From a virus, in the IMG/VR virus record IMGVR_UViG_3300045988_147571: 64,000 nt of DNA; one strand, given 5' to 3'. Below, piece by piece: positions 1 through 64,000 of the stretch (positions within the stretch are counted from its first letter, which is position 1; each line of letters starts with the position of its first letter). The position numbers and the translations under genes are program-made. The notes under the pieces were generated by a model. The model was not told the origin of the DNA and did no database searches. It worked only from the letters and a program-made list of their open reading frames with translations.

Positions 1-187
1 TTTTAAGTTTTATTGCAAGTCTTTTATTTTCTTCACATACACATATGATATCGGAGAGTAAAGAGTCATTCTTTATTTTTAATTTATCCACTTCCATTTT
101 CAAATTTATGTTTTCACCTATACAAGCAAACAAAATTATTAATGTTGCTACCAATACAACACTCAACCCTACTATTTGTACTAACAT
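1..187 (-). CDS. Hypothetical membrane protein, N-terminal fragment (gene continues past the left edge)
   Basis: ATG at 187 follows GAGGAGAAAG, which lies inside the last codons of the upstream gene. Translation MLVQIVGLSVVLVATLIILFAC... is a TM helix. The frame is open to position 1, so it is absent from the ORF track. Confidence 0.5.
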   Translation of the reverse strand, partial: MLVQIVGLSVVLVATLIILFACIGENINLKMEVDKLKIKNDSLLSDIICVCEENKRLAIKLK

Positions 188-1245
188 AAATCTTTCTCCT
201 CTTTTGTGCACAAGACAATTTCTCTTCTAATCGGGCATCCACCTAAGCAATCACATTGACGACTACAACATTTACAAGAATTCCTGAAATGGCTTCTGAA
301 ATCATCGAACACATCTGAATCCCATGCTTCCTGAATAGTGTGTTCATTAAGATCAACTGCCCACTTAAGTTCCTGATTGTCAAAGCTACATGGCAGCATT
401 TTCATATCTGACGTAATATAACCAGAAAATCTTGCTCCTTCACATGGTTCCAGAGTAGAGTTTAAAATCTCTTTTGTAAAATTCAGCAGTCCTGGCACTG
501 AACATGAATCAAATCCAATCTGAAATTTATAATCATGTTTATCTATCAGAGAGAAAAATTCTTTGACTCTTTCGTCATCAGGAGACAACACATTTGCCTG
601 AGTGCCTAAACCTACTGGCTTATGAAGTAAAAAGATTACTGCGTTGATGCCATTTGGAAAATCTTCCTGCTGCAAATGTTGAATAGCTTCATCAATAGAA
701 TTCCGTCCAAGTACATAATGAATATTGGTAGTAACTCCTGCAGATATTAACATGTTAATTGCTTTCTCTGTATATTCGCTTCTATACCAAGAAATAGCTA
801 CGGCTCCACAGTATTTTTTACAAAGAGATACAATCTCATCTGTAAACCCTAAGCCAGAACTTGTAAAGTTTGGTACAATTCCTTGTGATCTACAATACTT
901 AAGGATTTCTTCAAAGTCTTCATGCTGATCCACATCCCCTCTACCACCAAGAGCAAATTGAAATGTTTTCCCTTTGCATTCATCTACTATTCTTTTGAAA
1001 TTCTCAAGAGACATATTAGGCTCCTGTGTATGCAGCCCATTCTGATAACACTGAACTCCTGACTGAATGCATAAACCAGATGCTCCATGGACACAATGCC
1101 CCATAACACCGATGTCCAACAAAGCAGGAAAATCTCTCATAAATGGTTCCTTTCCTGTTGTAAGATCATCAGACCGGATATACAATCCTGTCTCCGGATC
1201 AAATGTTTCTACAAAGTTGTTTTTCTTGTCGTGATATTTATACAT
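181..1245 (-). CDS. Radical-SAM/SPASM-like Fe-S enzyme with non-canonical N-terminal Cys motif
   Basis: ORF track 181..1263; the likely start is ATG 1245, preceded by GAGAGGAGAA. It has LGGRGD (GGE-like) and a C-terminal CKCCSRQCDCLGGCP SPASM/twitch-like cluster. The N-terminal triad is GHCVHGASGLCIQSGVQC rather than CxxxCxxC. Confidence 0.5.
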   Translation of the reverse strand: MYKYHDKKNNFVETFDPETGLYIRSDDLTTGKEPFMRDFPALLDIGVMGHCVHGASGLCIQSGVQCYQNGLHTQEPNMSLENFKRIVDECKGKTFQFALGGRGDVDQHEDFEEILKYCRSQGIVPNFTSSGLGFTDEIVSLCKKYCGAVAISWYRSEYTEKAINMLISAGVTTNIHYVLGRNSIDEAIQHLQQEDFPNGINAVIFLLHKPVGLGTQANVLSPDDERVKEFFSLIDKHDYKFQIGFDSCSVPGLLNFTKEILNSTLEPCEGARFSGYITSDMKMLPCSFDNQELKWAVDLNEHTIQEAWDSDVFDDFRSHFRNSCKCCSRQCDCLGGCPIRREIVLCTKEEKDLC

Positions 1246-1513
1246 GAATTTTTCTCCTCTCAATTAATTTTCTTATCCCTGTGGACTCAATCATTTCATT
1301 ATCCCATGACCAACCCTTTGTCTCGTCCTCAAAAAAAGCTAAGGTTTCTCCATGATTAAAAACGGATTTAATTGTATATGTATTCCCACAAAATACAATC
1401 ATTTTTCTTGTAAAAACTGAAGGTGTTGGTATGTTTCCCCGGCGATTAAGCCCATATTCTTTTTTCATTCGTTCCCAAGATTTAATTCTTACTTTCTGTC
1501 CTACTTTATACAT
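1238..1513 (-). CDS. Small tail-motif protein, SH3-like type (paralog array 1)
   Basis: ORF track. N-terminal MYKVGQKVRIKSWERM, internal FCG, C-terminal LIERRK tail. The GAG AGG AGA codons form the SD for ATG 1245. Confidence 0.75.
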   Translation of the reverse strand: MYKVGQKVRIKSWERMKKEYGLNRRGNIPTPSVFTRKMIVFCGNTYTIKSVFNHGETLAFFEDETKGWSWDNEMIESTGIRKLIERRKIHV

Positions 1514-1782
1514 GCCTGTCTCCTTGTGATTAACATTGATAAGTCTCCTTTTTCAAACATTTCACTTGTAAAAGTCCAATAGTTTCCAGTATTCAAATAA
1601 TAAGCATCATTAAAATTTCGTATATCAATTATCCGTAACTTTTTACCACAATACTTTTTCATTTCTTTTACAAAATACCAAGTCCTGCATGCAATAGAAC
1701 CATGAATAGTGGTGCCAAACTCCTCGGCCATATCATCCCATTGGCGAATCTGGACAATGTCTCCTATTTTGTATTGCCTCAT
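1501..1782 (-). CDS. Small tail-motif protein, SH3-like type (paralog array 1)
   Basis: ORF track. YKIGDIVQIRQWDDM, KKYCG, LITRRQ tail (ACA AGG AGA CAG GC ATG). Overlaps both neighbours. Confidence 0.75.
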   Translation of the reverse strand: MRQYKIGDIVQIRQWDDMAEEFGTTIHGSIACRTWYFVKEMKKYCGKKLRIIDIRNFNDAYYLNTGNYWTFTSEMFEKGDLSMLITRRQACIK

Positions 1783-2029
1783 ACAAACCTCCTATTGGCT
1801 TAACCATATCCATACTCCATATAAACTTTCCTTCATCTTCTTGGACTCTAAAGAGATTATACCAGCCTGTTGTACTAACAACTGTAACAATAGTGCCACA
1901 GTACTTTTTCATACTTAACATAAAGTCGCCCACACATAATATATATGTTTCGGCTACCCCTTCAGCAATTCCGAATTCTCTAACCATATCATCCCAAGAA
2001 CGAACTTTATACTTTTGTCCTACTTTCAT
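1733..2029 (-). CDS. Small tail-motif protein, SH3-like type (paralog array 1)
   Basis: ORF track. MKVGQKYKVRSWDDM, KKYCG, AIQNRR tail. Has a 50-nt out-of-frame overlap with the next gene. Confidence 0.7.
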   Translation of the reverse strand: MKVGQKYKVRSWDDMVREFGIAEGVAETYILCVGDFMLSMKKYCGTIVTVVSTTGWYNLFRVQEDEGKFIWSMDMVKPIGGLYEAIQNRRHCPDSPMG

Positions 2030-2300
2030 TTCTCACCTCAATCATTCTTTTCAAGCTAGGTACGACCAACATATTCTCAGTAAACAAAAATTGTTCTGAA
2101 GTGTTTATACTTTTTCCTTGGTATACTCCTTCATAAAGAGGATCTTTTCCAATTATACGTATCTTGTCTCCACATAAAACCTTCATCCTAGATAAAAATA
2201 GTATGTCTCCAAAATCTAAAGCTCCAAGATAATCACCATTAGAAGCCTTTTTAAGTTCTTCCCAAGTTTTTAAATAATATGTTTTCCCTATTTTTAACAT
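2007..2300 (-). CDS. Small tail-motif protein, SH3-like type (paralog array 1, divergent)
   Basis: ORF track. MLKIGKTYYLKTWEEL, VLCG, MIEVRNE tail. Confidence 0.7.
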   Translation of the reverse strand: MLKIGKTYYLKTWEELKKASNGDYLGALDFGDILFLSRMKVLCGDKIRIIGKDPLYEGVYQGKSINTSEQFLFTENMLVVPSLKRMIEVRNESRTKV

Positions 2301-2305
2301 AGTCT

Positions 2306-3382
2306 TTACCCAACCATCATGACATCAACTGCATTTTTAAATTTTCTCAGCATTTCCGGATTAGAAGAAATGATTTTCTTTCTTCTTGCTCTTGCCTTTC
2401 CATGCTTATTAATATAACGAGTTTCTAAGTTGTGCCAATTAATTGGAGTCATTTCTCCCATCTTTTTGTATACTTTTCTATATGTAACCATTCCTCCATT
2501 GCTCTTATCTCCATATTTTTCTACAAGAGGCGCAATAATAGAATCTGTTGCATCCTGATTACAGATTGATTCATATTTCTCATACAGATCCCCTAATGCA
2601 GCACTAAAGATAGACCTCAGAGTATCGTTGGCGTAGACAACATCATAAGTACTAAATTTACTTACTGGATTATGCTTCTCTTTATAATCTTTCACTTCCT
2701 GATCCCAACAAATACCATAGTTTTTATTCATATACTTATATACGGTTTTCATTACAGAACCACGATCAGAAAATTTATCACAAGTAGTGAGAGCATCAAT
2801 CATCTGATACATATCATTTTTCCATTTTTTGCCTGGATCCTCTACTTTCTTTACAGGAAGAGGTGTCGTAACAGCTTTCTCCTGAACCATCATAGAAGCT
2901 AAACGTCCCATATCTTCAAAGATTTTATCTACTTTTCTTTCTAATACTTCAATTTTGTTATTGAAATCTGGCAACTGTAACTGGATAACATTCGAGTTAG
3001 TGACTTTCTTCTCAAGGAAAGCTGCTGCCAATACATCTTTTGCCTTGAGCTGATATGTTATAAGTTTTTCTGCTATCCCTGGTTGTTCCTTTCTCATAGT
3101 TGGAGTTACTGAGATTTTAGCCAACCATAATGGTAAATAATCTAACTGTAAGCACATAACATTCTGATTCCCGCCATTAGTAAGGAGGGTAAAATTTTGT
3201 ACCCCCTTTGAAATTACTGAATCCGTCTGCATTTTTCTTCTTTCATATTTAATCCGGTTATCATCTAAACCGATAGCTTCACACACCCAACAAGCACCAA
3301 CCCAAATATTTCCATCAGGATCCTGTGCTGCTTTAAGAATATCTCCGTTAAATTCTACTTCTTTTGCTGTTAATCTATCCAT
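2306..3382 (-). CDS. Antirepressor-like protein (P22 Ant N-terminal-domain type)
   Basis: The N-terminus VEFNGDILKAAQDPDGNIWVGACWVCEAIGLD...VMCLQLDYLPLWLAKISV parallels, from memory, P22 Ant VPFNGQNVLAAKTDAGNVYVAMKPIVEGMGL...MLCMPLKKLNGWLFSI. Confidence 0.5.
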   Translation of the reverse strand: MDRLTAKEVEFNGDILKAAQDPDGNIWVGACWVCEAIGLDDNRIKYERRKMQTDSVISKGVQNFTLLTNGGNQNVMCLQLDYLPLWLAKISVTPTMRKEQPGIAEKLITYQLKAKDVLAAAFLEKKVTNSNVIQLQLPDFNNKIEVLERKVDKIFEDMGRLASMMVQEKAVTTPLPVKKVEDPGKKWKNDMYQMIDALTTCDKFSDRGSVMKTVYKYMNKNYGICWDQEVKDYKEKHNPVSKFSTYDVVYANDTLRSIFSAALGDLYEKYESICNQDATDSIIAPLVEKYGDKSNGGMVTYRKVYKKMGEMTPINWHNLETRYINKHGKARARRKKIISSNPEMLRKFKNAVDVMMVG

Positions 3383-3399
3383 AATACTGTTCCTTTCAT

Positions 3400-3825
3400 T
3401 TAAAATTTATGACACTGCATTTTACTTAATCTTTGAGCACTATAGTAAATCTGGTAATAAGAGAATGTATTATACGCATTTAAAGCGTATAGCTCACCGT
3501 TATGAATTTCTTCTTCTATTTTGGAAATATCGTAAGTACCAGAATAAAACTCTTTTTCGTCTTCAGTAACGTCGTTATAAACTAAATCTATAAGAATCTG
3601 CTTAATCTGATCAACAGTGCCAGATACACGCATGAATCTAATGCCATTAACTATTGAACATGAAATAGCAATAATCCATTCTTCTGCGTCTTCGTAGTCA
3701 GCAAGTGCATTCATTACATCATATTCTCTTTCTCCCTCGAAACAAACATCTGGGAAATCACTTCCGTCATGTATTGCAATAGCTTTTTCGCCATCATTAT
3801 TAAATCTTTCAGTCCATCTATTCAT
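3400..3825 (-). CDS. Hypothetical protein
   Basis: ORF track. TAAATG junction with the upstream gene and an AGAGGTGGAG SD. Confidence 0.65.
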   Translation of the reverse strand: MNRWTERFNNDGEKAIAIHDGSDFPDVCFEGEREYDVMNALADYEDAEEWIIAISCSIVNGIRFMRVSGTVDQIKQILIDLVYNDVTEDEKEFYSGTYDISKIEEEIHNGELYALNAYNTFSYYQIYYSAQRLSKMQCHKF

Positions 3826-4377
3826 TTACTCCACCTCTTTCAACTTCTCCACTGCAAGCTTCAATGACTCTACAAATTCATCATTCAACGCTGTACGGTC
3901 TGGATTTTCGATAAATTTTTCAATATCTTCAATTGCTTTTTCTTCAGGTGTAGAAACTGTCACTTTTCCTGTTTTCACAATTTCAATAAGTTCATCAATG
4001 CCATCTTTCCAGTTGCATGTATTACACAAACTACAGTTACACTTAGTGTTCGTGTAGTGCAATACGCATTCTGAACAACCTCCGTTGCAATCGCTTATAT
4101 CTGCAATACGATTAGCAAACTCTCTTGCCGTCATTTCTTTCGTCCCGAGAAGTTCTGAGGCTTCGTAGAAAGCATCACACTCTACTCCGATACGTACGCT
4201 GTGCACCACATCTTTGTTATTACAAAATTTTAAAATATCTGGAAAATGTTGTCCTGGCAATGGCTTACAATTGCCTTTCGAATACCAATGAAATCCCTGT
4301 TTCTCAGCTTCTTTGAGAAGCATTTCATTTTCTTCTTCTGTCTTAACCAAGATACATGTATTTCTTAAATCAACCAT
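3826..4377 (-). CDS. GF[TH]W-domain paralog fused to a Cys-rich C-terminal domain
   Basis: Track ORF 3826..4434. The likely start is ATG 4377 (AAAGGAGG SD inside the upstream gene), giving MVDLRNTCILV...AEKQGFHWYS, parallel to 5737 and 5975. The C-terminal region has CNGGCSEC and CNCSLCNTC. Confidence 0.65.
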   Translation of the reverse strand: MVDLRNTCILVKTEEENEMLLKEAEKQGFHWYSKGNCKPLPGQHFPDILKFCNNKDVVHSVRIGVECDAFYEASELLGTKEMTAREFANRIADISDCNGGCSECVLHYTNTKCNCSLCNTCNWKDGIDELIEIVKTGKVTVSTPEEKAIEDIEKFIENPDRTALNDEFVESLKLAVEKLKEVE

Positions 4378-4621
4378 CTGCGTTTCCTCCTTTAATTTTG
4401 CTAATACAAGTGTTCCAACCTCGAATCCATGCAAGACTAAGTTTACTTCTCCAATATTCCTCTTCTTTCTCCTCCAGCAATGGCTTCAATGGACACCAAT
4501 TAGGGATTACATCATTGTTCGGAACTCTCCTATCATTCATTGCTCTGCACCAAAATCCGCTTATAAATTTACATTTTCCGCAATTCTCTGGTGTGTCAAT
4601 CACTAATACTGATTTACTCAT
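4370..4621 (-). CDS. Small Cys-containing hypothetical protein
   Basis: ORF track. CGKCKF...WCPL. Its stop overlaps the next start (ATGGTTGA). Confidence 0.6.
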   Translation of the reverse strand: MSKSVLVIDTPENCGKCKFISGFWCRAMNDRRVPNNDVIPNWCPLKPLLEEKEEEYWRSKLSLAWIRGWNTCISKIKGGNADG

Positions 4622-4863
4622 TCAACTCCACCACATTTCACGATTTCAATAACCGTCTGATATAGCGCAGCATTTCTTCCAACCAGTTTTGTTATGTATG
4701 TATCCAACTGCTCCACAACTGCTTCCACATCATAGGCGGTCGGCTGCGCATCAATCATTTTAAACGCACTTTCTGCCGTAATTAAACTGTCTTTTCCTCC
4801 AACTTGCTTGTAAAATAACTCTTCATTCATTGCATCCGCATCAATCAGTCTCATATTCCTCAC
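4618..4863 (-). CDS. Hypothetical protein
   Basis: ORF track. The start may be GTG 4863 or ATG 4854. Overlaps its neighbours. Confidence 0.6.
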   Translation of the reverse strand: MRNMRLIDADAMNEELFYKQVGGKDSLITAESAFKMIDAQPTAYDVEAVVEQLDTYITKLVGRNAALYQTVIEIVKCGGVE

Positions 4864-5323
4864 ACTCCAGTTTTTTCAAATCCTCAATTAACCAGGGTTC
4901 TTCATCTTCCCATTTGATAAAGTCAAACATATTACCATACATATTGCTTGATACATAATAATAACGATCATTATCCTCATCATCAGGTATCCAATAATTA
5001 TCCATAGAATTACGTTTTGGCTTATTATAATAAATACAAAGGTTATCATTGAAGTCTCTTGCAATATATTTAAAATTAGGTAAAATGGCATCAAGGAAGT
5101 TCTTTTCTCTTGATGTAATTGTAGGTTTCTCTATGTATTCTGATTCTGACCATTCATATCGTTTAGTTCTACAACTTTTTTCACCAGTAGAATCATTAAA
5201 TTTACACATATCACATTTAAAACGATCACAAAAAGTAATTTCACTTGACTTTGTAACTGAAAATGAATCTCCTTTGCAAGCAATATCTATAATTTCTTTG
5301 GCAAATTTCTCTCTATTTTTCAT
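4841..5323 (-). CDS. Hypothetical protein
   Basis: ORF track, within the operon. Confidence 0.65.
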   Translation of the reverse strand: MKNREKFAKEIIDIACKGDSFSVTKSSEITFCDRFKCDMCKFNDSTGEKSCRTKRYEWSESEYIEKPTITSREKNFLDAILPNFKYIARDFNDNLCIYYNKPKRNSMDNYWIPDDEDNDRYYYVSSNMYGNMFDFIKWEDEEPWLIEDLKKLECEEYETD

Positions 5324-5332
5324 AAAATCACC

Positions 5333-5743
5333 TCAATAAATCTCTTTAACAGCTCCCCAAAACATAATTGAATTATCAATATCAATGCCCCATTGCTCCT
5401 CATGCGAAGAGCATGTACTTTCATACTCATACTGTGGAAAACCAACTGTAACATCTTCTGTTTCAATAACTTTTCCTACTGATGTAGGTTCTTTGTCTTC
5501 CTGATGGTAGTAAACTATTCCAGTAAGAAACTCTATTACCATCTCTTTATACTTTGGATCACACCAAACATATACCTTATTTCCTGAGTCATTTTCTATT
5601 CTCCAGATAATGTCTTTATATTCTCTTGCGTTGTTACACAGTCTAAGCCATGCCATTGCATAACTTTCTGTTGTAGGTGCTGTAAAATCAGCAGTAATCA
5701 TTACCGCCTTTTTCCGCTCAATAGATAATTTCTCTTTTAACAT
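5333..5743 (-). CDS. Hypothetical protein
   Basis: Track ORF 5333..5803. The likely start is ATG 5743, with an AAGAGGAA SD encoded by the upstream KRKEEQ tail. Confidence 0.6.
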   Translation of the reverse strand: MLKEKLSIERKKAVMITADFTAPTTESYAMAWLRLCNNAREYKDIIWRIENDSGNKVYVWCDPKYKEMVIEFLTGIVYYHQEDKEPTSVGKVIETEDVTVGFPQYEYESTCSSHEEQWGIDIDNSIMFWGAVKEIY

Positions 5744-6012
5744 AATTGTTCCTCTTTTCTTTTCAGTATTAAATTTCCTAACGTGCTCACTATATCCTTG
5801 CATTGATAATCACGATTATAGAAATCAGCGGAAGAATTATAACGTACTTCATAGTGTTCATCAAAACGTAATCTTGTTGGAAAGTCACAAAGTATATTGG
5901 TTAATTTAATTCCGGTTGCCCATGTGAAACCTTGATTTTGAGCTTCTTTGATTAACGCTATATATTCTGCTTTATTATTCACCAAAACAGTGCACTTTTT
6001 TAAATTTATCAT
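5737..6012 (-). CDS. GFTWA-domain small protein with LILKRK tail
   Basis: ORF track. MINLKKCTVLVNN...AQNQGFTWATG...FPTRLRF is a paralog of 5975..6283. Confidence 0.7.
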   Translation of the reverse strand: MINLKKCTVLVNNKAEYIALIKEAQNQGFTWATGIKLTNILCDFPTRLRFDEHYEVRYNSSADFYNRDYQCKDIVSTLGNLILKRKEEQLC

Positions 6013-6283
6013 TAGCCATTTCCTTTCTAATCATTATGAGCCTTCGCACTCCTTCAATTAAAACCATGCATTCAGGATAATCTCGTGCACGTCTTCCACG
6101 ACTAGAACCATAATATGTATAATAATTTTTTCTAAATTCTAGCCTCGTTGGAAACCTGCAGAAAACTTTATTTAAAGAATCCCCAGATGCCCATGTAAAT
6201 CCTTGCTTCATAGCAATTTTAGTTATAGCCGAATATTCTTTTATATTGTTGACCAATACAGTAGAATCTCTAAGATCAATCAT
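5975..6283 (-). CDS. GFTWA-domain small protein with LIMIRK tail
   Basis: Track ORF 5975..6295. ATG 6283 overlaps the TGA of the unlisted upstream ORF. MIDLRDSTVLVNN...MKQGFTWASG...FPTRLEF. Confidence 0.7.
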   Translation of the reverse strand: MIDLRDSTVLVNNIKEYSAITKIAMKQGFTWASGDSLNKVFCRFPTRLEFRKNYYTYYGSSRGRRARDYPECMVLIEGVRRLIMIRKEMANDKFKKVHCFGE

Positions 6284-6420
6284 TTCCACCCCCAACCTTT
6301 CCAGACGAGCATTTTCTTCAAGTTTTTACACTTAATGAAACTTGGAGTGTATTCCTTTGTCTGTTCGCAATAGCCGAACCATTTACCTGACACATCCTGA
6401 TGAAGTTCAAATACTTTCAT
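6280..6420 (-). CDS. Unlisted 46-aa ORF (MKVFELHQDVSGKWFGYCEQ...WKGWGWK)
   Basis: ATG 6420 lies 10 nt after the AGGAGG encoded by the RRQ tail of 6425..6697. Its TGA overlaps ATG 6283 (ATGA). Below the track size cut-off. Confidence 0.4.
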   Translation of the reverse strand: MKVFELHQDVSGKWFGYCEQTKEYTPSFIKCKNLKKMLVWKGWGWK

Positions 6421-6424
6421 TATA

Positions 6425-6697
6425 TTACTGCCTCCTTGCTATTATTAAATGTTCTAAACTGTTTGCCGGAAGTAGCATTGCATTGTTAAAATACCAAGTT
6501 ATTTCTTCATCATCTATTAATAGATGATATTCATCTAATTCAGGATCTGTAATTTTAGTTATTACACAAACTTTCCCACAAAGTTTATACATGTCTTTGC
6601 TGAACCATAATCTTTCCATTGAATTTTCATAATAGTAATACTGCTCACTATTTAAATCTTTTCTAATTACTACTCTATCTCCGACTTCGTACTTCAT
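6425..6697 (-). CDS. Small tail-motif protein, SH3-like type (paralog array 2)
   Basis: ORF track. MKYEVGDRVVIRKDL, KLCG, W-x-F...ML, LIIARRQ tail (GCA AGG AGG CAG TAA). Confidence 0.75.
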   Translation of the reverse strand: MKYEVGDRVVIRKDLNSEQYYYYENSMERLWFSKDMYKLCGKVCVITKITDPELDEYHLLIDDEEITWYFNNAMLLPANSLEHLIIARRQ

Positions 6698-6990
6698 AAT
6701 TTTTCCTTTCTAATTTCTATAAGCTTTGCTAAACATTGAACAGGTTCTAACATTGTGTCACTAAAAACCCATTCCCTTGCTTCATCTCCCAGTGCTAGCC
6801 TATAGTTCATACAGTCAAAGTGTCGCGATGGAACCTTATCTATGATTTTATACGCATGGCCACAGAATTTTTGCATGTTAACGTTAAAAAACAAATATGC
6901 ATTATCGGCACCATTATAATAATATTTTGAGCCACCTTCCAAGCCACTTCTAACTCTCACTATATCACCTATTTTATATTTCTCTTGCAT
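6694..6990 (-). CDS. Small tail-motif protein, SH3-like type (paralog array 2)
   Basis: ORF track. KYKIGDIVRVRSGL, KFCG, LIEIRKE tail. ATGA overlap with the next gene. Confidence 0.75.
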   Translation of the reverse strand: MQEKYKIGDIVRVRSGLEGGSKYYYNGADNAYLFFNVNMQKFCGHAYKIIDKVPSRHFDCMNYRLALGDEAREWVFSDTMLEPVQCLAKLIEIRKEKL

Positions 6991-7247
6991 ATCAAACTCC
7001 TTAACCCATCAACAGGTATCAGCATTGCATCATTAAATACCCATCTATATTCCTCTTTTCCCAGAGATAATCTATAAGTTATTTGATCACAACCAATTGC
7101 TACTATTTCATACTCTCTTCCACGAAATTTTTCCATTGCCTGAGCAAAATACAACTCCTCTTCATAGAATGGATCTGAAAATGGATAACATCGTCCACCA
7201 ATTAAGTCTGTTCGGACGATTACTCTATCCCCAACTTTATATTTCAT
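6969..7247 (-). CDS. Small tail-motif protein, SH3-like type (paralog array 2)
   Basis: Track ORF to 7265. The likely start is ATG 7247, after AAGAGGAGG. MKYKVGDRVIVRTDL, LICKRN tail. Confidence 0.75.
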   Translation of the reverse strand: MKYKVGDRVIVRTDLIGGRCYPFSDPFYEEELYFAQAMEKFRGREYEIVAIGCDQITYRLSLGKEEYRWVFNDAMLIPVDGLRSLICKRNIK

Positions 7248-7473
7248 GTTTCCTCCTCTTATCAATTAGTACAGTTAGTCCTTTGTAAGGAATGAATTCC
7301 TCTGCAGGAAACCAATAATTACTAGCTTCTTCCAGTTCATAAGCTTTTCTTCCAGAAGTTAGTTTTATAATTGATTTTATAGTACATATATTTCCTAATA
7401 GATAATTTATATCTACGCCCCATAGAATACGAGATATATTAGATCTGAGAATCACTTTATCCCCTTTTTCCAT
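7237..7473 (-). CDS. Small tail-motif protein, SH3-like type (paralog array 2)
   Basis: ORF track. MEKGDKVILRS, LIDKRRK tail (AAG AGG AGG AAA C ATG). Confidence 0.7.
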   Translation of the reverse strand: MEKGDKVILRSNISRILWGVDINYLLGNICTIKSIIKLTSGRKAYELEEASNYWFPAEEFIPYKGLTVLIDKRRKHEI

Positions 7474-7705
7474 ACTGTCTCCTTTTGTGAATTGCTAAAA
7501 ATAAAGTACCTTCTGCAGGAATAAATATGCTACAAGGGAAAACATATATTTCTTCCTCTACATAACAATAAGATGTGCTATCATCATCACCTATACGTTT
7601 TATAGTCATAATTTTACCTTTAATTTGTTCCATAGGGATTCCCCATATGAAGTCATATGACCTAAGTAGAATAGGATCAACTATTACTTTATCTCCAACT
7701 TTCAT
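7457..7705 (-). CDS. Small tail-motif protein, SH3-like type (paralog array 2)
   Basis: Track ORF to 7741. The likely start is ATG 7705, after GGAGGAA. MKVGDKVIV, LAIHKRRQ tail. Confidence 0.7.
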   Translation of the reverse strand: MKVGDKVIVDPILLRSYDFIWGIPMEQIKGKIMTIKRIGDDDSTSYCYVEEEIYVFPCSIFIPAEGTLFLAIHKRRQYGKRG

Positions 7706-7706
7706 C

Positions 7707-7862
7707 TTATTCCTCCAGTATAAAACCAAGTACTTCCGCAATGCTCATACCTGATATGTCTAATAGTTTCATTTCCTTTGAGGCATATTGCACAATGCAA
7801 ATCCCGTCCTTGATTGTGCAACTTATTATGTCTCTCTTTTTAAATAACTTACTCAATTCCAT
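7707..7862 (-). CDS. Unlisted 51-aa ORF (MELSKLFKKRDIISCTIKDG...)
   Basis: ATG 7862 follows an AAGGAG SD. Its stop lies 1 nt before ATG 7705, and its LEE codons supply the GGAGGAA SD for that start. Confidence 0.45.
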   Translation of the reverse strand: MELSKLFKKRDIISCTIKDGICIVQYASKEMKLLDISGMSIAEVLGFILEE

Positions 7863-7876
7863 AATGGCTCCTTAAG

Positions 7877-7907
7877 ATTCTCTTGGGGAGTCGAACCCCA
7901 AGAGAAC
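7877..7907 (-). other. tRNA acceptor/T-arm minihelix-like hairpin in the mRNA leader
   Basis: The minus-strand RNA GUUCUCUUGGGG-UUCGACU-CCCCAAGAGAAU forms a 12-bp stem. The terminal G-U pair exists only on this strand. The 7-nt loop matches the tRNA T-loop consensus. Confidence 0.4.
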
Positions 7908-7923
7908 TGTTTTATTTTATTGT

Positions 7924-8448
7924 TTACTCAGCATCTGGAAGATAGAACTTTTTGATTCTATCCTCTCCTACAGCTTCGACAGCAGCCATTGCTACCTCAT
8001 GAGAGCTGAAGTAAATACCATCTGTGATTTTTCTTCTGCTCCATGTGGAATCAACTTTCTCTGTCTCTCTGTTCCAGCAGAGTTTGTATTTTCTCTGAGA
8101 GTGATCGTCCCAGTCAATCTCTGCATTGTGATCAATAGCGAAGCGTTTCAGCTCTGCTACAATCATCAGATATTCAGCGGCTGCATCTCTCTCTTCCTCA
8201 GTCTTAAAGCAGTTGCCTACTGCAAGTCTCATCACGTCTTTCTGGTTCTCAGTTGTGAATACTCCACCATCTTTCTTGCCTGTACCCCACAGGTAGAAAT
8301 ACTGCTCACCCTCTGTTGGCTCCCAATGTTTCTGTGCTGTCTCTGGTGCATCAACCATTCCCTGAAGTGCTCCGATGAGTTCTTTAAGCTCGTCCTGTCC
8401 AAGTGCTGCCATAATGTTTGTAATAATAGTTGTGTTCATCATAATCAT
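7924..8448 (-). CDS. Hypothetical protein
   Basis: ORF track. Several clustered ATGs sit at the N-terminus, with a GGAG SD upstream. Confidence 0.7.
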   Translation of the reverse strand: MIMMNTTIITNIMAALGQDELKELIGALQGMVDAPETAQKHWEPTEGEQYFYLWGTGKKDGGVFTTENQKDVMRLAVGNCFKTEEERDAAAEYLMIVAELKRFAIDHNAEIDWDDHSQRKYKLCWNRETEKVDSTWSRRKITDGIYFSSHEVAMAAVEAVGEDRIKKFYLPDAE

Positions 8449-8508
8449 AATCTCCTATTCTTGTTTAAAATTTGTTTTTTTGTTTGTTTCAATCTTTACC
8501 CATAATCC

Positions 8509-8546
8509 ATATTCAGTTGTAATTTTTCTATATTCAGTTGTAATTT
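8509..8546. repeat. Two exact 17-bp direct repeats (ATATTCAGTTGTAATTT) with 21-bp period
   Basis: Copies at 8509..8525 and 8530..8546, just upstream (minus sense) of gene 7924..8448. Confidence 0.8.
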
Positions 8547-8607
8547 ATATGAAAACCTCTTAGTGGGCTAGAGGTCAATCATATACTTTGGCATAAACAT
8601 TCCTCCC

Positions 8608-9588
8608 TTACTGTGTTCTTATATCAATAATGTCACAAGCAGAATAGTACTGGTAGTGACTTAATAACATACCAATTGCTTCCATTTCATTTACTGCAAG
8701 GATTTCACAACAGATTTCATCTCCATTGGTCTGAAGATAAATATGGAAGAATTTCTTTGCTTTTTCCTCTTTCGAGAAGATATAAGTACAATCATCTGTA
8801 TAAGCTGTTATGTAATCAGTGCTAATAGGTGATGCTTCTTCATCATCATAATCTCTCCACCAATTTCCATATCTACCGTACCCACCATAAGCAGCTTCAA
8901 TATACTCAAAAGGTTCTTCACATGGCAAAGCAAGGATCTTTTTCGCTTCTTCAATTGTAGAAAGCAATGCTTCTACATTGATTGTTTCTCCTAAGGTGTG
9001 CTCATTGAAATATCCAGAAGATAAATTAACTGCTGCTACTCTAAGTGCCGGAGCAATTGTTGAAATATCTGAAAGAGAACCCCATTGCGTTTTAAAGTAA
9101 CCAGTAGATTCAATAAACTCTTTAAAATCTGGATTATCACAAGAGTAGAACACACAATCGTTTGTTCCTCTCCTATCAATTTCTATGATGTAATTTATAT
9201 CATTGTTTACTATGTAGTCACTTACAGCAAACTTCTCAGCTCCTACGCATCCAATTTCTTCGTCCTCTGTAAATAATACAGAACACTTGAAATCTTTAAT
9301 AATCTGTAAGATAGCGTAGATGCCACACCGGTCGTCTCCCCCAATCCCTTGAGGAGAAGACATGATTGCTCCAGTATACTTAATTTTCTGGACACATTCT
9401 TTATGTACTGTATCCATATGAGCTACTAAAAGTACTGGGAAAGTTCCCTTGGCATAGAGGAATCCATCTTCTGATTTAGGTTCATAACCAGCTGCTTCCA
9501 ACTTATCTTCCAGATGTCTCTTAAGAGTCATCTGTTTCATTCTTAAAATTTCTTCAAATTCTGTGATTTTATATTTGTTTTTACTCAT
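8608..9588 (-). CDS. Zn-metallopeptidase-like protein (M20/M28/M42-type motifs)
   Basis: LLVAHMDTVH, GGDDRCG and FTEDEEIGCVGA resemble the metal ligand blocks of these aminopeptidase clans. Confidence 0.5.
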   Translation of the reverse strand: MSKNKYKITEFEEILRMKQMTLKRHLEDKLEAAGYEPKSEDGFLYAKGTFPVLLVAHMDTVHKECVQKIKYTGAIMSSPQGIGGDDRCGIYAILQIIKDFKCSVLFTEDEEIGCVGAEKFAVSDYIVNNDINYIIEIDRRGTNDCVFYSCDNPDFKEFIESTGYFKTQWGSLSDISTIAPALRVAAVNLSSGYFNEHTLGETINVEALLSTIEEAKKILALPCEEPFEYIEAAYGGYGRYGNWWRDYDDEEASPISTDYITAYTDDCTYIFSKEEKAKKFFHIYLQTNGDEICCEILAVNEMEAIGMLLSHYQYYSACDIIDIRTQ

Positions 9589-11116
9589 CGCTGGCCTCCT
9601 CTTCTACACAATCTGGACAAAGCAGCCCTTTGTCACCTTCTTTAATTACATAGTATTTTCCACAGTGGATGCATTCTTTAACTTTTCTATCGGGGAAAAA
9701 ATCATCCTCACTTTCAATATATGTATATTTCTCTTCTAAGCAATGACTACATACTTCCTCATCTGTTGATGCTACATAAGTAATATCATCATTGTTTCGA
9801 AGTCTTCCACAACAATCACATTCTGTGAAATCTTCTTCCCTGCAACTATTACAGATATCCATATCTAACTCTCTGTAATACTGAATTTCTGAATTAGGAA
9901 CTCTTTCATTGCAGCAGTCACAATAAGTAGAACAGTCACAGCAATACCAGTTTCCGTTGATACAATACATCTCATCTTCGTCATAGCGATCACCGCAATC
10001 ACAACATCTATGAGATCCACTATCACCATAGTTATCATAACAATCCTCACAAAGAAGAGTGCTTTCCATGGTGTGATAATCTCCACACTTTACACAGTAG
10101 ATGTCATGTCCTACTGTCATACGTCTATCATCAACTCTTCCCTTGGGAATCATCTTGACGATTTTACTGACTGAGCATTCGCTCTGGCAGCTATAGTCTC
10201 TGTAATGAGTACCTTCAGAATTGATGACTGAACAACATGCAGATATACCACCTTTCTTTTTCCAAAGATTAGGAGCAACCAAACAGTCAGCAATAATCTT
10301 CTGAATCTGTGCTCTGATTGGAGTATATAGTGAATTTTTTCCATCGTTACACTGAGGATATAACCTTCCTTGTACAAGGATTCCATCCTTATAATGAAAC
10401 AACTGACGGATGATTTTAGGTTCGAACTCTAAGTCATTGCCATCATATTCTTTGTCCACCTGATAGTAAACCATTGTAGTTCCATCAAGTAAGTAACTCA
10501 TAGTTCCAGAACAGTGGCAACCAGAGTACCCATTAGGGTTATTCTTATCCAATGTATGACAGGATGACCAGCTATTTCCATTAGAGGACAACAGATAATC
10601 AACCGGATTAACTGACAAAATAGTATGTCTAATCTGATCCAGTGGATTAATTGCATCTGAGTATTTTGCATACGCTCTCTCAAAGTTACTATAATTTTCA
10701 GGTGTAATACTTACCAAATTACAGATTTTCTTTACTGCTCTTGAAGTTTTCTGTCCTTCAGCAATTCCTTTAATATCAGGATAAGATTCCTTAATGCAAT
10801 CAGCCATTTCCTTTGTAAGAAGCTGTTCTTTATATCTTCTTAACTTATCAAGAGCACATGTAGTATAAGTTCTATCTATAACCCATTCAATAAAGTTATA
10901 GATTTTATCTTCATCAGGCTGTCCCTTGATATTCTGGTCAAATGCTACATAACACTTGTCCTCATTCCAATTCGGATGATGTTTTAACACCTCCATCAGA
11001 GGTGCCTTGTTGTCTGCCCAGATATTGATAATTTTATCAATGGCTGAATCTCCCCAAGGAATGCTATATGTATCAAGAACTTTAATCATACCCTGTTTCA
11101 TTGTTTCTTTATTCAT
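9581..11116 (-). CDS. Hypothetical protein with a C-terminal array of CxxC zinc-ribbon repeats
   Basis: ORF track. More than 8 CxxC pairs occur in the last ~170 aa. Confidence 0.7.
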   Translation of the reverse strand: MNKETMKQGMIKVLDTYSIPWGDSAIDKIINIWADNKAPLMEVLKHHPNWNEDKCYVAFDQNIKGQPDEDKIYNFIEWVIDRTYTTCALDKLRRYKEQLLTKEMADCIKESYPDIKGIAEGQKTSRAVKKICNLVSITPENYSNFERAYAKYSDAINPLDQIRHTILSVNPVDYLLSSNGNSWSSCHTLDKNNPNGYSGCHCSGTMSYLLDGTTMVYYQVDKEYDGNDLEFEPKIIRQLFHYKDGILVQGRLYPQCNDGKNSLYTPIRAQIQKIIADCLVAPNLWKKKGGISACCSVINSEGTHYRDYSCQSECSVSKIVKMIPKGRVDDRRMTVGHDIYCVKCGDYHTMESTLLCEDCYDNYGDSGSHRCCDCGDRYDEDEMYCINGNWYCCDCSTYCDCCNERVPNSEIQYYRELDMDICNSCREEDFTECDCCGRLRNNDDITYVASTDEEVCSHCLEEKYTYIESEDDFFPDRKVKECIHCGKYYVIKEGDKGLLCPDCVEEEASDE

Positions 11117-11772
11117 GCTACAAATCCTCCTAAAATCTGTTCGTACAGCTCCTGTGGAATCTGTTCTTTTCCAAGAAGCTCTTCGCTGAGTTCCTTTGCT
11201 TTAGCCACTGCTGCAGTGCCCTTATCTTTGATTCTGTCATAAAAGACCTCAATTATGTTCATGACTTTAGAAACCGCTTCGTATTCTGTGTAGAGCTCTT
11301 TGTCGTCTGACTGGATCTGCTCGAACACTTCCTGTACTCCATAGGTTACGAAGCATTCTGGACAATAATCATTGACTAAAGGTCCGGAAATAATCTTTCC
11401 GCAGTGCTTACAGATGGAGAGTTTATAATCTCTCTCATCCAAATCTTTATAGTCACCGTTTTCAAACTTGAATACCTCATACTGGTCAAAGATATAAGCT
11501 GCTTCGTATTCCTTGGCGAGCTCCTCAAACTGAATCAGAACCTCTACAGAATCCTCTTTTTCTTGCGTAAACTTTTTTATTTTCTTGTTTAGAGGTTTCA
11601 TTTTAAACTTGCTGTCCTCAATGTAGAGAAACTTTGAGTCAAAGTTTTCTGTGATATCTTCTCCTAAGACATAATTCTTGAAGAGGAATCCAAGGACAAT
11701 ATCAATGTCCTTGGATTCTACCTCTGATGAGGTAATTTTATTATCTTTATAAAAACTAATAAGTGTTGCCAT
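11113..11772 (-). CDS. Hypothetical protein with an internal zinc ribbon
   Basis: ORF track. CKHCGK...CPEC. Confidence 0.7.
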   Translation of the reverse strand: MATLISFYKDNKITSSEVESKDIDIVLGFLFKNYVLGEDITENFDSKFLYIEDSKFKMKPLNKKIKKFTQEKEDSVEVLIQFEELAKEYEAAYIFDQYEVFKFENGDYKDLDERDYKLSICKHCGKIISGPLVNDYCPECFVTYGVQEVFEQIQSDDKELYTEYEAVSKVMNIIEVFYDRIKDKGTAAVAKAKELSEELLGKEQIPQELYEQILGGFVA

Positions 11773-11802
11773 TTGTTCTTCTCCTTTCTTAACTGTAACT
11801 GC

Positions 11803-11832
11803 ATTATAAACCAGTTTGTAAAACTTGTCAAT
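11803..11832 (-). promoter_or_regulatory. Consensus sigma-A/sigma-70 promoter (TTGACA-17-TATAAT)
   Basis: Minus sense reads TTGACA agttttacaaactggtt TATAAT. The -35 is at 11827..11832 and the -10 at 11803..11808. Confidence 0.75.
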
Positions 11833-11851
11833 ACTTTTTACAAACTGGTTT
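11808..11851. repeat. Perfect 16-bp inverted repeat enclosing the -35 box
   Basis: AAACCAGTTTGTAAAA (11808..11823) and TTTTACAAACTGGTTT (11836..11851) flank a 12-nt spacer that contains TTGACA. Confidence 0.85.
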
Positions 11852-12692
11852 AAGAAATTTTCTTTCCTCTTTCATTGAACTGTTTTGGCTCACCGAGAGA
11901 TACGAGATAGTCCTGCATATAGAGAGCTAAACTCAATCCAACTCTTTTTGGATAAGCAGCTATCCCTTCAGCTTTAAGCGTGCTTGGTGGAGTTTCTCTC
12001 ATAATAGGTAATACTTTTGCTAATCCAATATCTCCGTAGAAGCTATAAATTTTATACAAGCTCATAATTATCTTATCACACAATCCATCTCCTGATAAGT
12101 TATAGCCAGCTTTACAACAAGTAGATATAATACTTTCATAAGCCGTCTTACCTTTTGCTTTAATTATCTTGTAAGCGGATGAATAGCTACCAATAGTTCC
12201 TGGTTTCCTTGCTCCTTTATCCTCTGCAATGCTCAACTTATGCCTGTCAAGCACTGCCTGCAGTGCTGTAGCATTTGGCTCTCCTAAGATAAGGTTTGCC
12301 TTATGCATCTGTAAAGGCGTAACTTTTTCAGTATATAAACTCTGTCTTGTAAAGATACTTGCTTCGAAACATCTTCTCTCATCCGGATCAGATGGGGCTG
12401 AAGTAATAACAACACATTCGAGTTTATCTAAAATACCTTCTGATGCAATGAAACGACCATAACCGTCTACAATAGAAAAAGTGCACTCTTCTGGATGTGG
12501 CACCACTAATAATGCATCCATAATCATATGATCAAAATTGTCATGCATTGCTTTAATTTTTCTATGATTTCGTGTTTCCAGCCGCTGATAAGCAGGATCG
12601 ACAGACATCAGTTCCCTTGGAATTACTGCGCATGCCTTTGTACCAGAGATTAATAAGTTGCTCATAACTGTGTTGTAAACGATGTTTTCCAT
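11850..12692 (-). CDS. ParB/Srx-fold N-terminal-domain protein
   Basis: SVDPAYQR ... IVDGYGRFIA resembles the ParB-like nuclease domain DGxxR box. Confidence 0.5.
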   Translation of the reverse strand: MENIVYNTVMSNLLISGTKACAVIPRELMSVDPAYQRLETRNHRKIKAMHDNFDHMIMDALLVVPHPEECTFSIVDGYGRFIASEGILDKLECVVITSAPSDPDERRCFEASIFTRQSLYTEKVTPLQMHKANLILGEPNATALQAVLDRHKLSIAEDKGARKPGTIGSYSSAYKIIKAKGKTAYESIISTCCKAGYNLSGDGLCDKIIMSLYKIYSFYGDIGLAKVLPIMRETPPSTLKAEGIAAYPKRVGLSLALYMQDYLVSLGEPKQFNERGKKIS

Positions 12693-12715
12693 TTTGTTTT
12701 CCTCTTTTCTTTTAT

Positions 12716-12745
12716 ATAATAAAAAAGAGCTGTTTTCACAGCTCT
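12716..12745 (-). terminator. Rho-independent terminator
   Basis: Minus sense reads AGAGCTGT-GAAA-ACAGCTCT followed by TTTTTTATTAT. Confidence 0.7.
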
Positions 12746-12761
12746 AGTTTTATTTCATTGT

Positions 12762-12995
12762 TTAATAATTAGTTTCTACTAAGTTGGTGAGATACTCAAT
12801 CCCGTGACCACATAAAGCAGTCAGAACTTCATCTAAGATGTCAAGTTCTCCGTCTGTTTCACATGATTCAAGGGCCTGAATAATCCCGTACCCCTTTTCA
12901 TATTCGCTTGTATTCACAAGCTCTTTTGTTATTGTGTCGCCGAGCTTTTCCTCGGCATAGTCGACTCCGTAGAGTCTTTCCTTTGCTGTCTTCAT
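12762..12995 (-). CDS. Hypothetical acidic protein
   Basis: ORF track. ATGA overlap with the upstream gene. Confidence 0.65.
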   Translation of the reverse strand: MKTAKERLYGVDYAEEKLGDTITKELVNTSEYEKGYGIIQALESCETDGELDILDEVLTALCGHGIEYLTNLVETNY

Positions 12996-13309
12996 TTTGA
13001 AAACCTCCTTGATATAATTAATTCTTTAAGATTTTTGGGGTACCTTGTCCAAATTAAATCTTTATCTTCATAGGTCATACTGTATGTAAGGCCATCTACA
13101 GTTGGTTTATATAGAGCATTTATAGAATACCTTTTACTATGATTTAAATTTTCATCATAGCCACTACCCGTCATAAACCCTGTAGCGTTAATAAAACATA
13201 TATTTTGACTGCCGTAATGCTTTGTTTCACAATCGGTAAGGATAATGTAAGTTCCCGCATACATAACAGCTATCATTCCAGACCGGAGCTTCTTCCTTAA
13301 ATCAACCAT
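12992..13309 (-). CDS. Small tail-motif protein (own fold; LIISRR tail)
   Basis: ORF track. The tail TCA AGG AGG TTT TCA AAA TGA supplies the SD for ATG 12995. Confidence 0.7.
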   Translation of the reverse strand: MVDLRKKLRSGMIAVMYAGTYIILTDCETKHYGSQNICFINATGFMTGSGYDENLNHSKRYSINALYKPTVDGLTYSMTYEDKDLIWTRYPKNLKELIISRRFSK

Positions 13310-13547
13310 GCTGCCTCCTTATTATTAAAAAGCGAAGTGGCGAAATAGATATCAGATCCTCTATCCAAGACCACCAATAGTGATAATTTGAGCCACCATT
13401 TCCATTGTGTAATGAAATGTTTTCTTTATAGTAATAAACTAAATATTGGAATGGTTCAAAACTTTTGTCAATATCTTCTATCTGTCCTATACCGTAATAT
13501 TTATGATAAACTATGTCACCTATATTTAATTCTTTAGGATGTTGCAT
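13302..13547 (-). CDS. Small tail-motif protein, Tudor-like GxGxV/LHNG/WW type (paralog array 3)
   Basis: IGDIVYHKYYGIGQI, LHNGNGG, HYWWSW, LIIRRQ tail. Confidence 0.75.
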   Translation of the reverse strand: MQHPKELNIGDIVYHKYYGIGQIEDIDKSFEPFQYLVYYYKENISLHNGNGGSNYHYWWSWIEDLISISPLRFLIIRRQHG

Positions 13548-13770
13548 TTCTTCTCCTTTCTATTAGCTTGCACAAAGACACTGAACGGACAAGAGTAAGT
13601 GAGTTTTCCATACATAACCAATAATGACAATCTGGGCCTCTACCGTTGCCATTATGTAAACATTTATTTTCTTTGTAGAAATAAACCAAACATGGTGCTA
13701 AGCAATGTTCAAACCCTACTACCCTCCCCATCCCATAGTCACTTCGCCATACTATATCACCTATTTTCAT
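13534..13770 (-). CDS. Small tail-motif protein, Tudor-like type (paralog array 3)
   Basis: Track ORF to 13842. The likely start is ATG 13770 (ATGA overlap, GGAAGGAGG SD). MKIGDIVWRSDYGMGRVV, LHNGNG, LIERRR tail. Confidence 0.75.
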   Translation of the reverse strand: MKIGDIVWRSDYGMGRVVGFEHCLAPCLVYFYKENKCLHNGNGRGPDCHYWLCMENSLTLVRSVSLCKLIERRRNATS

Positions 13771-13988
13771 TGTTGCCTCCTTCCTATTATCCAACGTAAT
13801 GATTGGCACTTGGCAACTTCTTCTGGCCAGAACCACCAGCAATGATTATATAGTCCACAACCTCCATCATGAAGCTGATGACTCTCTTTGAAAAAGTATA
13901 TCAAATAAAGACCATCTAAGCCTTCAACAATTACTATACCTTCTCCAAAGTGCTCATGAAACACTTTTTCTCCTATTTCTAATGACAT
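13767..13988 (-). CDS. Small tail-motif protein, Tudor-like type (paralog array 3)
   Basis: IGEKVFHEHFGEGIV, LHDGG, HCWWFW, WIIGRRQQ tail. Confidence 0.75.
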   Translation of the reverse strand: MSLEIGEKVFHEHFGEGIVIVEGLDGLYLIYFFKESHQLHDGGCGLYNHCWWFWPEEVAKCQSLRWIIGRRQQ

Positions 13989-14194
13989 TACCTAGGCTCC
14001 TTTCTGGTATAAGCATATAATCTGGTGCTATCCAGTAGTCTGTATAGTAAATATTTATTCCCATGCTTTTACCATTTTTTTTTTACAGTCATCACAGGAG
14101 GCGTTCTGTCTTCGACGATACAATAATCGTAGGTTTTTGTTGTAGATTTCCTCCAGAAACGATTAAGTTTCACTTTATCACCTACACAATACAT
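13954..14194 (-). pseudogene. Array-3 paralog split by a frameshift at an A10 run
   Basis: ATG 14194 opens MYCVGDKVKL...VMTVKKKW and stops at 14069. After the A10 run (14075..14084) the +1 frame continues GKSMGINIYYTDYWIAPDYMLIPERSLGNVIRNRRKSVS to 13954. That continuation includes the family tail and the SD for ATG 13988. Confidence 0.55.
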
Positions 14195-14420
14195 GTTGCC
14201 TCCTTTTTATCAAAGATGCCAGTGGTGGAACATATTTCATATCTTGGATTTCGTCATTACTGAACCACCAGCCATGGTTATCTTTACAGGATCTTGGCTC
14301 TATTGCACCATCATGTAGAGCATCATTTGCCTTGAAAAAGTATACAAGCTCACTTCCGGGACGGAGTTTTATTACTTTTCCTAGCCCATAAAACGGGTCT
14401 TTAACATAGGTTCCTATCAT
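14178..14420 (-). CDS. Small tail-motif protein, Tudor-like type (paralog array 3)
   Basis: GTYVKDPFYGLGKVI, LHDG, HGWWFS, LIKRRQ tail. Confidence 0.75.
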   Translation of the reverse strand: MIGTYVKDPFYGLGKVIKLRPGSELVYFFKANDALHDGAIEPRSCKDNHGWWFSNDEIQDMKYVPPLASLIKRRQHVLCR

Positions 14421-14640
14421 TTTGTCTCCTTTCTATGAGTAACCTTAACGTAGAAAGATATTCCATATCTGCAATTTCTCTATAACTGAACCACCAACCG
14501 TGATGATCTCCACATGAACCATCCCCTCCATCGTGCAATTCTTTATTTGCCTCGAAGAAAAAGACGAGTCCACTAATACTATCTATTTTGATAACTTTCC
14601 CTAATCCATATACTGGGTGTTTAATATAAGTTCCGATCAT
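14401..14640 (-). CDS. Small tail-motif protein, Tudor-like type (paralog array 3)
   Basis: GTYIKHPVYGLGKVI, LHDGG, HGWWFS, LIERRQ tail. Confidence 0.75.
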   Translation of the reverse strand: MIGTYIKHPVYGLGKVIKIDSISGLVFFFEANKELHDGGDGSCGDHHGWWFSYREIADMEYLSTLRLLIERRQNDRNLC

Positions 14641-14825
14641 TTGCCTTGCCTCTTTTCTATAAAATGTCTCAATGGTTTCTTATGCAAGAGCTTTATTTCA
14701 TCTTTTCTATAAGCCATACAGTCTACAACAATTCTATCATCAATTAAGCCGCTATATAAAAACATTCTATTGTAGGGATGACTATAAGTGACTACATAAG
14801 GATAAAGGACTATACCCTATACCAT
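14637..14825 (-). pseudogene. Degenerate array-3 paralog (in-frame TAG at codon 3)
   Basis: ATG GTA TAG GGT... then GIVLYPYVVTYSHPYNRMFLYSGLIDD...EIKLLHKKPLRHFIEKRQGK. The tail and the KKPL block match 14853..15110. Its TGA overlaps ATG 14640. Confidence 0.35.
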
Positions 14826-14852
14826 ATCAATTTCCCTACTTTCCCGTAAGGG

Positions 14853-15110
14853 TCATATACATATATGTTCTGCATTGACACATTCCTTTCTCTTGGTGAT
14901 CAGATCAATCAGCGGTCTCTTCTTGAGAAACTTGATATGTTTTTTGCCATAGCAGGATGCGTTAGTTATATATCTTCCTTCATAGTATCCAGAGTAAAAG
15001 TTTGGATTATGTTTATAATGGTCTACTATGTAGTGAGAGAACCATAATGATCCATCATAAAAATTTAATTTACCTAAACCATCAGGTGTCTTTACATAAA
15101 TATGTCTCAC
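14853..15110 (-). CDS. Small tail-motif protein (array 3, divergent; LITKRKE tail)
   Basis: ORF track, GTG start after an AAAGGAGAA SD. TPDGLGKLNFYDG. Confidence 0.65.
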   Translation of the reverse strand: MRHIYVKTPDGLGKLNFYDGSLWFSHYIVDHYKHNPNFYSGYYEGRYITNASCYGKKHIKFLKKRPLIDLITKRKECVNAEHICI

Positions 15111-15144
15111 CGTTATTCTCCTTTTCGATTTTATTTACGTGTTT

Positions 15145-15173
15145 ATAATAGCAAACATCTGTTCTCTTGTCAA
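15145..15173 (-). promoter_or_regulatory. Sigma-A-type promoter (TTGACA-17-TATTAT)
   Basis: Minus sense reads TTGACA agagaacagatgtttgc TATTAT. The -35 overlaps the stop codon of 15170..15391. Confidence 0.65.
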
Positions 15174-15391
15174 GCATCTATATAACAGAAACTTCCGGTT
15201 CCTGTATCTAATGTGCAACAGGTATGCTCATACTTCATTATCAGTCGATTAAATTTCTCTTCTGACATTTTTGTTGTGACCTTAAACGGGTGCGCCCAAG
15301 GTGAGTCCACTTGCATTTTATTAGGAAGTAAATATACCGGATTTCCTGCAACAAGCTCTTTATGAGCTTCTCTTCTAGTTACTTTTTTCAT
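15170..15391 (-). CDS. Hypothetical protein
   Basis: ORF track. Confidence 0.6.
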   Translation of the reverse strand: MKKVTRREAHKELVAGNPVYLLPNKMQVDSPWAHPFKVTTKMSEEKFNRLIMKYEHTCCTLDTGTGSFCYIDA

Positions 15392-15514
15392 AATAGTTCC
15401 TTTCTTTAAGCAGCATACTTAAATATCTTGGAGGAAAACGGGTAGCCCTAGATTTCATGCTACCCTTTTGAGCAATACAAGATACTTAAATATACTGCCT
15501 AAGCAGTATATTTT

Positions 15515-15856
15515 TTAAATTACATAGAGTTTTCTACCATTGACGCATGCACAACTCTCGATTAAGCCGTAGCTTCTTAAGGCTTCCAACCCGTTGATGC
15601 CACAGATAGATACAATAGTATCTTCGTAAAGTGCTTCTGCTTTCGGAAAAACAAACAGAAGTTTTTCATAGTAGAGTTTTGCCTTGTACCCCTCCAATTC
15701 TTTAATTCTGTTAAAACACACTTTTCCTAAGCTGGTGTCCAATAATTCCTTTAATGTAGCAATTCTCTTGTCAACACAAGCAATACTTATATCTGTTGAT
15801 ACAAGTGCCTTTACCTCTTCTTCTGTGCAGTTTGTGTATTTTCTTAAAATTATCAT
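15515..15856 (-). CDS. Hypothetical protein
   Basis: ORF track. GGAGGA SD. Confidence 0.65.
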   Translation of the reverse strand: MIILRKYTNCTEEEVKALVSTDISIACVDKRIATLKELLDTSLGKVCFNRIKELEGYKAKLYYEKLLFVFPKAEALYEDTIVSICGINGLEALRSYGLIESCACVNGRKLYVI

Positions 15857-15866
15857 AATGTCCTCC

Positions 15867-16052
15867 TTAAAACATTCTTACCCACGCATCTCCTACTAAT
15901 TCCCATGTTGTAGGATTTAAAGCATAGTCTTTAGGGTTAAACAGTTGCTCATATCTTTCCCGCATTAGTTCCTTTGTAGGAAAGAACTCCTCCTTGTGCA
16001 GGTTTCCTTTGTTATATCCAGTCTTAAAATAGATTCTAAGTTTATATCTCAT
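15867..16052 (-). CDS. Hypothetical small protein
   Basis: Track ORF to 16100. The likely start is ATG 16052, after a GGGAGGAC SD and the upstream stop. Confidence 0.55.
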   Translation of the reverse strand: MRYKLRIYFKTGYNKGNLHKEEFFPTKELMRERYEQLFNPKDYALNPTTWELVGDAWVRMF

Positions 16053-16053
16053 G

Positions 16054-16452
16054 TTAGTCCTCCCTTGCATACTGTGCGAAGTGTTTAAGTCCACCTGCAT
16101 AATGAGCTAATACAACTTCGTCGTCGTACACACGCTTGGTTCCATTGGCATACATGATACATGAAGCAAGATCATACAGCTCCCAACAATCGCTAGAATC
16201 TGCATACCATGAGAATCGATTTCCGTTGGCACATGTAATAGTAATCAAATCTGTTTCTGAATCAACAGACTCTACTTCTGTTACGATTCCTGTTAGAGGA
16301 TAGTAACCATTCATTGTCTGTAATCCAGGAATGTCTATGTGATACTGCCAATGGATTTCGCTTTCTGTTCCATCTGTGAACTCTTCGGCTGCTGCTACAG
16401 GTGTTGCTACTACTAATGCTAATGCTACTAAGATAGATAATAATTTCTTCAT
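16054..16452 (-). CDS. Secreted hypothetical protein
   Basis: N-terminal MKKLLSILVALALVVATPVAAAEE is signal-peptide-like. Confidence 0.65.
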   Translation of the reverse strand: MKKLLSILVALALVVATPVAAAEEFTDGTESEIHWQYHIDIPGLQTMNGYYPLTGIVTEVESVDSETDLITITCANGNRFSWYADSSDCWELYDLASCIMYANGTKRVYDDEVVLAHYAGGLKHFAQYARED

Positions 16453-16530
16453 AATGATTTCCCTTTCTATATAACAATGATAAATTTATAGATATCTACA
16501 TATTGATCTAATTGATAGACAGGTGCCTTG

Positions 16531-16764
16531 TCAAATGAAGTTGACTATCTCCCTTGCAAGATAGCTATACATAACAGACACTGAAATTCTGTGCCAGTTT
16601 CCATTCTGAAACATTAACACAGGAATGTTCATAGGATCCTTTGGACGTTCAGTGCAGATAAACTGAAGTCCATTGCCTCTAATAAATAAGGCTCCTTTAG
16701 GTATTGTGTAACCCAAAAGAGCCTCTTTCCGTTGTATTCTGACAGTTGTGTATTTGTATGTCAT
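16531..16764 (-). CDS. Hypothetical protein
   Basis: ORF track. ATGA overlap with the upstream gene. Confidence 0.6.
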   Translation of the reverse strand: MTYKYTTVRIQRKEALLGYTIPKGALFIRGNGLQFICTERPKDPMNIPVLMFQNGNWHRISVSVMYSYLAREIVNFI

Positions 16765-17255
16765 GCTGACCTCCTCTCTGCTATAGAATCACTCAGAGAT
16801 ACTACAGGTTTCAGTGTGCTAGTTGCCTTGTCAAAGAAGTAGGCATGACTATCTAAAACTAAACCATCTTCTACACATTGAGCATTTACATCTCTGATCA
16901 TCTCATTGATGCCTGAAGGGTCAGTTCCAGGCATGAGAATCACTTCTTCTGTTGAAGACGGGATGACAAAGAAACTTCCAATAAATTGAGCGAAGCGTTC
17001 CATTGCTCCTGGATAAAACAGAGCTATTGCCCCGCAAGAAGTTTTATTGGTTACAATGTAGCCTATAGGAGACTGTGACACCAAAGACGTATAGAATCCT
17101 TCATCATTAAAGGATCCAAAAAGAGCATTTTCCATTGTGCAGAAAATCCCTGGGTAATCTGCCTCCAGTTTATCAAGATAGATTGACTGTCTATCTTCTG
17201 GAGTTTCAAAACTATCATTTCCTGAGAACTGTTTGTAAAATATATTAAGAGTCAT
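16761..17255 (-). CDS. Hypothetical protein
   Basis: ORF track. Confidence 0.65.
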   Translation of the reverse strand: MTLNIFYKQFSGNDSFETPEDRQSIYLDKLEADYPGIFCTMENALFGSFNDEGFYTSLVSQSPIGYIVTNKTSCGAIALFYPGAMERFAQFIGSFFVIPSSTEEVILMPGTDPSGINEMIRDVNAQCVEDGLVLDSHAYFFDKATSTLKPVVSLSDSIAERRSA

Positions 17256-17256
17256 A

Positions 17257-17661
17257 TCAATACCTTCTTTCTAAATAATACGTTTCGCTTGCAAAACGAA
17301 CTAAAGCACCTTCTTCAGCTGCACATATGCTGACAGGAGATGTATTTGTGACAACAGCAGACTTAATATAATCGTCCACTGTCTTTGAGGTTCCGTTGTT
17401 AGAAACCACACAAGATACTGTATCTCCTACTGTGAAGCCTTTTCCTTTGTAGCTCCAGGTGCATTTATCTGGAGATACAATAGATACAGAACGTCCAGAA
17501 ACAAAATAGACAGTGCCCGTCATTGGACGAGTACTGTCTTCGTTTGCTTTGGTCGGCTTAACTACTGCTAATAGGAACAGCAGAGCTATGAATAGCCCTA
17601 ACAGTGATGGGATAATGATTTCCCTTATGAGTTTTCGTTTGATTCTATCTGCCTTATTCAT
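17257..17661 (-). CDS. Membrane-anchored hypothetical protein
   Basis: N-terminal IIIPSLLGLFIALLFLLAVV is a TM helix. Confidence 0.65.
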   Translation of the reverse strand: MNKADRIKRKLIREIIIPSLLGLFIALLFLLAVVKPTKANEDSTRPMTGTVYFVSGRSVSIVSPDKCTWSYKGKGFTVGDTVSCVVSNNGTSKTVDDYIKSAVVTNTSPVSICAAEEGALVRFASETYYLERRY

Positions 17662-17819
17662 AACGATTTCCTCCTAGCTACAATTTCAGCAGAACGTTTT
17701 TCATACATTTCCTTGCTGATTGTCTTTTTATTCCAATATGCATTGCGCACTTCTTCCCAGATACAGGAAAGTTCAAAACTTGTTTTCGCTTGTGCGATTC
17801 TGGTTTTATAATTCTGCAT
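17658..17819 (-). CDS. Unlisted 53-aa ORF with IVARRK tail
   Basis: ATG 17819 follows a GGAGGGAAATC SD. It ends GCT AGG AGG AAA TCG TTA TGA, overlapping ATG 17661. Confidence 0.5.
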   Translation of the reverse strand: MQNYKTRIAQAKTSFELSCIWEEVRNAYWNKKTISKEMYEKRSAEIVARRKSL

Positions 17820-17829
17820 GATTTCCCTC

Positions 17830-18393
17830 CTAGAAATTTCCTTCTATAATGTCCATGTCTGCATAGCTTACTACTTCGCCTGTGAACATGTTTACAGTGA
17901 GTTCATAATCCGGTCCCTTGACAGGAACGAACAGACATTTTTTAAGCTTCTTATTTCCTTTCCAGAGAAGAGAGAGTTCGTTTGTGCTTGGGTACATTAC
18001 TGGAATACATCCATAGTTAAACAATTCACTGTGACTGAGAATCAGTACAGCTGCTTTCTTTTCCTTTGCGGAAAGAGTTTTGTAGAACTTAGGGAAAAAA
18101 CTATAATCATACTCGCTAAAGAATTCTGTCAGTTTCTCTTTAACAAGGTTGATGATTTCCCTGTGCTTTGCTTTGCCTTCTGTAATGTCTAACCAAGTGT
18201 TGTTGTATTCTGCCCATTCCACAAGGTCAGAGATATACTGACAGAACTGTTCTGATGTGTAGCTGAAAGAAAATTCATTGAGTACATCTGTCCAGTTTCC
18301 ATTGTTACAGATGTAGAGTTCTCTGCCTAAAACAGATTTCAGCTCTACTGATGTGGTTTTCTTGTTGATGATTCTTGTAATAGTCTTTGTCAT
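17830..18393 (-). CDS. Hypothetical protein
   Basis: Track ORF to 18429. The likely start is ATG 18393, after AGGAGGAAAATT. Confidence 0.65.
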   Translation of the reverse strand: MTKTITRIINKKTTSVELKSVLGRELYICNNGNWTDVLNEFSFSYTSEQFCQYISDLVEWAEYNNTWLDITEGKAKHREIINLVKEKLTEFFSEYDYSFFPKFYKTLSAKEKKAAVLILSHSELFNYGCIPVMYPSTNELSLLWKGNKKLKKCLFVPVKGPDYELTVNMFTGEVVSYADMDIIEGNF

Positions 18394-18493
18394 AATTTTC
18401 CTCCTGCCTTTTAAAGTGGCATAACTCATAGATTAATGCTCTATCAAGGTTTGACCTTGCCTTGTCTACTCCTCGTAGAAATAGAGCATCTGC

Positions 18494-18889
18494 TTAGATA
18501 TACATTACTCTCCGGAAATCGTGAAGCGGTTCCTTTGTACATTCATAATCAGTAGTATATGAACTGCTACCTAAACGACTGCCGCCAGAAGCACGTTTCT
18601 TTTTTCTGGAGTGACTCATCAGTGCAGCATAATTCTTATGGGATTTCTTCTGCTGAACTGACTTCCTATAGTAAGCCCACATGATTTCAGTGAGCTGATT
18701 CTTCTCGTAGGTGCGCACCCATCCCTGTTTAGGGAGATGCACGTATATCTCAATCTTCTTACTGCGAGAATGATTGAAGTCACTACATACTAGACATGCG
18801 CCATTGTCTAATGTCAGTACAACCGAGTTCATAGAAAAAGCTCTCCCGTAAACAAAGTCACGGGAGAGCAGATGATACACTCTATACAT
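18494..18889 (-). CDS. Hypothetical basic protein
   Basis: ORF track. Confidence 0.6.
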   Translation of the reverse strand: MYRVYHLLSRDFVYGRAFSMNSVVLTLDNGACLVCSDFNHSRSKKIEIYVHLPKQGWVRTYEKNQLTEIMWAYYRKSVQQKKSHKNYAALMSHSRKKKRASGGSRLGSSSYTTDYECTKEPLHDFRRVMYI

Positions 18890-18898
18890 GATAACCTC

Positions 18899-19723
18899 CT
18901 ATGCAAAGTAGTGCTTAATTACAATGTTAGAGATGGTGGTAGCAAGGCCTGAATAGTCATACTGCATCTCTCCGGTCTTTTTGTCCTTCTTCTCCTTGAC
19001 TAATTTAGTCAACTGTCTGGAAGAGAATGACACTTTGCCAGAATCATCCTGTGAGAACTTATTCTTGAAACCTTTAATGTAGCAATCATTCAAGAGTTTC
19101 TTATCCTCTGCTGTCATCTTCACACGGGTCTTAGAGGTATAAGGTGTTTCAAAAGGTAGAGAGAATGTCACCTTGATAATTCGCTCCAATTCCTGTGAAG
19201 CTGTTTTATAAGCCTGTTTAACCTCTTTAGACATTACAAGATTACCATCTTCGCCAGCTTTAGAGGTTACGTGGATGGTTTCCAGTGCTTCATAGAGTTC
19301 AGGACTTTTGAAAGCTGGAATAATGGCATACTTCACCAGCTTAGAGTTGTCCCATGTGCCGAGCACACGAAGTACTGTACGCACTACGTCCTTGTCATTG
19401 CCAAAATGGTCAGCATTCTTCTGAGACATTGTGTCTACTACAAGTGTGTGGACTTCTTCTGTCTCAGCAGCAGACTCCTCCTGTGCAGCTTTTTCGTCCT
19501 TTAAGGACTGAAGCTGGACTTTCAGAGCTTCCAATTCTTCTGGCGTAGTGGTAGACTCAGCCTCTTCGCCTTTTTCAATCTTCTTCTCAAGAGAAACAAT
19601 CTGTCTGTCAAGTTCTTGAATGTTCATAAGTGCTGTCTCATGGGAAATAGCAGTCATAAACTCAGACCGCTGTTCTTCTGTGATATTCTCTGCCCAAAAA
19701 TTAATTGATAATGTAGTTGTCAT
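18899..19723 (-). CDS. First gene of the leftward operon, coiled-coil hypothetical protein
   Basis: ORF track. TAGGAGGAAAATACT ATG. Confidence 0.7.
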   Translation of the reverse strand: MTTTLSINFWAENITEEQRSEFMTAISHETALMNIQELDRQIVSLEKKIEKGEEAESTTTPEELEALKVQLQSLKDEKAAQEESAAETEEVHTLVVDTMSQKNADHFGNDKDVVRTVLRVLGTWDNSKLVKYAIIPAFKSPELYEALETIHVTSKAGEDGNLVMSKEVKQAYKTASQELERIIKVTFSLPFETPYTSKTRVKMTAEDKKLLNDCYIKGFKNKFSQDDSGKVSFSSRQLTKLVKEKKDKKTGEMQYDYSGLATTISNIVIKHYFA

Positions 19724-20056
19724 AGTATTTTCCTCCTAGTGCTTTTAAGGGAAAAGCATAACCATGATTTATAAACGTGTTTAGTGTGTAAAAAAATATG
19801 CACACTTTACAAGCCCATAGAATGAGCCTGTGAACTATGCATAAAAATTATAGCTGTCAGAGGTTATCGGTCATGCTGGCAGGCATTACCCTACACAAAG
19901 AACAACAGGTGTTACCCTGTCTGTCTGCCTCTATAACTTAACAGCTATCTCATATGTATTTCTCGCCCCTTGAAGTGTGGTTATGAATCGGGGGCAAGCA
20001 CCTTTTTTTTAGTAGGTGAATTATTTATTTTTAAGAACCTTTTACGGTTCGCCGTT

Positions 20057-20111
20057 CTTTCAAACTTCTGGAAGCTTACCACTGCCTAGAATATGGACAG
20101 AAGTTTGAAAG
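20057..20111. repeat. Perfect 14-bp hairpin flanked by 7-bp direct repeats
   Basis: CTTTCAAACTTCTG (20057..20070) pairs with CAGAAGTTTGAAAG (20098..20111). GCCGTTC abuts both arms. Confidence 0.8.
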
Positions 20112-20419
20112 CCGTTCGCATAAGGGAATCACCCTCTTCTCTAGGCTTATGCCTAGAGGTCGCATACAAGTAATAAACTGATATGCTGGAGACTTTTCGG
20201 GACAGTCTCTTAAAATCCGCATATGAAATTTGTATAGGGAAAAACCGTAAAGGAAAAATTTTTTAATGGACAGAACATCCCCCTAGCACCTTCCCACCTG
20301 TTACCGCAGCTTTTGTATCTATCTAGGATAGCAACTACTTACTACGCAAGTGGTACAATGTTTTTTTATGAAATTGTCAAACCTGTAATCTTCTCAACTC
20401 CTCTCCTGTTGATGTACCT

Positions 20420-20448
20420 ATCATACTACGCAATAGGTAGTATGTCAA
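20420..20448 (-). promoter_or_regulatory. Leftward early promoter (TTGACA-17-TATGAT)
   Basis: Minus sense reads TTGACA tactacctattgcgtag TATGAT. Confidence 0.7.
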
Positions 20449-20550
20449 GTACTTTTTTGAAAAAGTTTTATTTGCTGCTTTAGGAATTTTTCTGTGGATT
20501 CCAGAACCACCGCTTGAACTTGCCGACCGCTTTTCCTTATCGACACGTTT

Positions 20551-20579
20551 ATACTACTACGCCATAGGTATTTTGTCAA
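20551..20579 (-). promoter_or_regulatory. Leftward early promoter (TTGACA-17-TAGTAT)
   Basis: Minus sense reads TTGACA aaatacctatggcgtag TAGTAT. The spacer is nearly identical to that of the 20420 promoter. Confidence 0.65.
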
Positions 20580-20810
20580 CAGTTTTTTGAAAATATTTTT
20601 ATTTACACGTTTACAAAAGTCTGCAAACCCGCATAAATACAGGCTTTTTGGCATGAAAAAAAGTTTTTTCTGAAATAATTCCTTCCTATTAAAGCGAAAA
20701 AATGAGTTAGGGTGGATCTCCTGTTGCTATACAAGGTGTAGTATGTATTACACAATGTATAAATATACAGTATGTCAGACGTATGACAAGATGTGATTAT
20801 ATACGGATTG

Positions 20811-20864
20811 TAAGACGTATTAACAGAAGTAGTATAGATGAACTATACAAAGTAATACGTCTTA
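20811..20864. promoter_or_regulatory. Nested palindrome, candidate operator
   Basis: TAAGACGTATTA (20811..20822) is the exact inverted repeat of TAATACGTCTTA (20853..20864), with an inner GTATAG/CTATAC pair. A third AGACGTAT half-site lies near 20778. Confidence 0.5.
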
Positions 20865-20896
20865 TAAAAGATAATATGTCAGATAATATATATAGT

Positions 20897-21073
20897 TTAT
20901 TCAATTATGTCTGCAATTCGTGATTTAATGAAAGTTGACACTGCAATGTTGTTAGAATCACAATATTTTTTGAGTTTTTCGTATTGTTCAATTCGCAAAC
21001 TGACAGTTGCGGATTTCATATTCTTTTTATCCCACTCTTTAGCATATTTCTTGTTATATTCATAATTCGACAT
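20897..21073 (-). CDS. Ribbon-helix-helix (Arc/CopG-like) regulator, 58 aa, not in the ORF track
   Basis: ATG 21073 follows an AAGAGGTG SD. MSNYEYNKKYAKEWDKKNMKSATVSLRIEQYEKLKKYCDSNNIAVSTFIKSRIADIIE shows the beta-strand, helix, helix pattern. Confidence 0.6.
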   Translation of the reverse strand: MSNYEYNKKYAKEWDKKNMKSATVSLRIEQYEKLKKYCDSNNIAVSTFIKSRIADIIE

Positions 21074-21191
21074 AAATATACACCTCTTTTCTATTCAATT
21101 TGTTGAATTGTAAATACAATTAAACATCTAGTAAGAATTATTAGATAATTTACTACAAAAGAAAACAATTGTCAGAAACATTGAGTTTTAA

Positions 21192-21368
21192 AGTAAAATT
21201 GTATTCATAATCTTAAAAACACTATGCTTCGATCAGAGAAACCAGACACAATTCAATACAATTCGCTATATTGTACGAATATTCTAATTACTTTAGTACT
21301 GTAAAATTCTGTAGTATTATCACTGCAAAATTTTTCAATTGTAAAATTTCAATACTATAAAATTTTGC
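21192..21368. repeat. Iteron-like cluster of [GCA]-[TC]-AAAATT motifs
   Basis: GTAAAATT occurs 3 times, plus GCAAAATT and ATAAAATT, within about 170 bp of AT-rich non-coding DNA. Confidence 0.55.
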
Positions 21369-21827
21369 TACGGTACGAATGCTACGCACTGATTTATTAA
21401 AGTATACTAGGGCTATCCACTTTTACGCTTTAAAGTCCCAAAAACAGGGTTTGTGTATTACGATAGTTTTTACCATTGCACTATCCCCACCTTTCCTAGT
21501 ACTTAACTAGGTTTAGTTGAACGCATGTTCTTTTCGCTCTATTTTGCGCCCATTCTGTACCAAACCAGCTCTAAAATGTTAGAAAATAAGCATTTTCGAA
21601 CCTTTTACAGGAGGGGGTACTTATGCCCAGCGAGCCGTTCAGGTCCTGGATTTCCGCCCTATGCTGGTGTTTTTAGACACCAAGTCCAAATTTCGGATCA
21701 TGTTCCCAGATTCTCTGATCATCACATCTCTCTCACTCGTTTTTCAGATCAGAGTTTCTTCCTTATTTATATACGTTTCTCCGCTACACCTATTTTTATT
21801 TTTCTAAACAAGTTTGTAAATCACATG

Positions 21828-21856
21828 TTGACTTTTGGTCTAAACAATGTTATAAT
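21828..21856 (+). promoter_or_regulatory. Rightward promoter with extended -10 (TTGACT-17-TGtTATAAT)
   Basis: TTGACT at 21828..21833 and TATAAT at 21851..21856, followed by a TATCCC-GAAA-GGGATA hairpin and AGGAGG. Confidence 0.75.
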
Positions 21857-21897
21857 ACACTTATCCCGAAAGGGATAGAAAATCACAGGAGGCACAT

Positions 21898-22167
21898 ATG
21901 AACGACATTACTCTTATTGGAGTCAACATTACCTAAGAACTCCAAAAACAGCTAGATTCCCACAAATCAGCTATTTTATCTACTGCACCTCCAGAGGCAG
22001 TAAAAGGCTACGACCTAGGCGTACAAAACACTCTTCTACTCTTAGAATCACTTCTCTCATCTCTTGAACCCAACGAGTTCCTGATCAATACCACAGATTC
22101 CCACTTAAATGAGTATGACTATGATGAGCTTGAAGCTTTAGTCCGTAAACAAGTTTATAAATCATAA
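21898..22167 (+). pseudogene. First rightward ORF, 89 codons with an in-frame TAA at codon 13
   Basis: AGGAGG, then ATG 21898 MNDITLIGVNIT, TAA (21934..21936), then 76 open codons ELQKQLDSHK...VRKQVYKS with no start codon. The stop is at 22165. Confidence 0.5.
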
Positions 22168-22178
22168 GGAGCATTTAT

Positions 22179-23252
22179 ATGAAAACTTTTACTAATATCC
22201 ACACATTACTATACCACATTAATAATTCAATTTCAATCCCTCTTAGATACTCTATGATTGAAGGTACCACATGGTTCATCGGCAAAGATGTTGCAGCCAT
22301 CTGTGGGTACAAAGACACATGGCGAGCTATAAAATACCATGTTTCACCTGAGAATACTGATTATACCATTTTTAATTCCCGTAAACTTATCATCATCAAT
22401 TATGCAGGATTCAAAGAAATAGACCCTACTGAAGGACATCTAAACTGGTTTCTGAAAGAAACTAAGTCAGACTCGCCCACTGTGTTCAATCATCCAGAAT
22501 TTGGCACTGTCAGAATAATAGAGGTTTCCGGAAAACCCTGGTTCGTAGGTAAGGATGTAGCTACCGCCTTGGGATATGCAAATCCTACAAAGGCTGCTAG
22601 AGAGAAAGTTTTCCAAGAGGATCGAGGGATGTCCAAAATAGACACCCCCTCTGGAGCACAACAAATGACTATTATTAACGAATCCGGACTTTACTCCCTT
22701 ATCCTCAGCAGCAAGCTTCCATCAGCAAAAGAGTTCAAGCACTGGGTTACAGCAGAGGTACTCCCTTCTATCCGTAAGACAGGGGGCTATGTTAACCCAT
22801 CACAATCCGATCTTTTCCTAGATACCTATCTCCCATTTGCAGATCAGAACACTCGACTTCTTTTTAAGACTACTCTTGATACTATCCAGCAACAGAACAA
22901 TACTATCCAGCAACAGAATCACACTATTTCACATCAAGAAGACATCATTCGTAATCTTACATCAGACATTCCATTAGCAGATAAACGTCAGATCCTCAAT
23001 AGAATTGTACGCTTCGGAGGAAGTCCTCAAACACGTTGGCCATTCCTCTACAGAGAGTTCGACAATAAGTTCCATATGAATACTAAAGTACAGCTTGAAC
23101 ATTACAATGAGACGCATAAACCTAAGCTGCAGAACCGTTTAGATTACATAGAGCACATTGGTATGTTCAATGATTTAGCTGAAATAGCATGTGTAATCTT
23201 CGGTCCAGACATCGAGAAATTGTCTGCTCAGTATTATGAAATCTGTAAGTAA
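22179..23252 (+). CDS. BRO-N domain protein (two BRO-N-like repeats)
   Basis: TWFIGKDVAAICGY and GKPWFVGKDVATALGYANP...INESGLYSLILSSKLPSAKEFKHWVTAEVLPSIRKTGGY. Has an internal TIQQQN tandem repeat. Confidence 0.7.
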   Translation: MKTFTNIHTLLYHINNSISIPLRYSMIEGTTWFIGKDVAAICGYKDTWRAIKYHVSPENTDYTIFNSRKLIIINYAGFKEIDPTEGHLNWFLKETKSDSPTVFNHPEFGTVRIIEVSGKPWFVGKDVATALGYANPTKAAREKVFQEDRGMSKIDTPSGAQQMTIINESGLYSLILSSKLPSAKEFKHWVTAEVLPSIRKTGGYVNPSQSDLFLDTYLPFADQNTRLLFKTTLDTIQQQNNTIQQQNHTISHQEDIIRNLTSDIPLADKRQILNRIVRFGGSPQTRWPFLYREFDNKFHMNTKVQLEHYNETHKPKLQNRLDYIEHIGMFNDLAEIACVIFGPDIEKLSAQYYEICK

Positions 23253-23356
23253 ATTTTGATTCTACAGTGAGAGGCTTACAACTTTACAGTGAGCCTCTTA
23301 CAAAAGAAATTTGATCCATATACTCAAATAAAATCATTATATAGGGGGTAAGAAAG

Positions 23357-24223
23357 TTGATTGACACCACAAAAATTTTACCGGGTCAAGAATTTAAAAA
23401 TATGCAGGAACTGTCAGTAGCACTTACTGGTCAGAAGATGCCAGCCGGTAAAGGTTATGTTCTACAGCAGGAGAAATTTAAACTGTATTTCTCATGGAAA
23501 AAAGTTACAGGATCTCATAAATTGATCATTGATGAAGTATATAAAGAACCAAAGACTAAAACTAAACGCAAACAGAAAGAGTATTGTCCACATGGAAAGT
23601 ATAATGCAGCAATCTATGCAAATTTACAGCAATTAGAACTCAATAAAAAATATTCTGTGACAGATCTCTATGAACTCTTAGGGTTTACGAGTGACAGATT
23701 TACGAGACCAAAATATTTTTTAGATTGTGTGAATGCAACAGAACTCTCTCTTTCTTCTTATAGATATTTTCATAAAAAAATAAATTGTATCATTGCACAA
23801 ATATTATATATAAATTTGAGGAAGTTTGAAGAAAAAGGCTGTATCTCATATCATATGGACTATGCCTATACATTCAGAGAAGGGCATAAGCCAGTAGACA
23901 TTCCAATAGACTATATGGAAGATATAAAAGCTCAAGCTTTAGCACAAACTTCATATAAAGATGAGTGGTCTGTCTTACATAGTTCCAAAGCAAAAGAATA
24001 CACTGATTTTATTCTTAAAAGATTGGAGCCGCTAGGAGTAAAAAGATATACAAAATGTTACGTATTTACTGAAATTAAGCAGTTTAATACTCTTCCGTTA
24101 TCAGACCCTCATATTCTAAACAATTTAATAATACAAAAGTTGAAAGATGCAAGTTCCAAATATGATGTGCTGAATAACAAAAAAATGAATTCAATAATTG
24201 ACACCGCTGTCAGGTTGCAATAG
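23357..24223 (+). CDS. Hypothetical protein
   Basis: ORF track, TTG start after AGGGGGTAAG. Confidence 0.6.
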   Translation: MIDTTKILPGQEFKNMQELSVALTGQKMPAGKGYVLQQEKFKLYFSWKKVTGSHKLIIDEVYKEPKTKTKRKQKEYCPHGKYNAAIYANLQQLELNKKYSVTDLYELLGFTSDRFTRPKYFLDCVNATELSLSSYRYFHKKINCIIAQILYINLRKFEEKGCISYHMDYAYTFREGHKPVDIPIDYMEDIKAQALAQTSYKDEWSVLHSSKAKEYTDFILKRLEPLGVKRYTKCYVFTEIKQFNTLPLSDPHILNNLIIQKLKDASSKYDVLNNKKMNSIIDTAVRLQ

Positions 24224-24248
24224 AGCGAAAGGCGAAGCCTGAGGTCTG

Positions 24249-24345
24249 AACACATGAAAGTTTTTTCAGCGCTACTTTCTACACTCGGCGGTTAAGCGCC
24301 TCGCCTAAAGCAGCTGCTTCTGAAAAAATTTTGCGTTCAGACGGT
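24249..24345 (+). terminator. Long plus-strand hairpin followed by a T-run (terminator or processing element)
   Basis: GTCTGAAC...AAAGTTTTTTCAG pairs with CTGAAAAAATTTT...GTTCAGAC. The G-U pair is valid only on the plus strand. GTTTTTTG lies 7 nt downstream. Confidence 0.45.
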
Positions 24346-24511
24346 GATTGTTTTTTGTTACACCAAAAAAATATAGTAATTATTTTTTATATAAATAATA
24401 ATTATTGTTTTTTACAGGTGTAATAAATCCAACTCGAACTGATTGAACGAATGAGTGAAGCGAATGAGAGAAAGAAAGTAAGACCCTCATAGCTCGCTAC
24501 CAAAGAAAGGA

Positions 24512-26158
24512 ATGATTACAATAGCAAAGCAGAAAAAATGTAAAAGATACTTATTCAAGCTCCACAGTGAACGTCTTCGTAGATCACGCTGGAAGCTAGA
24601 ATATCCATTAGAGGAAGCTCTAAACACAGAAGACATTATTTCTCTGTCTGATAGCCAGATTCTTAGATTCATTGATGAACTCAACGGAGACACCAGTGAA
24701 GCCAGAGAAGAAGAAGCTTCTTATATAAAGAAAGAAATCAAGCGTCTCAAAAAATCTGATTCTTCTAAGAAAGATACTCTCATAGCAAATCTCTATAAAA
24801 GATTCTATAATCTTCAATTTGTTCCAGATTACATGTGCCTGATCATTGATAAAATGTCTGATTATGACAGAGCCAACAAAGGTTTCTCTATCAATGGAGT
24901 CAAATATCATAGGTTCCTAGGTACCAACGGGGGTATAAAAAATTCTACTATTGTTTATGTCTCTGAAAGACTATATCCCCAGCTCTATGAGCGTCTCTGC
25001 TGTGGCAGGAACCTAGAACAAAAATTTGTACCAGCTAAACTTGAAGCATATCAGGCTCTGATCTGTTCTGGCAGCATTCCAGTGAGTATGCCAAAAGGGG
25101 TTATAGTTGTCCCTGACTGCGTTACTCATTTTAAAGAAGACATTATTCGTGTGGATGATTCCCAGTCTGATGAACCAATAGTAGAATTCCTCAAGGACCA
25201 AGAAATAGAGCTTACAGAATCAGACGGTTACGGAATCATGCTTCCATCACTCTCTTACCGCTGGGCTAGAGAACTTGACGAAGAAGAAGATTTTTTATCT
25301 GGCTGTAATCTCAGAGGGCTTCCATGGACAAAGGGCATGGTTTTCACAATGGACTACTTAGCTTTTGGGGAATCTATAGCGAAAAACTTCTATATAAAAG
25401 ATGCCTGGGGAGATATGAGAGACATCAGAGAATCTGAATTGATTATTACTACTTCTATGCTTAAACTATGGGACTCCTACTCTTCTTTCGAAGATTACTG
25501 GTCCAACATAGAAAAATATCATTATCAGATATCTATAGCCAAGACTGCTCCTGCTAAATTGGATGAGTACAGAAGCACTAATTACCAGTTCCTGCAGAAT
25601 TACCATCTTACACCGGAAGAAGTAACTGAATTGGTCCGTCCTACAATAGAAGAAATTCAAGAAATCCTTGGATTAGATTACAGGAAGTCACTCCTATTCC
25701 TGAGAGGAACCAATCTAACAGAAGATTCCTACATTGATGAAGAGCCATATATCAACGCTCTCATGATTGAGCCGCAGATGATTCATGATCCCTACATCAG
25801 AGACAGAATCTACAATATGATAAAGAAAAAAATCAGGCAAGCCAAGATAGGCGTACTCAAAGTGAGAGGTAACTTTGCCATCATTGGTGGTGATCCGTAT
25901 AGCCTGATGCAGAGTATCTTTGGTTTGCCTGTTACAGGACTACTCCACTCTGGAGAATGTTGGCATAAACATTGGCTTGATCGAGGAGTCAGCGAGGTCT
26001 GCTGCTTCAGAGCACCTATGACAAGCAAATACAATGTGCGTAAGCTTAAGATAGTAGGGACTCCTGATATGACTTATTGGTACAGATATATAAATACATG
26101 TATGCTGCTGAATTCCTGGGATTCTACTGCGGAAGCCCTCAACGGCAGCGACAAGGAT
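24512..26158 (+). CDS. YonO/RdRP-like single-subunit RNA polymerase, exon 1
   Basis: FRAPMTSKYNVRKLKIVG...LLNSWDSTAEALNGSDKD. After splicing this reads SDKDGDLYF, a DxDGD metal-binding motif of the double-psi-barrel RNAP/RdRP type. Confidence 0.6.
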
Positions 26159-27149
26159 GAACAATCTCTGTCCTTGTAAAACTGGGTGAACTCGTACATG
26201 CGAGGTGTTTGGCATCAGCCAAGCTAACGGGGGACACTTATGAGTTTTGGTTGGCTTTTAAGCAATCCCGTGCTAAAAGTTATGGAATCTTTCTATATGG
26301 GAAGGAGAACCGAAATGAATGAATTAGTAAATACCACAGAACAGACACCAATAGAGATAGCTCTTGGTGTAGATGCAGATGGAATGACAACTGCTAAACA
26401 ACTTTATAAGTTTTTAGAATTAAATTCTACGAACTATAAACGCTGGACTACAAAGAATATAGTACAAAATCCTTACGGAGAAGAAAATGTTGATTATTTC
26501 CCATTCGTCCTTCATGACGAATGCGGTGGACAAGCTACTACTGATTACAAAATCACAGCAAACTTTGCTAAAAAGCTTTCCATGATGACTTCTTCTCCAA
26601 AAGGAGAAATTGCCAGAGAATATTTTCTTTCCTGTGAAAAAGTCATAAAAGAAAATATTGCTGCGCTAAAGAAGGAAAATCAGAAATTAAAACTGCTCAC
26701 TGTCAGTAAATCCCAGAAATTCTCTGCAATGTATCCTAAATTTGACTTACTGACAAAATCGCTACATATATCTATGAAAGAACTGTACAAGAAAATCTTC
26801 GACACAATGCAGTCTGAGCGTGGCATCGACTTAACAAGCAAGACACTTCAATACTGCTATGAGCATAATCTTTCAAACTGCTACACAATGACAGTTATAC
26901 AGGAAGATCCGCAGCTCTTCATATGTATGTACGAAATAGTTGATGATATGATTGCAAACTTAAAGTGATTTTTTACAAAGGGTTCCATAGCTTATGTGTA
27001 ACGACTATCGAAAGCATAGCTTAAGAGAAAGACTTAAGTGAAGAAGCAAGTAGAGTACTTTATAAGTGTAACTCTTATAGAGGAAGCGCCCAGTAGTATT
27101 ACTTTGGTAATAGAGGTATTACTAATGAGATAGTCTAGTATATAAATTG
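26159..27149 (+). mobile_element. Group I intron in the RNAP gene
   Basis: P1 pairs exon CAAGGAU with 26170..26176 GUCCUUG, with a U-G at the splice site. P10 pairs exon-2 GGAGAU with 26164..26169 AUCUCU. ACGGG/CCCGU with CAAUCCCGUGCUAAA sits at 26263. P7 is GACUA 27004 / UAGUC 27131. The terminal G is at 27149. Confidence 0.8.
26315..26968 (+). CDS. Intron-encoded AntA-like DNA-binding protein (no recognisable nuclease motif)
   Basis: The likely start is ATG 26315, after GGAAGGAGAA. TTAKQLYKFLELNSTNYKRWTTKNIV...ENVDYF...KGEIAREYFLSCEK resembles the AntA/AntB antirepressor N-domain. Confidence 0.5.
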   Translation: MNELVNTTEQTPIEIALGVDADGMTTAKQLYKFLELNSTNYKRWTTKNIVQNPYGEENVDYFPFVLHDECGGQATTDYKITANFAKKLSMMTSSPKGEIAREYFLSCEKVIKENIAALKKENQKLKLLTVSKSQKFSAMYPKFDLLTKSLHISMKELYKKIFDTMQSERGIDLTSKTLQYCYEHNLSNCYTMTVIQEDPQLFICMYEIVDDMIANLK

Positions 27150-28235
27150 GGAGATTTATATTTTACAACCAACAATGAAATACTTTTGAAACATACAGAA
27201 AACTTACCACCAATCTACTGCATTCAGCGCAAAGGAAATAAGGTTGTCCCAACTGAAGCAGATATGATACAAGCTAACAAAGGATCTTTCGGTGATGCCA
27301 TTGGTTCTATTACTAATGTTATTACTTCACAGATATGTCTACAGGCAAGGTTCCCAAAAGACAGTGAGGAATATAAGGTCTTAGACTATAGGATACTGTG
27401 TGGACAAATGTTCCAGCAGAATGCTATTGATCGTGCTAAGGGAATTATTGCCAAACCTATGCCTAAGCACTGGTATGATAACAATTATAATCGCATAGAA
27501 GAATCAGATACACCGGAAGAAATAGCTAAAAAAGAATTCAATCAAAGGATCTGTGCAGATAAGAAGCCATACTTCTTCATCTATAACTACCCTACTCTCA
27601 TGAAGGAATACAAAGACTACATCAAAACTTCAGATGCCGTGAGTAGGTCCAGATTTAATATTCCTCTGGAAACATTGTTAGCTGCTGAAGAATTAACTGA
27701 AGAACAGGCAGAGTTTCTCAAATTCTATAAAGAGTTCTACCCAGTCAATGCAGAAACCTGTGTAGTTAATGAACTCTGTTGGGAAATTGAAAAGCAGCTT
27801 GCAGACGTAAAAGAAAGTAAGGTACCGTTTGACAGCTCTATTCTGAAGTCGGATGCCTCTTATACTGAAAATGAAAAGATGTTCATAGGATATATTTATG
27901 ACAAGTATAACAAAACCTATGCAAACAGAATGAGCCGCCACAGCTCTGTATATGAAGATACTTCTTTAACACCCATTGGGATGACTTTTGAATCAGAGTG
28001 TGCTGAATATGTGCCAAATGCAGAAAAGCTTTGCAACATTCTGGTTGACTTAGGATATAACACAAAAAAGGGTAAGACTTTCGTCTGGGAAATGTCCGGG
28101 GATACCATTATTGATAATCTTCTCTCTCGAACAGATGGTTATGCTCAGTTTCCTGTAAAGGATCCAGACGGTGATATAGAGTTTTGCGGTGAACACTTCT
28201 CAATGAAAAAAGTAAAAATGAAAGGCGAAGAATAA
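27150..28235 (+). CDS. YonO/RdRP-like RNA polymerase, exon 2
   Basis: Begins GDLYFTTNNEIL in frame with exon 1. The TTG start in the ORF track is an artefact of the intron. Confidence 0.6.
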   Translation, partial: GDLYFTTNNEILLKHTENLPPIYCIQRKGNKVVPTEADMIQANKGSFGDAIGSITNVITSQICLQARFPKDSEEYKVLDYRILCGQMFQQNAIDRAKGIIAKPMPKHWYDNNYNRIEESDTPEEIAKKEFNQRICADKKPYFFIYNYPTLMKEYKDYIKTSDAVSRSRFNIPLETLLAAEELTEEQAEFLKFYKEFYPVNAETCVVNELCWEIEKQLADVKESKVPFDSSILKSDASYTENEKMFIGYIYDKYNKTYANRMSRHSSVYEDTSLTPIGMTFESECAEYVPNAEKLCNILVDLGYNTKKGKTFVWEMSGDTIIDNLLSRTDGYAQFPVKDPDGDIEFCGEHFSMKKVKMKGEE

Positions 28236-29098
28236 TGGATTTAATACTCAATGAAAAACAATATGTAGAAAAAATGTTAGAACTTGGTGATTGCAGCCCT
28301 AAAGATTTAGGAGCAAACATAGCTCTTCTAACCAGATATATGTATCAGGAAAAATATACTCAGAAAGAAATTTATAATGGTATAGAAGAATTTGCTTCAA
28401 AAGTAGATTCTGATTTTGATATCAATAACTGGTACTCATTCATAGACAAATGTATCAGTAAAGCTAAGAAGAGAGATCTGTTGAACATTGACTATATACC
28501 TATTACGCAGAAAGAATTAGATACTATCAAGGAAATCAAGAATCCTGCCAGGGAAAGACTTGCATTCACTCTTTTAGTCATTGCCAAGTTTAATAATCTA
28601 AAATCAGAAACCAACAATAACTGGATCAATTATTCTATGGACGTATATTTCAACCTTGCCAGAGTAACTTGTAAAGTAGATGATCGTCCGTACATGATTT
28701 ATGACTTAAAGGAATTGGGGTTAGTTGAAGTGAGTAAAAAAATAACTCGCTTCAATATAAGAATCACATTTGTTGATAATGAGTCTGATCCGGTACTTAA
28801 AATTACAGATATGCGTGAATTGGGCTATCAATATCAGAACTTGGGTCCGAAGTCTAAAATAAAATTGTGTAAGCGCTGCGGGAAGCCTTATAAAGTAAAG
28901 AATTCCAAAGCAAGAAGTGCTTTCTGTTCCGACTGTCAGAGCCAAGTAGAATCAAAACCAAAAGTCATCAAATGTGAATGTTGCGGGAAAGATTTTTTAA
29001 CTTCTCCTTATAACACTCGTGCAACATTGTGTATACAGTGTCATACACTTCAAAGGAATGAATTAAATAAACTTGCCATGCGTAAAAGACGACAGTAA
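28235..29098 (+). CDS. Hypothetical protein with C-terminal double zinc ribbon
   Basis: ORF track. CKRCGK...CSDC and CECCGK...CIQC. Confidence 0.65.
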   Translation: MDLILNEKQYVEKMLELGDCSPKDLGANIALLTRYMYQEKYTQKEIYNGIEEFASKVDSDFDINNWYSFIDKCISKAKKRDLLNIDYIPITQKELDTIKEIKNPARERLAFTLLVIAKFNNLKSETNNNWINYSMDVYFNLARVTCKVDDRPYMIYDLKELGLVEVSKKITRFNIRITFVDNESDPVLKITDMRELGYQYQNLGPKSKIKLCKRCGKPYKVKNSKARSAFCSDCQSQVESKPKVIKCECCGKDFLTSPYNTRATLCIQCHTLQRNELNKLAMRKRRQ

Positions 29099-29258
29099 AA
29101 GACCAACGGTGGGTAGTAGAGGGTTCTTTGTAGGTGTTTGAGGGCGTTTTAGGGGATTTGTGTACAGACCCTCAAAAGTTCAGTCTTCGCAAATGCGCTC
29201 TACAGGCGCGTTTGCGAGATTTCGTTGATTGAGTATATATGAAAGGGAAGATATAAGG

Positions 29259-29489
29259 ATGAAAAACAATAATAGACTTTATTTTGCCAGACAGAAATTT
29301 TTAGGAAAATGTCCTGTCTGTGGGAAAACATTGAAAAAAGTAGATGGAGTAAATATCCTCCGCTGTAACAACGCAGCCTGTGCCGGAGTGACTGTGAGAA
29401 GAAATGGGGAGTCTTCTCAGGAACCTTACTACAGGATGCTGAATGACAGGGGTATGGAAATCTACGAACATCTATTTAATAAAAAATAA
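29259..29489 (+). CDS. Small zinc-ribbon protein
   Basis: Track ORF from 29229; ATG 29259 has the better SD. CPVCGK...CNNAAC. Confidence 0.55.
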   Translation: MKNNNRLYFARQKFLGKCPVCGKTLKKVDGVNILRCNNAACAGVTVRRNGESSQEPYYRMLNDRGMEIYEHLFNKK

Positions 29490-29502
29490 ATTATAGAAAG
29501 AG

Positions 29503-29682
29503 TTGATTATTATTAAACCGATTTCTAAGAAAGAAATTGAAAAACTAATGGACAAAGGTATCATTAGAAACACACACAAAGGCTACATTAACAAAAAAGG
29601 ATATCATGTAGGATATTACAAGACCTCAGGCAATAACAGATATATTGAGGACTATTATGCTGATAAAGCAAAATCACTGTAA
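29503..29682 (+). CDS. Unlisted 59-aa ORF (TTG start)
   Basis: IIIKPISKKEIEKLMDKGIIRNTHKGY...YIEDYYADKAKSL. One residue below the track cut-off. Confidence 0.35.
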   Translation: MIIIKPISKKEIEKLMDKGIIRNTHKGYINKKGYHVGYYKTSGNNRYIEDYYADKAKSL

Positions 29683-29696
29683 AGGAGTGCCTAACT

Positions 29697-30908
29697 ATTA
29701 CTAAATTTTATGATACGAATGCTCTCCTGAATCTTCAGGAAGAGGCATTCAAAGAAAGATTCTTTATCTCTGATGAAACTCTTAGAGAAATCGAAAATAT
29801 CAAAACATCCTCTCGGAAAGATGAGGATATCAAATACAAAGCTAGACATATAGCTCGTCTTTTAGATCAGAATCATGATCAGTATTCCGTAATAAATTAT
29901 AATTTTGAAATGGAAAAACAGCTGTTAAATTTCGAATTGGATCCAGTTAGACCAGACAATAGAATTGTTTTTAGTGCTTATACTCTATCCAAATCTCAAG
30001 ACATTGTATTCATTTCAGATGATTTGTGCTGCAAAAATATTGCAAGGAAAGTCTTTAACCTGCCAGTGTATGGAATCGTAGAGCCTACTAACGAGATATA
30101 TAAAGGATATAAAGTAATTAAAGGTGATACTAATGCTATCAATCAGGCTATGGCTGAACTAGATTATTCAACTTGGCATATCAATGAATATCTCATTATT
30201 GAAAATACCGATGACGGCACTACTAAAGAAATGCGCTATGACGGTCAGGGGTTTGTGGCATTAAAACTGCCATCTTCCAAATTTATTAAAGCAAAAAACT
30301 CTTTACAACGTTGTGCATTAGATATTTTGAATAACCCAGATATCACTATTGCGGCTATTCTCGGTGGTTACGGCAGCGGAAAAACTTATCTTTCTATGCA
30401 AATGGCATTATACAATGTAAAGGAGAAAGGCAGAAATAGTAAAATCTTAGGTGTACGAGAAGTTTCTGGCGAAGGTAAAGAGATCGGTTTTCTGCCAGGA
30501 GATATGGAAGATAAAGTCGGAAGATTCTTTGAACCACTCTCTCAGTCTCTTAATGGTGGAGAATTTGAATTACAGAGCTTAAAAGTGTCTGGTGTGTTAG
30601 ATACTAATGTACCGTTCTTTATGAAAGGTACTACTTATAATGACACTGTTATCCTCTGTGATGAAGCAGAAGATTTATCAGAAAGTCAAATTAAACTTAT
30701 TGGTACACGACTCGGAGAGAACAGTAAAATTTATCTTGCAGGTGATTATAAACAATCCCTGTTAAGTAAAACGATTAATAATCCTCTCATTAAAATGTGC
30801 AATGAGTTTAAAGGGAATGAAAAATTTGGATGTATCTATCTTGGAGAAGATGTGCGATCAGAAACCAGTAAACTCTTCGCTGATCTTTTCGAAAAGGATC
30901 ACTTCTAA
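29697..30908 (+). CDS. phoH: PIN-PhoH ATPase (YlaK-like)
   Basis: Walker A GGYGSGKT, Walker B ILCDEAED and LAGDYKQ. A PIN-like region ITKFYDTNALLNL...ISDDLCCKN lies in frame upstream of the track ATG 29910. The only SD-spaced start is ATT 29697. Confidence 0.65.
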   Translation: MTKFYDTNALLNLQEEAFKERFFISDETLREIENIKTSSRKDEDIKYKARHIARLLDQNHDQYSVINYNFEMEKQLLNFELDPVRPDNRIVFSAYTLSKSQDIVFISDDLCCKNIARKVFNLPVYGIVEPTNEIYKGYKVIKGDTNAINQAMAELDYSTWHINEYLIIENTDDGTTKEMRYDGQGFVALKLPSSKFIKAKNSLQRCALDILNNPDITIAAILGGYGSGKTYLSMQMALYNVKEKGRNSKILGVREVSGEGKEIGFLPGDMEDKVGRFFEPLSQSLNGGEFELQSLKVSGVLDTNVPFFMKGTTYNDTVILCDEAEDLSESQIKLIGTRLGENSKIYLAGDYKQSLLSKTINNPLIKMCNEFKGNEKFGCIYLGEDVRSETSKLFADLFEKDHF

Positions 30909-30935
30909 AAATATAAGGATTACAAGGAGAAACAT

Positions 30936-31553
30936 ATGGAAGAATTATTTGATTTTCCAATTATGAAAAGTGGAGTAGATGAATTAGTTGCTGACATCAT
31001 CAAAAGTAACTATGACAATCGTAGATTAATTATCAATGATAAAATCAATAATAATCTGTTAGAGTCCATCTGTTTATATATTTTGAAATATAATCAGGAA
31101 GATAAAGATGTTCCTGAAGATAAAAGAAAGCCTATTTGGATTATTTTAAATTCAGTAGGTGGAGTCGTAAACTTCGGAATGGGACTCATTGATTGTATTA
31201 AACATAGTATCACACCTGTTTATTGCTTAATAATTGGAATGGCTGCAAGTATGGCAAGTTATATTCCAATGGTCTGTGATAAATCATATATCTTTCCTAA
31301 TAGTACAATTTGTATTCATGACGGACAAACCGGTATTATGCAGACTTCCAGAAAAGCAAATGACATCATGAATTTTTATAATAAATGTGATGAACGATTA
31401 GCTGAACTTGTATATGCCAATACCTCTATTACCAAAGATTTTTTAGACGGTATTGCTGATCGAGAATATTATATGTTCCCAGAAGAAGCTAAAGAATTGG
31501 GAATTGTTGATACTATTGTTGGTGTCGATTGCCCTATTGATGAAATATTATGA
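30936..31553 (+). CDS. ClpP-family serine protease
   Basis: ILNSVGGVVNFGMGLID, GMAASMAS and ICIHDG match the ClpP Ser and His blocks. Confidence 0.65.
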   Translation: MEELFDFPIMKSGVDELVADIIKSNYDNRRLIINDKINNNLLESICLYILKYNQEDKDVPEDKRKPIWIILNSVGGVVNFGMGLIDCIKHSITPVYCLIIGMAASMASYIPMVCDKSYIFPNSTICIHDGQTGIMQTSRKANDIMNFYNKCDERLAELVYANTSITKDFLDGIADREYYMFPEEAKELGIVDTIVGVDCPIDEIL

Positions 31554-31894
31554 AATATTCCAAAAAAGAATTGATTGCTAAGGTTTCAGAAAAAACAGGC
31601 TATCAAGAAGAAAATATAGCTGAAATATATGAAGCTTTAGAAGAAACTGTGTATGATTTACTCCTGTCAGCAAATGAACATAAGGATGTAGAAATTCGAC
31701 TGTTCACAGGATTTGGTATGTTTAGTAAATTAGTACCAAGTCATGAGAAAAAGATGCCTGACGGAGAAATTAAATCAATAGAACCCACTTTAAAATTCTC
31801 TGCACGTTATAGTGCTCGTTGGAGAAAAGATAATATCAAAGTGTACAGAGAAGCTTTAAAACTATGGGAAAGAGTGAAAGGAAGAAAAGGATGA
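31550..31894 (+). CDS. Divergent HU/IHF-like DNA-binding protein
   Basis: KKELIAKVSEKTGYQEENIAEIYEALEETV...FTGFGMF shows the HU pattern. Confidence 0.55.
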   Translation: MKYSKKELIAKVSEKTGYQEENIAEIYEALEETVYDLLLSANEHKDVEIRLFTGFGMFSKLVPSHEKKMPDGEIKSIEPTLKFSARYSARWRKDNIKVYREALKLWERVKGRKG

Positions 31895-32082
31895 ATGGCG
31901 TAGAAATTAAAACAACAACTACTACTCAGATGAAGATCAAAAAAGCTACCATTGATGAACAGGGGGCTGTTTATGTAGATGGCGAGGTAGTTGATCTTAT
32001 CAATGCATTAAAAAATACGTTTGAAGGATGTATTTTTGATTTGGCAGTCACAGAAAAAACAGAGGTTCCTGTTGAGGAATGA
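31891..32082 (+). CDS. Hypothetical small protein
   Basis: Track ORF from 31864; ATG 31891 follows GGAAGAAAAGG. Confidence 0.5.
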   Translation: MNGVEIKTTTTTQMKIKKATIDEQGAVYVDGEVVDLINALKNTFEGCIFDLAVTEKTEVPVEE

Positions 32083-32088
32083 TGACAG

Positions 32089-32862
32089 GTGCCCTGTGGT
32101 ATATATTGCATTGAAAATAAAATAAATCATAAAAAGTATGTTGGTCAATCTATTGATATAAAATCAAGATGGACTCAGCATAGACATACAAGTTCTTTAG
32201 TAAGAGATACATTTCTTTATAGGGCAATGGACAAATATGGTGTTGAAAACTTCGATTTTTATATACTCGAAGAATGTCATCCTAATGAACTGGATGATAA
32301 AGAGATTTATTGGATAGCCACCTTAGATACATATAATCATGGGTATAATATGACTCTTGGTGGGTCAGGCTTAGCAGGTTATAAAGCCTACAATAGAAAC
32401 TGCATTCCTAAGAATTTTGGGATGCTTTCCAACAATGTAGATGAAACTGTACCTATTATAAAGTTAGATACTAATTATGAAGTATTAGAGTATTATGTAA
32501 GTGTTCAAGACTGTGCTAGAGCTAATAATATAGCTTCTACAAACATTTCTAAAACTGCATCAGGGAAAAATGGTACATGTCATGGTTATATATTTATGTA
32601 TTTCAATGACATAAAAGATATGACTACTGATGAAATTATAAATTATAGAAAAAATCAAAGAAGTTCTTATAAAAAATCAATTTTAAAATCTGTAAATCTA
32701 GTCTCCTCTTCCGGAGAAATTATCAATAATTATGAAAGTATTGCACAGGCAGCTAAAGAACTATGTTTAGATGCATCTTCTATTAGTAAGGTGTGTAAAG
32801 GAAAACTAAAACAAACTAACGGCTATAAATTTAGATATGCCGTAGTAAATAATAAAGAATAA
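32089..32862 (+). mobile_element. Free-standing GIY-YIG homing endonuclease
   Basis: CGIYCIENKINHKKYVGQSIDIKSRWTQHR...YWI...GYN, plus C-terminal SISK..GK....GY.FRY DNA-binding repeats. No ribozyme signatures flank it. Confidence 0.8.
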
Positions 32863-32879
32863 AAGGAGAAATAATTATT

Positions 32880-33152
32880 ATGACAAAAGCAGAAGTTATT
32901 ACAAAAGTAGCAGAAACAACAGGAATCACAAAGAAAGATACTGGAGCAATGGTTGACGCATTCCTTCAGACTATCACTAACGAACTGGCAAGCGGAGGAA
33001 AAGTAGCATTCTCAGGATTTGGTTCTTTCTCAGTTGTTGAAAGAGCAGCTAGAGAGTGTCGTAATCCACAGACAGGAGAAACTATGATGACAGAAGCTCG
33101 CCTCGCACCTAAATTTAAGGCTGGTAAAGCACTCAAAGATGCAGTGAAATAA
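32880..33152 (+). CDS. hup: HU DNA-binding protein
   Basis: MTKAEVITKVAETTGITKKDTGAMVDAF...FSGFGSFSVVERAARECRNPQTGE is canonical HU. Confidence 0.85.
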   Translation: MTKAEVITKVAETTGITKKDTGAMVDAFLQTITNELASGGKVAFSGFGSFSVVERAARECRNPQTGETMMTEARLAPKFKAGKALKDAVK

Positions 33153-33201
33153 GCAAATAGATATTAAATTACTGACCTGGTGAATTCCAGGTTGGCGATT
33201 T

Positions 33202-33273
33202 GTCCGGTTAGTCTAGTGGTTAAGACACTGCGCTTTCAATGCAGTAACATGGGTTCGATTCCCGTACCGGATG
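33202..33273 (+). tRNA. tRNA-Glu (UUC)
   Basis: Hand-folded cloverleaf: acceptor GTCCGGT/ACCGGAT, D stem GTCT/AGAC, anticodon loop CTTTCAA, T-loop TTCGATT. Confidence 0.85.
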
Positions 33274-33363
33274 TTTGTATATTTGAGAGTTGTGGGTAAT
33301 CTCAAATGTCATTTTCCGTATAGTTGTTTCTTTGGGGAGAACTGGAACTCCCCCTCCTATTTT

Positions 33364-33446
33364 GCAAAGTAAATTCACTAGGTGTGGAACCGACCTGCTA
33401 AGTCGTGTGATCCGACAGGATTGAGTTTCGATTACTCTGCTTTGCG
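33364..33446 (+). tRNA. tRNA-Ser (GCU), type II
   Basis: Acceptor GCAAAGT/GCTTTGC, anticodon loop CTGCTAA, variable arm ATCC-GACA-GGAT, T-loop TTCGATT. The D and anticodon stems are imperfect. Confidence 0.6.
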
Positions 33447-33525
33447 CTAGATAGTCAGATTGGTTCTGGTTGATAATTAGGAAATGGCTGCTGGGCGGCC
33501 TGACAATCTGGAAAGACAGATTAAT

Positions 33526-33609
33526 GTTGCGTGTCCGGCAGGTCGAGGGTGCAGTCTTGAAAACTGTCTGGGTGTAAAAGCCTCTGGGGTTCGAATCCCT
33601 AACGCAACG
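33526..33609 (+). tRNA. tRNA-Ser (UGA), type II
   Basis: Acceptor GTTGCGT/ACGCAAC, anticodon loop CTTGAAA, long variable arm, T-loop TTCGAAT. Confidence 0.65.
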
Positions 33610-33612
33610 TCT

Positions 33613-33694
33613 GGGAGAACGGTAGAGATGGAGATCTACGGCGGTCTGTAAAACCGTTGCAATTGCTTTGAGTGTTCGAATCACTCTTCTCCCA
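33613..33694 (+). tRNA. tRNA-Tyr (GUA), type II
   Basis: Acceptor GGGAGAA/TTCTCCC, D stem GTAG/CTAC with GG loop, anticodon loop CTGTAAA, T arm GAGTG-TTCGAAT-CACTC. Confidence 0.8.
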
Positions 33695-33835
33695 TGAGGT
33701 TGACAAATTAAATCAAAATTCCATAAAACAAAGTAGATAAGTTTTACTATGAGAAGTGCTTGCACTTAGATTAGGTTTATTAAAGGTTTTGTCTCTGATT
33801 GCAACAGATAATGAGCCTTTTGAGTCTACAAATAA

Positions 33836-33908
33836 AGCAGGTTACGTAGGATCGGCTCCTCGGAGCTTTCATAGGGCTTGTAGATGGGTTCAACTCCCAT
33901 ACCTGCTA
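33836..33908 (+). tRNA. Degenerate tRNA-like element (possible CAU anticodon)
   Basis: Good acceptor AGCAGGT/ACCTGCT, T arm ATGGG-TTCAACT-CCCAT and loop TTCATAG. No canonical D arm could be drawn. Confidence 0.35.
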
Positions 33909-33913
33909 CTATT

Positions 33914-33938
33914 AAGATACTTCGGTATCTTTTTTTAT
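33914..33938 (+). terminator. Rho-independent terminator after the tRNA cluster
   Basis: AAGATAC-TTCG-GTATCTT followed by TTTTTT. Confidence 0.75.
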
Positions 33939-33960
33939 TGGATGAAAAGGAGGTGCTCTA

Positions 33961-35163
33961 GTGGCACAAGAAGTTGAAAAAAAGCCTGTACCAAGAGCTA
34001 AACCTAAAGCACCTGCTCAAAAAGTTATTGATCGTGCTATTGATGAAGCTCTTTATGAAGTAGGGCGTACTAAATTTACATGTAATATGTGTGGAAAGCT
34101 GAAAGATGCTTCCGACTTTTATAAAAGTACAGATCCTCTATGTACTACTGGTGTGACAAGAATATGTAAAATGTGTGCAGCAAAGTTGGCATATTCTGAA
34201 GATTTAAAAGGCAATAAGAAAGCCCCTGATGAACAGAGTGTCCAGTTAGCGCTCAGATATTTAGACAAACCTTTCTTTCAAAAGCTTTATGATGAATCTA
34301 TTCTTGAAGCTGCTAACACTATGTCTGGTAGACCCAAAAATAATACTTGGACTAGTTATATAAAAAATATATCTATGCCACAATATAATACATTAACTTG
34401 GAAAGATGGTGATTGTGGTAATAGTTCTACTCTTCTACCGTCTATTGGGTCTGTAGATAACTCTGATGAAGTAAAAAAAATGTATAAAACCAATAAAAGA
34501 ACTGTTATTTCAGCTCTTGGTTATGATCCATTCGAATCTGCTGCTGATGCAGATAAACCATTAATGTATGGAAAATTAGTAGGTTTCCTTGATGAAAGTA
34601 CGCAAGACGATGAATTGAAGTTAGGTGCCTGTGTAGAGATTGTACATAGTCTTAATCAATCTGAAAAAATCAATACTGTAATTAATGCTCTGCAGAAAAC
34701 TCCAGAATCTATTATAAAAAATTCTGCTACTATTAAAGCTCTTGAAGCTACTAAAAAAGACATTATGAAAACTACTCTTGATTTGGCTCGTGATAATGGA
34801 ATTAGTATTAAGCATAGTAACAGGAATACTAAGGGTGCTCATACTCTTACTGGTAAACTTAAAATGCTTAAGCAGTCTGATCTTAGAAGTAAGGAAATGA
34901 ATCTTTTTGATATTAATACTGCTGAGGGTATGAAACAAGTTGCTGAATTAAGTTTTGAAGCAATTATGAAACAGATTAATCCTGATGAAAATGATTTCGC
35001 AGAAATGGTTCGTACTCAGGCTGAGATGATCAAGGAGCTACAGAATAAGTGTGATGTTGCAGAAGAAGAAGCGAGAGTTTACAGACGAGAAAATAATGAT
35101 TTGAAAGAATTTCTACAAGAGAAAAAGTTAATTAATGAATCCGGGGAGGTTATATATGAATAA
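33961..35163 (+). CDS. Putative terminase small subunit (zinc ribbon plus coiled coil)
   Basis: GTG start after AGGAGG. The call rests on its position immediately upstream of TerL. CNMCGK...CKMC. Confidence 0.4.
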   Translation: MAQEVEKKPVPRAKPKAPAQKVIDRAIDEALYEVGRTKFTCNMCGKLKDASDFYKSTDPLCTTGVTRICKMCAAKLAYSEDLKGNKKAPDEQSVQLALRYLDKPFFQKLYDESILEAANTMSGRPKNNTWTSYIKNISMPQYNTLTWKDGDCGNSSTLLPSIGSVDNSDEVKKMYKTNKRTVISALGYDPFESAADADKPLMYGKLVGFLDESTQDDELKLGACVEIVHSLNQSEKINTVINALQKTPESIIKNSATIKALEATKKDIMKTTLDLARDNGISIKHSNRNTKGAHTLTGKLKMLKQSDLRSKEMNLFDINTAEGMKQVAELSFEAIMKQINPDENDFAEMVRTQAEMIKELQNKCDVAEEEARVYRRENNDLKEFLQEKKLINESGEVIYE

Positions 35164-35202
35164 TATTTATACTCCTCAGTTATGCAAAAGAGGTGCTCAA
35201 TT

Positions 35203-35460
35203 ATGGTAAAAAACGATGCTGGTATTTGGGTGCCGGATTATAAAAATATATTTGTTCTCCCGTCTAAAGAAGTTATGGCTCAAAGAAAACTTGATGCCAT
35301 GGAAGAACTAGCGGAAATACGTGCCTGGGGACTACGTAACCCGGTAAAATGGATTGAAACCATGTTTGGTGTAGAACTACTGGACATACAGAAATATGCA
35401 ATTCAAATGTCATGGAATAAAAAATATGCATTATGGTTAGCAACCCGAAACATGGGAAAA
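35203..35460 (+). CDS. terL: Terminase large subunit, N-extein
   Basis: ATG 35203 follows AAGAGGTG. It ends ...LATRNMGK, the first half of the Walker A motif. Confidence 0.75.
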
Positions 35461-36486
35461 GCTTTGGCTTTAGATACTCCTATTCCGACTCCTGATGGAT
35501 ATAAGCTTATGTCTGATCTTGAAGTTGGAGACTATGTATTTGGTGATGACGGGGAACCCACACAGATAGTAAATACCTCTCCTATTTTTTATAACCACAC
35601 TTGCTATAAAGTGTCATTTGAGGATGGAGAAGAAATAATTGCAGATGCAGATCATTTATGGGAGGTAAAAGCCAAAGATTATAGACCTACTATAAGAGTA
35701 CTAAATACCGAACAAATGTCTAATAATTTTGCACATAAGAGAAAAGATGGAAAAGGCATTGAGTACAAATATAGAGTAAAAATAAGTAAACCGTTAGAGT
35801 TTCCTGAAAAGGATCTTCCAATTCATCCGTATGTATTAGGTCTTTGGCTAGGAGATGGATGTTCCGAAGATGGGTATATTACTTCTTATATAAATGATTC
35901 TGTTGACATAATAAATAATATAGAATCTTTTGGCTATTTCGTTTCATCAGTCAAAGACGATTCTGGAAATAATTATAGATTACGAATTCAGGATGAATAT
36001 GGAGTACCGTTAAAGATTTTGTTGCGTGAAAATGACTTATTAAGTAATAAACATATCCCTTATATATATTTTATTGGTAGTACAGAACAACGATTACACT
36101 TGCTGCAAGGTTTAATGGATACTGATGGTTTTGTCGCAGCGAATTCTACTTACTGTGAGTTCTCGCAAAAAAGTGAACGATTAATTATTGATTTTTGTAA
36201 ATTACTTGATAGCTTATCAATTAAATATTCTAAAAAATATAGATCAACTATATGTAATGGTAAATATTTTGATTCTTATAGAATTACCTTCTACTCTTCT
36301 AAAGAATTTCCATGTGTAAAAATGCAAAGAAAATTTGACAGACTTCCTGATAAAACCAGTGAACGTCAGAAATATAAATCTATTGTTAATATAGAAAAAG
36401 TTTTTAGTGTGCCGACTAAATGTATAAGAGTTGATAACGATTCGCATTTATTTTTATGTGGAACTAAGAATACTGTAACGCACAAC
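35461..36486 (+). mobile_element. Intein (342 aa) with LAGLIDADG homing endonuclease, inserted in the TerL P-loop
   Basis: Starts ALALDTPIPTPDG and ends TVTHN|S. LAGLIDADG blocks are LGLWLGDGCSEDGY and LLQGLMDTDGFV. Excision gives NMGK-STLVG, restoring Walker A GKS. Confidence 0.8.
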
Positions 36487-38247
36487 AGTACTCTTGTAGG
36501 TCTTTATATTATGGCACGTACAATGTTAGTAAATAACTGCCGCTGTTATATATGCTCCGGTACAGCTACTCAGTCTGCCGAGACATATTTGAAGATTGAG
36601 AATATAGCTAAAGATAAAATAGAAAGTTTTTTAGGGTTAACAGACATTTATTTAGGTGAAGTAGTTACAACCCCTAACAGTGATGGGTGGATTCATAATC
36701 CTGCAGGTTTTACATATTCTCTTTATAATGGATCTTTTGTAAAAACTATAAATAGTAATGTTGATGCGTCTCGTGGTTTCCGAGCTGAATTATGTGTACT
36801 AGATGAATGTGCGTTTTTAGGAGAAGAGGTATTTCAAGTTATTGAGCCATTTACTGCACAGGATAAAAACTTCAGACTTGGTAAGGATAAATCTGGCAAA
36901 GAAATTGATGTTAAAGCATTACCTAGAGAATTGCCAAACCAAATGTTATACTGCTCTTCTGCTGGAGAAAAAGATGGATTTTTCTATACAAAGTATAAAC
37001 AATACGCACTACAACAAATGTGTGGATCCAGGGATCATATGGTCCTTGATGTTAACTGTGATGTCATGATGAAAGCAACTAAAAATGGTCGTGGTTGTGA
37101 TTTTTCTCTGCTTGACAAACAAAAGGTTGACAATGCAATGCGTGAAAATAAAGAAAAAGCTCTTCGTGAGTATTATAATATATTCACTTCTGATGGCGGC
37201 GCAGATGCCATCTTCAAACGTTCTATGATAGTAAAAAATTCTACTATCCGTCCCCCAATTATGTTTAATGATACAAAAGACAGACTTTTTGCCTTCGCAT
37301 ATGATCCAGCTAGATCTATGGATAACTCTTTTGTCCTTGTTGGAGAATATTATAAAGATTCTTCAGACAATTGGAGAATGCGTATTGCTAATGGTATTAA
37401 TTTTATGGATCTTAGTAAAAAGAATAAAACTCCTATGCGTACGCCTGAACAGGTCAAGAAACTGAAACAACTGATCCTTGACTATAACGGTGATGGAGTC
37501 GATGACTATACAAACATAAGTAATATCTTTATAGATGCTGGTTCTGGTGGTGCCGGTGTTAATATTGCAGATTATCTTATGGAAGATTGGTATGAAGAAG
37601 GACATGAAGGTGAACAGAAATATTTACATAGAGGTCTTATAGATAAAGAACAATCGTCTGATTATGTCAAAAAATTTCCTAATGCTGTAGATAAAATTAA
37701 ATTATTACCGCCTACTATGTATAAATCTATTATCTATGAAGCTGCTATTGAAATGATGAGACTTGATCTCATAGATTTCACTGCTGAGTATGATAATAAA
37801 GGATATTTAACAATGCTAGATATAGACGAAAAAGAAATGGCAAAAGCAAAAAAAGATTTAATTGCTAAGTATAAAGATAAATCTATGTCTAAAGGTGAAT
37901 TAGATCGTTTAGTTGAAGAAGAACTTCAAGAAAGAAATTTGGCCTCAACTAAAATTTATAAACTATCTCCTGATGAGGAACTTGGTCTAGTACAGATTGA
38001 CTCGCTAAAGGAGGAAATGGTTAATATGGTACGAAAGAAACGAGAATCTGGTAAAGATGGCTTTGAACTGTCTACAGAGAAGCAAAACAAATTGCATGAT
38101 GATCGTTCGTATTGTTTCTCAATGCTCTGTTATGGACTCTCAGAACTTCGTAGAGAACATATTAAAAATAAGAAACGTCCCAAAAAAGAAAATATAGCTG
38201 CTGCTATGCCTATTCGTAAAGGTGTAGTAAGAAAAATGTTTAGTTAG
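36487..38247 (+). CDS. terL: Terminase large subunit, C-extein
   Basis: STLVGLYIMA...CVLDECAF (Walker B-like), followed by the nuclease-half region. Confidence 0.75.
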   Translation, partial: STLVGLYIMARTMLVNNCRCYICSGTATQSAETYLKIENIAKDKIESFLGLTDIYLGEVVTTPNSDGWIHNPAGFTYSLYNGSFVKTINSNVDASRGFRAELCVLDECAFLGEEVFQVIEPFTAQDKNFRLGKDKSGKEIDVKALPRELPNQMLYCSSAGEKDGFFYTKYKQYALQQMCGSRDHMVLDVNCDVMMKATKNGRGCDFSLLDKQKVDNAMRENKEKALREYYNIFTSDGGADAIFKRSMIVKNSTIRPPIMFNDTKDRLFAFAYDPARSMDNSFVLVGEYYKDSSDNWRMRIANGINFMDLSKKNKTPMRTPEQVKKLKQLILDYNGDGVDDYTNISNIFIDAGSGGAGVNIADYLMEDWYEEGHEGEQKYLHRGLIDKEQSSDYVKKFPNAVDKIKLLPPTMYKSIIYEAAIEMMRLDLIDFTAEYDNKGYLTMLDIDEKEMAKAKKDLIAKYKDKSMSKGELDRLVEEELQERNLASTKIYKLSPDEELGLVQIDSLKEEMVNMVRKKRESGKDGFELSTEKQNKLHDDRSYCFSMLCYGLSELRREHIKNKKRPKKENIAAAMPIRKGVVRKMFS

Positions 38248-38258
38248 GAGGTGAGACA

Positions 38259-39803
38259 TTGGCTATTAAAGAGGAAAAAACAACTCAAGAGATAAAAAAT
38301 TATGCTCTTAAACAACAGGCATTACAAGAAAAATTCGCTCAAGTAAAGCAAGCTGTACAGCTTATTGATTTAACTAAAACAGAAACAAGAACATTTACTG
38401 TATTTAGTAAAGATAAATTACGTCAATATATGCAAAACCCTAAAACCAATGAATCTAACCTTCGTAATTTGAGCAGATTCTTATATAGAGTTTCTCATAA
38501 TTACAGAAGACTTATCTCCTATCAGGCAGAAATGGTAGATTTAACAGCTCTTAATGTTATACCTCAGATAGATTTTATTGAGGATGCGCATGACGATGAA
38601 AAAATAAAGACTAGTTATTTTAATACTTTAGTACAACTTGATAAGATGAATATGCAGTCAGAGATTTTAAAATGCCTATTGATTGCATGGCGTGAAGATA
38701 CATTTTATGGTTATACATATGAAGATGATTCTGGTTTCTTTATTTATCCTCTTGATGGAGATTACTGTAAAGTATCTTCTGTTAATTACGATGGTACTCT
38801 TAATTGTGCTTTTGATTTTAGCTATTTCAGAAGTCATACTGCCGACTTGGAATACTGGGATTCCGAATTTAATTCTAAATACAATTCTTTTCAAAGTGAC
38901 AATACTCTTCGTTGGCAAGAGCTGGACCCAGAAAGAACTTTTGTTATAAAAGTTAATATTGATGATCCAACTCTTAACATGCCACCTCTTTCAGGTTTGT
39001 TCGAACCACTTATTGATCTTATTGATCTCCAAAGTATTCAGTCGGTGAAGGATGACTTATCGATTTATAAACTTCTGGTTGCAAGATTAGAAACACTTAC
39101 TAATTCTGATGAACCAGATGATTTCTCAGTAGATATTGATACAGCTATTGAATATTATAACAGATTGGTCGAATCTCTCCCAGACTGTGTATCTGCAGCT
39201 ATCTCCCCTCTTAAAATTGAACCTATAGAATTTCAAGGTGATCAAACTCAAGATGTTAATAGAATCGCTACTGCCACTTCGAACTTATTTAAAAATTCTG
39301 GTGGTGCACAGATTCTTGATAATGACAAAATCTCAGGTACTACTGCTTTTACTGCTGCTATTCTTTGTGACACAATGATGGCAATTAAAACTGTCCTTCC
39401 ACAGATTGAAGAACGAGTTAATAGATATCTTACTTATACAATTGGTGATGATCATGCAAGGGTAAAATATTTTGAAGTATCTCCTTATACCAAAGCTTCT
39501 AAAAAAGAAGAGCTTATGAAATCTGGAGAACGAGGTGTGCCAGTGAAATTAGCTGTTGCTGCCCTTGATGGTATTTCACCTCTTGAAGCTTTATCTATGG
39601 ATTATCTTGAAAATACTGTTTTGAAGCTCCATGAAACATGGATCCCATTTAGTACTTCTTTCACATTGAGCGGTTCTGCTTCACAACAAGTAATTGATGG
39701 AAAAACAGATGCTACCAATGGAGGAAGACCGGAATCTGATACTCTTACAGATGAAGGTGAGAAAAGTAGGGAATCTGGAAAATCAAGTGAGCAGGAAGGA
39801 TAA
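38259..39803 (+). CDS. Putative portal protein
   Basis: 514 aa, TTG start after GGAGGTG. The call rests on synteny directly after TerL. Confidence 0.55.
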   Translation: MAIKEEKTTQEIKNYALKQQALQEKFAQVKQAVQLIDLTKTETRTFTVFSKDKLRQYMQNPKTNESNLRNLSRFLYRVSHNYRRLISYQAEMVDLTALNVIPQIDFIEDAHDDEKIKTSYFNTLVQLDKMNMQSEILKCLLIAWREDTFYGYTYEDDSGFFIYPLDGDYCKVSSVNYDGTLNCAFDFSYFRSHTADLEYWDSEFNSKYNSFQSDNTLRWQELDPERTFVIKVNIDDPTLNMPPLSGLFEPLIDLIDLQSIQSVKDDLSIYKLLVARLETLTNSDEPDDFSVDIDTAIEYYNRLVESLPDCVSAAISPLKIEPIEFQGDQTQDVNRIATATSNLFKNSGGAQILDNDKISGTTAFTAAILCDTMMAIKTVLPQIEERVNRYLTYTIGDDHARVKYFEVSPYTKASKKEELMKSGERGVPVKLAVAALDGISPLEALSMDYLENTVLKLHETWIPFSTSFTLSGSASQQVIDGKTDATNGGRPESDTLTDEGEKSRESGKSSEQEG

Positions 39804-39806
39804 GAG

Positions 39807-39992
39807 ATGAAGAAAAATTTTATACAGACTGCCGATCGAGAAACAGCGGATATCTTAAAATCTATTGGCTTTCCTCAGATCAGTGATAAAAAAGGTATCT
39901 ATACATTTGCAAATTGCTCTTCTCTCTCATTTGCAAATGTAAATATAGATATAAATAAACTAACTTATACTGATATTTATTGTGCAAGTTAG
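39807..39992 (+). CDS. Hypothetical small protein
   Basis: ORF track. Confidence 0.5.
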   Translation: MKKNFIQTADRETADILKSIGFPQISDKKGIYTFANCSSLSFANVNIDINKLTYTDIYCAS

Positions 39993-40040
39993 TGCTCCTC
40001 TTCTATGAGGATAAAAATATATGATAGAAAGGAGGCTAAC

Positions 40041-41618
40041 ATGAAGAAAAAAGTATTGACATTAGATGATCTCTATTCTTTTTTTGAGCAGAAAAACCAA
40101 ACTACTGTTTTTAGTGCAAAAGAATCTGGATTCAATATTGCGGTTCAGGTTCCTGCAAAATTTGAATTAGAAGACTCTAATGAAGACGATGGTTTTTTAC
40201 GAACTAAATTCAAAGTAAATCATTTATATGAAAATAGAAATAAGTCTTATATATCTGAAGAAGCTCAGTTAGAAGCTTTACCGTCTTTACATTATAGACC
40301 AGTTCTGGCCGCTATTACCACTTTATCTGATGGAACTACAGATTTTACTTCTCATGCTATGGAATTTGATGAAGAAGGAAATGTTACATATATTGAACAA
40401 CCTATAGGTGTTTTTGTTAATCCTGAAGGGTATCATCTCGAATACGATGAAGAGCATGACAAAACTTATGTTATTGCTGATGCAGTAATTTATAACGATT
40501 ATTGTGCTCCTGCTTGTGAAATTATTCAGCGTAAACAAGGAACTAAAGTAAGCTGTGAATTAAGTATTTCAGAACTATCTTTTGATACTAAAGATAAGGT
40601 GCTTCATTTAGATAAATTCAGATACAATGGCGTAACTTGCTTAGGTACTGATCCTATTACCGAAAAGCCTGTTGAAGAAGGTATGGAAGGCGCCAGATTA
40701 GATATTGCTGATTTTAGTGAAGAGAAAAATAGTCTTTTTACTAATACAGAAGAAAAATTGTTAAAAGTTATTCAGTCTTTGCAAGACACTCTTGCTAAGT
40801 TTGAAGTTACAAGTCCAACGAAAGGAGGAAACGAACTGTTGAAACTCAATGAACTATTAGAAAAATATTCTAAAACTGTAGAAGACCTTGATTTTGATTA
40901 TGAGTCAATGTCTGATGAAGAGTTAGAAGCTAAGTTTGCAGAATTATTTGATGAACCTGAGGCAGACCCAGAACCAGAAGTTACTACTGAGCCAGATCCG
41001 GAGCCGGAAGATAATTCTGATTTTAGCAAGAAAAAATACACAAAAAAAGATAATGGTAATACAGAAGTTACTTTTGAAATTAGCCATGAAGATGTGAGAG
41101 GTGCATTATATTCTCTTCTGTCTACTTGGGAAGAAAATGATAATGAGTGGTATTACATTAATGCTACATATGATGATCATTTTGTTTATAGCAACTGGGA
41201 TGAAAGTAAAATCTTCCGTCAGGGCTATACAAAAGATGGTGATGCAGTATCTCTTTCAGATGAAAGAACTGAGTTATTTAAAGAATATCTTACTACTTCA
41301 GAAAAAGCTGAATTAGAAGAACTCAGAAGTAACTATGCCGCTCTCCAGACTAAAGTTAACGAATACGAATCAAAAGATAAAGAGGTTGTTCTTAGTGCTG
41401 AAATCTACAATGAACTGAAAGATAGAGAAGATTTTAAAGACCTGATTAAAAATCAGGCTGTTTACAGTGTAGAAGAAGTACAGACAAAAGCTGATGCTAT
41501 TTTAGGTAAATATGTTAAAGAAAAAGGCACTTTCAACTATCAGCAGAAACCTAGTGCTATAGGTTTTACTGAACCTAAGAGAGCTAAGAAACCATATGGA
41601 AGTTTATTTAAGGATTGA
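40041..41618 (+). CDS. Putative scaffold / prohead-protease-like protein
   Basis: ATG 40041 follows AAAGGAGG. The protein has an acidic PE-rich linker and a coiled-coil C-terminus, and sits between portal and capsid genes. Confidence 0.45.
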   Translation: MKKKVLTLDDLYSFFEQKNQTTVFSAKESGFNIAVQVPAKFELEDSNEDDGFLRTKFKVNHLYENRNKSYISEEAQLEALPSLHYRPVLAAITTLSDGTTDFTSHAMEFDEEGNVTYIEQPIGVFVNPEGYHLEYDEEHDKTYVIADAVIYNDYCAPACEIIQRKQGTKVSCELSISELSFDTKDKVLHLDKFRYNGVTCLGTDPITEKPVEEGMEGARLDIADFSEEKNSLFTNTEEKLLKVIQSLQDTLAKFEVTSPTKGGNELLKLNELLEKYSKTVEDLDFDYESMSDEELEAKFAELFDEPEADPEPEVTTEPDPEPEDNSDFSKKKYTKKDNGNTEVTFEISHEDVRGALYSLLSTWEENDNEWYYINATYDDHFVYSNWDESKIFRQGYTKDGDAVSLSDERTELFKEYLTTSEKAELEELRSNYAALQTKVNEYESKDKEVVLSAEIYNELKDREDFKDLIKNQAVYSVEEVQTKADAILGKYVKEKGTFNYQQKPSAIGFTEPKRAKKPYGSLFKD

Positions 41619-41639
41619 GCTATCAAATAGCTCTTTTTT
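41617..41639 (+). terminator. Rho-independent terminator
   Basis: GAGCTAT-CAA-ATAGCTC followed by TTTTTT. Confidence 0.65.
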
Positions 41640-41672
41640 ATTGCCTAAAAATATTTAAAGGAGGAAATAAAA

Positions 41673-42146
41673 ATGGCATCTAATTTTCAGAAATTTATGG
41701 CTACTGCTGAAAAACATGCTGTAGCTGGCAGTTCTAAACTGAAAGCTACTATTGCAGGACATATTTATAATATCCAGATTGAAGAAGATCTGGATAATGG
41801 ATCAATTGTTGCAAAAGGCGATTATATCAAACCGGAGACTTATAAAGCAAAAGATTCTACTGGTTTTAAAGGTAAAGTGCTTGATAAAGCAGCTAATGGT
41901 AATTGGTATGTAGAAGTTGAAGAAGCTGGAGACGCTCTCCTGGTTCTGCAGGTACCGATGCTGTATGAGGAATACACTACTGCTCTTAAACACGAAAGTA
42001 ATTTCTACAATGCAAATGGAGATATTGTTCGTGCTTATGAACTGTATGCAGGTGACGTATTCGAAGTATCAGCTGAAGGATTCTCTGGAACACCTGCTAA
42101 AGAATCTGCTGTAACTGTAACAGGCAAAAAGCTGACAATTGGTTAA
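41673..42146 (+). CDS. Hypothetical head-associated protein
   Basis: ORF track, strong AAGGAGG SD, immediately upstream of the capsid gene. Confidence 0.6.
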   Translation: MASNFQKFMATAEKHAVAGSSKLKATIAGHIYNIQIEEDLDNGSIVAKGDYIKPETYKAKDSTGFKGKVLDKAANGNWYVEVEEAGDALLVLQVPMLYEEYTTALKHESNFYNANGDIVRAYELYAGDVFEVSAEGFSGTPAKESAVTVTGKKLTIG

Positions 42147-42164
42147 TGGAAGGAGGAATACATA

Positions 42165-42625
42165 ATGAAACTTAATTTTTCTAGTAATGAAGTAAGAAAC
42201 ATTTTTGCAGAAAATGATTATGCAGAGTACTCCCAGCTTATGTTTGACACAGCTATGGGAGAAGAAAAAGTATCTACAAAAGATGCTAATGACAAGATCA
42301 GAGAGATCATGTTCTCCGTACTTGGTGTAGATGAAAATTGCACTAAGAAAGAGCTTAGAAAAGCTATTCGTAGACATAAAATTGATGTATTTGAAATCAT
42401 CGAGGAAACAGTAGAGAATCTGCTTGTTTCTGGTTGGGGAGAAAACCCATTCTTCAATGAATTCGTAGAGATTAAATCTATGGCTGATGGTGATACTAAT
42501 GAGTTCTATGTACCGGATGAAGTTATTCTGACAGTGTCTGAACTTGCGGGCAATCACCATGATCTGATCAGACAGCGCCTGGCAGAAGGACAGACATTCT
42601 CTGTTAAAACTTCTTGGTATGGGAT
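42165..42625 (+). CDS. Major capsid protein, exon 1
   Basis: Strong SD. Ends ...FSVKTSWYG-I(2 nt). The track ORF reads on into the intron to 42635. Confidence 0.65.
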
Positions 42626-43866
42626 TAACTTTTAGTCCCCTTAACATTGTGAAATGTTTTGAAATAAATAACGCATTGAATTGCTGGAAAACCTTAAAGC
42701 TAGTTAAACTACAACGTAATCTAAAAAGATAAGCGTGAATGTAACGAAAGTAGAAAAAATTAACTAGATGATACATGGTTCAATCCTAAATATCATGAGT
42801 AATTAGACACCTGTTTATAGGTGTTTTTTATTATGCTCAAAAATAGGCAATCAGCAGCTAAGACTTTTTAAAATGAGTAAAGTTCAACGACTATCTGGAG
42901 ACAGAGTACATATACAAGTGTTTGGTATATGGAAGTGGTGCGCACCCTCGATGGGTGAAGATATAGTCTAATCTTTAGCGAAAGTTAAAGGGCTTTAAGC
43001 CAACACGGAGTAGCGTCCGATTAATATCATTTTTCAAAATAATTATATAAGGAACTATGAATGCAAGAAAAATTATGTGGTATTTATTGTATAAAAAATA
43101 CTTTAAATAACAAAAAATATATTGGTATGTCAAGAGATATAAAACGAAGATGGTCCGAGCATAGAACAGAATTAAATAGCCACACTCATGTTAATCAATA
43201 TTTACAATCTGCATGGGATAAGTATGGTAAATCAAATTTTAAGTTCTATGTTATTGAGTTATGTGAAGAAGAAAAACTTAGTGAACGTGAATGTTATTAC
43301 ATACAATTATATAAATCTTTATCTCATGAAAATGGATACAATTTAACAACTGGTGGTGAAAATACATCTATTGGTAAATCTGTTATATATTTGAAAGATG
43401 GAACGATTTATAACTATGTAAACGAAGCTGCTCAAGAAGCTAATGTTCAGTCCGTAACTATGATTAGTTGGTGCCGCAAGAAACATAACTATATGTATTT
43501 AGATGAATATAACACTCTTTCTAAAACAGAAAAAGAATACTGGAAAAATTTTAATTGGGAAGAATTTGACCATCAAAAATTAAGTCAAGCACATTCTCGT
43601 GAAAATCTCTCAAGGGTCACAATAAACAAATTAAGTCAAGCTACATCTGGAGATAATAATCCAAGAGCACTTAAAGTTTATTGCCCACAGCTAGATGAAA
43701 CATTTGATTGTATAAAATATGCCTCTGACAAATATGGAGTTAATAGAAGTAGCATATCTTCGTGTCTTAAAGGAAGACTTAAAAGTGCCGGTAAGCATCC
43801 CGTTACCGGAGAAAAACTAACATGGGAAACAGTTGAAAAATGATATTGAATTGTTAAATATAAATG
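42626..43866 (+). mobile_element. Group I intron in the major capsid gene
   Basis: P1 pairs exon GGGAU with 42635..42639 GUCCC (U-G at the splice site). P10 pairs exon-2 UAAAA with 42630..42634 UUUUA. P7 is GACUA 42889 / AGAUAUAGUC 42959..42968. The terminal G is at 43866. The spliced frame reads WYGIKIYAEYELFMAGRIDW. Confidence 0.8.
43061..43843 (+). CDS. Intron-encoded GIY-YIG homing endonuclease
   Basis: CGIYCIKNTLNNKKYIGMSRDIKRRWSEHR...YYI...GYN, plus C-terminal DNA-binding repeats. Confidence 0.8.
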   Translation: MQEKLCGIYCIKNTLNNKKYIGMSRDIKRRWSEHRTELNSHTHVNQYLQSAWDKYGKSNFKFYVIELCEEEKLSERECYYIQLYKSLSHENGYNLTTGGENTSIGKSVIYLKDGTIYNYVNEAAQEANVQSVTMISWCRKKHNYMYLDEYNTLSKTEKEYWKNFNWEEFDHQKLSQAHSRENLSRVTINKLSQATSGDNNPRALKVYCPQLDETFDCIKYASDKYGVNRSSISSCLKGRLKSAGKHPVTGEKLTWETVEK

Positions 43867-44485
43867 TAAAATTTACGCAGAATATGAGCTGTTTATGGCA
43901 GGTCGTATTGACTGGGCTGGATTTGTACAGAAAATCTATGAAGCCTTTGATAAGAAAATCAACGATATGGTATATGCAGCTGTAATGGCAGCAGGTGAGA
44001 AGGTTCTCCCGTCTACACAGTTTAATAAGACAGGTACACTTTCATCAACAACAAAAGATGAGTTTATGACTCTGATTGAAGATGTACAGATGGCTACAGG
44101 TGATGAAGTAGTTGTTATGGGTACCAAATCTGCTCTTGCAAAACTTTCTGCTATGGAAGATATCACTTGGGTATCTAATGAGATGAAAAACGAAAGACAT
44201 ACTACAGGTCGTTTAGGTCTGTTTGAAGGTATTCGTCTTGTTGAAATTCCTCAGAGATTTGCAAATAATGATACAACTACTAAGTTAGTAGATAATACTA
44301 AGCTTTTGATTATGCCAGTAGCTGATAATAAATTTATCAAGATCTACAATGAAGGCGACGCTCAGATTAAAGAAGTATCTGATGGAAATACAAATATGGA
44401 TAAAACTATTGAGTATGAATATCAGCTTAAAATGGGTGTAGCTACAATTATTGGTAAACGATTTGGAGTTTGGACACTCAAATAA
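43867..44485 (+). CDS. Major capsid protein, exon 2
   Basis: The frame is open from 43850. Exons 1 and 2 total 1080 nt, an in-frame 359 aa. A strong hairpin follows. Confidence 0.65.
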
Positions 44486-44495
44486 AAAACTACTT

Positions 44496-44521
44496 AAAGA
44501 GGTGGGGGCTTCCACCTCTTT
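44496..44521 (+). terminator. Hairpin terminator after the capsid gene
   Basis: AAAGAGGTGG-GGGCTT-CCACCTCTTT. The trailing T-run is weak. Confidence 0.5.
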
Positions 44522-44545
44522 AATTGATTAAAAAGGAGTAATAAT

Positions 44546-45085
44546 ATGGCAACAACAAGAAGAGCTGCAACAAAAACTGTTGCTACTACTGAAAATACTG
44601 CAAAGGAAACAGCTCCTGTAAAGACTACTAAAAAGTTTGAACAGAACGAACTTATTGAGTGCCGTTCTTTGGTACAGGGAACATTGTTTATGCCTGGTAA
44701 ACAGAGTGATATTTTATATCGTTGGGACGGTTATGGAGATATCCGTGAAGTAGAATACAGAGATTTATATTCTCTTAAATCTAGTCGGTCACCATATATT
44801 TATGATCCATGTTTCCAAATTGAAAATGATGAATTATTAGAAGATCCTAGATGGAAAGATGTAAAAGATCTCTATGATAATCTTTATGATACTTCTGATA
44901 TTAATCAATTTCTTGCTCTCTCACCAGCTCAGTTTAAGAAAGCACTTGCTGAAGTTCCTAAGGGACTTAAGACAGCAATTAAAATTGAGGTGGCAACCAG
45001 ACTGGATAATGGTACATTTGATTCTATTCAGAAAGTACGTGCTGTAGATGAGATTTGTGGTACAGAGTTAGAAAAAATGATTTAG
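44546..45085 (+). CDS. Hypothetical structural-module protein
   Basis: ORF track, AAAGGAG SD. Confidence 0.65.
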   Translation: MATTRRAATKTVATTENTAKETAPVKTTKKFEQNELIECRSLVQGTLFMPGKQSDILYRWDGYGDIREVEYRDLYSLKSSRSPYIYDPCFQIENDELLEDPRWKDVKDLYDNLYDTSDINQFLALSPAQFKKALAEVPKGLKTAIKIEVATRLDNGTFDSIQKVRAVDEICGTELEKMI

Positions 45086-45095
45086 GAGGTATCAT

Positions 45096-45545
45096 ATGAC
45101 CTCTTATGAAACAGTATTTAAACGATTTGAAAATAAAGTCGAAGACATAAAAGTATTGAAATTAGCATCTGATGACTGGACTGAATTGTGCTTAGAATGG
45201 CTAAATAGTGCTATTGCAATGATTGAGTTGGACAAGTTAAAAATAGAGCATGATTTAACTAAAAAGAATGATGTTTTGTTTGAGTTCGAGGAAACTCTTA
45301 CCAATGGAGAAATTGAAGTAATTGCTCTGTATATGGTCGTTGCATGGTATGACATTCGTTTGAACTCTTTAGAACATACTAACATGTTTTATGGTTCAAA
45401 GGATGAAAAATGGACCAGCCAAAAGGAACATGCTAATTATATTATGAGTATTCAAAAGAAATATAAAAAGGAAGCCAGAAAATATTTTAGGAATCACTCT
45501 TCCAGAAGTAATTCTTATCTGGATGGTGAACAAAATGAAATATAA
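45096..45545 (+). CDS. Hypothetical head-tail joining-region protein
   Basis: ORF track, synteny. Confidence 0.6.
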   Translation: MTSYETVFKRFENKVEDIKVLKLASDDWTELCLEWLNSAIAMIELDKLKIEHDLTKKNDVLFEFEETLTNGEIEVIALYMVVAWYDIRLNSLEHTNMFYGSKDEKWTSQKEHANYIMSIQKKYKKEARKYFRNHSSRSNSYLDGEQNEI

Positions 45546-45849
45546 ATATGGGACTTTTAATGACAATCAGTTTTCTGATTATATAAAAATACTACATAAT
45601 AAAATTCATTGGCTTTTAATATATCAAGAAAATGGCTATCCAAAATTAAGTATCTATTTTAATAGTTTACAATTATACATTGCAGGATTGGCTGAATTGA
45701 TTTCATCTCCTTATATAATTGATTTAGCAAACACTATAGAATGTGCAAAAATAGAATTTGAAAGTAATGATTTTAATCATGACAAATACAGAAAATTAAT
45801 ATTTGATGCACATACTATTATAGATAAGATAGGTGATAATCATGAGTGA
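45523..45849 (+). CDS. Hypothetical head-tail joining-region protein
   Basis: ORF track. The start may be ATG 45535. Confidence 0.55.
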   Translation: MVNKMKYKYGTFNDNQFSDYIKILHNKIHWLLIYQENGYPKLSIYFNSLQLYIAGLAELISSPYIIDLANTIECAKIEFESNDFNHDKYRKLIFDAHTIIDKIGDNHE

Positions 45850-46900
45850 TATCTTTAAAAAAAGAATGGCCTTATGCGGTAATACAGTATCTGATAGTAT
45901 TCGTATTCAATCAGATGAAATCATGCAAAAGACATTCACAAATGATCTAGGATATAGACAATGTAAGCTATATTCTAGGACGATGGAATACTTAGAAGAT
46001 GTCGAAATTAAATATCAGTATTCTCAAGTCTACACAATCAATAAAGACCAGGTTGAGTATCTGGCTCAATTCAGACCTGGCTATTTTCCTGAAAAAAAAT
46101 ATATGGAACCTGATGGAATTGAACGTTTTGGTTTTTATATAGAAATACCTGATAAGAATACAGGTGTACATGAAATGTGGTTAATCTTAGGAAAGAATGA
46201 TAAGAACTCTTTTATAAGATATAACATTCTTAAATGTAATTGGATGTTTAAATGGGTAAAAAATAAACAGATTTATAGTTGTCTCGGTATAATAAGAAAC
46301 CGCAATAACTACAACAGTGGCGTATGGAGTGATGGATTCTTTACGTCCGTAGATAATCAATCACAGTTTATTATTCCTACTACCCCAATTACAGAAACAA
46401 TTGATTATAATGATCGTTTTATGCTAAGTGACTCTATGATTAGACCTTTAGTTTTTGAAGTATCAAAACTAGAAGATACTTTCCCATGTGGAGTAACTAA
46501 AGTAACGCTTAAACAGGATCATTTCAATAAAGTTACAGATAATGTTGAATTAAAAATATGTGACTATTATGACTCTCCGGTTATTCCTCAAGAGCCAGAA
46601 ATAGAGGACATTGTTTTATCATGTTCAGGTACTAATAGAGCTTTACGTGTTGGAGGCTCTAAAAGAACTATTTCAGTTGCGAGTGATATTAAAGATAAAT
46701 CTGTCATTTGGTCTTATGAGTTCAATGGAAACAAATTATCTGTAGAAGAATTATCTAATGACTTTGAAATCTCTGAAGGTAAGAATACGTTAAGTATCAA
46801 AGCTTTGTTAAATTATAATAATTTAGGAAAAGTAATAAAGATTATTGCTACTCTTCCAAATAAGCAACCATCTTCTATTGAATTGGAGGTGATGCGATGA
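45842..46900 (+). CDS. Hypothetical structural protein
   Basis: Track ORF from 45833; ATG 45842 follows AGGTGA. Confidence 0.6.
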   Translation: MSDIFKKRMALCGNTVSDSIRIQSDEIMQKTFTNDLGYRQCKLYSRTMEYLEDVEIKYQYSQVYTINKDQVEYLAQFRPGYFPEKKYMEPDGIERFGFYIEIPDKNTGVHEMWLILGKNDKNSFIRYNILKCNWMFKWVKNKQIYSCLGIIRNRNNYNSGVWSDGFFTSVDNQSQFIIPTTPITETIDYNDRFMLSDSMIRPLVFEVSKLEDTFPCGVTKVTLKQDHFNKVTDNVELKICDYYDSPVIPQEPEIEDIVLSCSGTNRALRVGGSKRTISVASDIKDKSVIWSYEFNGNKLSVEELSNDFEISEGKNTLSIKALLNYNNLGKVIKIIATLPNKQPSSIELEVMR

Positions 46901-47463
46901 ATCAAGAGCGTATTGATAGATTATTTTCTTGTAGAAATGAACAGGGATTTGACAGTATTTCTTATGATAAGAGAAAAATCTTAGAAGATTTATACAAAGA
47001 TTCAGATATTATTGAAATCTTAAATAATAAAGAACTTCAAGCAGTTAATGCGTGTCCGGAAGATTATTATAATGTAAATATTTATTCTTTTTTAAAGATT
47101 CCAGATGCACAAAGTAAAGTCAAAAACTTTATTTGCTTTGAAGTAAATGACACTGAAATTGTATACTCAAATAATATTATGGTTTCTAAACAAATTATTT
47201 TTAGAACTATAGCTCACCAGGATGATGTCAGTACTATTTGGGGTATTGATCGACAGGATTTACTAGCAGCTTTAGTTAAAGAAAGATTTCAATGGTCAAA
47301 CATATTAGGTACGCAGTTAATAAAAACATATGATTCTGGCAAAGTGGCTGAAAATGGTTATTACTATAGGAATATGTATTTTGAACAGACTGCTCCGAAT
47401 GATATTCAAAATAGGCTTAAGAGTAATCGCTTAGATAAGTTAGGTCGTGATTATTATGGATAA
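46897..47463 (+). CDS. Hypothetical structural protein
   Basis: ORF track. ATGA overlap. Confidence 0.6.
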   Translation: MNQERIDRLFSCRNEQGFDSISYDKRKILEDLYKDSDIIEILNNKELQAVNACPEDYYNVNIYSFLKIPDAQSKVKNFICFEVNDTEIVYSNNIMVSKQIIFRTIAHQDDVSTIWGIDRQDLLAALVKERFQWSNILGTQLIKTYDSGKVAENGYYYRNMYFEQTAPNDIQNRLKSNRLDKLGRDYYG

Positions 47464-48247
47464 ACTTCTCATTTATTTAGGTGAGAATCTTAAAATTAAT
47501 GATCAGATTACTATTTATCAACCTTCTATTCTTGATATAGCTAAATATGGAGAAAATCATTATTTTAATGTAGTTTATAAAATATGTTCTATACCTTCTG
47601 ATTATAAGTCTGAATTGTGGGATCTTGGTTATAACTATAGTAAGTTGGATGATTTTGATTTATTCATACTTCTTACTCGTGATATAGGTGTTGAAGATAC
47701 CTGTCTTCTTTTAGGTGATACTATTTCATTGAAAGATATGACACCTTTAGTCGATCCGGAAACTCATAATATAATGCTTTATGATGAAAATACTGAATTA
47801 ATAATTACTCGTGATATATACATAGAAATGATATCTTTCATTCGTGAAATGCACAATATTCATCCTAAGCGTGAACGAGCTGCAAACAAAGAAACCTTAC
47901 AGCTATTAGTAGATGAAGATAGAAGAAAAAAAATTCAAAGAGTAAAAGAAACTTCTCAAGAACCCTCTCCGGGTTCTTTTTTATTGCCTTTAATTTCATC
48001 TATGGTAAATAGTCCTGGTTTTAAATATGACATTAACAGTCTTAAAAGTCTTGGAATCTATGCATTTTTAGATTCTGTTCAAAGGATTCAGGCCATTAAT
48101 ACTGCTGCATCCATCTCTGCAGGAATGTACAGCGGAATGGTTGATATGTCTAAGAATCCAAATCTACTTAAACAATTAAATTGGTTGCGTGACTTATCTA
48201 ATGAGTACTCCTCTTCGAGCAATGTACGAGTCACTAAAACCGAATAA
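47447..48247 (+). CDS. Hypothetical structural protein
   Basis: ORF track. The start is ambiguous (47447 or 47456). Confidence 0.6.
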   Translation: MIIMDKLLIYLGENLKINDQITIYQPSILDIAKYGENHYFNVVYKICSIPSDYKSELWDLGYNYSKLDDFDLFILLTRDIGVEDTCLLLGDTISLKDMTPLVDPETHNIMLYDENTELIITRDIYIEMISFIREMHNIHPKRERAANKETLQLLVDEDRRKKIQRVKETSQEPSPGSFLLPLISSMVNSPGFKYDINSLKSLGIYAFLDSVQRIQAINTAASISAGMYSGMVDMSKNPNLLKQLNWLRDLSNEYSSSSNVRVTKTE

Positions 48248-48268
48248 TAAATCAAGGAGGAAAATATT

Positions 48269-49069
48269 ATGGCAAATTTTGATTCTCTGGTTATTGATAG
48301 AGTCTTAGAAATTGTTGGTGAAAATAGCGATGGAGAATTACTCTATCTGTTAAACAATTTATCTAATGTTTCTATTAATACAACTTCTGAAAGTAAAGAT
48401 AAAACAGACGCTCTTGGCGTATTAATTAAGAGATTTTATACTTCCAAATCTGTAGAAGTATCTGCTGATTGTAACTTACTTTCATTCTCTATGCTGTCTC
48501 AGACTTTTGGTACAGATAAGATTGTTGCTTCAAAAGAATCTAAGATTCTTGCACCAAAAATCTTACATATTGATACTACAGGTATTAAAGAGTATACAAT
48601 TCCTGAGAAGCTGAAACCGAAAGCTCCACTTACAAAGCTTTATGCTCTGGAAGCAAATGGTACTTTAGGAAAAGCATATAGCGCTTCTTCTACTGCTGCT
48701 CCATCTGCAACTGAATTTGTATATGCTGAAGACAGTGGAAAAATCACTCTTCCAACTGGAGTAACAGGTACTCTTATTGCTAAATACGAGTATGAAACAG
48801 AAAATGGTGTTAAGGTTACTAATGAGTCTGATAAGTTCCCAACAACCTCTTCTCTGACAATGAAAGTTCTTGTTGCAGATACTTGTTCTGTAGATACTGT
48901 ACGTGCAGCTTATATTGTATTCCCAAGTTTCCAGGTATCTCCAGATTGCGACTTAACACTGGAAACAGATAGTACAATTTCTTTCTCAGGTGTAGCTCAG
49001 AAAGATTATTGCCAGACTGGTGCTCCACTGTATTACATTGTAATGACAGAGGATGATGTAGAGGAATAA
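48269..49069 (+). CDS. Putative major tail protein
   Basis: Strong AAGGAGG SD, a strong terminator directly downstream, and a position upstream of the chaperones and tape measure gene. Confidence 0.45.
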   Translation: MANFDSLVIDRVLEIVGENSDGELLYLLNNLSNVSINTTSESKDKTDALGVLIKRFYTSKSVEVSADCNLLSFSMLSQTFGTDKIVASKESKILAPKILHIDTTGIKEYTIPEKLKPKAPLTKLYALEANGTLGKAYSASSTAAPSATEFVYAEDSGKITLPTGVTGTLIAKYEYETENGVKVTNESDKFPTTSSLTMKVLVADTCSVDTVRAAYIVFPSFQVSPDCDLTLETDSTISFSGVAQKDYCQTGAPLYYIVMTEDDVEE

Positions 49070-49082
49070 TCCTTGAATTGTT

Positions 49083-49110
49083 ATACCCCGGATTCGTCCG
49101 GGGTATTTTT
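49083..49110 (+). terminator. Rho-independent terminator
   Basis: ATACCCCGGA-TTCG-TCCGGGGTAT followed by TTTT. Confidence 0.85.
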
Positions 49111-49130
49111 AAGAAAAGGAGGAATACTCA

Positions 49131-49448
49131 ATGAAATCAAAACCAAGAATTTGTGTAACTTGCGGCACTACTTATGAGTATTGTCCTAAGTGTTCAAAAG
49201 ATGCTGATAAACCTGTTTGGATGGTAGCTTTTCATACAGAAGAATGCAGAAAAACATACAATGTTATTGCAAAGTATAACACTGCCGACATATCCAAAGA
49301 GGAAGCAAAAAAAGAATTAATTGGTATTGTTTCTCATAATGTAAAATTTACTGCTCCTATTCAGGAAAAGGTTGATGAAATTATGAAAGAAGAAACAATG
49401 CAAGAGAAACCTACCGTAAAACGTAGAAAAATAGTGACGGAAAATTAA
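49131..49448 (+). CDS. Small zinc-ribbon protein
   Basis: CVTCGTTYEYCPKC. AAAGGAGG SD. Confidence 0.6.
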   Translation: MKSKPRICVTCGTTYEYCPKCSKDADKPVWMVAFHTEECRKTYNVIAKYNTADISKEEAKKELIGIVSHNVKFTAPIQEKVDEIMKEETMQEKPTVKRRKIVTEN

Positions 49449-49458
49449 ATACTTTATT

Positions 49459-49502
49459 AAGGGGAAAGCCGCACTATTTTTGCAGTTTCCCCTTATTTTT
49501 TT
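49459..49502 (+). terminator. Rho-independent terminator
   Basis: AAGGGGAAA ... TTTCCCCTT followed by ATTTTTTT. Confidence 0.7.
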
Positions 49503-49513
49503 GGAGGAATTAA

Positions 49514-49723
49514 ATGGAGATTGTAATACCTAACTTAAAAGGAGTTCCTTATGATCCTGTTCAAGCCGTAAGAATTATTGATCCACATCAACAGAAACTC
49601 TATCTCAAGCATGGGGTAAAACCATTAGATGTTTATTATAGTCCAGATGTGATCGTAATGGTGTTTGATAAGAAAGAAAGTTATCCGTATTACAAAGAAT
49701 ATCAAAATCATACTTTGGAGTGA
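49514..49723 (+). CDS. Hypothetical small protein
   Basis: ORF track, GGAGGAA SD. Confidence 0.55.
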   Translation: MEIVIPNLKGVPYDPVQAVRIIDPHQQKLYLKHGVKPLDVYYSPDVIVMVFDKKESYPYYKEYQNHTLE

Positions 49724-49727
49724 TAAC

Positions 49728-50210
49728 GTGAGGAACTATAAAAAAAGATCTAAATACGGTGTTGATCAAACAACTAAAGGTAAACAGAATCGTACTATTG
49801 TAGATAGAAAAACAGAAAAAGAAGTATGTTTCGATTCTCTATTAGAGAAAAAGTTTTATGAAGACATCATATGTACTGGGTTAGATTCCGGTGAAATTAT
49901 AGATTATGAACTACAAAAGAAATACAAATTACAACCATCTTTTAAACATAATGGAAAGACTATACGAGCAATAGACTATGTAGCAGATTTTTGGGTTAAA
50001 TACTCAGATGACAGCGAAAAAGTATTTGATACAAAAGGTGGAATGGTTGATCCTTCTGCTAAGATCAAACGAAAATTAATGTATTATATCTATCCTGATT
50101 TAGATTACGTATGGATTACTCATACTAAATCCACTGGTTGGATTGATTGGGATGAAAATGAAGCTTTAAAAAGAGCAAGGAAGAAAGAGGGAAAAAAGGA
50201 TGGAAATTAA
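49728..50210 (+). CDS. DUF1064-like putative endonuclease
   Basis: GTG 49728 follows GGAGTG. FDSLLEKKFYEDI...GEIIDYELQKKYKL...IRAIDYVADFWV...VFDTKGG follows the DUF1064 pattern as I remember it. Confidence 0.45.
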   Translation: MRNYKKRSKYGVDQTTKGKQNRTIVDRKTEKEVCFDSLLEKKFYEDIICTGLDSGEIIDYELQKKYKLQPSFKHNGKTIRAIDYVADFWVKYSDDSEKVFDTKGGMVDPSAKIKRKLMYYIYPDLDYVWITHTKSTGWIDWDENEALKRARKKEGKKDGN

Positions 50211-50712
50211 TATTTTAGAATTTGTAAAAGAATATAAAGAAAACCCTATGGAAGCTTTAGGGAAACTTGAGGTTGAAAATTATGTGCCGTTTGCTACAAA
50301 AAGAGCACTTATAGATACAGTTATTGAAAGTATTCTCGAATACGATACTTCTCTTCTTACATACGAACCTATGAACAAACATTTAAACTTTGTTCTTTCC
50401 TGTGTAATCATTTATACGAATCTTGTTTATGAAGATGAAGAAGGACTTGATGCTTATGATGCATTAGTATCTTCTGGTCTTTTAGATAAAATTATTGAAA
50501 TGATTGGTGTAGATTACAGCGATATGGTCGCTATGTTCGAAGAAACACTCTCTGCCCGTATTTCATTTACTAATTCTATTTCTAATAGATTTAGTGCTTT
50601 TCTGGGTGTGCTAGAAAATGTTTTTAAAAATGCATCTCCAGAGCAGTTAGATTATTTACGAAAGTTGGCTGATACAGATGGGGACAATACCACAGCTAAG
50701 AGCGCTAATTAA
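50200..50712 (+). CDS. Putative tail assembly chaperone
   Basis: The call rests on its position directly upstream of the tape measure gene. Confidence 0.4.
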   Translation: MEINILEFVKEYKENPMEALGKLEVENYVPFATKRALIDTVIESILEYDTSLLTYEPMNKHLNFVLSCVIIYTNLVYEDEEGLDAYDALVSSGLLDKIIEMIGVDYSDMVAMFEETLSARISFTNSISNRFSAFLGVLENVFKNASPEQLDYLRKLADTDGDNTTAKSAN

Positions 50713-51142
50713 CGAAGGAATAACTATAGGCTTACAGCAGTTCGTTAATGAATATAAGCCTAAAATGGAACAAGATGCTCAGAAATCAGAAGAAAAATAT
50801 TACAATGACTATTCTTCCTGGGCTGACGGATATAGACATTTTGATTTAAAAAACATTCATACTATTACAGGTTTTGCTTTCAGTAGAAGCGCAGAGCTTA
50901 GGGCACGATTTGATTCAAGCAAAATGGCTGGAGGTCATGGAATCTGGAGACCTTTAAGTGATTATACTGCTGATCCAGAAACTGTTTTTTCATGGGGATT
51001 TGAAACAGGTAATCATGGATGGTATGTAGGAAAAACTCCTATTAGAACTTATTGGGAACAATATTTCCGAGCAAGAAAAACACAAGCCAAAGGGCAAGCT
51101 ACAAAATTTGTTATCAGCGGATTACATTCTGTTGGTTTATAA
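50678..51142 (+). CDS. Second chaperone-region ORF (no SD; +1 frame overlap with 50200..50712)
   Basis: ORF track. 35-nt overlap with the preceding gene. Confidence 0.4.
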   Translation: MGTIPQLRALINEGITIGLQQFVNEYKPKMEQDAQKSEEKYYNDYSSWADGYRHFDLKNIHTITGFAFSRSAELRARFDSSKMAGGHGIWRPLSDYTADPETVFSWGFETGNHGWYVGKTPIRTYWEQYFRARKTQAKGQATKFVISGLHSVGL

Positions 51143-51159
51143 AAGTGAGGTGAGAAAAA

Positions 51160-53694
51160 ATGGCTGATTATACAATACAAGTAGGCGTAGAAGTTGAAGA
51201 TAGTAAATTGGATGCGCTGGAAACACGAATTAATTCATTAAAAGATAAACATGTTAAACTCAATGTGGATTTTGGTAATAGTAAGCAGTTGGCTAGAAAC
51301 GCTCAGACAGCGGTAAAAACTATTAATAAAGCTACTGTAAAAGCTGCCAAAAACAGTCCTTCAATTAAGGGGGCCAATCTTGTAGAACAAATGGTTGATC
51401 CCGAAAAAGCTTTAAAAGCAATGTCTAGTACAGTTGGCAAGCTATCTAAATATCAGGGAAAACTTGATTTAGGAGAAGTAAGACTTTCAGTTAATCAAGG
51501 GATTATGGGAGAACTAGATGGTCTTCTTAGTAAATTAAATGAAATTAAAGCAACTGCTAAGAACATGGGATCCATCAAACTTACTGTTGGTGATAATATT
51601 AAAACACAAGACGGTAAAATAGTTGTTGGATCAAATAGCAGTGCCTCTACTGGTTCTGTCAGATCATCTGGACTAACACTTAGACAAGCGCAGGCCGAAA
51701 TCAAAAAAAATATGAAAACCATTGGTACTTTACAAGAACAGTATATCAATGGTCATGTTGATGAATCTACATATAGACAGTCAAAAAAAACTATAGGACA
51801 AAGAAATGCTTATTTAGCAAGAATGGTGCAAACTCAAGGTACTGCTTCTGACTGGGTTACTTCTGCTACTGATTTTAGAGAAGCTCAAGCCAAGAATCGA
51901 GCTGCCTATAGAGAGATGATGTCTAGTGCTGATGCCTATGATAAAGTAATTAGTGATTTGGGTGAAAAACAAAAAACATTTAATGAAGCTGCTCAAGTAT
52001 ATAATTCTAACAGTAGAAGTCCATTAAATAAGACTTTAGGACCCGGATATCAAGCAAGGCTTACAGCTTTTAATGATGTCTATGGTCAATTAAAAGAGTC
52101 ACATGATAAAATCTCCACGCTTACTGGAGATGAAAAAGATCTTGAAAAAGTACGTTTCAGCGCTCTTAAATCTGAAGCTAATCGTCAAGCCAGACAGCTT
52201 AATAATGTGAGTCAGTTTTTCTCAAAAACTCCAAATAAATATAGTAGATCTGAATTTGTAGGTACAGACTTAGATGTGACTTCTGATAAAGTTCAGAATA
52301 AAATGTCACAAATGGTTGATAATCTTGCTAATGGCAGTAGATATACTAAAGAATTTAATGCAGCACAAGGAAAAATGTATGCTACAATAGACAGAGGCTC
52401 TGGTGTATTTGAAAAATATCAGCTTGCATACAAAAATGGGCCAGGTAATATCGATCAGTCTCTTAGCAAAGTCACTCAGAGCGTAAAACCTCTTTCTAGT
52501 TACATTTCTGAAATGGGACAAAAGTTCCGTAGTCTTAGCCAGTATCTTATCAGTAATTTCGGATTCCAAGCTTTAACAACAGGTATCAGATCAGGTGTTA
52601 CATCTATAAAAGAATTAGATTCAGCAATGACTGAATTAAAGAAAACCTCTGAAGGTACAAAACAGGAATATAGAGACTTTACTACTCAAGCTAGGAGTGA
52701 CGCTAAAGATATCGGTAGTACGACTACTCAGATTACTAATAGTGCTGCTGATTTCTCACGTCTTGACTACACACTTGGCGAATCTCAAACTCTAGCTAAA
52801 AATACTGGTATATTAAAAAATGTATCAGAATTTGAGTCTATAGATGATGCAACAACTGCTATGATTTCTATGATGAAAGCATATGATGTAAAAGTTGATG
52901 ATTCTATGGATCTCATTGATAAAATGAATCTTATTGGTAACAACTATGCAATTTCTACAGATGGAATTGCTACCGCTTTACAAGATTCAGGTTCAGCATT
53001 GGTAGCAGCGGGAAACGACTTTGACAAGTCAGTTGCTCTTGTGACGGCTGCTAATAGTGTAGTACAGGACCCATCAAAGGTAGGCGCTGGTCTTAGAACA
53101 ATTGCTTTACGACTTAGAGGCACTTCTGCTGAAGAATTATCTTCTATGGGTGAAGATACAGAAGGTCTTGTAGAGACCACTTCTAAACTTAATTCAAATA
53201 TTAAATCTCTTACTGCCGTTAACGGTAAGGCTGGAGTTTCTATTCTTGATATGAATGGAAACTATAGAGATACTTATGATATTTTAAAAGATATCTCTCA
53301 GGTTTGGGATGATATTGGTAAGCAAGATTTGGCAGATGGTCAGAATAGACAGGCTGCTCTGCTTGAAATGATGGCAGGAAAAAATAGAAGTAATATTCTT
53401 GCATCCATATTACAGCATCCTGAATTACTTACAGATGTTTATAATGATTCCGCAAATAATTATCAAAATTCAGCTCAGAACGAGCTTAATACATACCTTG
53501 ATTCTATCGAAGCAAAAACAACTAAAATTAAAGAATCTTGGTCACAGTTATGGCAATCAGAAGGTAGTACTAATACTTTTAAAGGATTGCTTGATATTGG
53601 CAACGGCGCTGTAGGACTCTTAAATGGTTTAGGACTCAATAAAACCTTAGCCGGAGTCGGCGGTATGCTTGTTAGCCATGCTATGAACTGGGGT
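51160..53694 (+). CDS. Tape measure protein, exon 1 (845 aa)
   Basis: GTGAGGTGAG SD. Long coiled-coil sequence. The track ORF reads 27 nt into the intron. Confidence 0.7.
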
Positions 53695-54114
53695 GGGACA
53701 AATTATCAGTTGGTCCTTTAGAAAACGCCCCATGTAACCTGGTGGTGACACGGAACGATCTCATATGAGAAAGGGGTTACTAAGCAAACAACCGAAACTG
53801 TCTTTATTCGAAGGAATAGAGAAATGCTTTTAATTTGGCATTCAGGGTGAACCGAAGTATATACTACTCCCCTATTACAGTAATGTAATAGGTATAGTAA
53901 CAACGTATATATATGGGTAATCTGCAGCGAAGCTTCTTTATTTTATAGAGAAGAACGTTCATCGACTATAATGGGAACTTGGTCTCCGGATCAAGAAGGA
54001 ATAGTCAGGACTGTTAGGCAGCTTACGCCGAATAAATTAAAGGGTAAATACATCTTACTCTTGTAAGCAATCTTACCTTATGTGCAAAGGTGATGTAAGC
54101 ACAAAAGCAAGAGA

Positions 54115-54225
54115 TTACTCTCCTGCTTCTTTATGTTTAATATAATATGTACAATCTTCATTTTCAAAGTAAGGACATTCCTCTTCCTTACATTCTTTGT
54201 AGAGAGGACATTCTAATATTTCCAT
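54115..54225 (-). CDS. Unlisted 36-aa Cys-rich peptide (MEILECPLYKECKEEECPYFENEDCTYY...)
   Basis: ATG 54225 lies 9 nt after GGAGGT. It is the third gene of the antisense cassette. Confidence 0.4.
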   Translation of the reverse strand: MEILECPLYKECKEEECPYFENEDCTYYIKHKEAGE

Positions 54226-54300
54226 AATCTTTAAACCTCCATAGTATAGTTTTGTTGACTGTCTAAAAGAAATTATTGATTAATTTTCAGAATATAACCT

Positions 54301-54852
54301 TTAATGATTTAAAAAACATTGATCTAACTCTAATAATATTTTTTCCAAATCATCTATATTGATAATAAGAAAAAATTTTCCTTTATGATCTTCTCTAATA
54401 TCTTCGTCTTCAAATTGTATAGCTTTTATTTCAGTACTTGCGTTATGAGTTAATGGATGAATCATTAAACGATCATGGCAGACAGCATTCCTTAAATGTT
54501 TAATTACATTTCTTTCACAATTATTTTCTTTGTATGTGTTTTTATAGATCTCATTATACGTCTTATTAGTGAGTCTTTTTAATGTAGGCACATTCTGAAA
54601 ATTATCTTTTCTATTAGATAGATAATTAAAATATTTCTCTTTTGGAAAAACAAGTAACCCCAAAAAAGAATTTATTAATTGAGTGACCTCATAACATTTT
54701 TGATACTCAAATTCATTGGCAAACATAATTCTTTTTAAACAAGAAATCTCTTTATTTTTATTATGTCCAGCTAATTTTTGAATCATGAAATAATTCATTT
54801 GTGTCCTACAAATAAACTCTTTAACATAATCATCATCTTTAAAATTACTCAT
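54301..54852 (-). CDS. HEPN-domain protein (Rx4H motif)
   Basis: NVIKHLRNAVCHDRL contains R-N-A-V-C-H. EVTQLINSFLGLLVFPKE resembles stand-alone mobile-element HEPN families. Confidence 0.6.
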   Translation of the reverse strand: MSNFKDDDYVKEFICRTQMNYFMIQKLAGHNKNKEISCLKRIMFANEFEYQKCYEVTQLINSFLGLLVFPKEKYFNYLSNRKDNFQNVPTLKRLTNKTYNEIYKNTYKENNCERNVIKHLRNAVCHDRLMIHPLTHNASTEIKAIQFEDEDIREDHKGKFFLIINIDDLEKILLELDQCFLNH

Positions 54853-54858
54853 AAACTA

Positions 54859-55362
54859 TCACCAAGTATATCCACAAGAGTTACACTTAAAGCTCTTGTT
54901 AATCTTCTTACTGAATAATCCCAATATTCCTACTGATACCATACGTTCTCCTGTAGAGATTTTACGAATATTGGTGGAACCACATGTTGGACACTTAGGC
55001 CCAGTAGAGAATTTCTGAGCATTCTGTTTGGCATACCACTGGTCTGTTATCCTGTTTTGCTCTTCTATTCCTTCAGGAGATTCACTATATTTTCTTTTTT
55101 TAACGGCAGAGTAATCTACTTCATTGTCTAACTTTCCATAAAAATATTTTTGCCTAAATATCTCAGATGATTCCAAATGACTAGGACAATGACCATCATG
55201 AGTTTTCTCATATTCTTTTGATAGCTCCATATATGCTGTAGACCAATCAATGCCAGTACCTATATAAGTTCCAGTTTCACAGGTATAACATTTATCTCCT
55301 ATTTTATAAGAAGAAGATGTACTAGTCTTTCCACATTTATTACAAAATAATAATTCTTCCAT
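54859..55362 (-). CDS. Double zinc-ribbon protein
   Basis: N-terminal CNKCGK...CYTC and C-terminal CPTCGS...CNSCG. AAAGGAA SD. Confidence 0.6.
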   Translation of the reverse strand: MEELLFCNKCGKTSTSSSYKIGDKCYTCETGTYIGTGIDWSTAYMELSKEYEKTHDGHCPSHLESSEIFRQKYFYGKLDNEVDYSAVKKRKYSESPEGIEEQNRITDQWYAKQNAQKFSTGPKCPTCGSTNIRKISTGERMVSVGILGLFSKKINKSFKCNSCGYTW

Positions 55363-55403
55363 ATTGTTCCTTTTTATTATATATAGTAATTAAGATTAGC
55401 TAT

Positions 55404-55432
55404 ATTATATCACACAGTTTGGTTTTCGCCAA
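55404..55432 (-). promoter_or_regulatory. Antisense promoter straddling the 3-prime splice site (TTGGCG-17-TGaTATAAT)
   Basis: Minus sense reads TTGGCG aaaaccaaactgtgtga TATAAT. The -35 lies in exon 2 and the extended -10 in the intron. Confidence 0.5.
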
Positions 55433-58400
55433 GAATGAAGATGGAGAAATTTTACCGCAATCACGAAGAGCTCAACGTAATGCTGCTATAGCGAAAGGTT
55501 ATGTAGAAGCCAATAAAAATTGGCAAGCATATTCAGATGATTTAGAAGTTCTTAAAGAGCTTAACAAGCAACTTGATAATAATGGTCAGGCCATTACAGA
55601 CAACGAGCAACGTATGGCCAAAGCAAATGAAGTAACGAAGAATGCTAGTCAAAGAGCTAAAGATTATGGTAAACAAATGGCCACTAATGCTAAGACTCTC
55701 ACTGATTTTAAAAGAGAAAATGAGGTAGAGAAACCTGATCAACAGAAACAAGGGAAATGGTCCGATGGTCTAAAAAGTATGGCATCTGCAGGTCTCTCAA
55801 TGATTGGCAATGCTTTTATTTCCGCTGGTGTTGGAATGCTTGTGCAAGGAGCTTTCTCATTGCTTGGTAAAGGCATTGACGCTTTCGTTCATAAAAATGA
55901 GAACTTAATTGCTAAAGGTCAAGAAGCAAAAGAATCCATTCAATCCCAAACTAAAGCCTATGAAGACCAGAAAGCATCTCTTGGAGAACTTACTTCCAAA
56001 TACACAGAATTATCTAAAGGCGTAAAAATATCTGGTAATTCTATTAAAAATATTAGTCTTACAGATGATGAATATAAGGATTTCTTAAATACAAGTAATC
56101 AGATTGCTGCCGCAGCACCTAGTCTCACACGTTCATGGGACTCCCAGGGTAATGCCATTCTTAATGCTGGGACTAATGCTGAGGATTTAAACACTCAGAT
56201 TAATGATTACTTGAAGTTACAGAGGAACCTTACTTACTATGATACTAAGAAAAATATTAGTAATCAGTATGAGGGATATGAAACTGCTTTAGGTACTAAC
56301 GAGCGTCAAAAAAATGATTACAAAGATAAATATGATGCAGCAAAATTTAAAGTTAATTCTATGCAGAATTTTTCGAATATGCTTAAAAAGCAAAAAAAAG
56401 GAGAAGATACCTTTAGCTACACATTGGATCAAGCTGCATATGATGCACTCGGCAATACCTTTGGAAAAGCAATAAAAAACTATACACAATCTGCTGATGG
56501 TCAAACAATAACTTTGGAATTTGATGGCAAACAATTAGATTTTCTTAACAACGAAGCAGCCAACATATTAAGTTCTGATAGTAGTGAACTTCAAGAAGCT
56601 CATACCAATTTAGTTAATACACAAGAATCTATAGATGCAGCAAAAAGAGAAATGGTTTCTTCTATCAAGTCAATGGCAAGCACTATTGATTCTTTTGATA
56701 GCTGGGACGATCAAGATAAAGCATCAGAATTTCAATCACAGTTGAATAGTATGCTTAATTCTACGGACAATACCAGATTGCTTAATGATTTTAAAGAATC
56801 CGGTAAAGATATGGACACATGGCTTCGCAATAACATTGTGAACCCTATGTCAACTGCAAATTCAGATGAACAAAAACTTTGGGAACAAGCATTTGAAATG
56901 GAGCCTAAAGATAAAGAAACAGTTCAAGAATTTGCCGCTCGTAGAAATAATCTTTTCGATCAGATTGCTGCTATTTCTGACAGTGATTTTTGGGATAGAG
57001 ATACACTTGGAGAAGCTTTTGGCTTTAACCATACAGAATATGATGATAATGGAAAAGCTGAATTTGTATGGGAAAATCAAGATAAGTTAAATCGAATACA
57101 AGACGCATTGAAAAATGCAAAAGCCAGTAAAACAAAAGGCGATGCTTCTGATGTAAGAACAGATCTTAATAATATGACCCCTGATGAGTTGGACATAGCT
57201 GTACAAGTTATTACTGACTCAGATGCTTTAACTTCTATAGATTCTTTTTATGAGGCATTCGAAAAGGCTAAACAAGCAGCTAAAAATATGAGTGATCAGG
57301 CAGCCGTTTCTTTAGATTCAATGGAAACTAAAGTATCAACTGCTAAGTCTACTCTTTCTTCTATGGGAACTATTCTTACAGAGACTACTTCTGCAGGCGG
57401 AGTTTCTAAAGACAATGTTAAGATTCTTTCTACTGCTTTCAAAAATGTGAAAGACCCTCGTGGCATTGAGCAAAATGTTAATGATTTATTCACCACTACT
57501 TCTGATGGTATCAAACTAAACATAGATGCTTTGAAAACCTTTACGGAATATCAGACTGAAGCCACTGATGGAGATTTCGAAAAGGGTATTAAGTTACAGA
57601 CTAAAGCTATTGCCGAGCAAGCAGAAGAAACAGATAAAGCTTGGAAAGCTATTGCTAAAGCCGATGACAAGGAAGCAGCTAGAGCAACTTATAACGCAGA
57701 AAAAGATAAATTAAAAGATGCTAGAAACGAATATTTATCTTATATGCAATCTCAGTCTGAATGGCAAGCAACTAAGAAACAGCAACAGGAACTTCTTTCT
57801 TATTATTCTCAGTGGCAACGTGCCCAGAGTACGGAGAATGCCGGAGATAAATATAATAACATTGTTGCCGGACTAAAAAATGCTAAAGATGCATATGATA
57901 AAGGTCTTGTAGGTACAGATGATTTTAAATCATTTGCTGCTCTTATTTCTCCTACAGGTTCAGATGATAGAGCAAACTTTGCAGAGAATTATGGTAAAGC
58001 TGTAAGATACCTCACAGAAGATAAGACAGGTGTTAATAATTTCTTAGCTGATCTTAAATCTAAGGGTATGGCATCTTATGATGATGCAAGTAAAAGATGG
58101 TCATTTGACATAGATGATATGAGTAAAGCCGCTCGATCAATGGGAATCAGCAAAGAATTCATGAGTGCTAACTTCGGTCGTCTTCGTGATTATGGCATTG
58201 ATAATAATTTTATATCATCTACAGAAGAAGGTATAGATAGGGTTCAGGAACTTACTTCTGCTCTTTCAGACGAACAAAAACGACTTGAAGAATTAAAGAA
58301 TACGGATAGCACCAATACTACTGCTATTACTGCTTCTGAGGACAAAGTTAATAAATATAAACAGGATTTAAAAGAAACCTATGATAATATGGGTGACTAC

Positions 58401-61400
58401 TCTGAAGATGCTGCACAGACTGCTGTTGATAATTTTAATTCGGCAGCAATGGGTGTACAATCATATCAGAATGCAATAGAAAATGTTAAAAAGAATGAGA
58501 ATCTGACAGAAGCTCAAAGAACTTCTGCAATTAATCAATTAATAGCTAAACAGGAAGAATTAGCTGCCACTTACGGTACTACTGTTAAAGAATTATTAGG
58601 AGCAGATGTATCTTCATTAATGGATGGCATTATAACAGATTCTGCTTCTGTTACTACTGCTCTTGATGGTATCAATAAAGCATATGAAGAACAGAACACA
58701 GATGTTACTTCTTTAGTTGACACTCTTGGAAAATATACTTCTGAACAGTTAGAAGGTATAGATTTCAATGATGGTAAGTGGGATACTGAATTAGGCGATG
58801 CTGAAAAAGCTGTTGAGTCTTTATGTGAGAAGCTTGGTTTAACAAAAGACCAAGCTCGTTCTGTTATTGAGGCTTTAAAAGAAGCTGGTAAATTAAAAGA
58901 TTCTGAGGAAAGTAGTGATTCCTCTAAAGAAACTACTAAGGGGTCTTGGGAGAAACCACAGACTGCTGAACAGATGGGATTCGGTGATGATCCTGACAGA
59001 GCTGCTGAATATACACATTCATTGGAAGCTCTTACTGCTGCCCATAAAGAAAATGATGCCGCTACTGAAAAGTCATTTGAAACCCTTTCTAAATATAATC
59101 GTACACAATTAGAGGGTATCAAATTAAATGATGGTGCTTATAATGTTGAGGGTATAGAACAGGCTGAAGATGCCATACAACAGTTAGCAGATAAGACTCA
59201 GTTGTCTAAAGATCAGATTCTTACTGCTCTTGAAGGTCTTGGTGTTTTGAAAGTTAATGCTCCTACTATGGATGCGACAAAAGGTTTGGAAGATTTAGTT
59301 TCTGAGGCTAAAGATGCACAGGACGAATTGTCTGATCTTACTGGTAAAACATACACATTTGATTTTGATACTACTGATTTAGATACTGCTCATAAACAGG
59401 TAGCTGACCTGCAGGAAGAAGTAAATAAATATAGAGATCGTGATGGTAAATACCATCCAGAGATTACTGGCGGAGAACAGGTGCAATCAATGTACAAAGC
59501 CGCTATTGCTCAAGAACAGAATGCTGAATATAGTTCTTCTGCTATTGGACAGTCTAGTTTATCATCAGATGTCGTACAAGCTGCTCAAGATTTTATGACA
59601 GCTAAGAATGAAATGGATCAGCAAACTCAACTTTATCAAAATGGAATGGATAATACTCTTGATAAAGCTACAGAGAAAGCTAACGCCGCATTTGAATCTT
59701 TACAACAAGCTCAAACTGATTCGGGTATTGAACTTGTAGATACTAATAATATTCAAAAAGCTGAAAATCAGTTACTTTCTATGACTGATAAAGATTTACA
59801 GGCTAAAATAGATGTTCAAGCAGATACAAGCGATGCCGAAGCAGAATTAGATGTCCTAGAAGAATTGGACGGATCTACACTTAAGCTTACTTGCGAATTA
59901 TCGGATGAAGATAGTTTTGAACGAGCTAAATCTGCTATTGAATCTATGCCAGCTAACACCGTTACAACCGTAGATATGGAAGTTAATGGTGAAGAGGATG
60001 TAGAGAAAGCAACAGAGCTTATTGAATCGGCACCTACTGATGGTACTGAGCTAGTTGTTAACTGTCATGTTGATAATGCTGAAGACTTAGATAAAATAAA
60101 TGAAGCTGCTGCAACTGCCAAAGCAAACGGAGCAAATATTAAAATAAACGCTACTGTTGGTGAAGTGGATGCTTCAACTGCTACGAGTACAGAACCTGTT
60201 AAAATGACAGGTGAAATAGAAAGTGCAGAATATACTGGCGCTCCAGTTGAAATAGAAGCTACAGCAAATATTACTAATGTGACTAATGGTGATTCCGCAG
60301 AAGTTAATCCTACAATAAATACGGATGAAGTGGATAACTATACTGTCGATGACAAAGAAGTAAATGTTGATTTTAAAAAGAATTCAGATGAAGTTGATAA
60401 TTATCAACCGGACGATAAAGATGCAACTGCCTATTATGGAGTAGATTCTTCAGCACCAGATAGTTATCAGCCGAGTGATAAAGATGCATATATCACGTAT
60501 CATATACGTGTTGAAGGAGGAATAGCTGCTGGCATTCCAAATAGTCCTTCTGGAGGATCTGGTGGTTCTTTTGCTACAGGTACAATGGCATCAGTTGCTC
60601 GTGCAGATGGTACAATGTACAATGCACCTTGGAACTATCAACTTCTCTCTTCTGCTTTTGCAAAAGGAGATGCTGCTTTACATAAAGACGAAAAAGCGTT
60701 AGTAAACGAAGTCGGGACCGAATCTATTGTGCGTGACGGTACTTGGTTTACGATTCCTGGCGGAGCACATCTTGAGAATCTTAAAAAAGGAGATATTATT
60801 TTCTCTGCTCAACAGACTAAAGATTTACTTGAACATGGCGCAACACCGGGACATGCTAGAACTTATGCACAAGGCACAGCCCCAGGATTAAGTATCTCTC
60901 CTGCTTTCTCATCTGGTTCTAGTTCTTCTACTAACACAGAATTAGATAACAAAATCAAAGAAGTTAGTACTCAGGCAAAAGACTGGATAGACGTAGCTCT
61001 TGATCGTTTAGAGAGAATCGTTGAAAAATACAAAGACACTGCTGAAAGTGACTATTCCAACTATAGAGCTTCTATTAAGGCTTACAATTCAGCACTTAAA
61101 AATCTTAAAAACCAATTAAAGACTCAAAAAGATTCCAGAGCAAAGTATGTAACTAAAGCAGACGAAGTCGCTTCTGCTGTCGGATTGTCTGACGATTTAA
61201 AAAAGAAGGTTCAAAATGGTACTATCAATATAGAGAACCTGTCAGAAGATGATAAAAAACGTGTTGATGCATATCAGGAATGGTATGAAAAAATCTTAGA
61301 CTGTGACAAAGCTATACGTCAGCTCACTATTTCGCAGAAAGATTTAGCTAAAGCTAAAGTTGATCGGGTTACTGAAGCTTATGACACTGTTATAGGCAAA

Positions 61401-64000
61401 CGTGAAAGTAAAGCTGAATATTACAAAGCAAAACAGGAATTAAGAATCACTCAAGGTTACAATCAGAAACCTGGATCTATTTATGAGAAGTATATAAAAA
61501 ATGAACTTTCTTATACTAATAAACAGAAGAAACTTACTGATAAGGAAATAAAAACCTATAAAGGTAAGATGAAAGAATATCTTGCAGAAAATGGTCATAA
61601 AACTGTTGATCCTGAATATCAGAAAATGAAGAAACAGCTTTATGATCTGGAAACCTCAGCTGTTAAATTAGAGAATGAAGCCGCACAGTTAAGACAGGCT
61701 CTACAAGATAATCGTGAACAGATTAAACAATGGGCGGTTGACCGTTGGGAAAGAGCTGGTAGTAAACAAGATGCAGTAATTAATTATAAGACTGTTTCTG
61801 ATGATCCAAACTATCAGATCAAGGAAAAGGATTACACTGAGAGAATCAAAACAAATAATCGTCAGATTATAGCTTTACAGAAGTTGAGAGCAGAAAAAGC
61901 TGAGTACTATGACAGTTATTTTAAGAGCGGAAACAACGAAGAAGCTCAGAAATATCTTGAAGCTATTGCTCAGATTGACGAACAGATTCTAAAACTTGGA
62001 GCTAGTACAGAAGAGTTAAAGAATCAAATCATGGAACTTCGTTGGAAGCCATTTGAAGATATTCAAGATGACCTTTCTAATGTAATCAGTGAGTATCAAA
62101 CCATGCAGAAGCTTCTTGGTGATACAGAAAGTTTCTACAATGACGATGGATCTTTCACTGAAAATGGTTTGACAAATATCCTTCTTTTACAGGAATCTAT
62201 TGATGTTACTAAGCAGAAAATAGCTAACTATAGAGAAGCTTTAGACAAACTAGATGAACAGTATAAGAATGGTTGTTATAGTCAGGAAGAATATACTGAG
62301 AAATCTAAAGAGCTATTAAACGGATTACAGCAAGAGTCTGCTGCCCTCTCTGATTTGCAACAGAATATGCTTACAATGTATGAGACTCAGGTTAAAACTG
62401 AGAATGATCTCTTACAGAAAAATATTGATAAGCGTTTGGAAGCTCTTGATGCTAAAGAGAAGTATTATGAGTATGATAAGACTTTGAAAAAGAAGTCTAA
62501 AGATATTAATACTCTGAAGGCACAGATAGCAGCCCTTGAAGGAACAAGCAATGCTGCTGCCAAAGCCCGTTTAGAAAAATTAAAGGCTGAATTAGCAGAA
62601 TCTGAAGAGGATATGCAAGATACTGTTCATAATCATGAAACTGAAATGAAGAAAACAGGTTTTGAGAATCTTCAATCAGATGCTGAGAAAGCTCTTGATA
62701 ATACCTTAGATGCACTGAAAAAGAATACCAATTTTCAGCAAGCAGTTATTGGTAATATGTTATCCAATGTAACTGCTAATTATGATAGTACCTATAGTCA
62801 TCTGCATGATGTTATGGATCAATATGGAGTACAGGTGTCTACTACATTTGATAAGATGATTACTAAGTCTGCTAATTTTAATACGTCCTTAGTAGCACAG
62901 ACTAAAGCTATGCAAGATGTTATTAATATGGCTACTAAACTTCCTGCCAATCTTGGCGGGACTGCTACTGACATTGTAAATAATACTGCTAAAGTTAATG
63001 GTACTTCAACCGGAGCCGGTAATGTAACGCCGGGAAAAGTAAATGATACGACTTACTCTCTGAAGTTAAATGCATCAGAAATTTATCTAACATACAGTCA
63101 TTTGAAATATTCATTGAAAGCTACATGGTCTCCAAGTAAACCGGAACACTCTGATATTGAATGGTCGAGTACAGATAAATCAGTTGCAAAGGTCTCAACT
63201 TCTGGTGTTGTTACAGGTGTAGCTGCGCCACTTAGTAAACTTGGATTAATGTCAAGAGATGAATCTTTGACTAGAAAATGTAAGATTATTGCAAATGGTG
63301 GTCCGGGTCTTGCAAAAGCTGAGTGTACGGTACATATTATGCCAGATGAACATTATAATGCCATTAAGCAATATGCTGATAAAGTTGGCATCGATACTTC
63401 TAAAGAAGGCAATAATCTTAGAGATGCTATGGAATACGCTTATAAAAATGGTGCATTCCGAAGCAATCAGTCAAGTACCGCTGTTGAAGGATTCCAGAAA
63501 GCTTATCTAAAAGACTGGTTTAATGCTCTTCCAGACCGTCCTAACGGTGCAACGGATGTTCCTAGTGGAGTTAGTCAGCTAGCTGGATATTTCTATTCCA
63601 AAGGTAAACAAGTCACACGTAATGATATGCAGAAACTTGCTGATATCCTTCAGATTAAAACTCCGGGAGTTGGAAGTTATGATACCTGGGGTGGCACACT
63701 TAAAAATAAGATTCTGAAAGCATACAAAGCTTATGGTTATGCTACTGGTGGCGTAATCAATAGACTTGTTCCTGCCAATATGGAAACACTCTTAGGTAAA
63801 GCAATCATCTCCAATGGAGATCAAGGTTTTATTGGCGCTAAAGTTGGAGAAACCGTAATGACTGAAGAGTTCACTCGTTTGCTCAAACCTTCTATTGCTG
63901 CAATGAGCGACTTTACCAATATGTTTAACCCAACTACTCCTATTGCTACCACAAATAATGATTATTCTATCAACAATGAGGTAAACATTAATGTAGCAAG
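55422..64000 (+). CDS. Tape measure protein, exon 2 (at least 2859 codons, open at the right edge)
   Basis: This frame starts VFAKNEDGEILPQ. It has no listed ORF because no stop falls in the window. Spot-translated at 55.4, 60.5 and 63.9 kb without stops. A Big_2-like segment lies near 63.0-63.2 kb. Confidence 0.7.

Follow-up and report, generated by a model that had tools for sequence, protein, structure and literature searches.

A putative HEPN RNase gene in an exchangeable module on the opposite strand of a predicted tape-measure group I intron of a gut phage

Group I introns of phages are usually viewed as selfish DNA that is maintained via a homing endonuclease. The stretch of 64,000 nt of viral DNA analysed here (IMG/VR record IMGVR_UViG_3300045988_147571, hereafter the window) raises the question of what else such an element may carry and why it is kept. 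Its tape-measure gene is interrupted by an endonuclease-free intron that is fixed in a clade of temperate human-gut phages which is both diverse and abundant, and this intron carries swappable genes on the opposite strand with a predicted promoter of their own. The features discussed below are listed in Table 1.

Table 1. Positions of the observed and predicted features of the intron locus in the window.
Feature	Position	Strand	Basis or remark
Tape-measure exon 1	51160..53694	+	845 codons; PhageMin_Tail-type N-terminal part; PF10145 on homologous gene
P1 exon strand UGGGGU	53689..53694	+	5' splice site directly after U53694, base of a U.G wobble
Group I intron	53695..55421	+	1727 nt, phase 0; P1/P10 pairing, covariation
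Ribozyme core	53695..54100	+	Rfam RF00028, RNAalifold, DNA conservation
Internal guide sequence GAAAAC-GCCCCA	53722..53733	+	read from the sequence; P10 part 53722-53727, P1 part 53728-53733
P7 strands GACUA and UAGUC	53964-53968 and 54002-54006	+	full-length model alignment
P8 hairpin	53978-53996	+	full-length model alignment
Two P9-type hairpins	3' of P8, reaching ~54100	+	
Hairpin across the stop of the 36-aa peptide gene	54104..54129	-	possible terminator, not of the clean intrinsic type
36-aa four-Cys peptide gene (C6, C12, C17, C25)	54115..54225	-	constant, core-proximal edge of the cargo region
Exchangeable HEPN module	54255..54986	-	~730 nt; zinc-ribbon codons about 126-167 (ribbon type A), HEPN gene and short spacer
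HEPN protein, 183 aa, pEK499_p136 family	54301..54852	-	Pfam PF18736
R-N-A-V-C-H motif of the HEPN gene	54475..54492	-	
Double zinc-ribbon protein, 167 aa	54859..55362	-	constant component adjoining the 3' splice site
Sigma-70-type promoter TTGGCG-17-TGaTATAAT	55432..55404	-	promoter scan; TATAAT conservation
Omega G (terminal intron G), 3' splice site and P10 exon strand GUUUUC	55421; exon strand 55422-55427	+	
Tape-measure exon 2	55422..64000	+	at least 2859 codons, leaves the window end

The location of the genes inside a tape-measure intron, proposed in a first-pass annotation of this DNA, is borne out by P1/P10 pairing, compensatory changes, covariation of the core and colinearity of the exons. 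P1 and P10 use one common internal guide sequence, and both helices covary in two diverged relatives. The P1 pairing of UGGGGU with GCCCCA is complete (6/6) in all 28 distinct relatives and was also predicted independently by RNAalifold; in the distant relative L042, GAUGGU pairs with GCCAUC at the same site. In the same way, the guide GAAAAC pairs with GUUUUC of exon 2 to form P10, at 6/6 positions in every relative checked, and compensatory changes are found in L003/L004 (GAAAAU with an exon 2 beginning AUUUUU) as well as in L042 (AAAUAU with an exon 2 beginning AUAUUU). G55421 is conserved in all relatives. The 3' splice site, situated 1.3 kb beyond a ribozyme core of ~400 nt, is predicted to be chosen by P10 and this terminal G.

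The core itself covaries, with 128 pairs recovered by RNAalifold from 10 sequences, 20 of them with compensatory double changes, and its DNA is kept even where the flanking proteins share only about 40-50% identity. Rfam RF00028 matched the window with 25.4 bits at 53794-54028 (E=9e-4 in a 2.5-kb search) and L001 with 21.5 bits at the equivalent position, both scores being below the gathering score of 50. These matches came from narrow searches only, since Rfam over whole loci returned nothing at E<=0.1; no Rfam intron match was obtained in L003 or L042, where the intron was recognised by alignment and the logic of P1/P10. Judged from its sequence, the interval is a real group I intron in the tape-measure gene, for which self-splicing is predicted. 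The ligated exons would read ...AACUGGGGU/GUUUUCGCC... at the RNA level and ...HAMNWG/VFAKNEDGE... at the protein level, the slash marking the junction. When the spliced-junction peptide was used to look for an intron-less tape-measure allele, every match covered one half only, and public protein calls never crossed the junction, the inspected sequences stopping or starting within the intron. A collection of cultured and deposited phages contained no tblastn match for the junction peptide and no near-DNA match for the region. As a separate observation, AUCUUA at 54066-54071 and UAAGAU at 55392-55397, invariant among relatives, could form a long-range pairing that closes the cargo region.

The interrupted gene is recognisable on both sides. 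The annotated exon-1 ORF (853 aa) continues into the intron up to a stop at 53719-53721, and the frame of exon 2 is open from 55326 to 63998 without a stop. Residues 205-837 of the exon-1 ORF are colinear with residues 485-1084 of the uninterrupted 2528-aa tape-measure protein of Sundance, and residues 2297-2417 of exon 2 align to residues 2083-2207 of the same protein, colinear with exon 1. The phage is an SPbeta-like temperate siphovirus of gut Firmicutes (Blautia-type). Its temperate lifestyle is deduced from the P22 antirepressor and Bro-N domains present in the window and from the occurrence of cluster members on bacterial contigs of up to 618 kb. Moreover, the recorded sources of the HEPN protein cluster include Blautia obeum.

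On the minus strand of the intron, the three ORFs of the first-pass annotation and their spacing (6 nt between the zinc-ribbon and HEPN genes, 75 nt between the HEPN and peptide genes) were confirmed, and variable sites counted across relatives show the excess at third codon positions that is typical of coding sequence. Their numbers at codon positions 1/2/3 are 38/24/69 in the zinc-ribbon gene, 35/27/55 in the HEPN gene and 10/10/25 in the gene of the 36-aa peptide. The promoter that had been proposed for these genes is plausible from the scan match and an invariant TATAAT; its -35 hexamer lies in exon 2, as had been stated, and its -10 hexamer inside the last 18 nt of the intron. Promoter-like sites are no commoner in this AT-rich stretch than in shuffles (10 found, 10.4 expected), so that the credibility of the promoter rests on conservation, namely on a TATAAT that is identical across 16 distinct 3' ends of relatives. 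This conservation could instead reflect a constraint on the 3' end of the intron. The predicted minus-strand transcript would start near 55397 and would not cover the splice site, because this start is ~24 nt inside the intron. At the other end of the genes, the minus-strand fold of 54075-54130 reaches -20.6 kcal/mol (z=-3.97), a stability attained by 0 of 200 shuffles; the hairpin in this segment was not reported by the terminator scan.

The middle gene was assigned to the HEPN proteins in the first-pass annotation, and this assignment is supported by a match to Pfam PF18736 ('HEPN pEK499 p136') that lies well above the gathering cut-off (56.9 bits as compared with 26.6, E=2.6e-15) and extends over profile positions 5-144 of 152. 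In the Rx4H motif L-R121-N122-A-V-C-H126, N122 and H126 do not vary among 20 homologs, the most distant of which has 29% identity, and R121 is nearly invariant, being replaced by K in one. The AlphaFold2 model (pLDDT 88, pTM 0.84) is mostly helical with a small beta element. No significant match was returned by Foldseek against the PDB or by a PDB sequence profile search, no match by PHROG or NCBIfam, and no tblastn match was found in the cultured and deposited phages. PADLOC-DB v2, the source of defence-system profiles, matched none of the three proteins at E<=1. RNase activity is predicted from the family motif alone, and we know of no member of the pEK499_p136 family that has been biochemically characterised. 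Distant members of the family are found adjoining a WYL protein or inside a type I restriction-modification operon, the latter in agreement with the restriction-modification context in which the family was described (Anantharaman et al. 2013, PMC3710099). The protein of the window shares the Pfam family and the Rx4H motif with these relatives, and PrrC-type latent RNases inside restriction-modification operons are a further close parallel. It differs in lacking neighbours of the restriction-modification, Pgl, ART/Macro or NamA kinds and in its position behind a zinc-ribbon gene within a phage intron.

The zinc-ribbon protein is composed of an N-terminal ribbon (C7/C10/C25/C28), a helical middle and a C-terminal ribbon (C124/C127/C160/C163), and its structure model has a pLDDT of 82. 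It is present in all relatives, in the distant L042 as a 112-aa version, and belongs to a very large family: 329 homologs were collected at 90% clustering, and a profile search of 1.84 billion representatives gave 1347 clusters at 50% identity with E<=1e-10. No informative domain fusion was seen among its ten longest members. Its matches to zinc-ribbon families of Pfam are all sub-threshold, Foldseek against the PDB and BFVD and PDB sequence profiles gave only generic zinc-ribbon or chance matches, and the single match in the deposited phage collection is an unannotated faecal contig. The 36-aa peptide gene is preceded by a GGAGG ribosome-binding site, and although 13 distinct versions of its coding sequence occur, they specify only 5 distinct proteins. 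The peptide is encoded in every relative that spans the gap and on >1000 public contigs. PADLOC, PHROGs and NCBIfam gave nothing for either protein, nor did Pfam return a family for the peptide. None of the three proteins of the cassette contains a LAGLIDADG, GIY-YIG, HNH, His-Cys, PD-(D/E)xK, Vsr-type or maturase domain according to Pfam and NCBIfam.

Comparison of relatives separates the constant from the variable parts of the locus. All 38 gap-spanning relatives have the intron together with the zinc-ribbon and peptide genes, whether or not they have HEPN; HEPN is found in about one third of the tape-measure-anchored contigs (8/26). When the window is aligned to the HEPN-less relative L040, identity is 99% from 54987 upward and 92-95% over 53434-54254 (except for ~13 nt at 54106-54118), and the sequences are unrelated across the HEPN module. 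The GC content of this module is 24-25%, as compared with 31-41% in its flanks, and its breakpoints fall within the zinc-ribbon gene and just upstream of the peptide gene. This pattern shows that the module was swapped into the locus by recombination. Moreover, HEPN variants of 198 aa carry a fused type-B tail of the zinc-ribbon protein, a scar left by recombination.

In the window the variable region holds one gene, that of the pEK499_p136-family HEPN. In other loci it contains genes for a 100-aa membrane protein, a 225-aa HExxH protein and a 305-aa Cys-rich protein, or alternatively an acetyltransferase-like pair or sense-strand ORFs, and the gap between the exon matches ranges accordingly from 1664 to 4900 nt. 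In some relatives these other genes, some of them on the opposite strand, separate the zinc-ribbon gene or the HEPN gene from the peptide gene, so the first-pass view of the three genes as a single dedicated unit was not retained. The acetyltransferase-like pair, 77 aa and 196 aa in L003/L004, was considered as a GNAT toxin-antitoxin pair and set aside as a guess, the match being to a PHROG 'acetyltransferase' entry without support from Pfam.

The reading favoured here, at a probability of about one half, is that of a moron-like accessory locus housed in an intron and expressed in lysogens, in which the HEPN protein would be a latent RNase for prophage-mediated defence or for the exclusion of competing phages. 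The cassette would be read from its own sigma-70-type promoter straddling the 3' splice site, and it would therefore be expressed during silence of the late operon, namely in the lysogen or at an early stage of infection, as morons are. Splicing would remove the cassette from the tape-measure mRNA, so that an essential structural gene could harbour it without cost. The zinc-ribbon protein would be primarily the constant gene of the intron locus and not a dedicated antitoxin. A promoter consensus, a distal hairpin, variable presence and deviant GC, which mark moron hotspots, were all found here, transcription being predicted only.

In prophages, conserved genes flank hotspots of accessory or defence genes, of which the P2/P4 hotspots are an example. 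Like these and like phage morons, the locus has a predicted promoter of its own, runs opposite to the late genes, deviates in GC, varies in content between conserved flanks and is exchanged by recombination; it differs in that the site is inside a self-splicing intron of an essential structural gene instead of being intergenic. An exclusion or anti-competitor role for the cassette, which had been raised earlier as the idea of a weapon, is plausible. This idea is matched by the PhiPA3 intron endonuclease gp210, an intron-borne gene that aids competition with co-infecting phages (Birkholz et al. 2024, PMC11620839). Nevertheless, gp210 is a homing endonuclease that acts on DNA, whereas the candidate here is a predicted HEPN RNase unrelated to intron mobility, the role of which is itself predicted. 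If the cassette is expressed and useful, introns could be safe landing pads for accessory or defence genes in essential genes, which would offer an explanation for the retention of introns devoid of endonuclease. They would also be a new genomic niche for the discovery of phage defence and counter-defence genes, and the HEPN+ and HEPN- alleles with their type A and type B ribbons would make a natural test system for the HEPN family and the double zinc-ribbon family.

A possible, though rather less probable, alternative is that the type-A zinc-ribbon protein and HEPN form a dedicated two-gene toxin-antitoxin or abortive-infection pair that moves as a unit, the upstream zinc-ribbon protein acting to gate the RNase or to neutralise it. 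The window, L001, L083 and L084 all keep the 6-nt spacing, and ribbon type A is found in 9/9 distinct loci with HEPN as compared with 0/17 of those without it, all 17 of which have type B. The swapped module includes the C-terminal ribbon, and the scar of the 198-aa variants points to the joint insertion of ribbon A and HEPN into a type-B gene. In parallel, resolvase-bearing elements contain zinc-ribbon paralogs arranged in tandem, which recalls the arrays formed by orphan immunity genes. The association of the type-A ribbon with HEPN, perfect in the main clade, and the conserved 6-nt spacing are explained no less well by a dedicated pair than by hitch-hiking.

On the contrary, the zinc-ribbon protein is conserved in all HEPN-less relatives, and its first ~125 residues (the N-terminal two thirds) recombine independently of HEPN, as illustrated by L007 (98% identity in HEPN, 67% in the zinc-ribbon protein) and by L001 (76% and 96%, respectively). 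The HEPN homolog of L003/L004 comes after a type-B protein, L078 and L081 have type-A proteins without HEPN, and HEPN relatives elsewhere have no zinc-ribbon neighbour. Co-segregation may moreover stem from one insertion event and ~130 nt of physical linkage. The zinc-ribbon protein may still be the partner of HEPN, as had been suggested: it exists without HEPN and its N-terminal part recombines independently, but its C-terminal ribbon of type A travels with HEPN. HEPN-MNT systems (HepT/MntA, type VII) likewise have a small HEPN protein directly after a small upstream gene, but the upstream double zinc ribbon here also exists without HEPN and the MNT partner is missing. Its lack had already been noted, and no MNT or other nucleotidyltransferase domain was detected by Pfam in either neighbour of HEPN or in the cassettes of relatives.

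A more far-reaching proposal, which is doubtful as a whole, regards the 3' arm as a selected, recombination-anchored cargo bay, in other words a small defence or competition island. Its promoter would act when late genes are off, the type of ribbon would be matched to the effector that follows, and the intron would persist through its cargo and not through homing. As part of the same proposal, the zinc-ribbon protein may be a modular antitoxin or a sensor.

It is improbable, by comparison with the lysogen-expressed accessory locus, that the cassette serves the lytic cycle through early transcription by the host polymerase, for host takeover or counter-defence, with for instance HEPN cutting host or rival RNAs and the zinc-ribbon protein acting against restriction. 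A host-type promoter would indeed also fire early in infection, the zinc-ribbon protein and the peptide resemble core phage functions in being universal, and there is a weak, sub-threshold similarity to the Lar restriction-alleviation ribbon. Nevertheless, all these hints are below family thresholds, a variable, low-GC and swappable HEPN module fits accessory cargo better, and the other contexts of the HEPN family are host defence loci.

Less likely still is a cassette that works for the intron itself, be it as an addiction module that penalises loss of the intron, as a splicing or maturase-like factor, or through antisense RNA by which splicing would be blocked and the tape-measure gene kept silent in lysogens. 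Even L042, with its very diverged intron, has the zinc-ribbon gene directly next to the 3' splice site, the intron is fixed across the clade without a homing endonuclease, and a minus-strand transcript would be complementary to 1.3 kb of the pre-mRNA. However, the predicted transcript misses the splice site, the three proteins have no homing-endonuclease or maturase motif, the zinc-ribbon family also occurs outside introns, and HEPN cannot explain the retention of the intron because it is absent from most intron copies. The addiction or selfish retention put forward in the first-pass annotation is not supported, HEPN being in only 8/26 anchored contigs, the other components in all 38 relatives and no intron-less allele having been found with the junction peptide. 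Finally, it is hardly credible that splicing is absent and that the 853-aa and >2860-aa products are separate tail proteins with the cassette as an intergenic moron by a dead intron remnant: gene callers do annotate two genes, the second with a TTG start, and the Rfam score is sub-threshold, but compensatory changes maintain P1/P10 complementarity in three lineages, the core covaries, exon 2 is preceded by neither a Shine-Dalgarno sequence nor an ATG, and the Sundance homolog is one continuous protein.

Group I introns are known in tape-measure genes of Bacillus cereus-group prophages (Tourasse and Kolsto 2008, PMC2504315), and the present case is similar to them in that a group I intron lies inside the tape-measure gene of a temperate phage of Firmicutes. 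For the Bacillus cereus-group tape-measure introns, no report was found of a promoter-equipped gene set that faces the other way or of a cargo slot with variable content, and a literature search did not retrieve any paper that connects HEPN genes to phage group I introns. T4 nrdD/sunY is an example of a phage intron that begins with the ribozyme core and has an ORF in its 3' arm. The window contains a second intron, at 42617..~43845, with a GIY-YIG endonuclease ORF at 43061..43840. The T4 example and this second intron resemble the tape-measure intron in having the core first, a distant 3' splice site set by P10, P9.0 and the terminal G, and an insertion-tolerant 3' arm that accommodates protein-coding DNA; they differ from it in carrying a homing endonuclease on the sense strand, in place of antisense genes with a predicted promoter of their own.

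The tape-measure gene of the window is found in two parts. A PhageMin_Tail-type domain lies in an 853-aa ORF that stops at 53721, and an open frame runs from 55326 to the window end (at least 2891 codons). Both exons are colinear in alignment with the 2528-aa tape-measure protein of Brevibacillus phage Sundance, which is uninterrupted. The Rfam group I match at 53794..54028 is weak (25.4 bits vs a gathering score of 50), and 21.5 bits were scored at the homologous place of the related locus L001. We nevertheless conclude from the sequence that a group I intron spans 53695..55421, decisively because of the guide pairing that the sequence itself carries. GAAAAC (53722-53727) and the adjoining GCCCCA (53728-53733) are a textbook internal guide sequence: GCCCCA pairs with exon-1 UGGGGU (53689-53694) to form P1, with a canonical U.G at the cleavage site, and GAAAAC pairs with GUUUUC (55422-55427) to form P10, GUUUUC being located 1.3 kb downstream and immediately after a conserved G (55421). 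The predicted splice product is in phase (...HAMNWG/VFAKNEDGE..., slash at the junction). Pairing is 6/6 for P1 and P10 alike in all relatives examined. P10 covaries in L003/L004, two loci of a diverged clade whose exon proteins share no more than 37-51% identity (guide GAAAAU, exon 2 beginning AUUUUU), and the much more distant locus L042 has GAUGGU/GCCAUC as P1 and AAAUAU/AUAUUU as P10. In parallel, RNAalifold on ten core sequences predicted P1 independently, among 128 pairs of which 20 show compensatory double changes. The Bacillus cereus group offers a precedent for group I introns in the tape-measure genes of prophages (PMC2504315).

Through HEPN homologs (53-94% identity) and tape-measure homologs, 42 related loci were collected out of metagenomes and IMG/VR, 38 of which span the inter-exon gap (28 distinct sequences, window included). 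An uninterrupted tape-measure gene was found in none of the related loci. In the same way, a search of the spliced-junction peptide against 5.8 billion proteins returned proteins that each cover one half only, and those read stop or start within the intron.

Other introns were observed. A second, strong group I match in the window (Rfam 71.3 bits at 42617..42990, plus strand) is followed by a sense-strand 260-aa GIY-YIG/NUMOD homing-endonuclease ORF (43061..43840). This intron, 42617..43845 (+), interrupts the ORFs 42147..42632 and 43850..44482 and is a canonical mobile intron; it offers an in-genome contrast to the tape-measure intron, both having the core first and the ORF in the 3' arm. In L042, the tape-measure gene is interrupted once more, further upstream (5712..6998); this interruption encloses a Cys-rich ORF of 307 aa that has a Vsr-like 'GDFWH' motif and no Pfam match, and a second, endonuclease-bearing intron is the probable reading. 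Moreover, the tape-measure homolog of Clostridioides phage LIBA2945 (L044) is annotated as an 'ATPase' and a 'hypothetical protein' 323 nt apart; a single tblastn match covers both halves, and the gap (record 29332..29655) may be an intron that the annotation of this cultured phage has missed.

The whole cassette is concluded to sit in the intron's 3' arm, from the P9-type hairpins that end near 54100 to the 3' splice site. The three minus-strand ORFs proposed in the first-pass annotation were all found where it had placed them, and its spacers of 6 and 75 nt were confirmed by measurement. Among relatives, variable sites by codon position 1/2/3 number 38/24/69 in the zinc-ribbon gene, 35/27/55 in the HEPN gene and 10/10/25 in the peptide gene, the 13 coding variants of which yield 5 proteins. 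Since variation lies chiefly at third codon positions, the three are real coding genes and not conserved intron RNA. PADLOC, PHROGs and NCBIfam gave no match for any of the three proteins.

Features of the cassette and other cargo found in the same intron of related loci
Feature	Coordinates or loci	Strand	Remarks
Zinc-ribbon protein gene	54859..55362	minus	ORF, 167 aa
HEPN protein gene	54301..54852	minus	ORF, 183 aa
Cys peptide gene	54115..54225	minus	ORF, 36 aa
Promoter site	55432..55404	minus	TTGGCG-17-TGaTATAAT, promoter scan
Other cargo: membrane protein			100 aa
Other cargo: HExxH protein	L031/L033, L002, L003/L004		219-225 aa; conserved motif FIHEITHIYQ / FLHEHIHILQ
Other cargo: Cys-rich protein			305 aa
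Other cargo: additional small zinc-finger protein
Other cargo: sense-strand ORFs		sense	154, 51, 56 aa
Other cargo: 77-aa + 196-aa pair	L003 12352..13168 / L004 12322..13138	tape-measure (sense)	same intron, diverged clade

All 38 gap-spanning loci carry both the peptide gene and the zinc-ribbon gene, the latter invariably right next to the 3' splice site, and L042 too has an antisense 112-aa zinc-ribbon gene adjoining the 3' splice site. HEPN occurs in only 8 of 26 gap-spanning, tape-measure-anchored contigs, and the two exon matches are separated by 1664 to 4900 nt. With these two constant genes and varied content between them, the region is, as judged by locus comparison, a variable cargo bay. 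The 154-aa ORF (phrog_33355, function unknown), followed by the 51-aa ORF, lies between the ribozyme core and the peptide gene; this insertion is present in about half of the relatives, for instance in the gap region of L010 (733..1197, +), and accompanies an altered C-terminus of the 36-aa peptide. The HExxH gene, without a Pfam or PHROG match, may encode an uncharacterised metallopeptidase-like protein. The 196-aa protein matches PHROG 1758 'acetyltransferase', and the pair to which it belongs could be toxin-antitoxin-like.

The HEPN assignment made at first pass holds: the 183-aa protein matches Pfam PF18736 (HEPN, pEK499_p136; E=2.6e-15, 56.9 bits, cut-off 26.6). In its LRNAVCH motif, N122 and H126 are invariant and R121 nearly so across 20 aligned homologs down to 29% identity, so that family membership with an intact catalytic motif is shown at the level of sequence. 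The AlphaFold2 model is confident (pLDDT 88), and neither model nor sequence found a significant relative in PDB. Among distant relatives, one adjoins a WYL protein and another is encoded within a type I restriction-modification operon, between its two methylase genes, in agreement with the published family description (PMC3710099).

The zinc-ribbon protein contains four invariant CxxC pairs, all its zinc-ribbon Pfam matches being sub-threshold. Its family of small proteins with two ribbons is very large (at 50% identity, 3414 clusters with E<=1e-3 and 1347 with E<=1e-10), and the ten longest members listed carry no informative domain fusion. Its model is confident (pLDDT 82) with no significant PDB relative by structure or sequence, and the one viral protein matched by structure belongs to the same family and is likewise uncharacterised. 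The identical GenBank entry DAR15972.1 bears the automatic label 'transcription factor IIS-like'. Tandem paralogs, 2 or 3 each, were observed in the small resolvase-bearing elements L078 (4427..6905) and L081 (4001..7057), ordered type A then type B (two forms of the C-terminal ribbon) and followed by a 399-aa function-unknown protein. These elements also encode SprT-like proteins and have neither tape-measure gene nor HEPN.

The promoter proposed at first pass was found as a site, but matches of this type are equally frequent in actual and shuffled sequence (10 vs 10.4); its TATAAT hexamer is unchanged in 16/16 distinct 3' ends of relatives. Guide pairing and locus comparison establish the intron architecture and show which parts of the cassette are constant and which vary. 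We propose, with a probability of about 0.5, that a promoter of host type, located at the 3' splice site, would drive minus-strand expression while the late operon is off, that splicing would leave the tape-measure gene unharmed by the insertion, and that HEPN may be a latent RNase for prophage-mediated defence or exclusion. Intron-borne competition through a homing endonuclease is known in PhiPA3 (PMC11620839), to which such a role would be analogous, not homologous.

Alignment of related loci shows that the HEPN module was exchanged by recombination. From 54987 upward (zinc-ribbon codons 1-125, promoter, exon 2) the window shares 99% identity with L040, a locus without HEPN; from 53434 to 54254 the identity is 92-95%, save ~13 nt at 54106-54118, and across 54255..54986 the two are unrelated. 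This segment, with 24-25% GC vs 31-41% in its surroundings, contains HEPN and the final ~42 zinc-ribbon codons. Type A ribbons end in ...KSFKCNSCGYTW and type B in ...GKTYQC.QCGAKF; in the main clade, type A was found in 9/9 distinct HEPN loci and type B in 17/17 HEPN-less loci, and two further type-A genes have HEPN or a truncated gene in the same position, 6 nt on. In 198-aa HEPN variants, the C-terminal end is a fused type-B ribbon remnant (LGKTYQCCKCGAKF). Those of L002 (10001..10597) and L014 end in ...CPHLGKTYQCCKCGAKF, the final type-B residues fused in frame. This remnant is a recombination scar of module insertion and shows that ribbon A and HEPN entered a type-B gene together. The main rival, that the type-A protein and HEPN form a dedicated toxin-antitoxin pair, is held as a less probable explanation, since the present data cannot separate linkage from function. 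Several observations speak against a strict pairing: HEPN and the N-terminal two thirds of the zinc-ribbon protein assort independently, a longer HEPN goes with a type-B protein in L003/L004, small resolvase-bearing elements carry type-A proteins in tandem arrays of 2-3 paralogs but no HEPN, and distant HEPN relatives have other neighbours. Intron addiction, a role suggested at first pass, is unlikely, since the intron is fixed and most of its copies lack HEPN.

Tape-measure introns, the HEPN family and morons are each already known singly. A literature search found no report of a self-splicing intron with an antisense, self-promoted, recombinationally variable accessory locus, nor of a HEPN gene within a phage intron.

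SPbeta-type structural domains in relatives (YomU_Tube, YomW, YonB, DUF6558), P22-antirepressor and Bro-N domains in the window, and HEPN and peptide cluster members on bacterial contigs as long as 618 kb, among them one of Blautia obeum (CUN85430.1), indicate a widespread temperate phage of human-gut Firmicutes. The late gene block is closely preceded by a tRNA gene (33202..33273, +; Rfam 65.2 bits). Finally, a 1027-aa ORF (35164..38244, +) carries a LAGLIDADG_3 domain at residues ~309-381 and may represent an intein or fused homing endonuclease in a structural/packaging gene.
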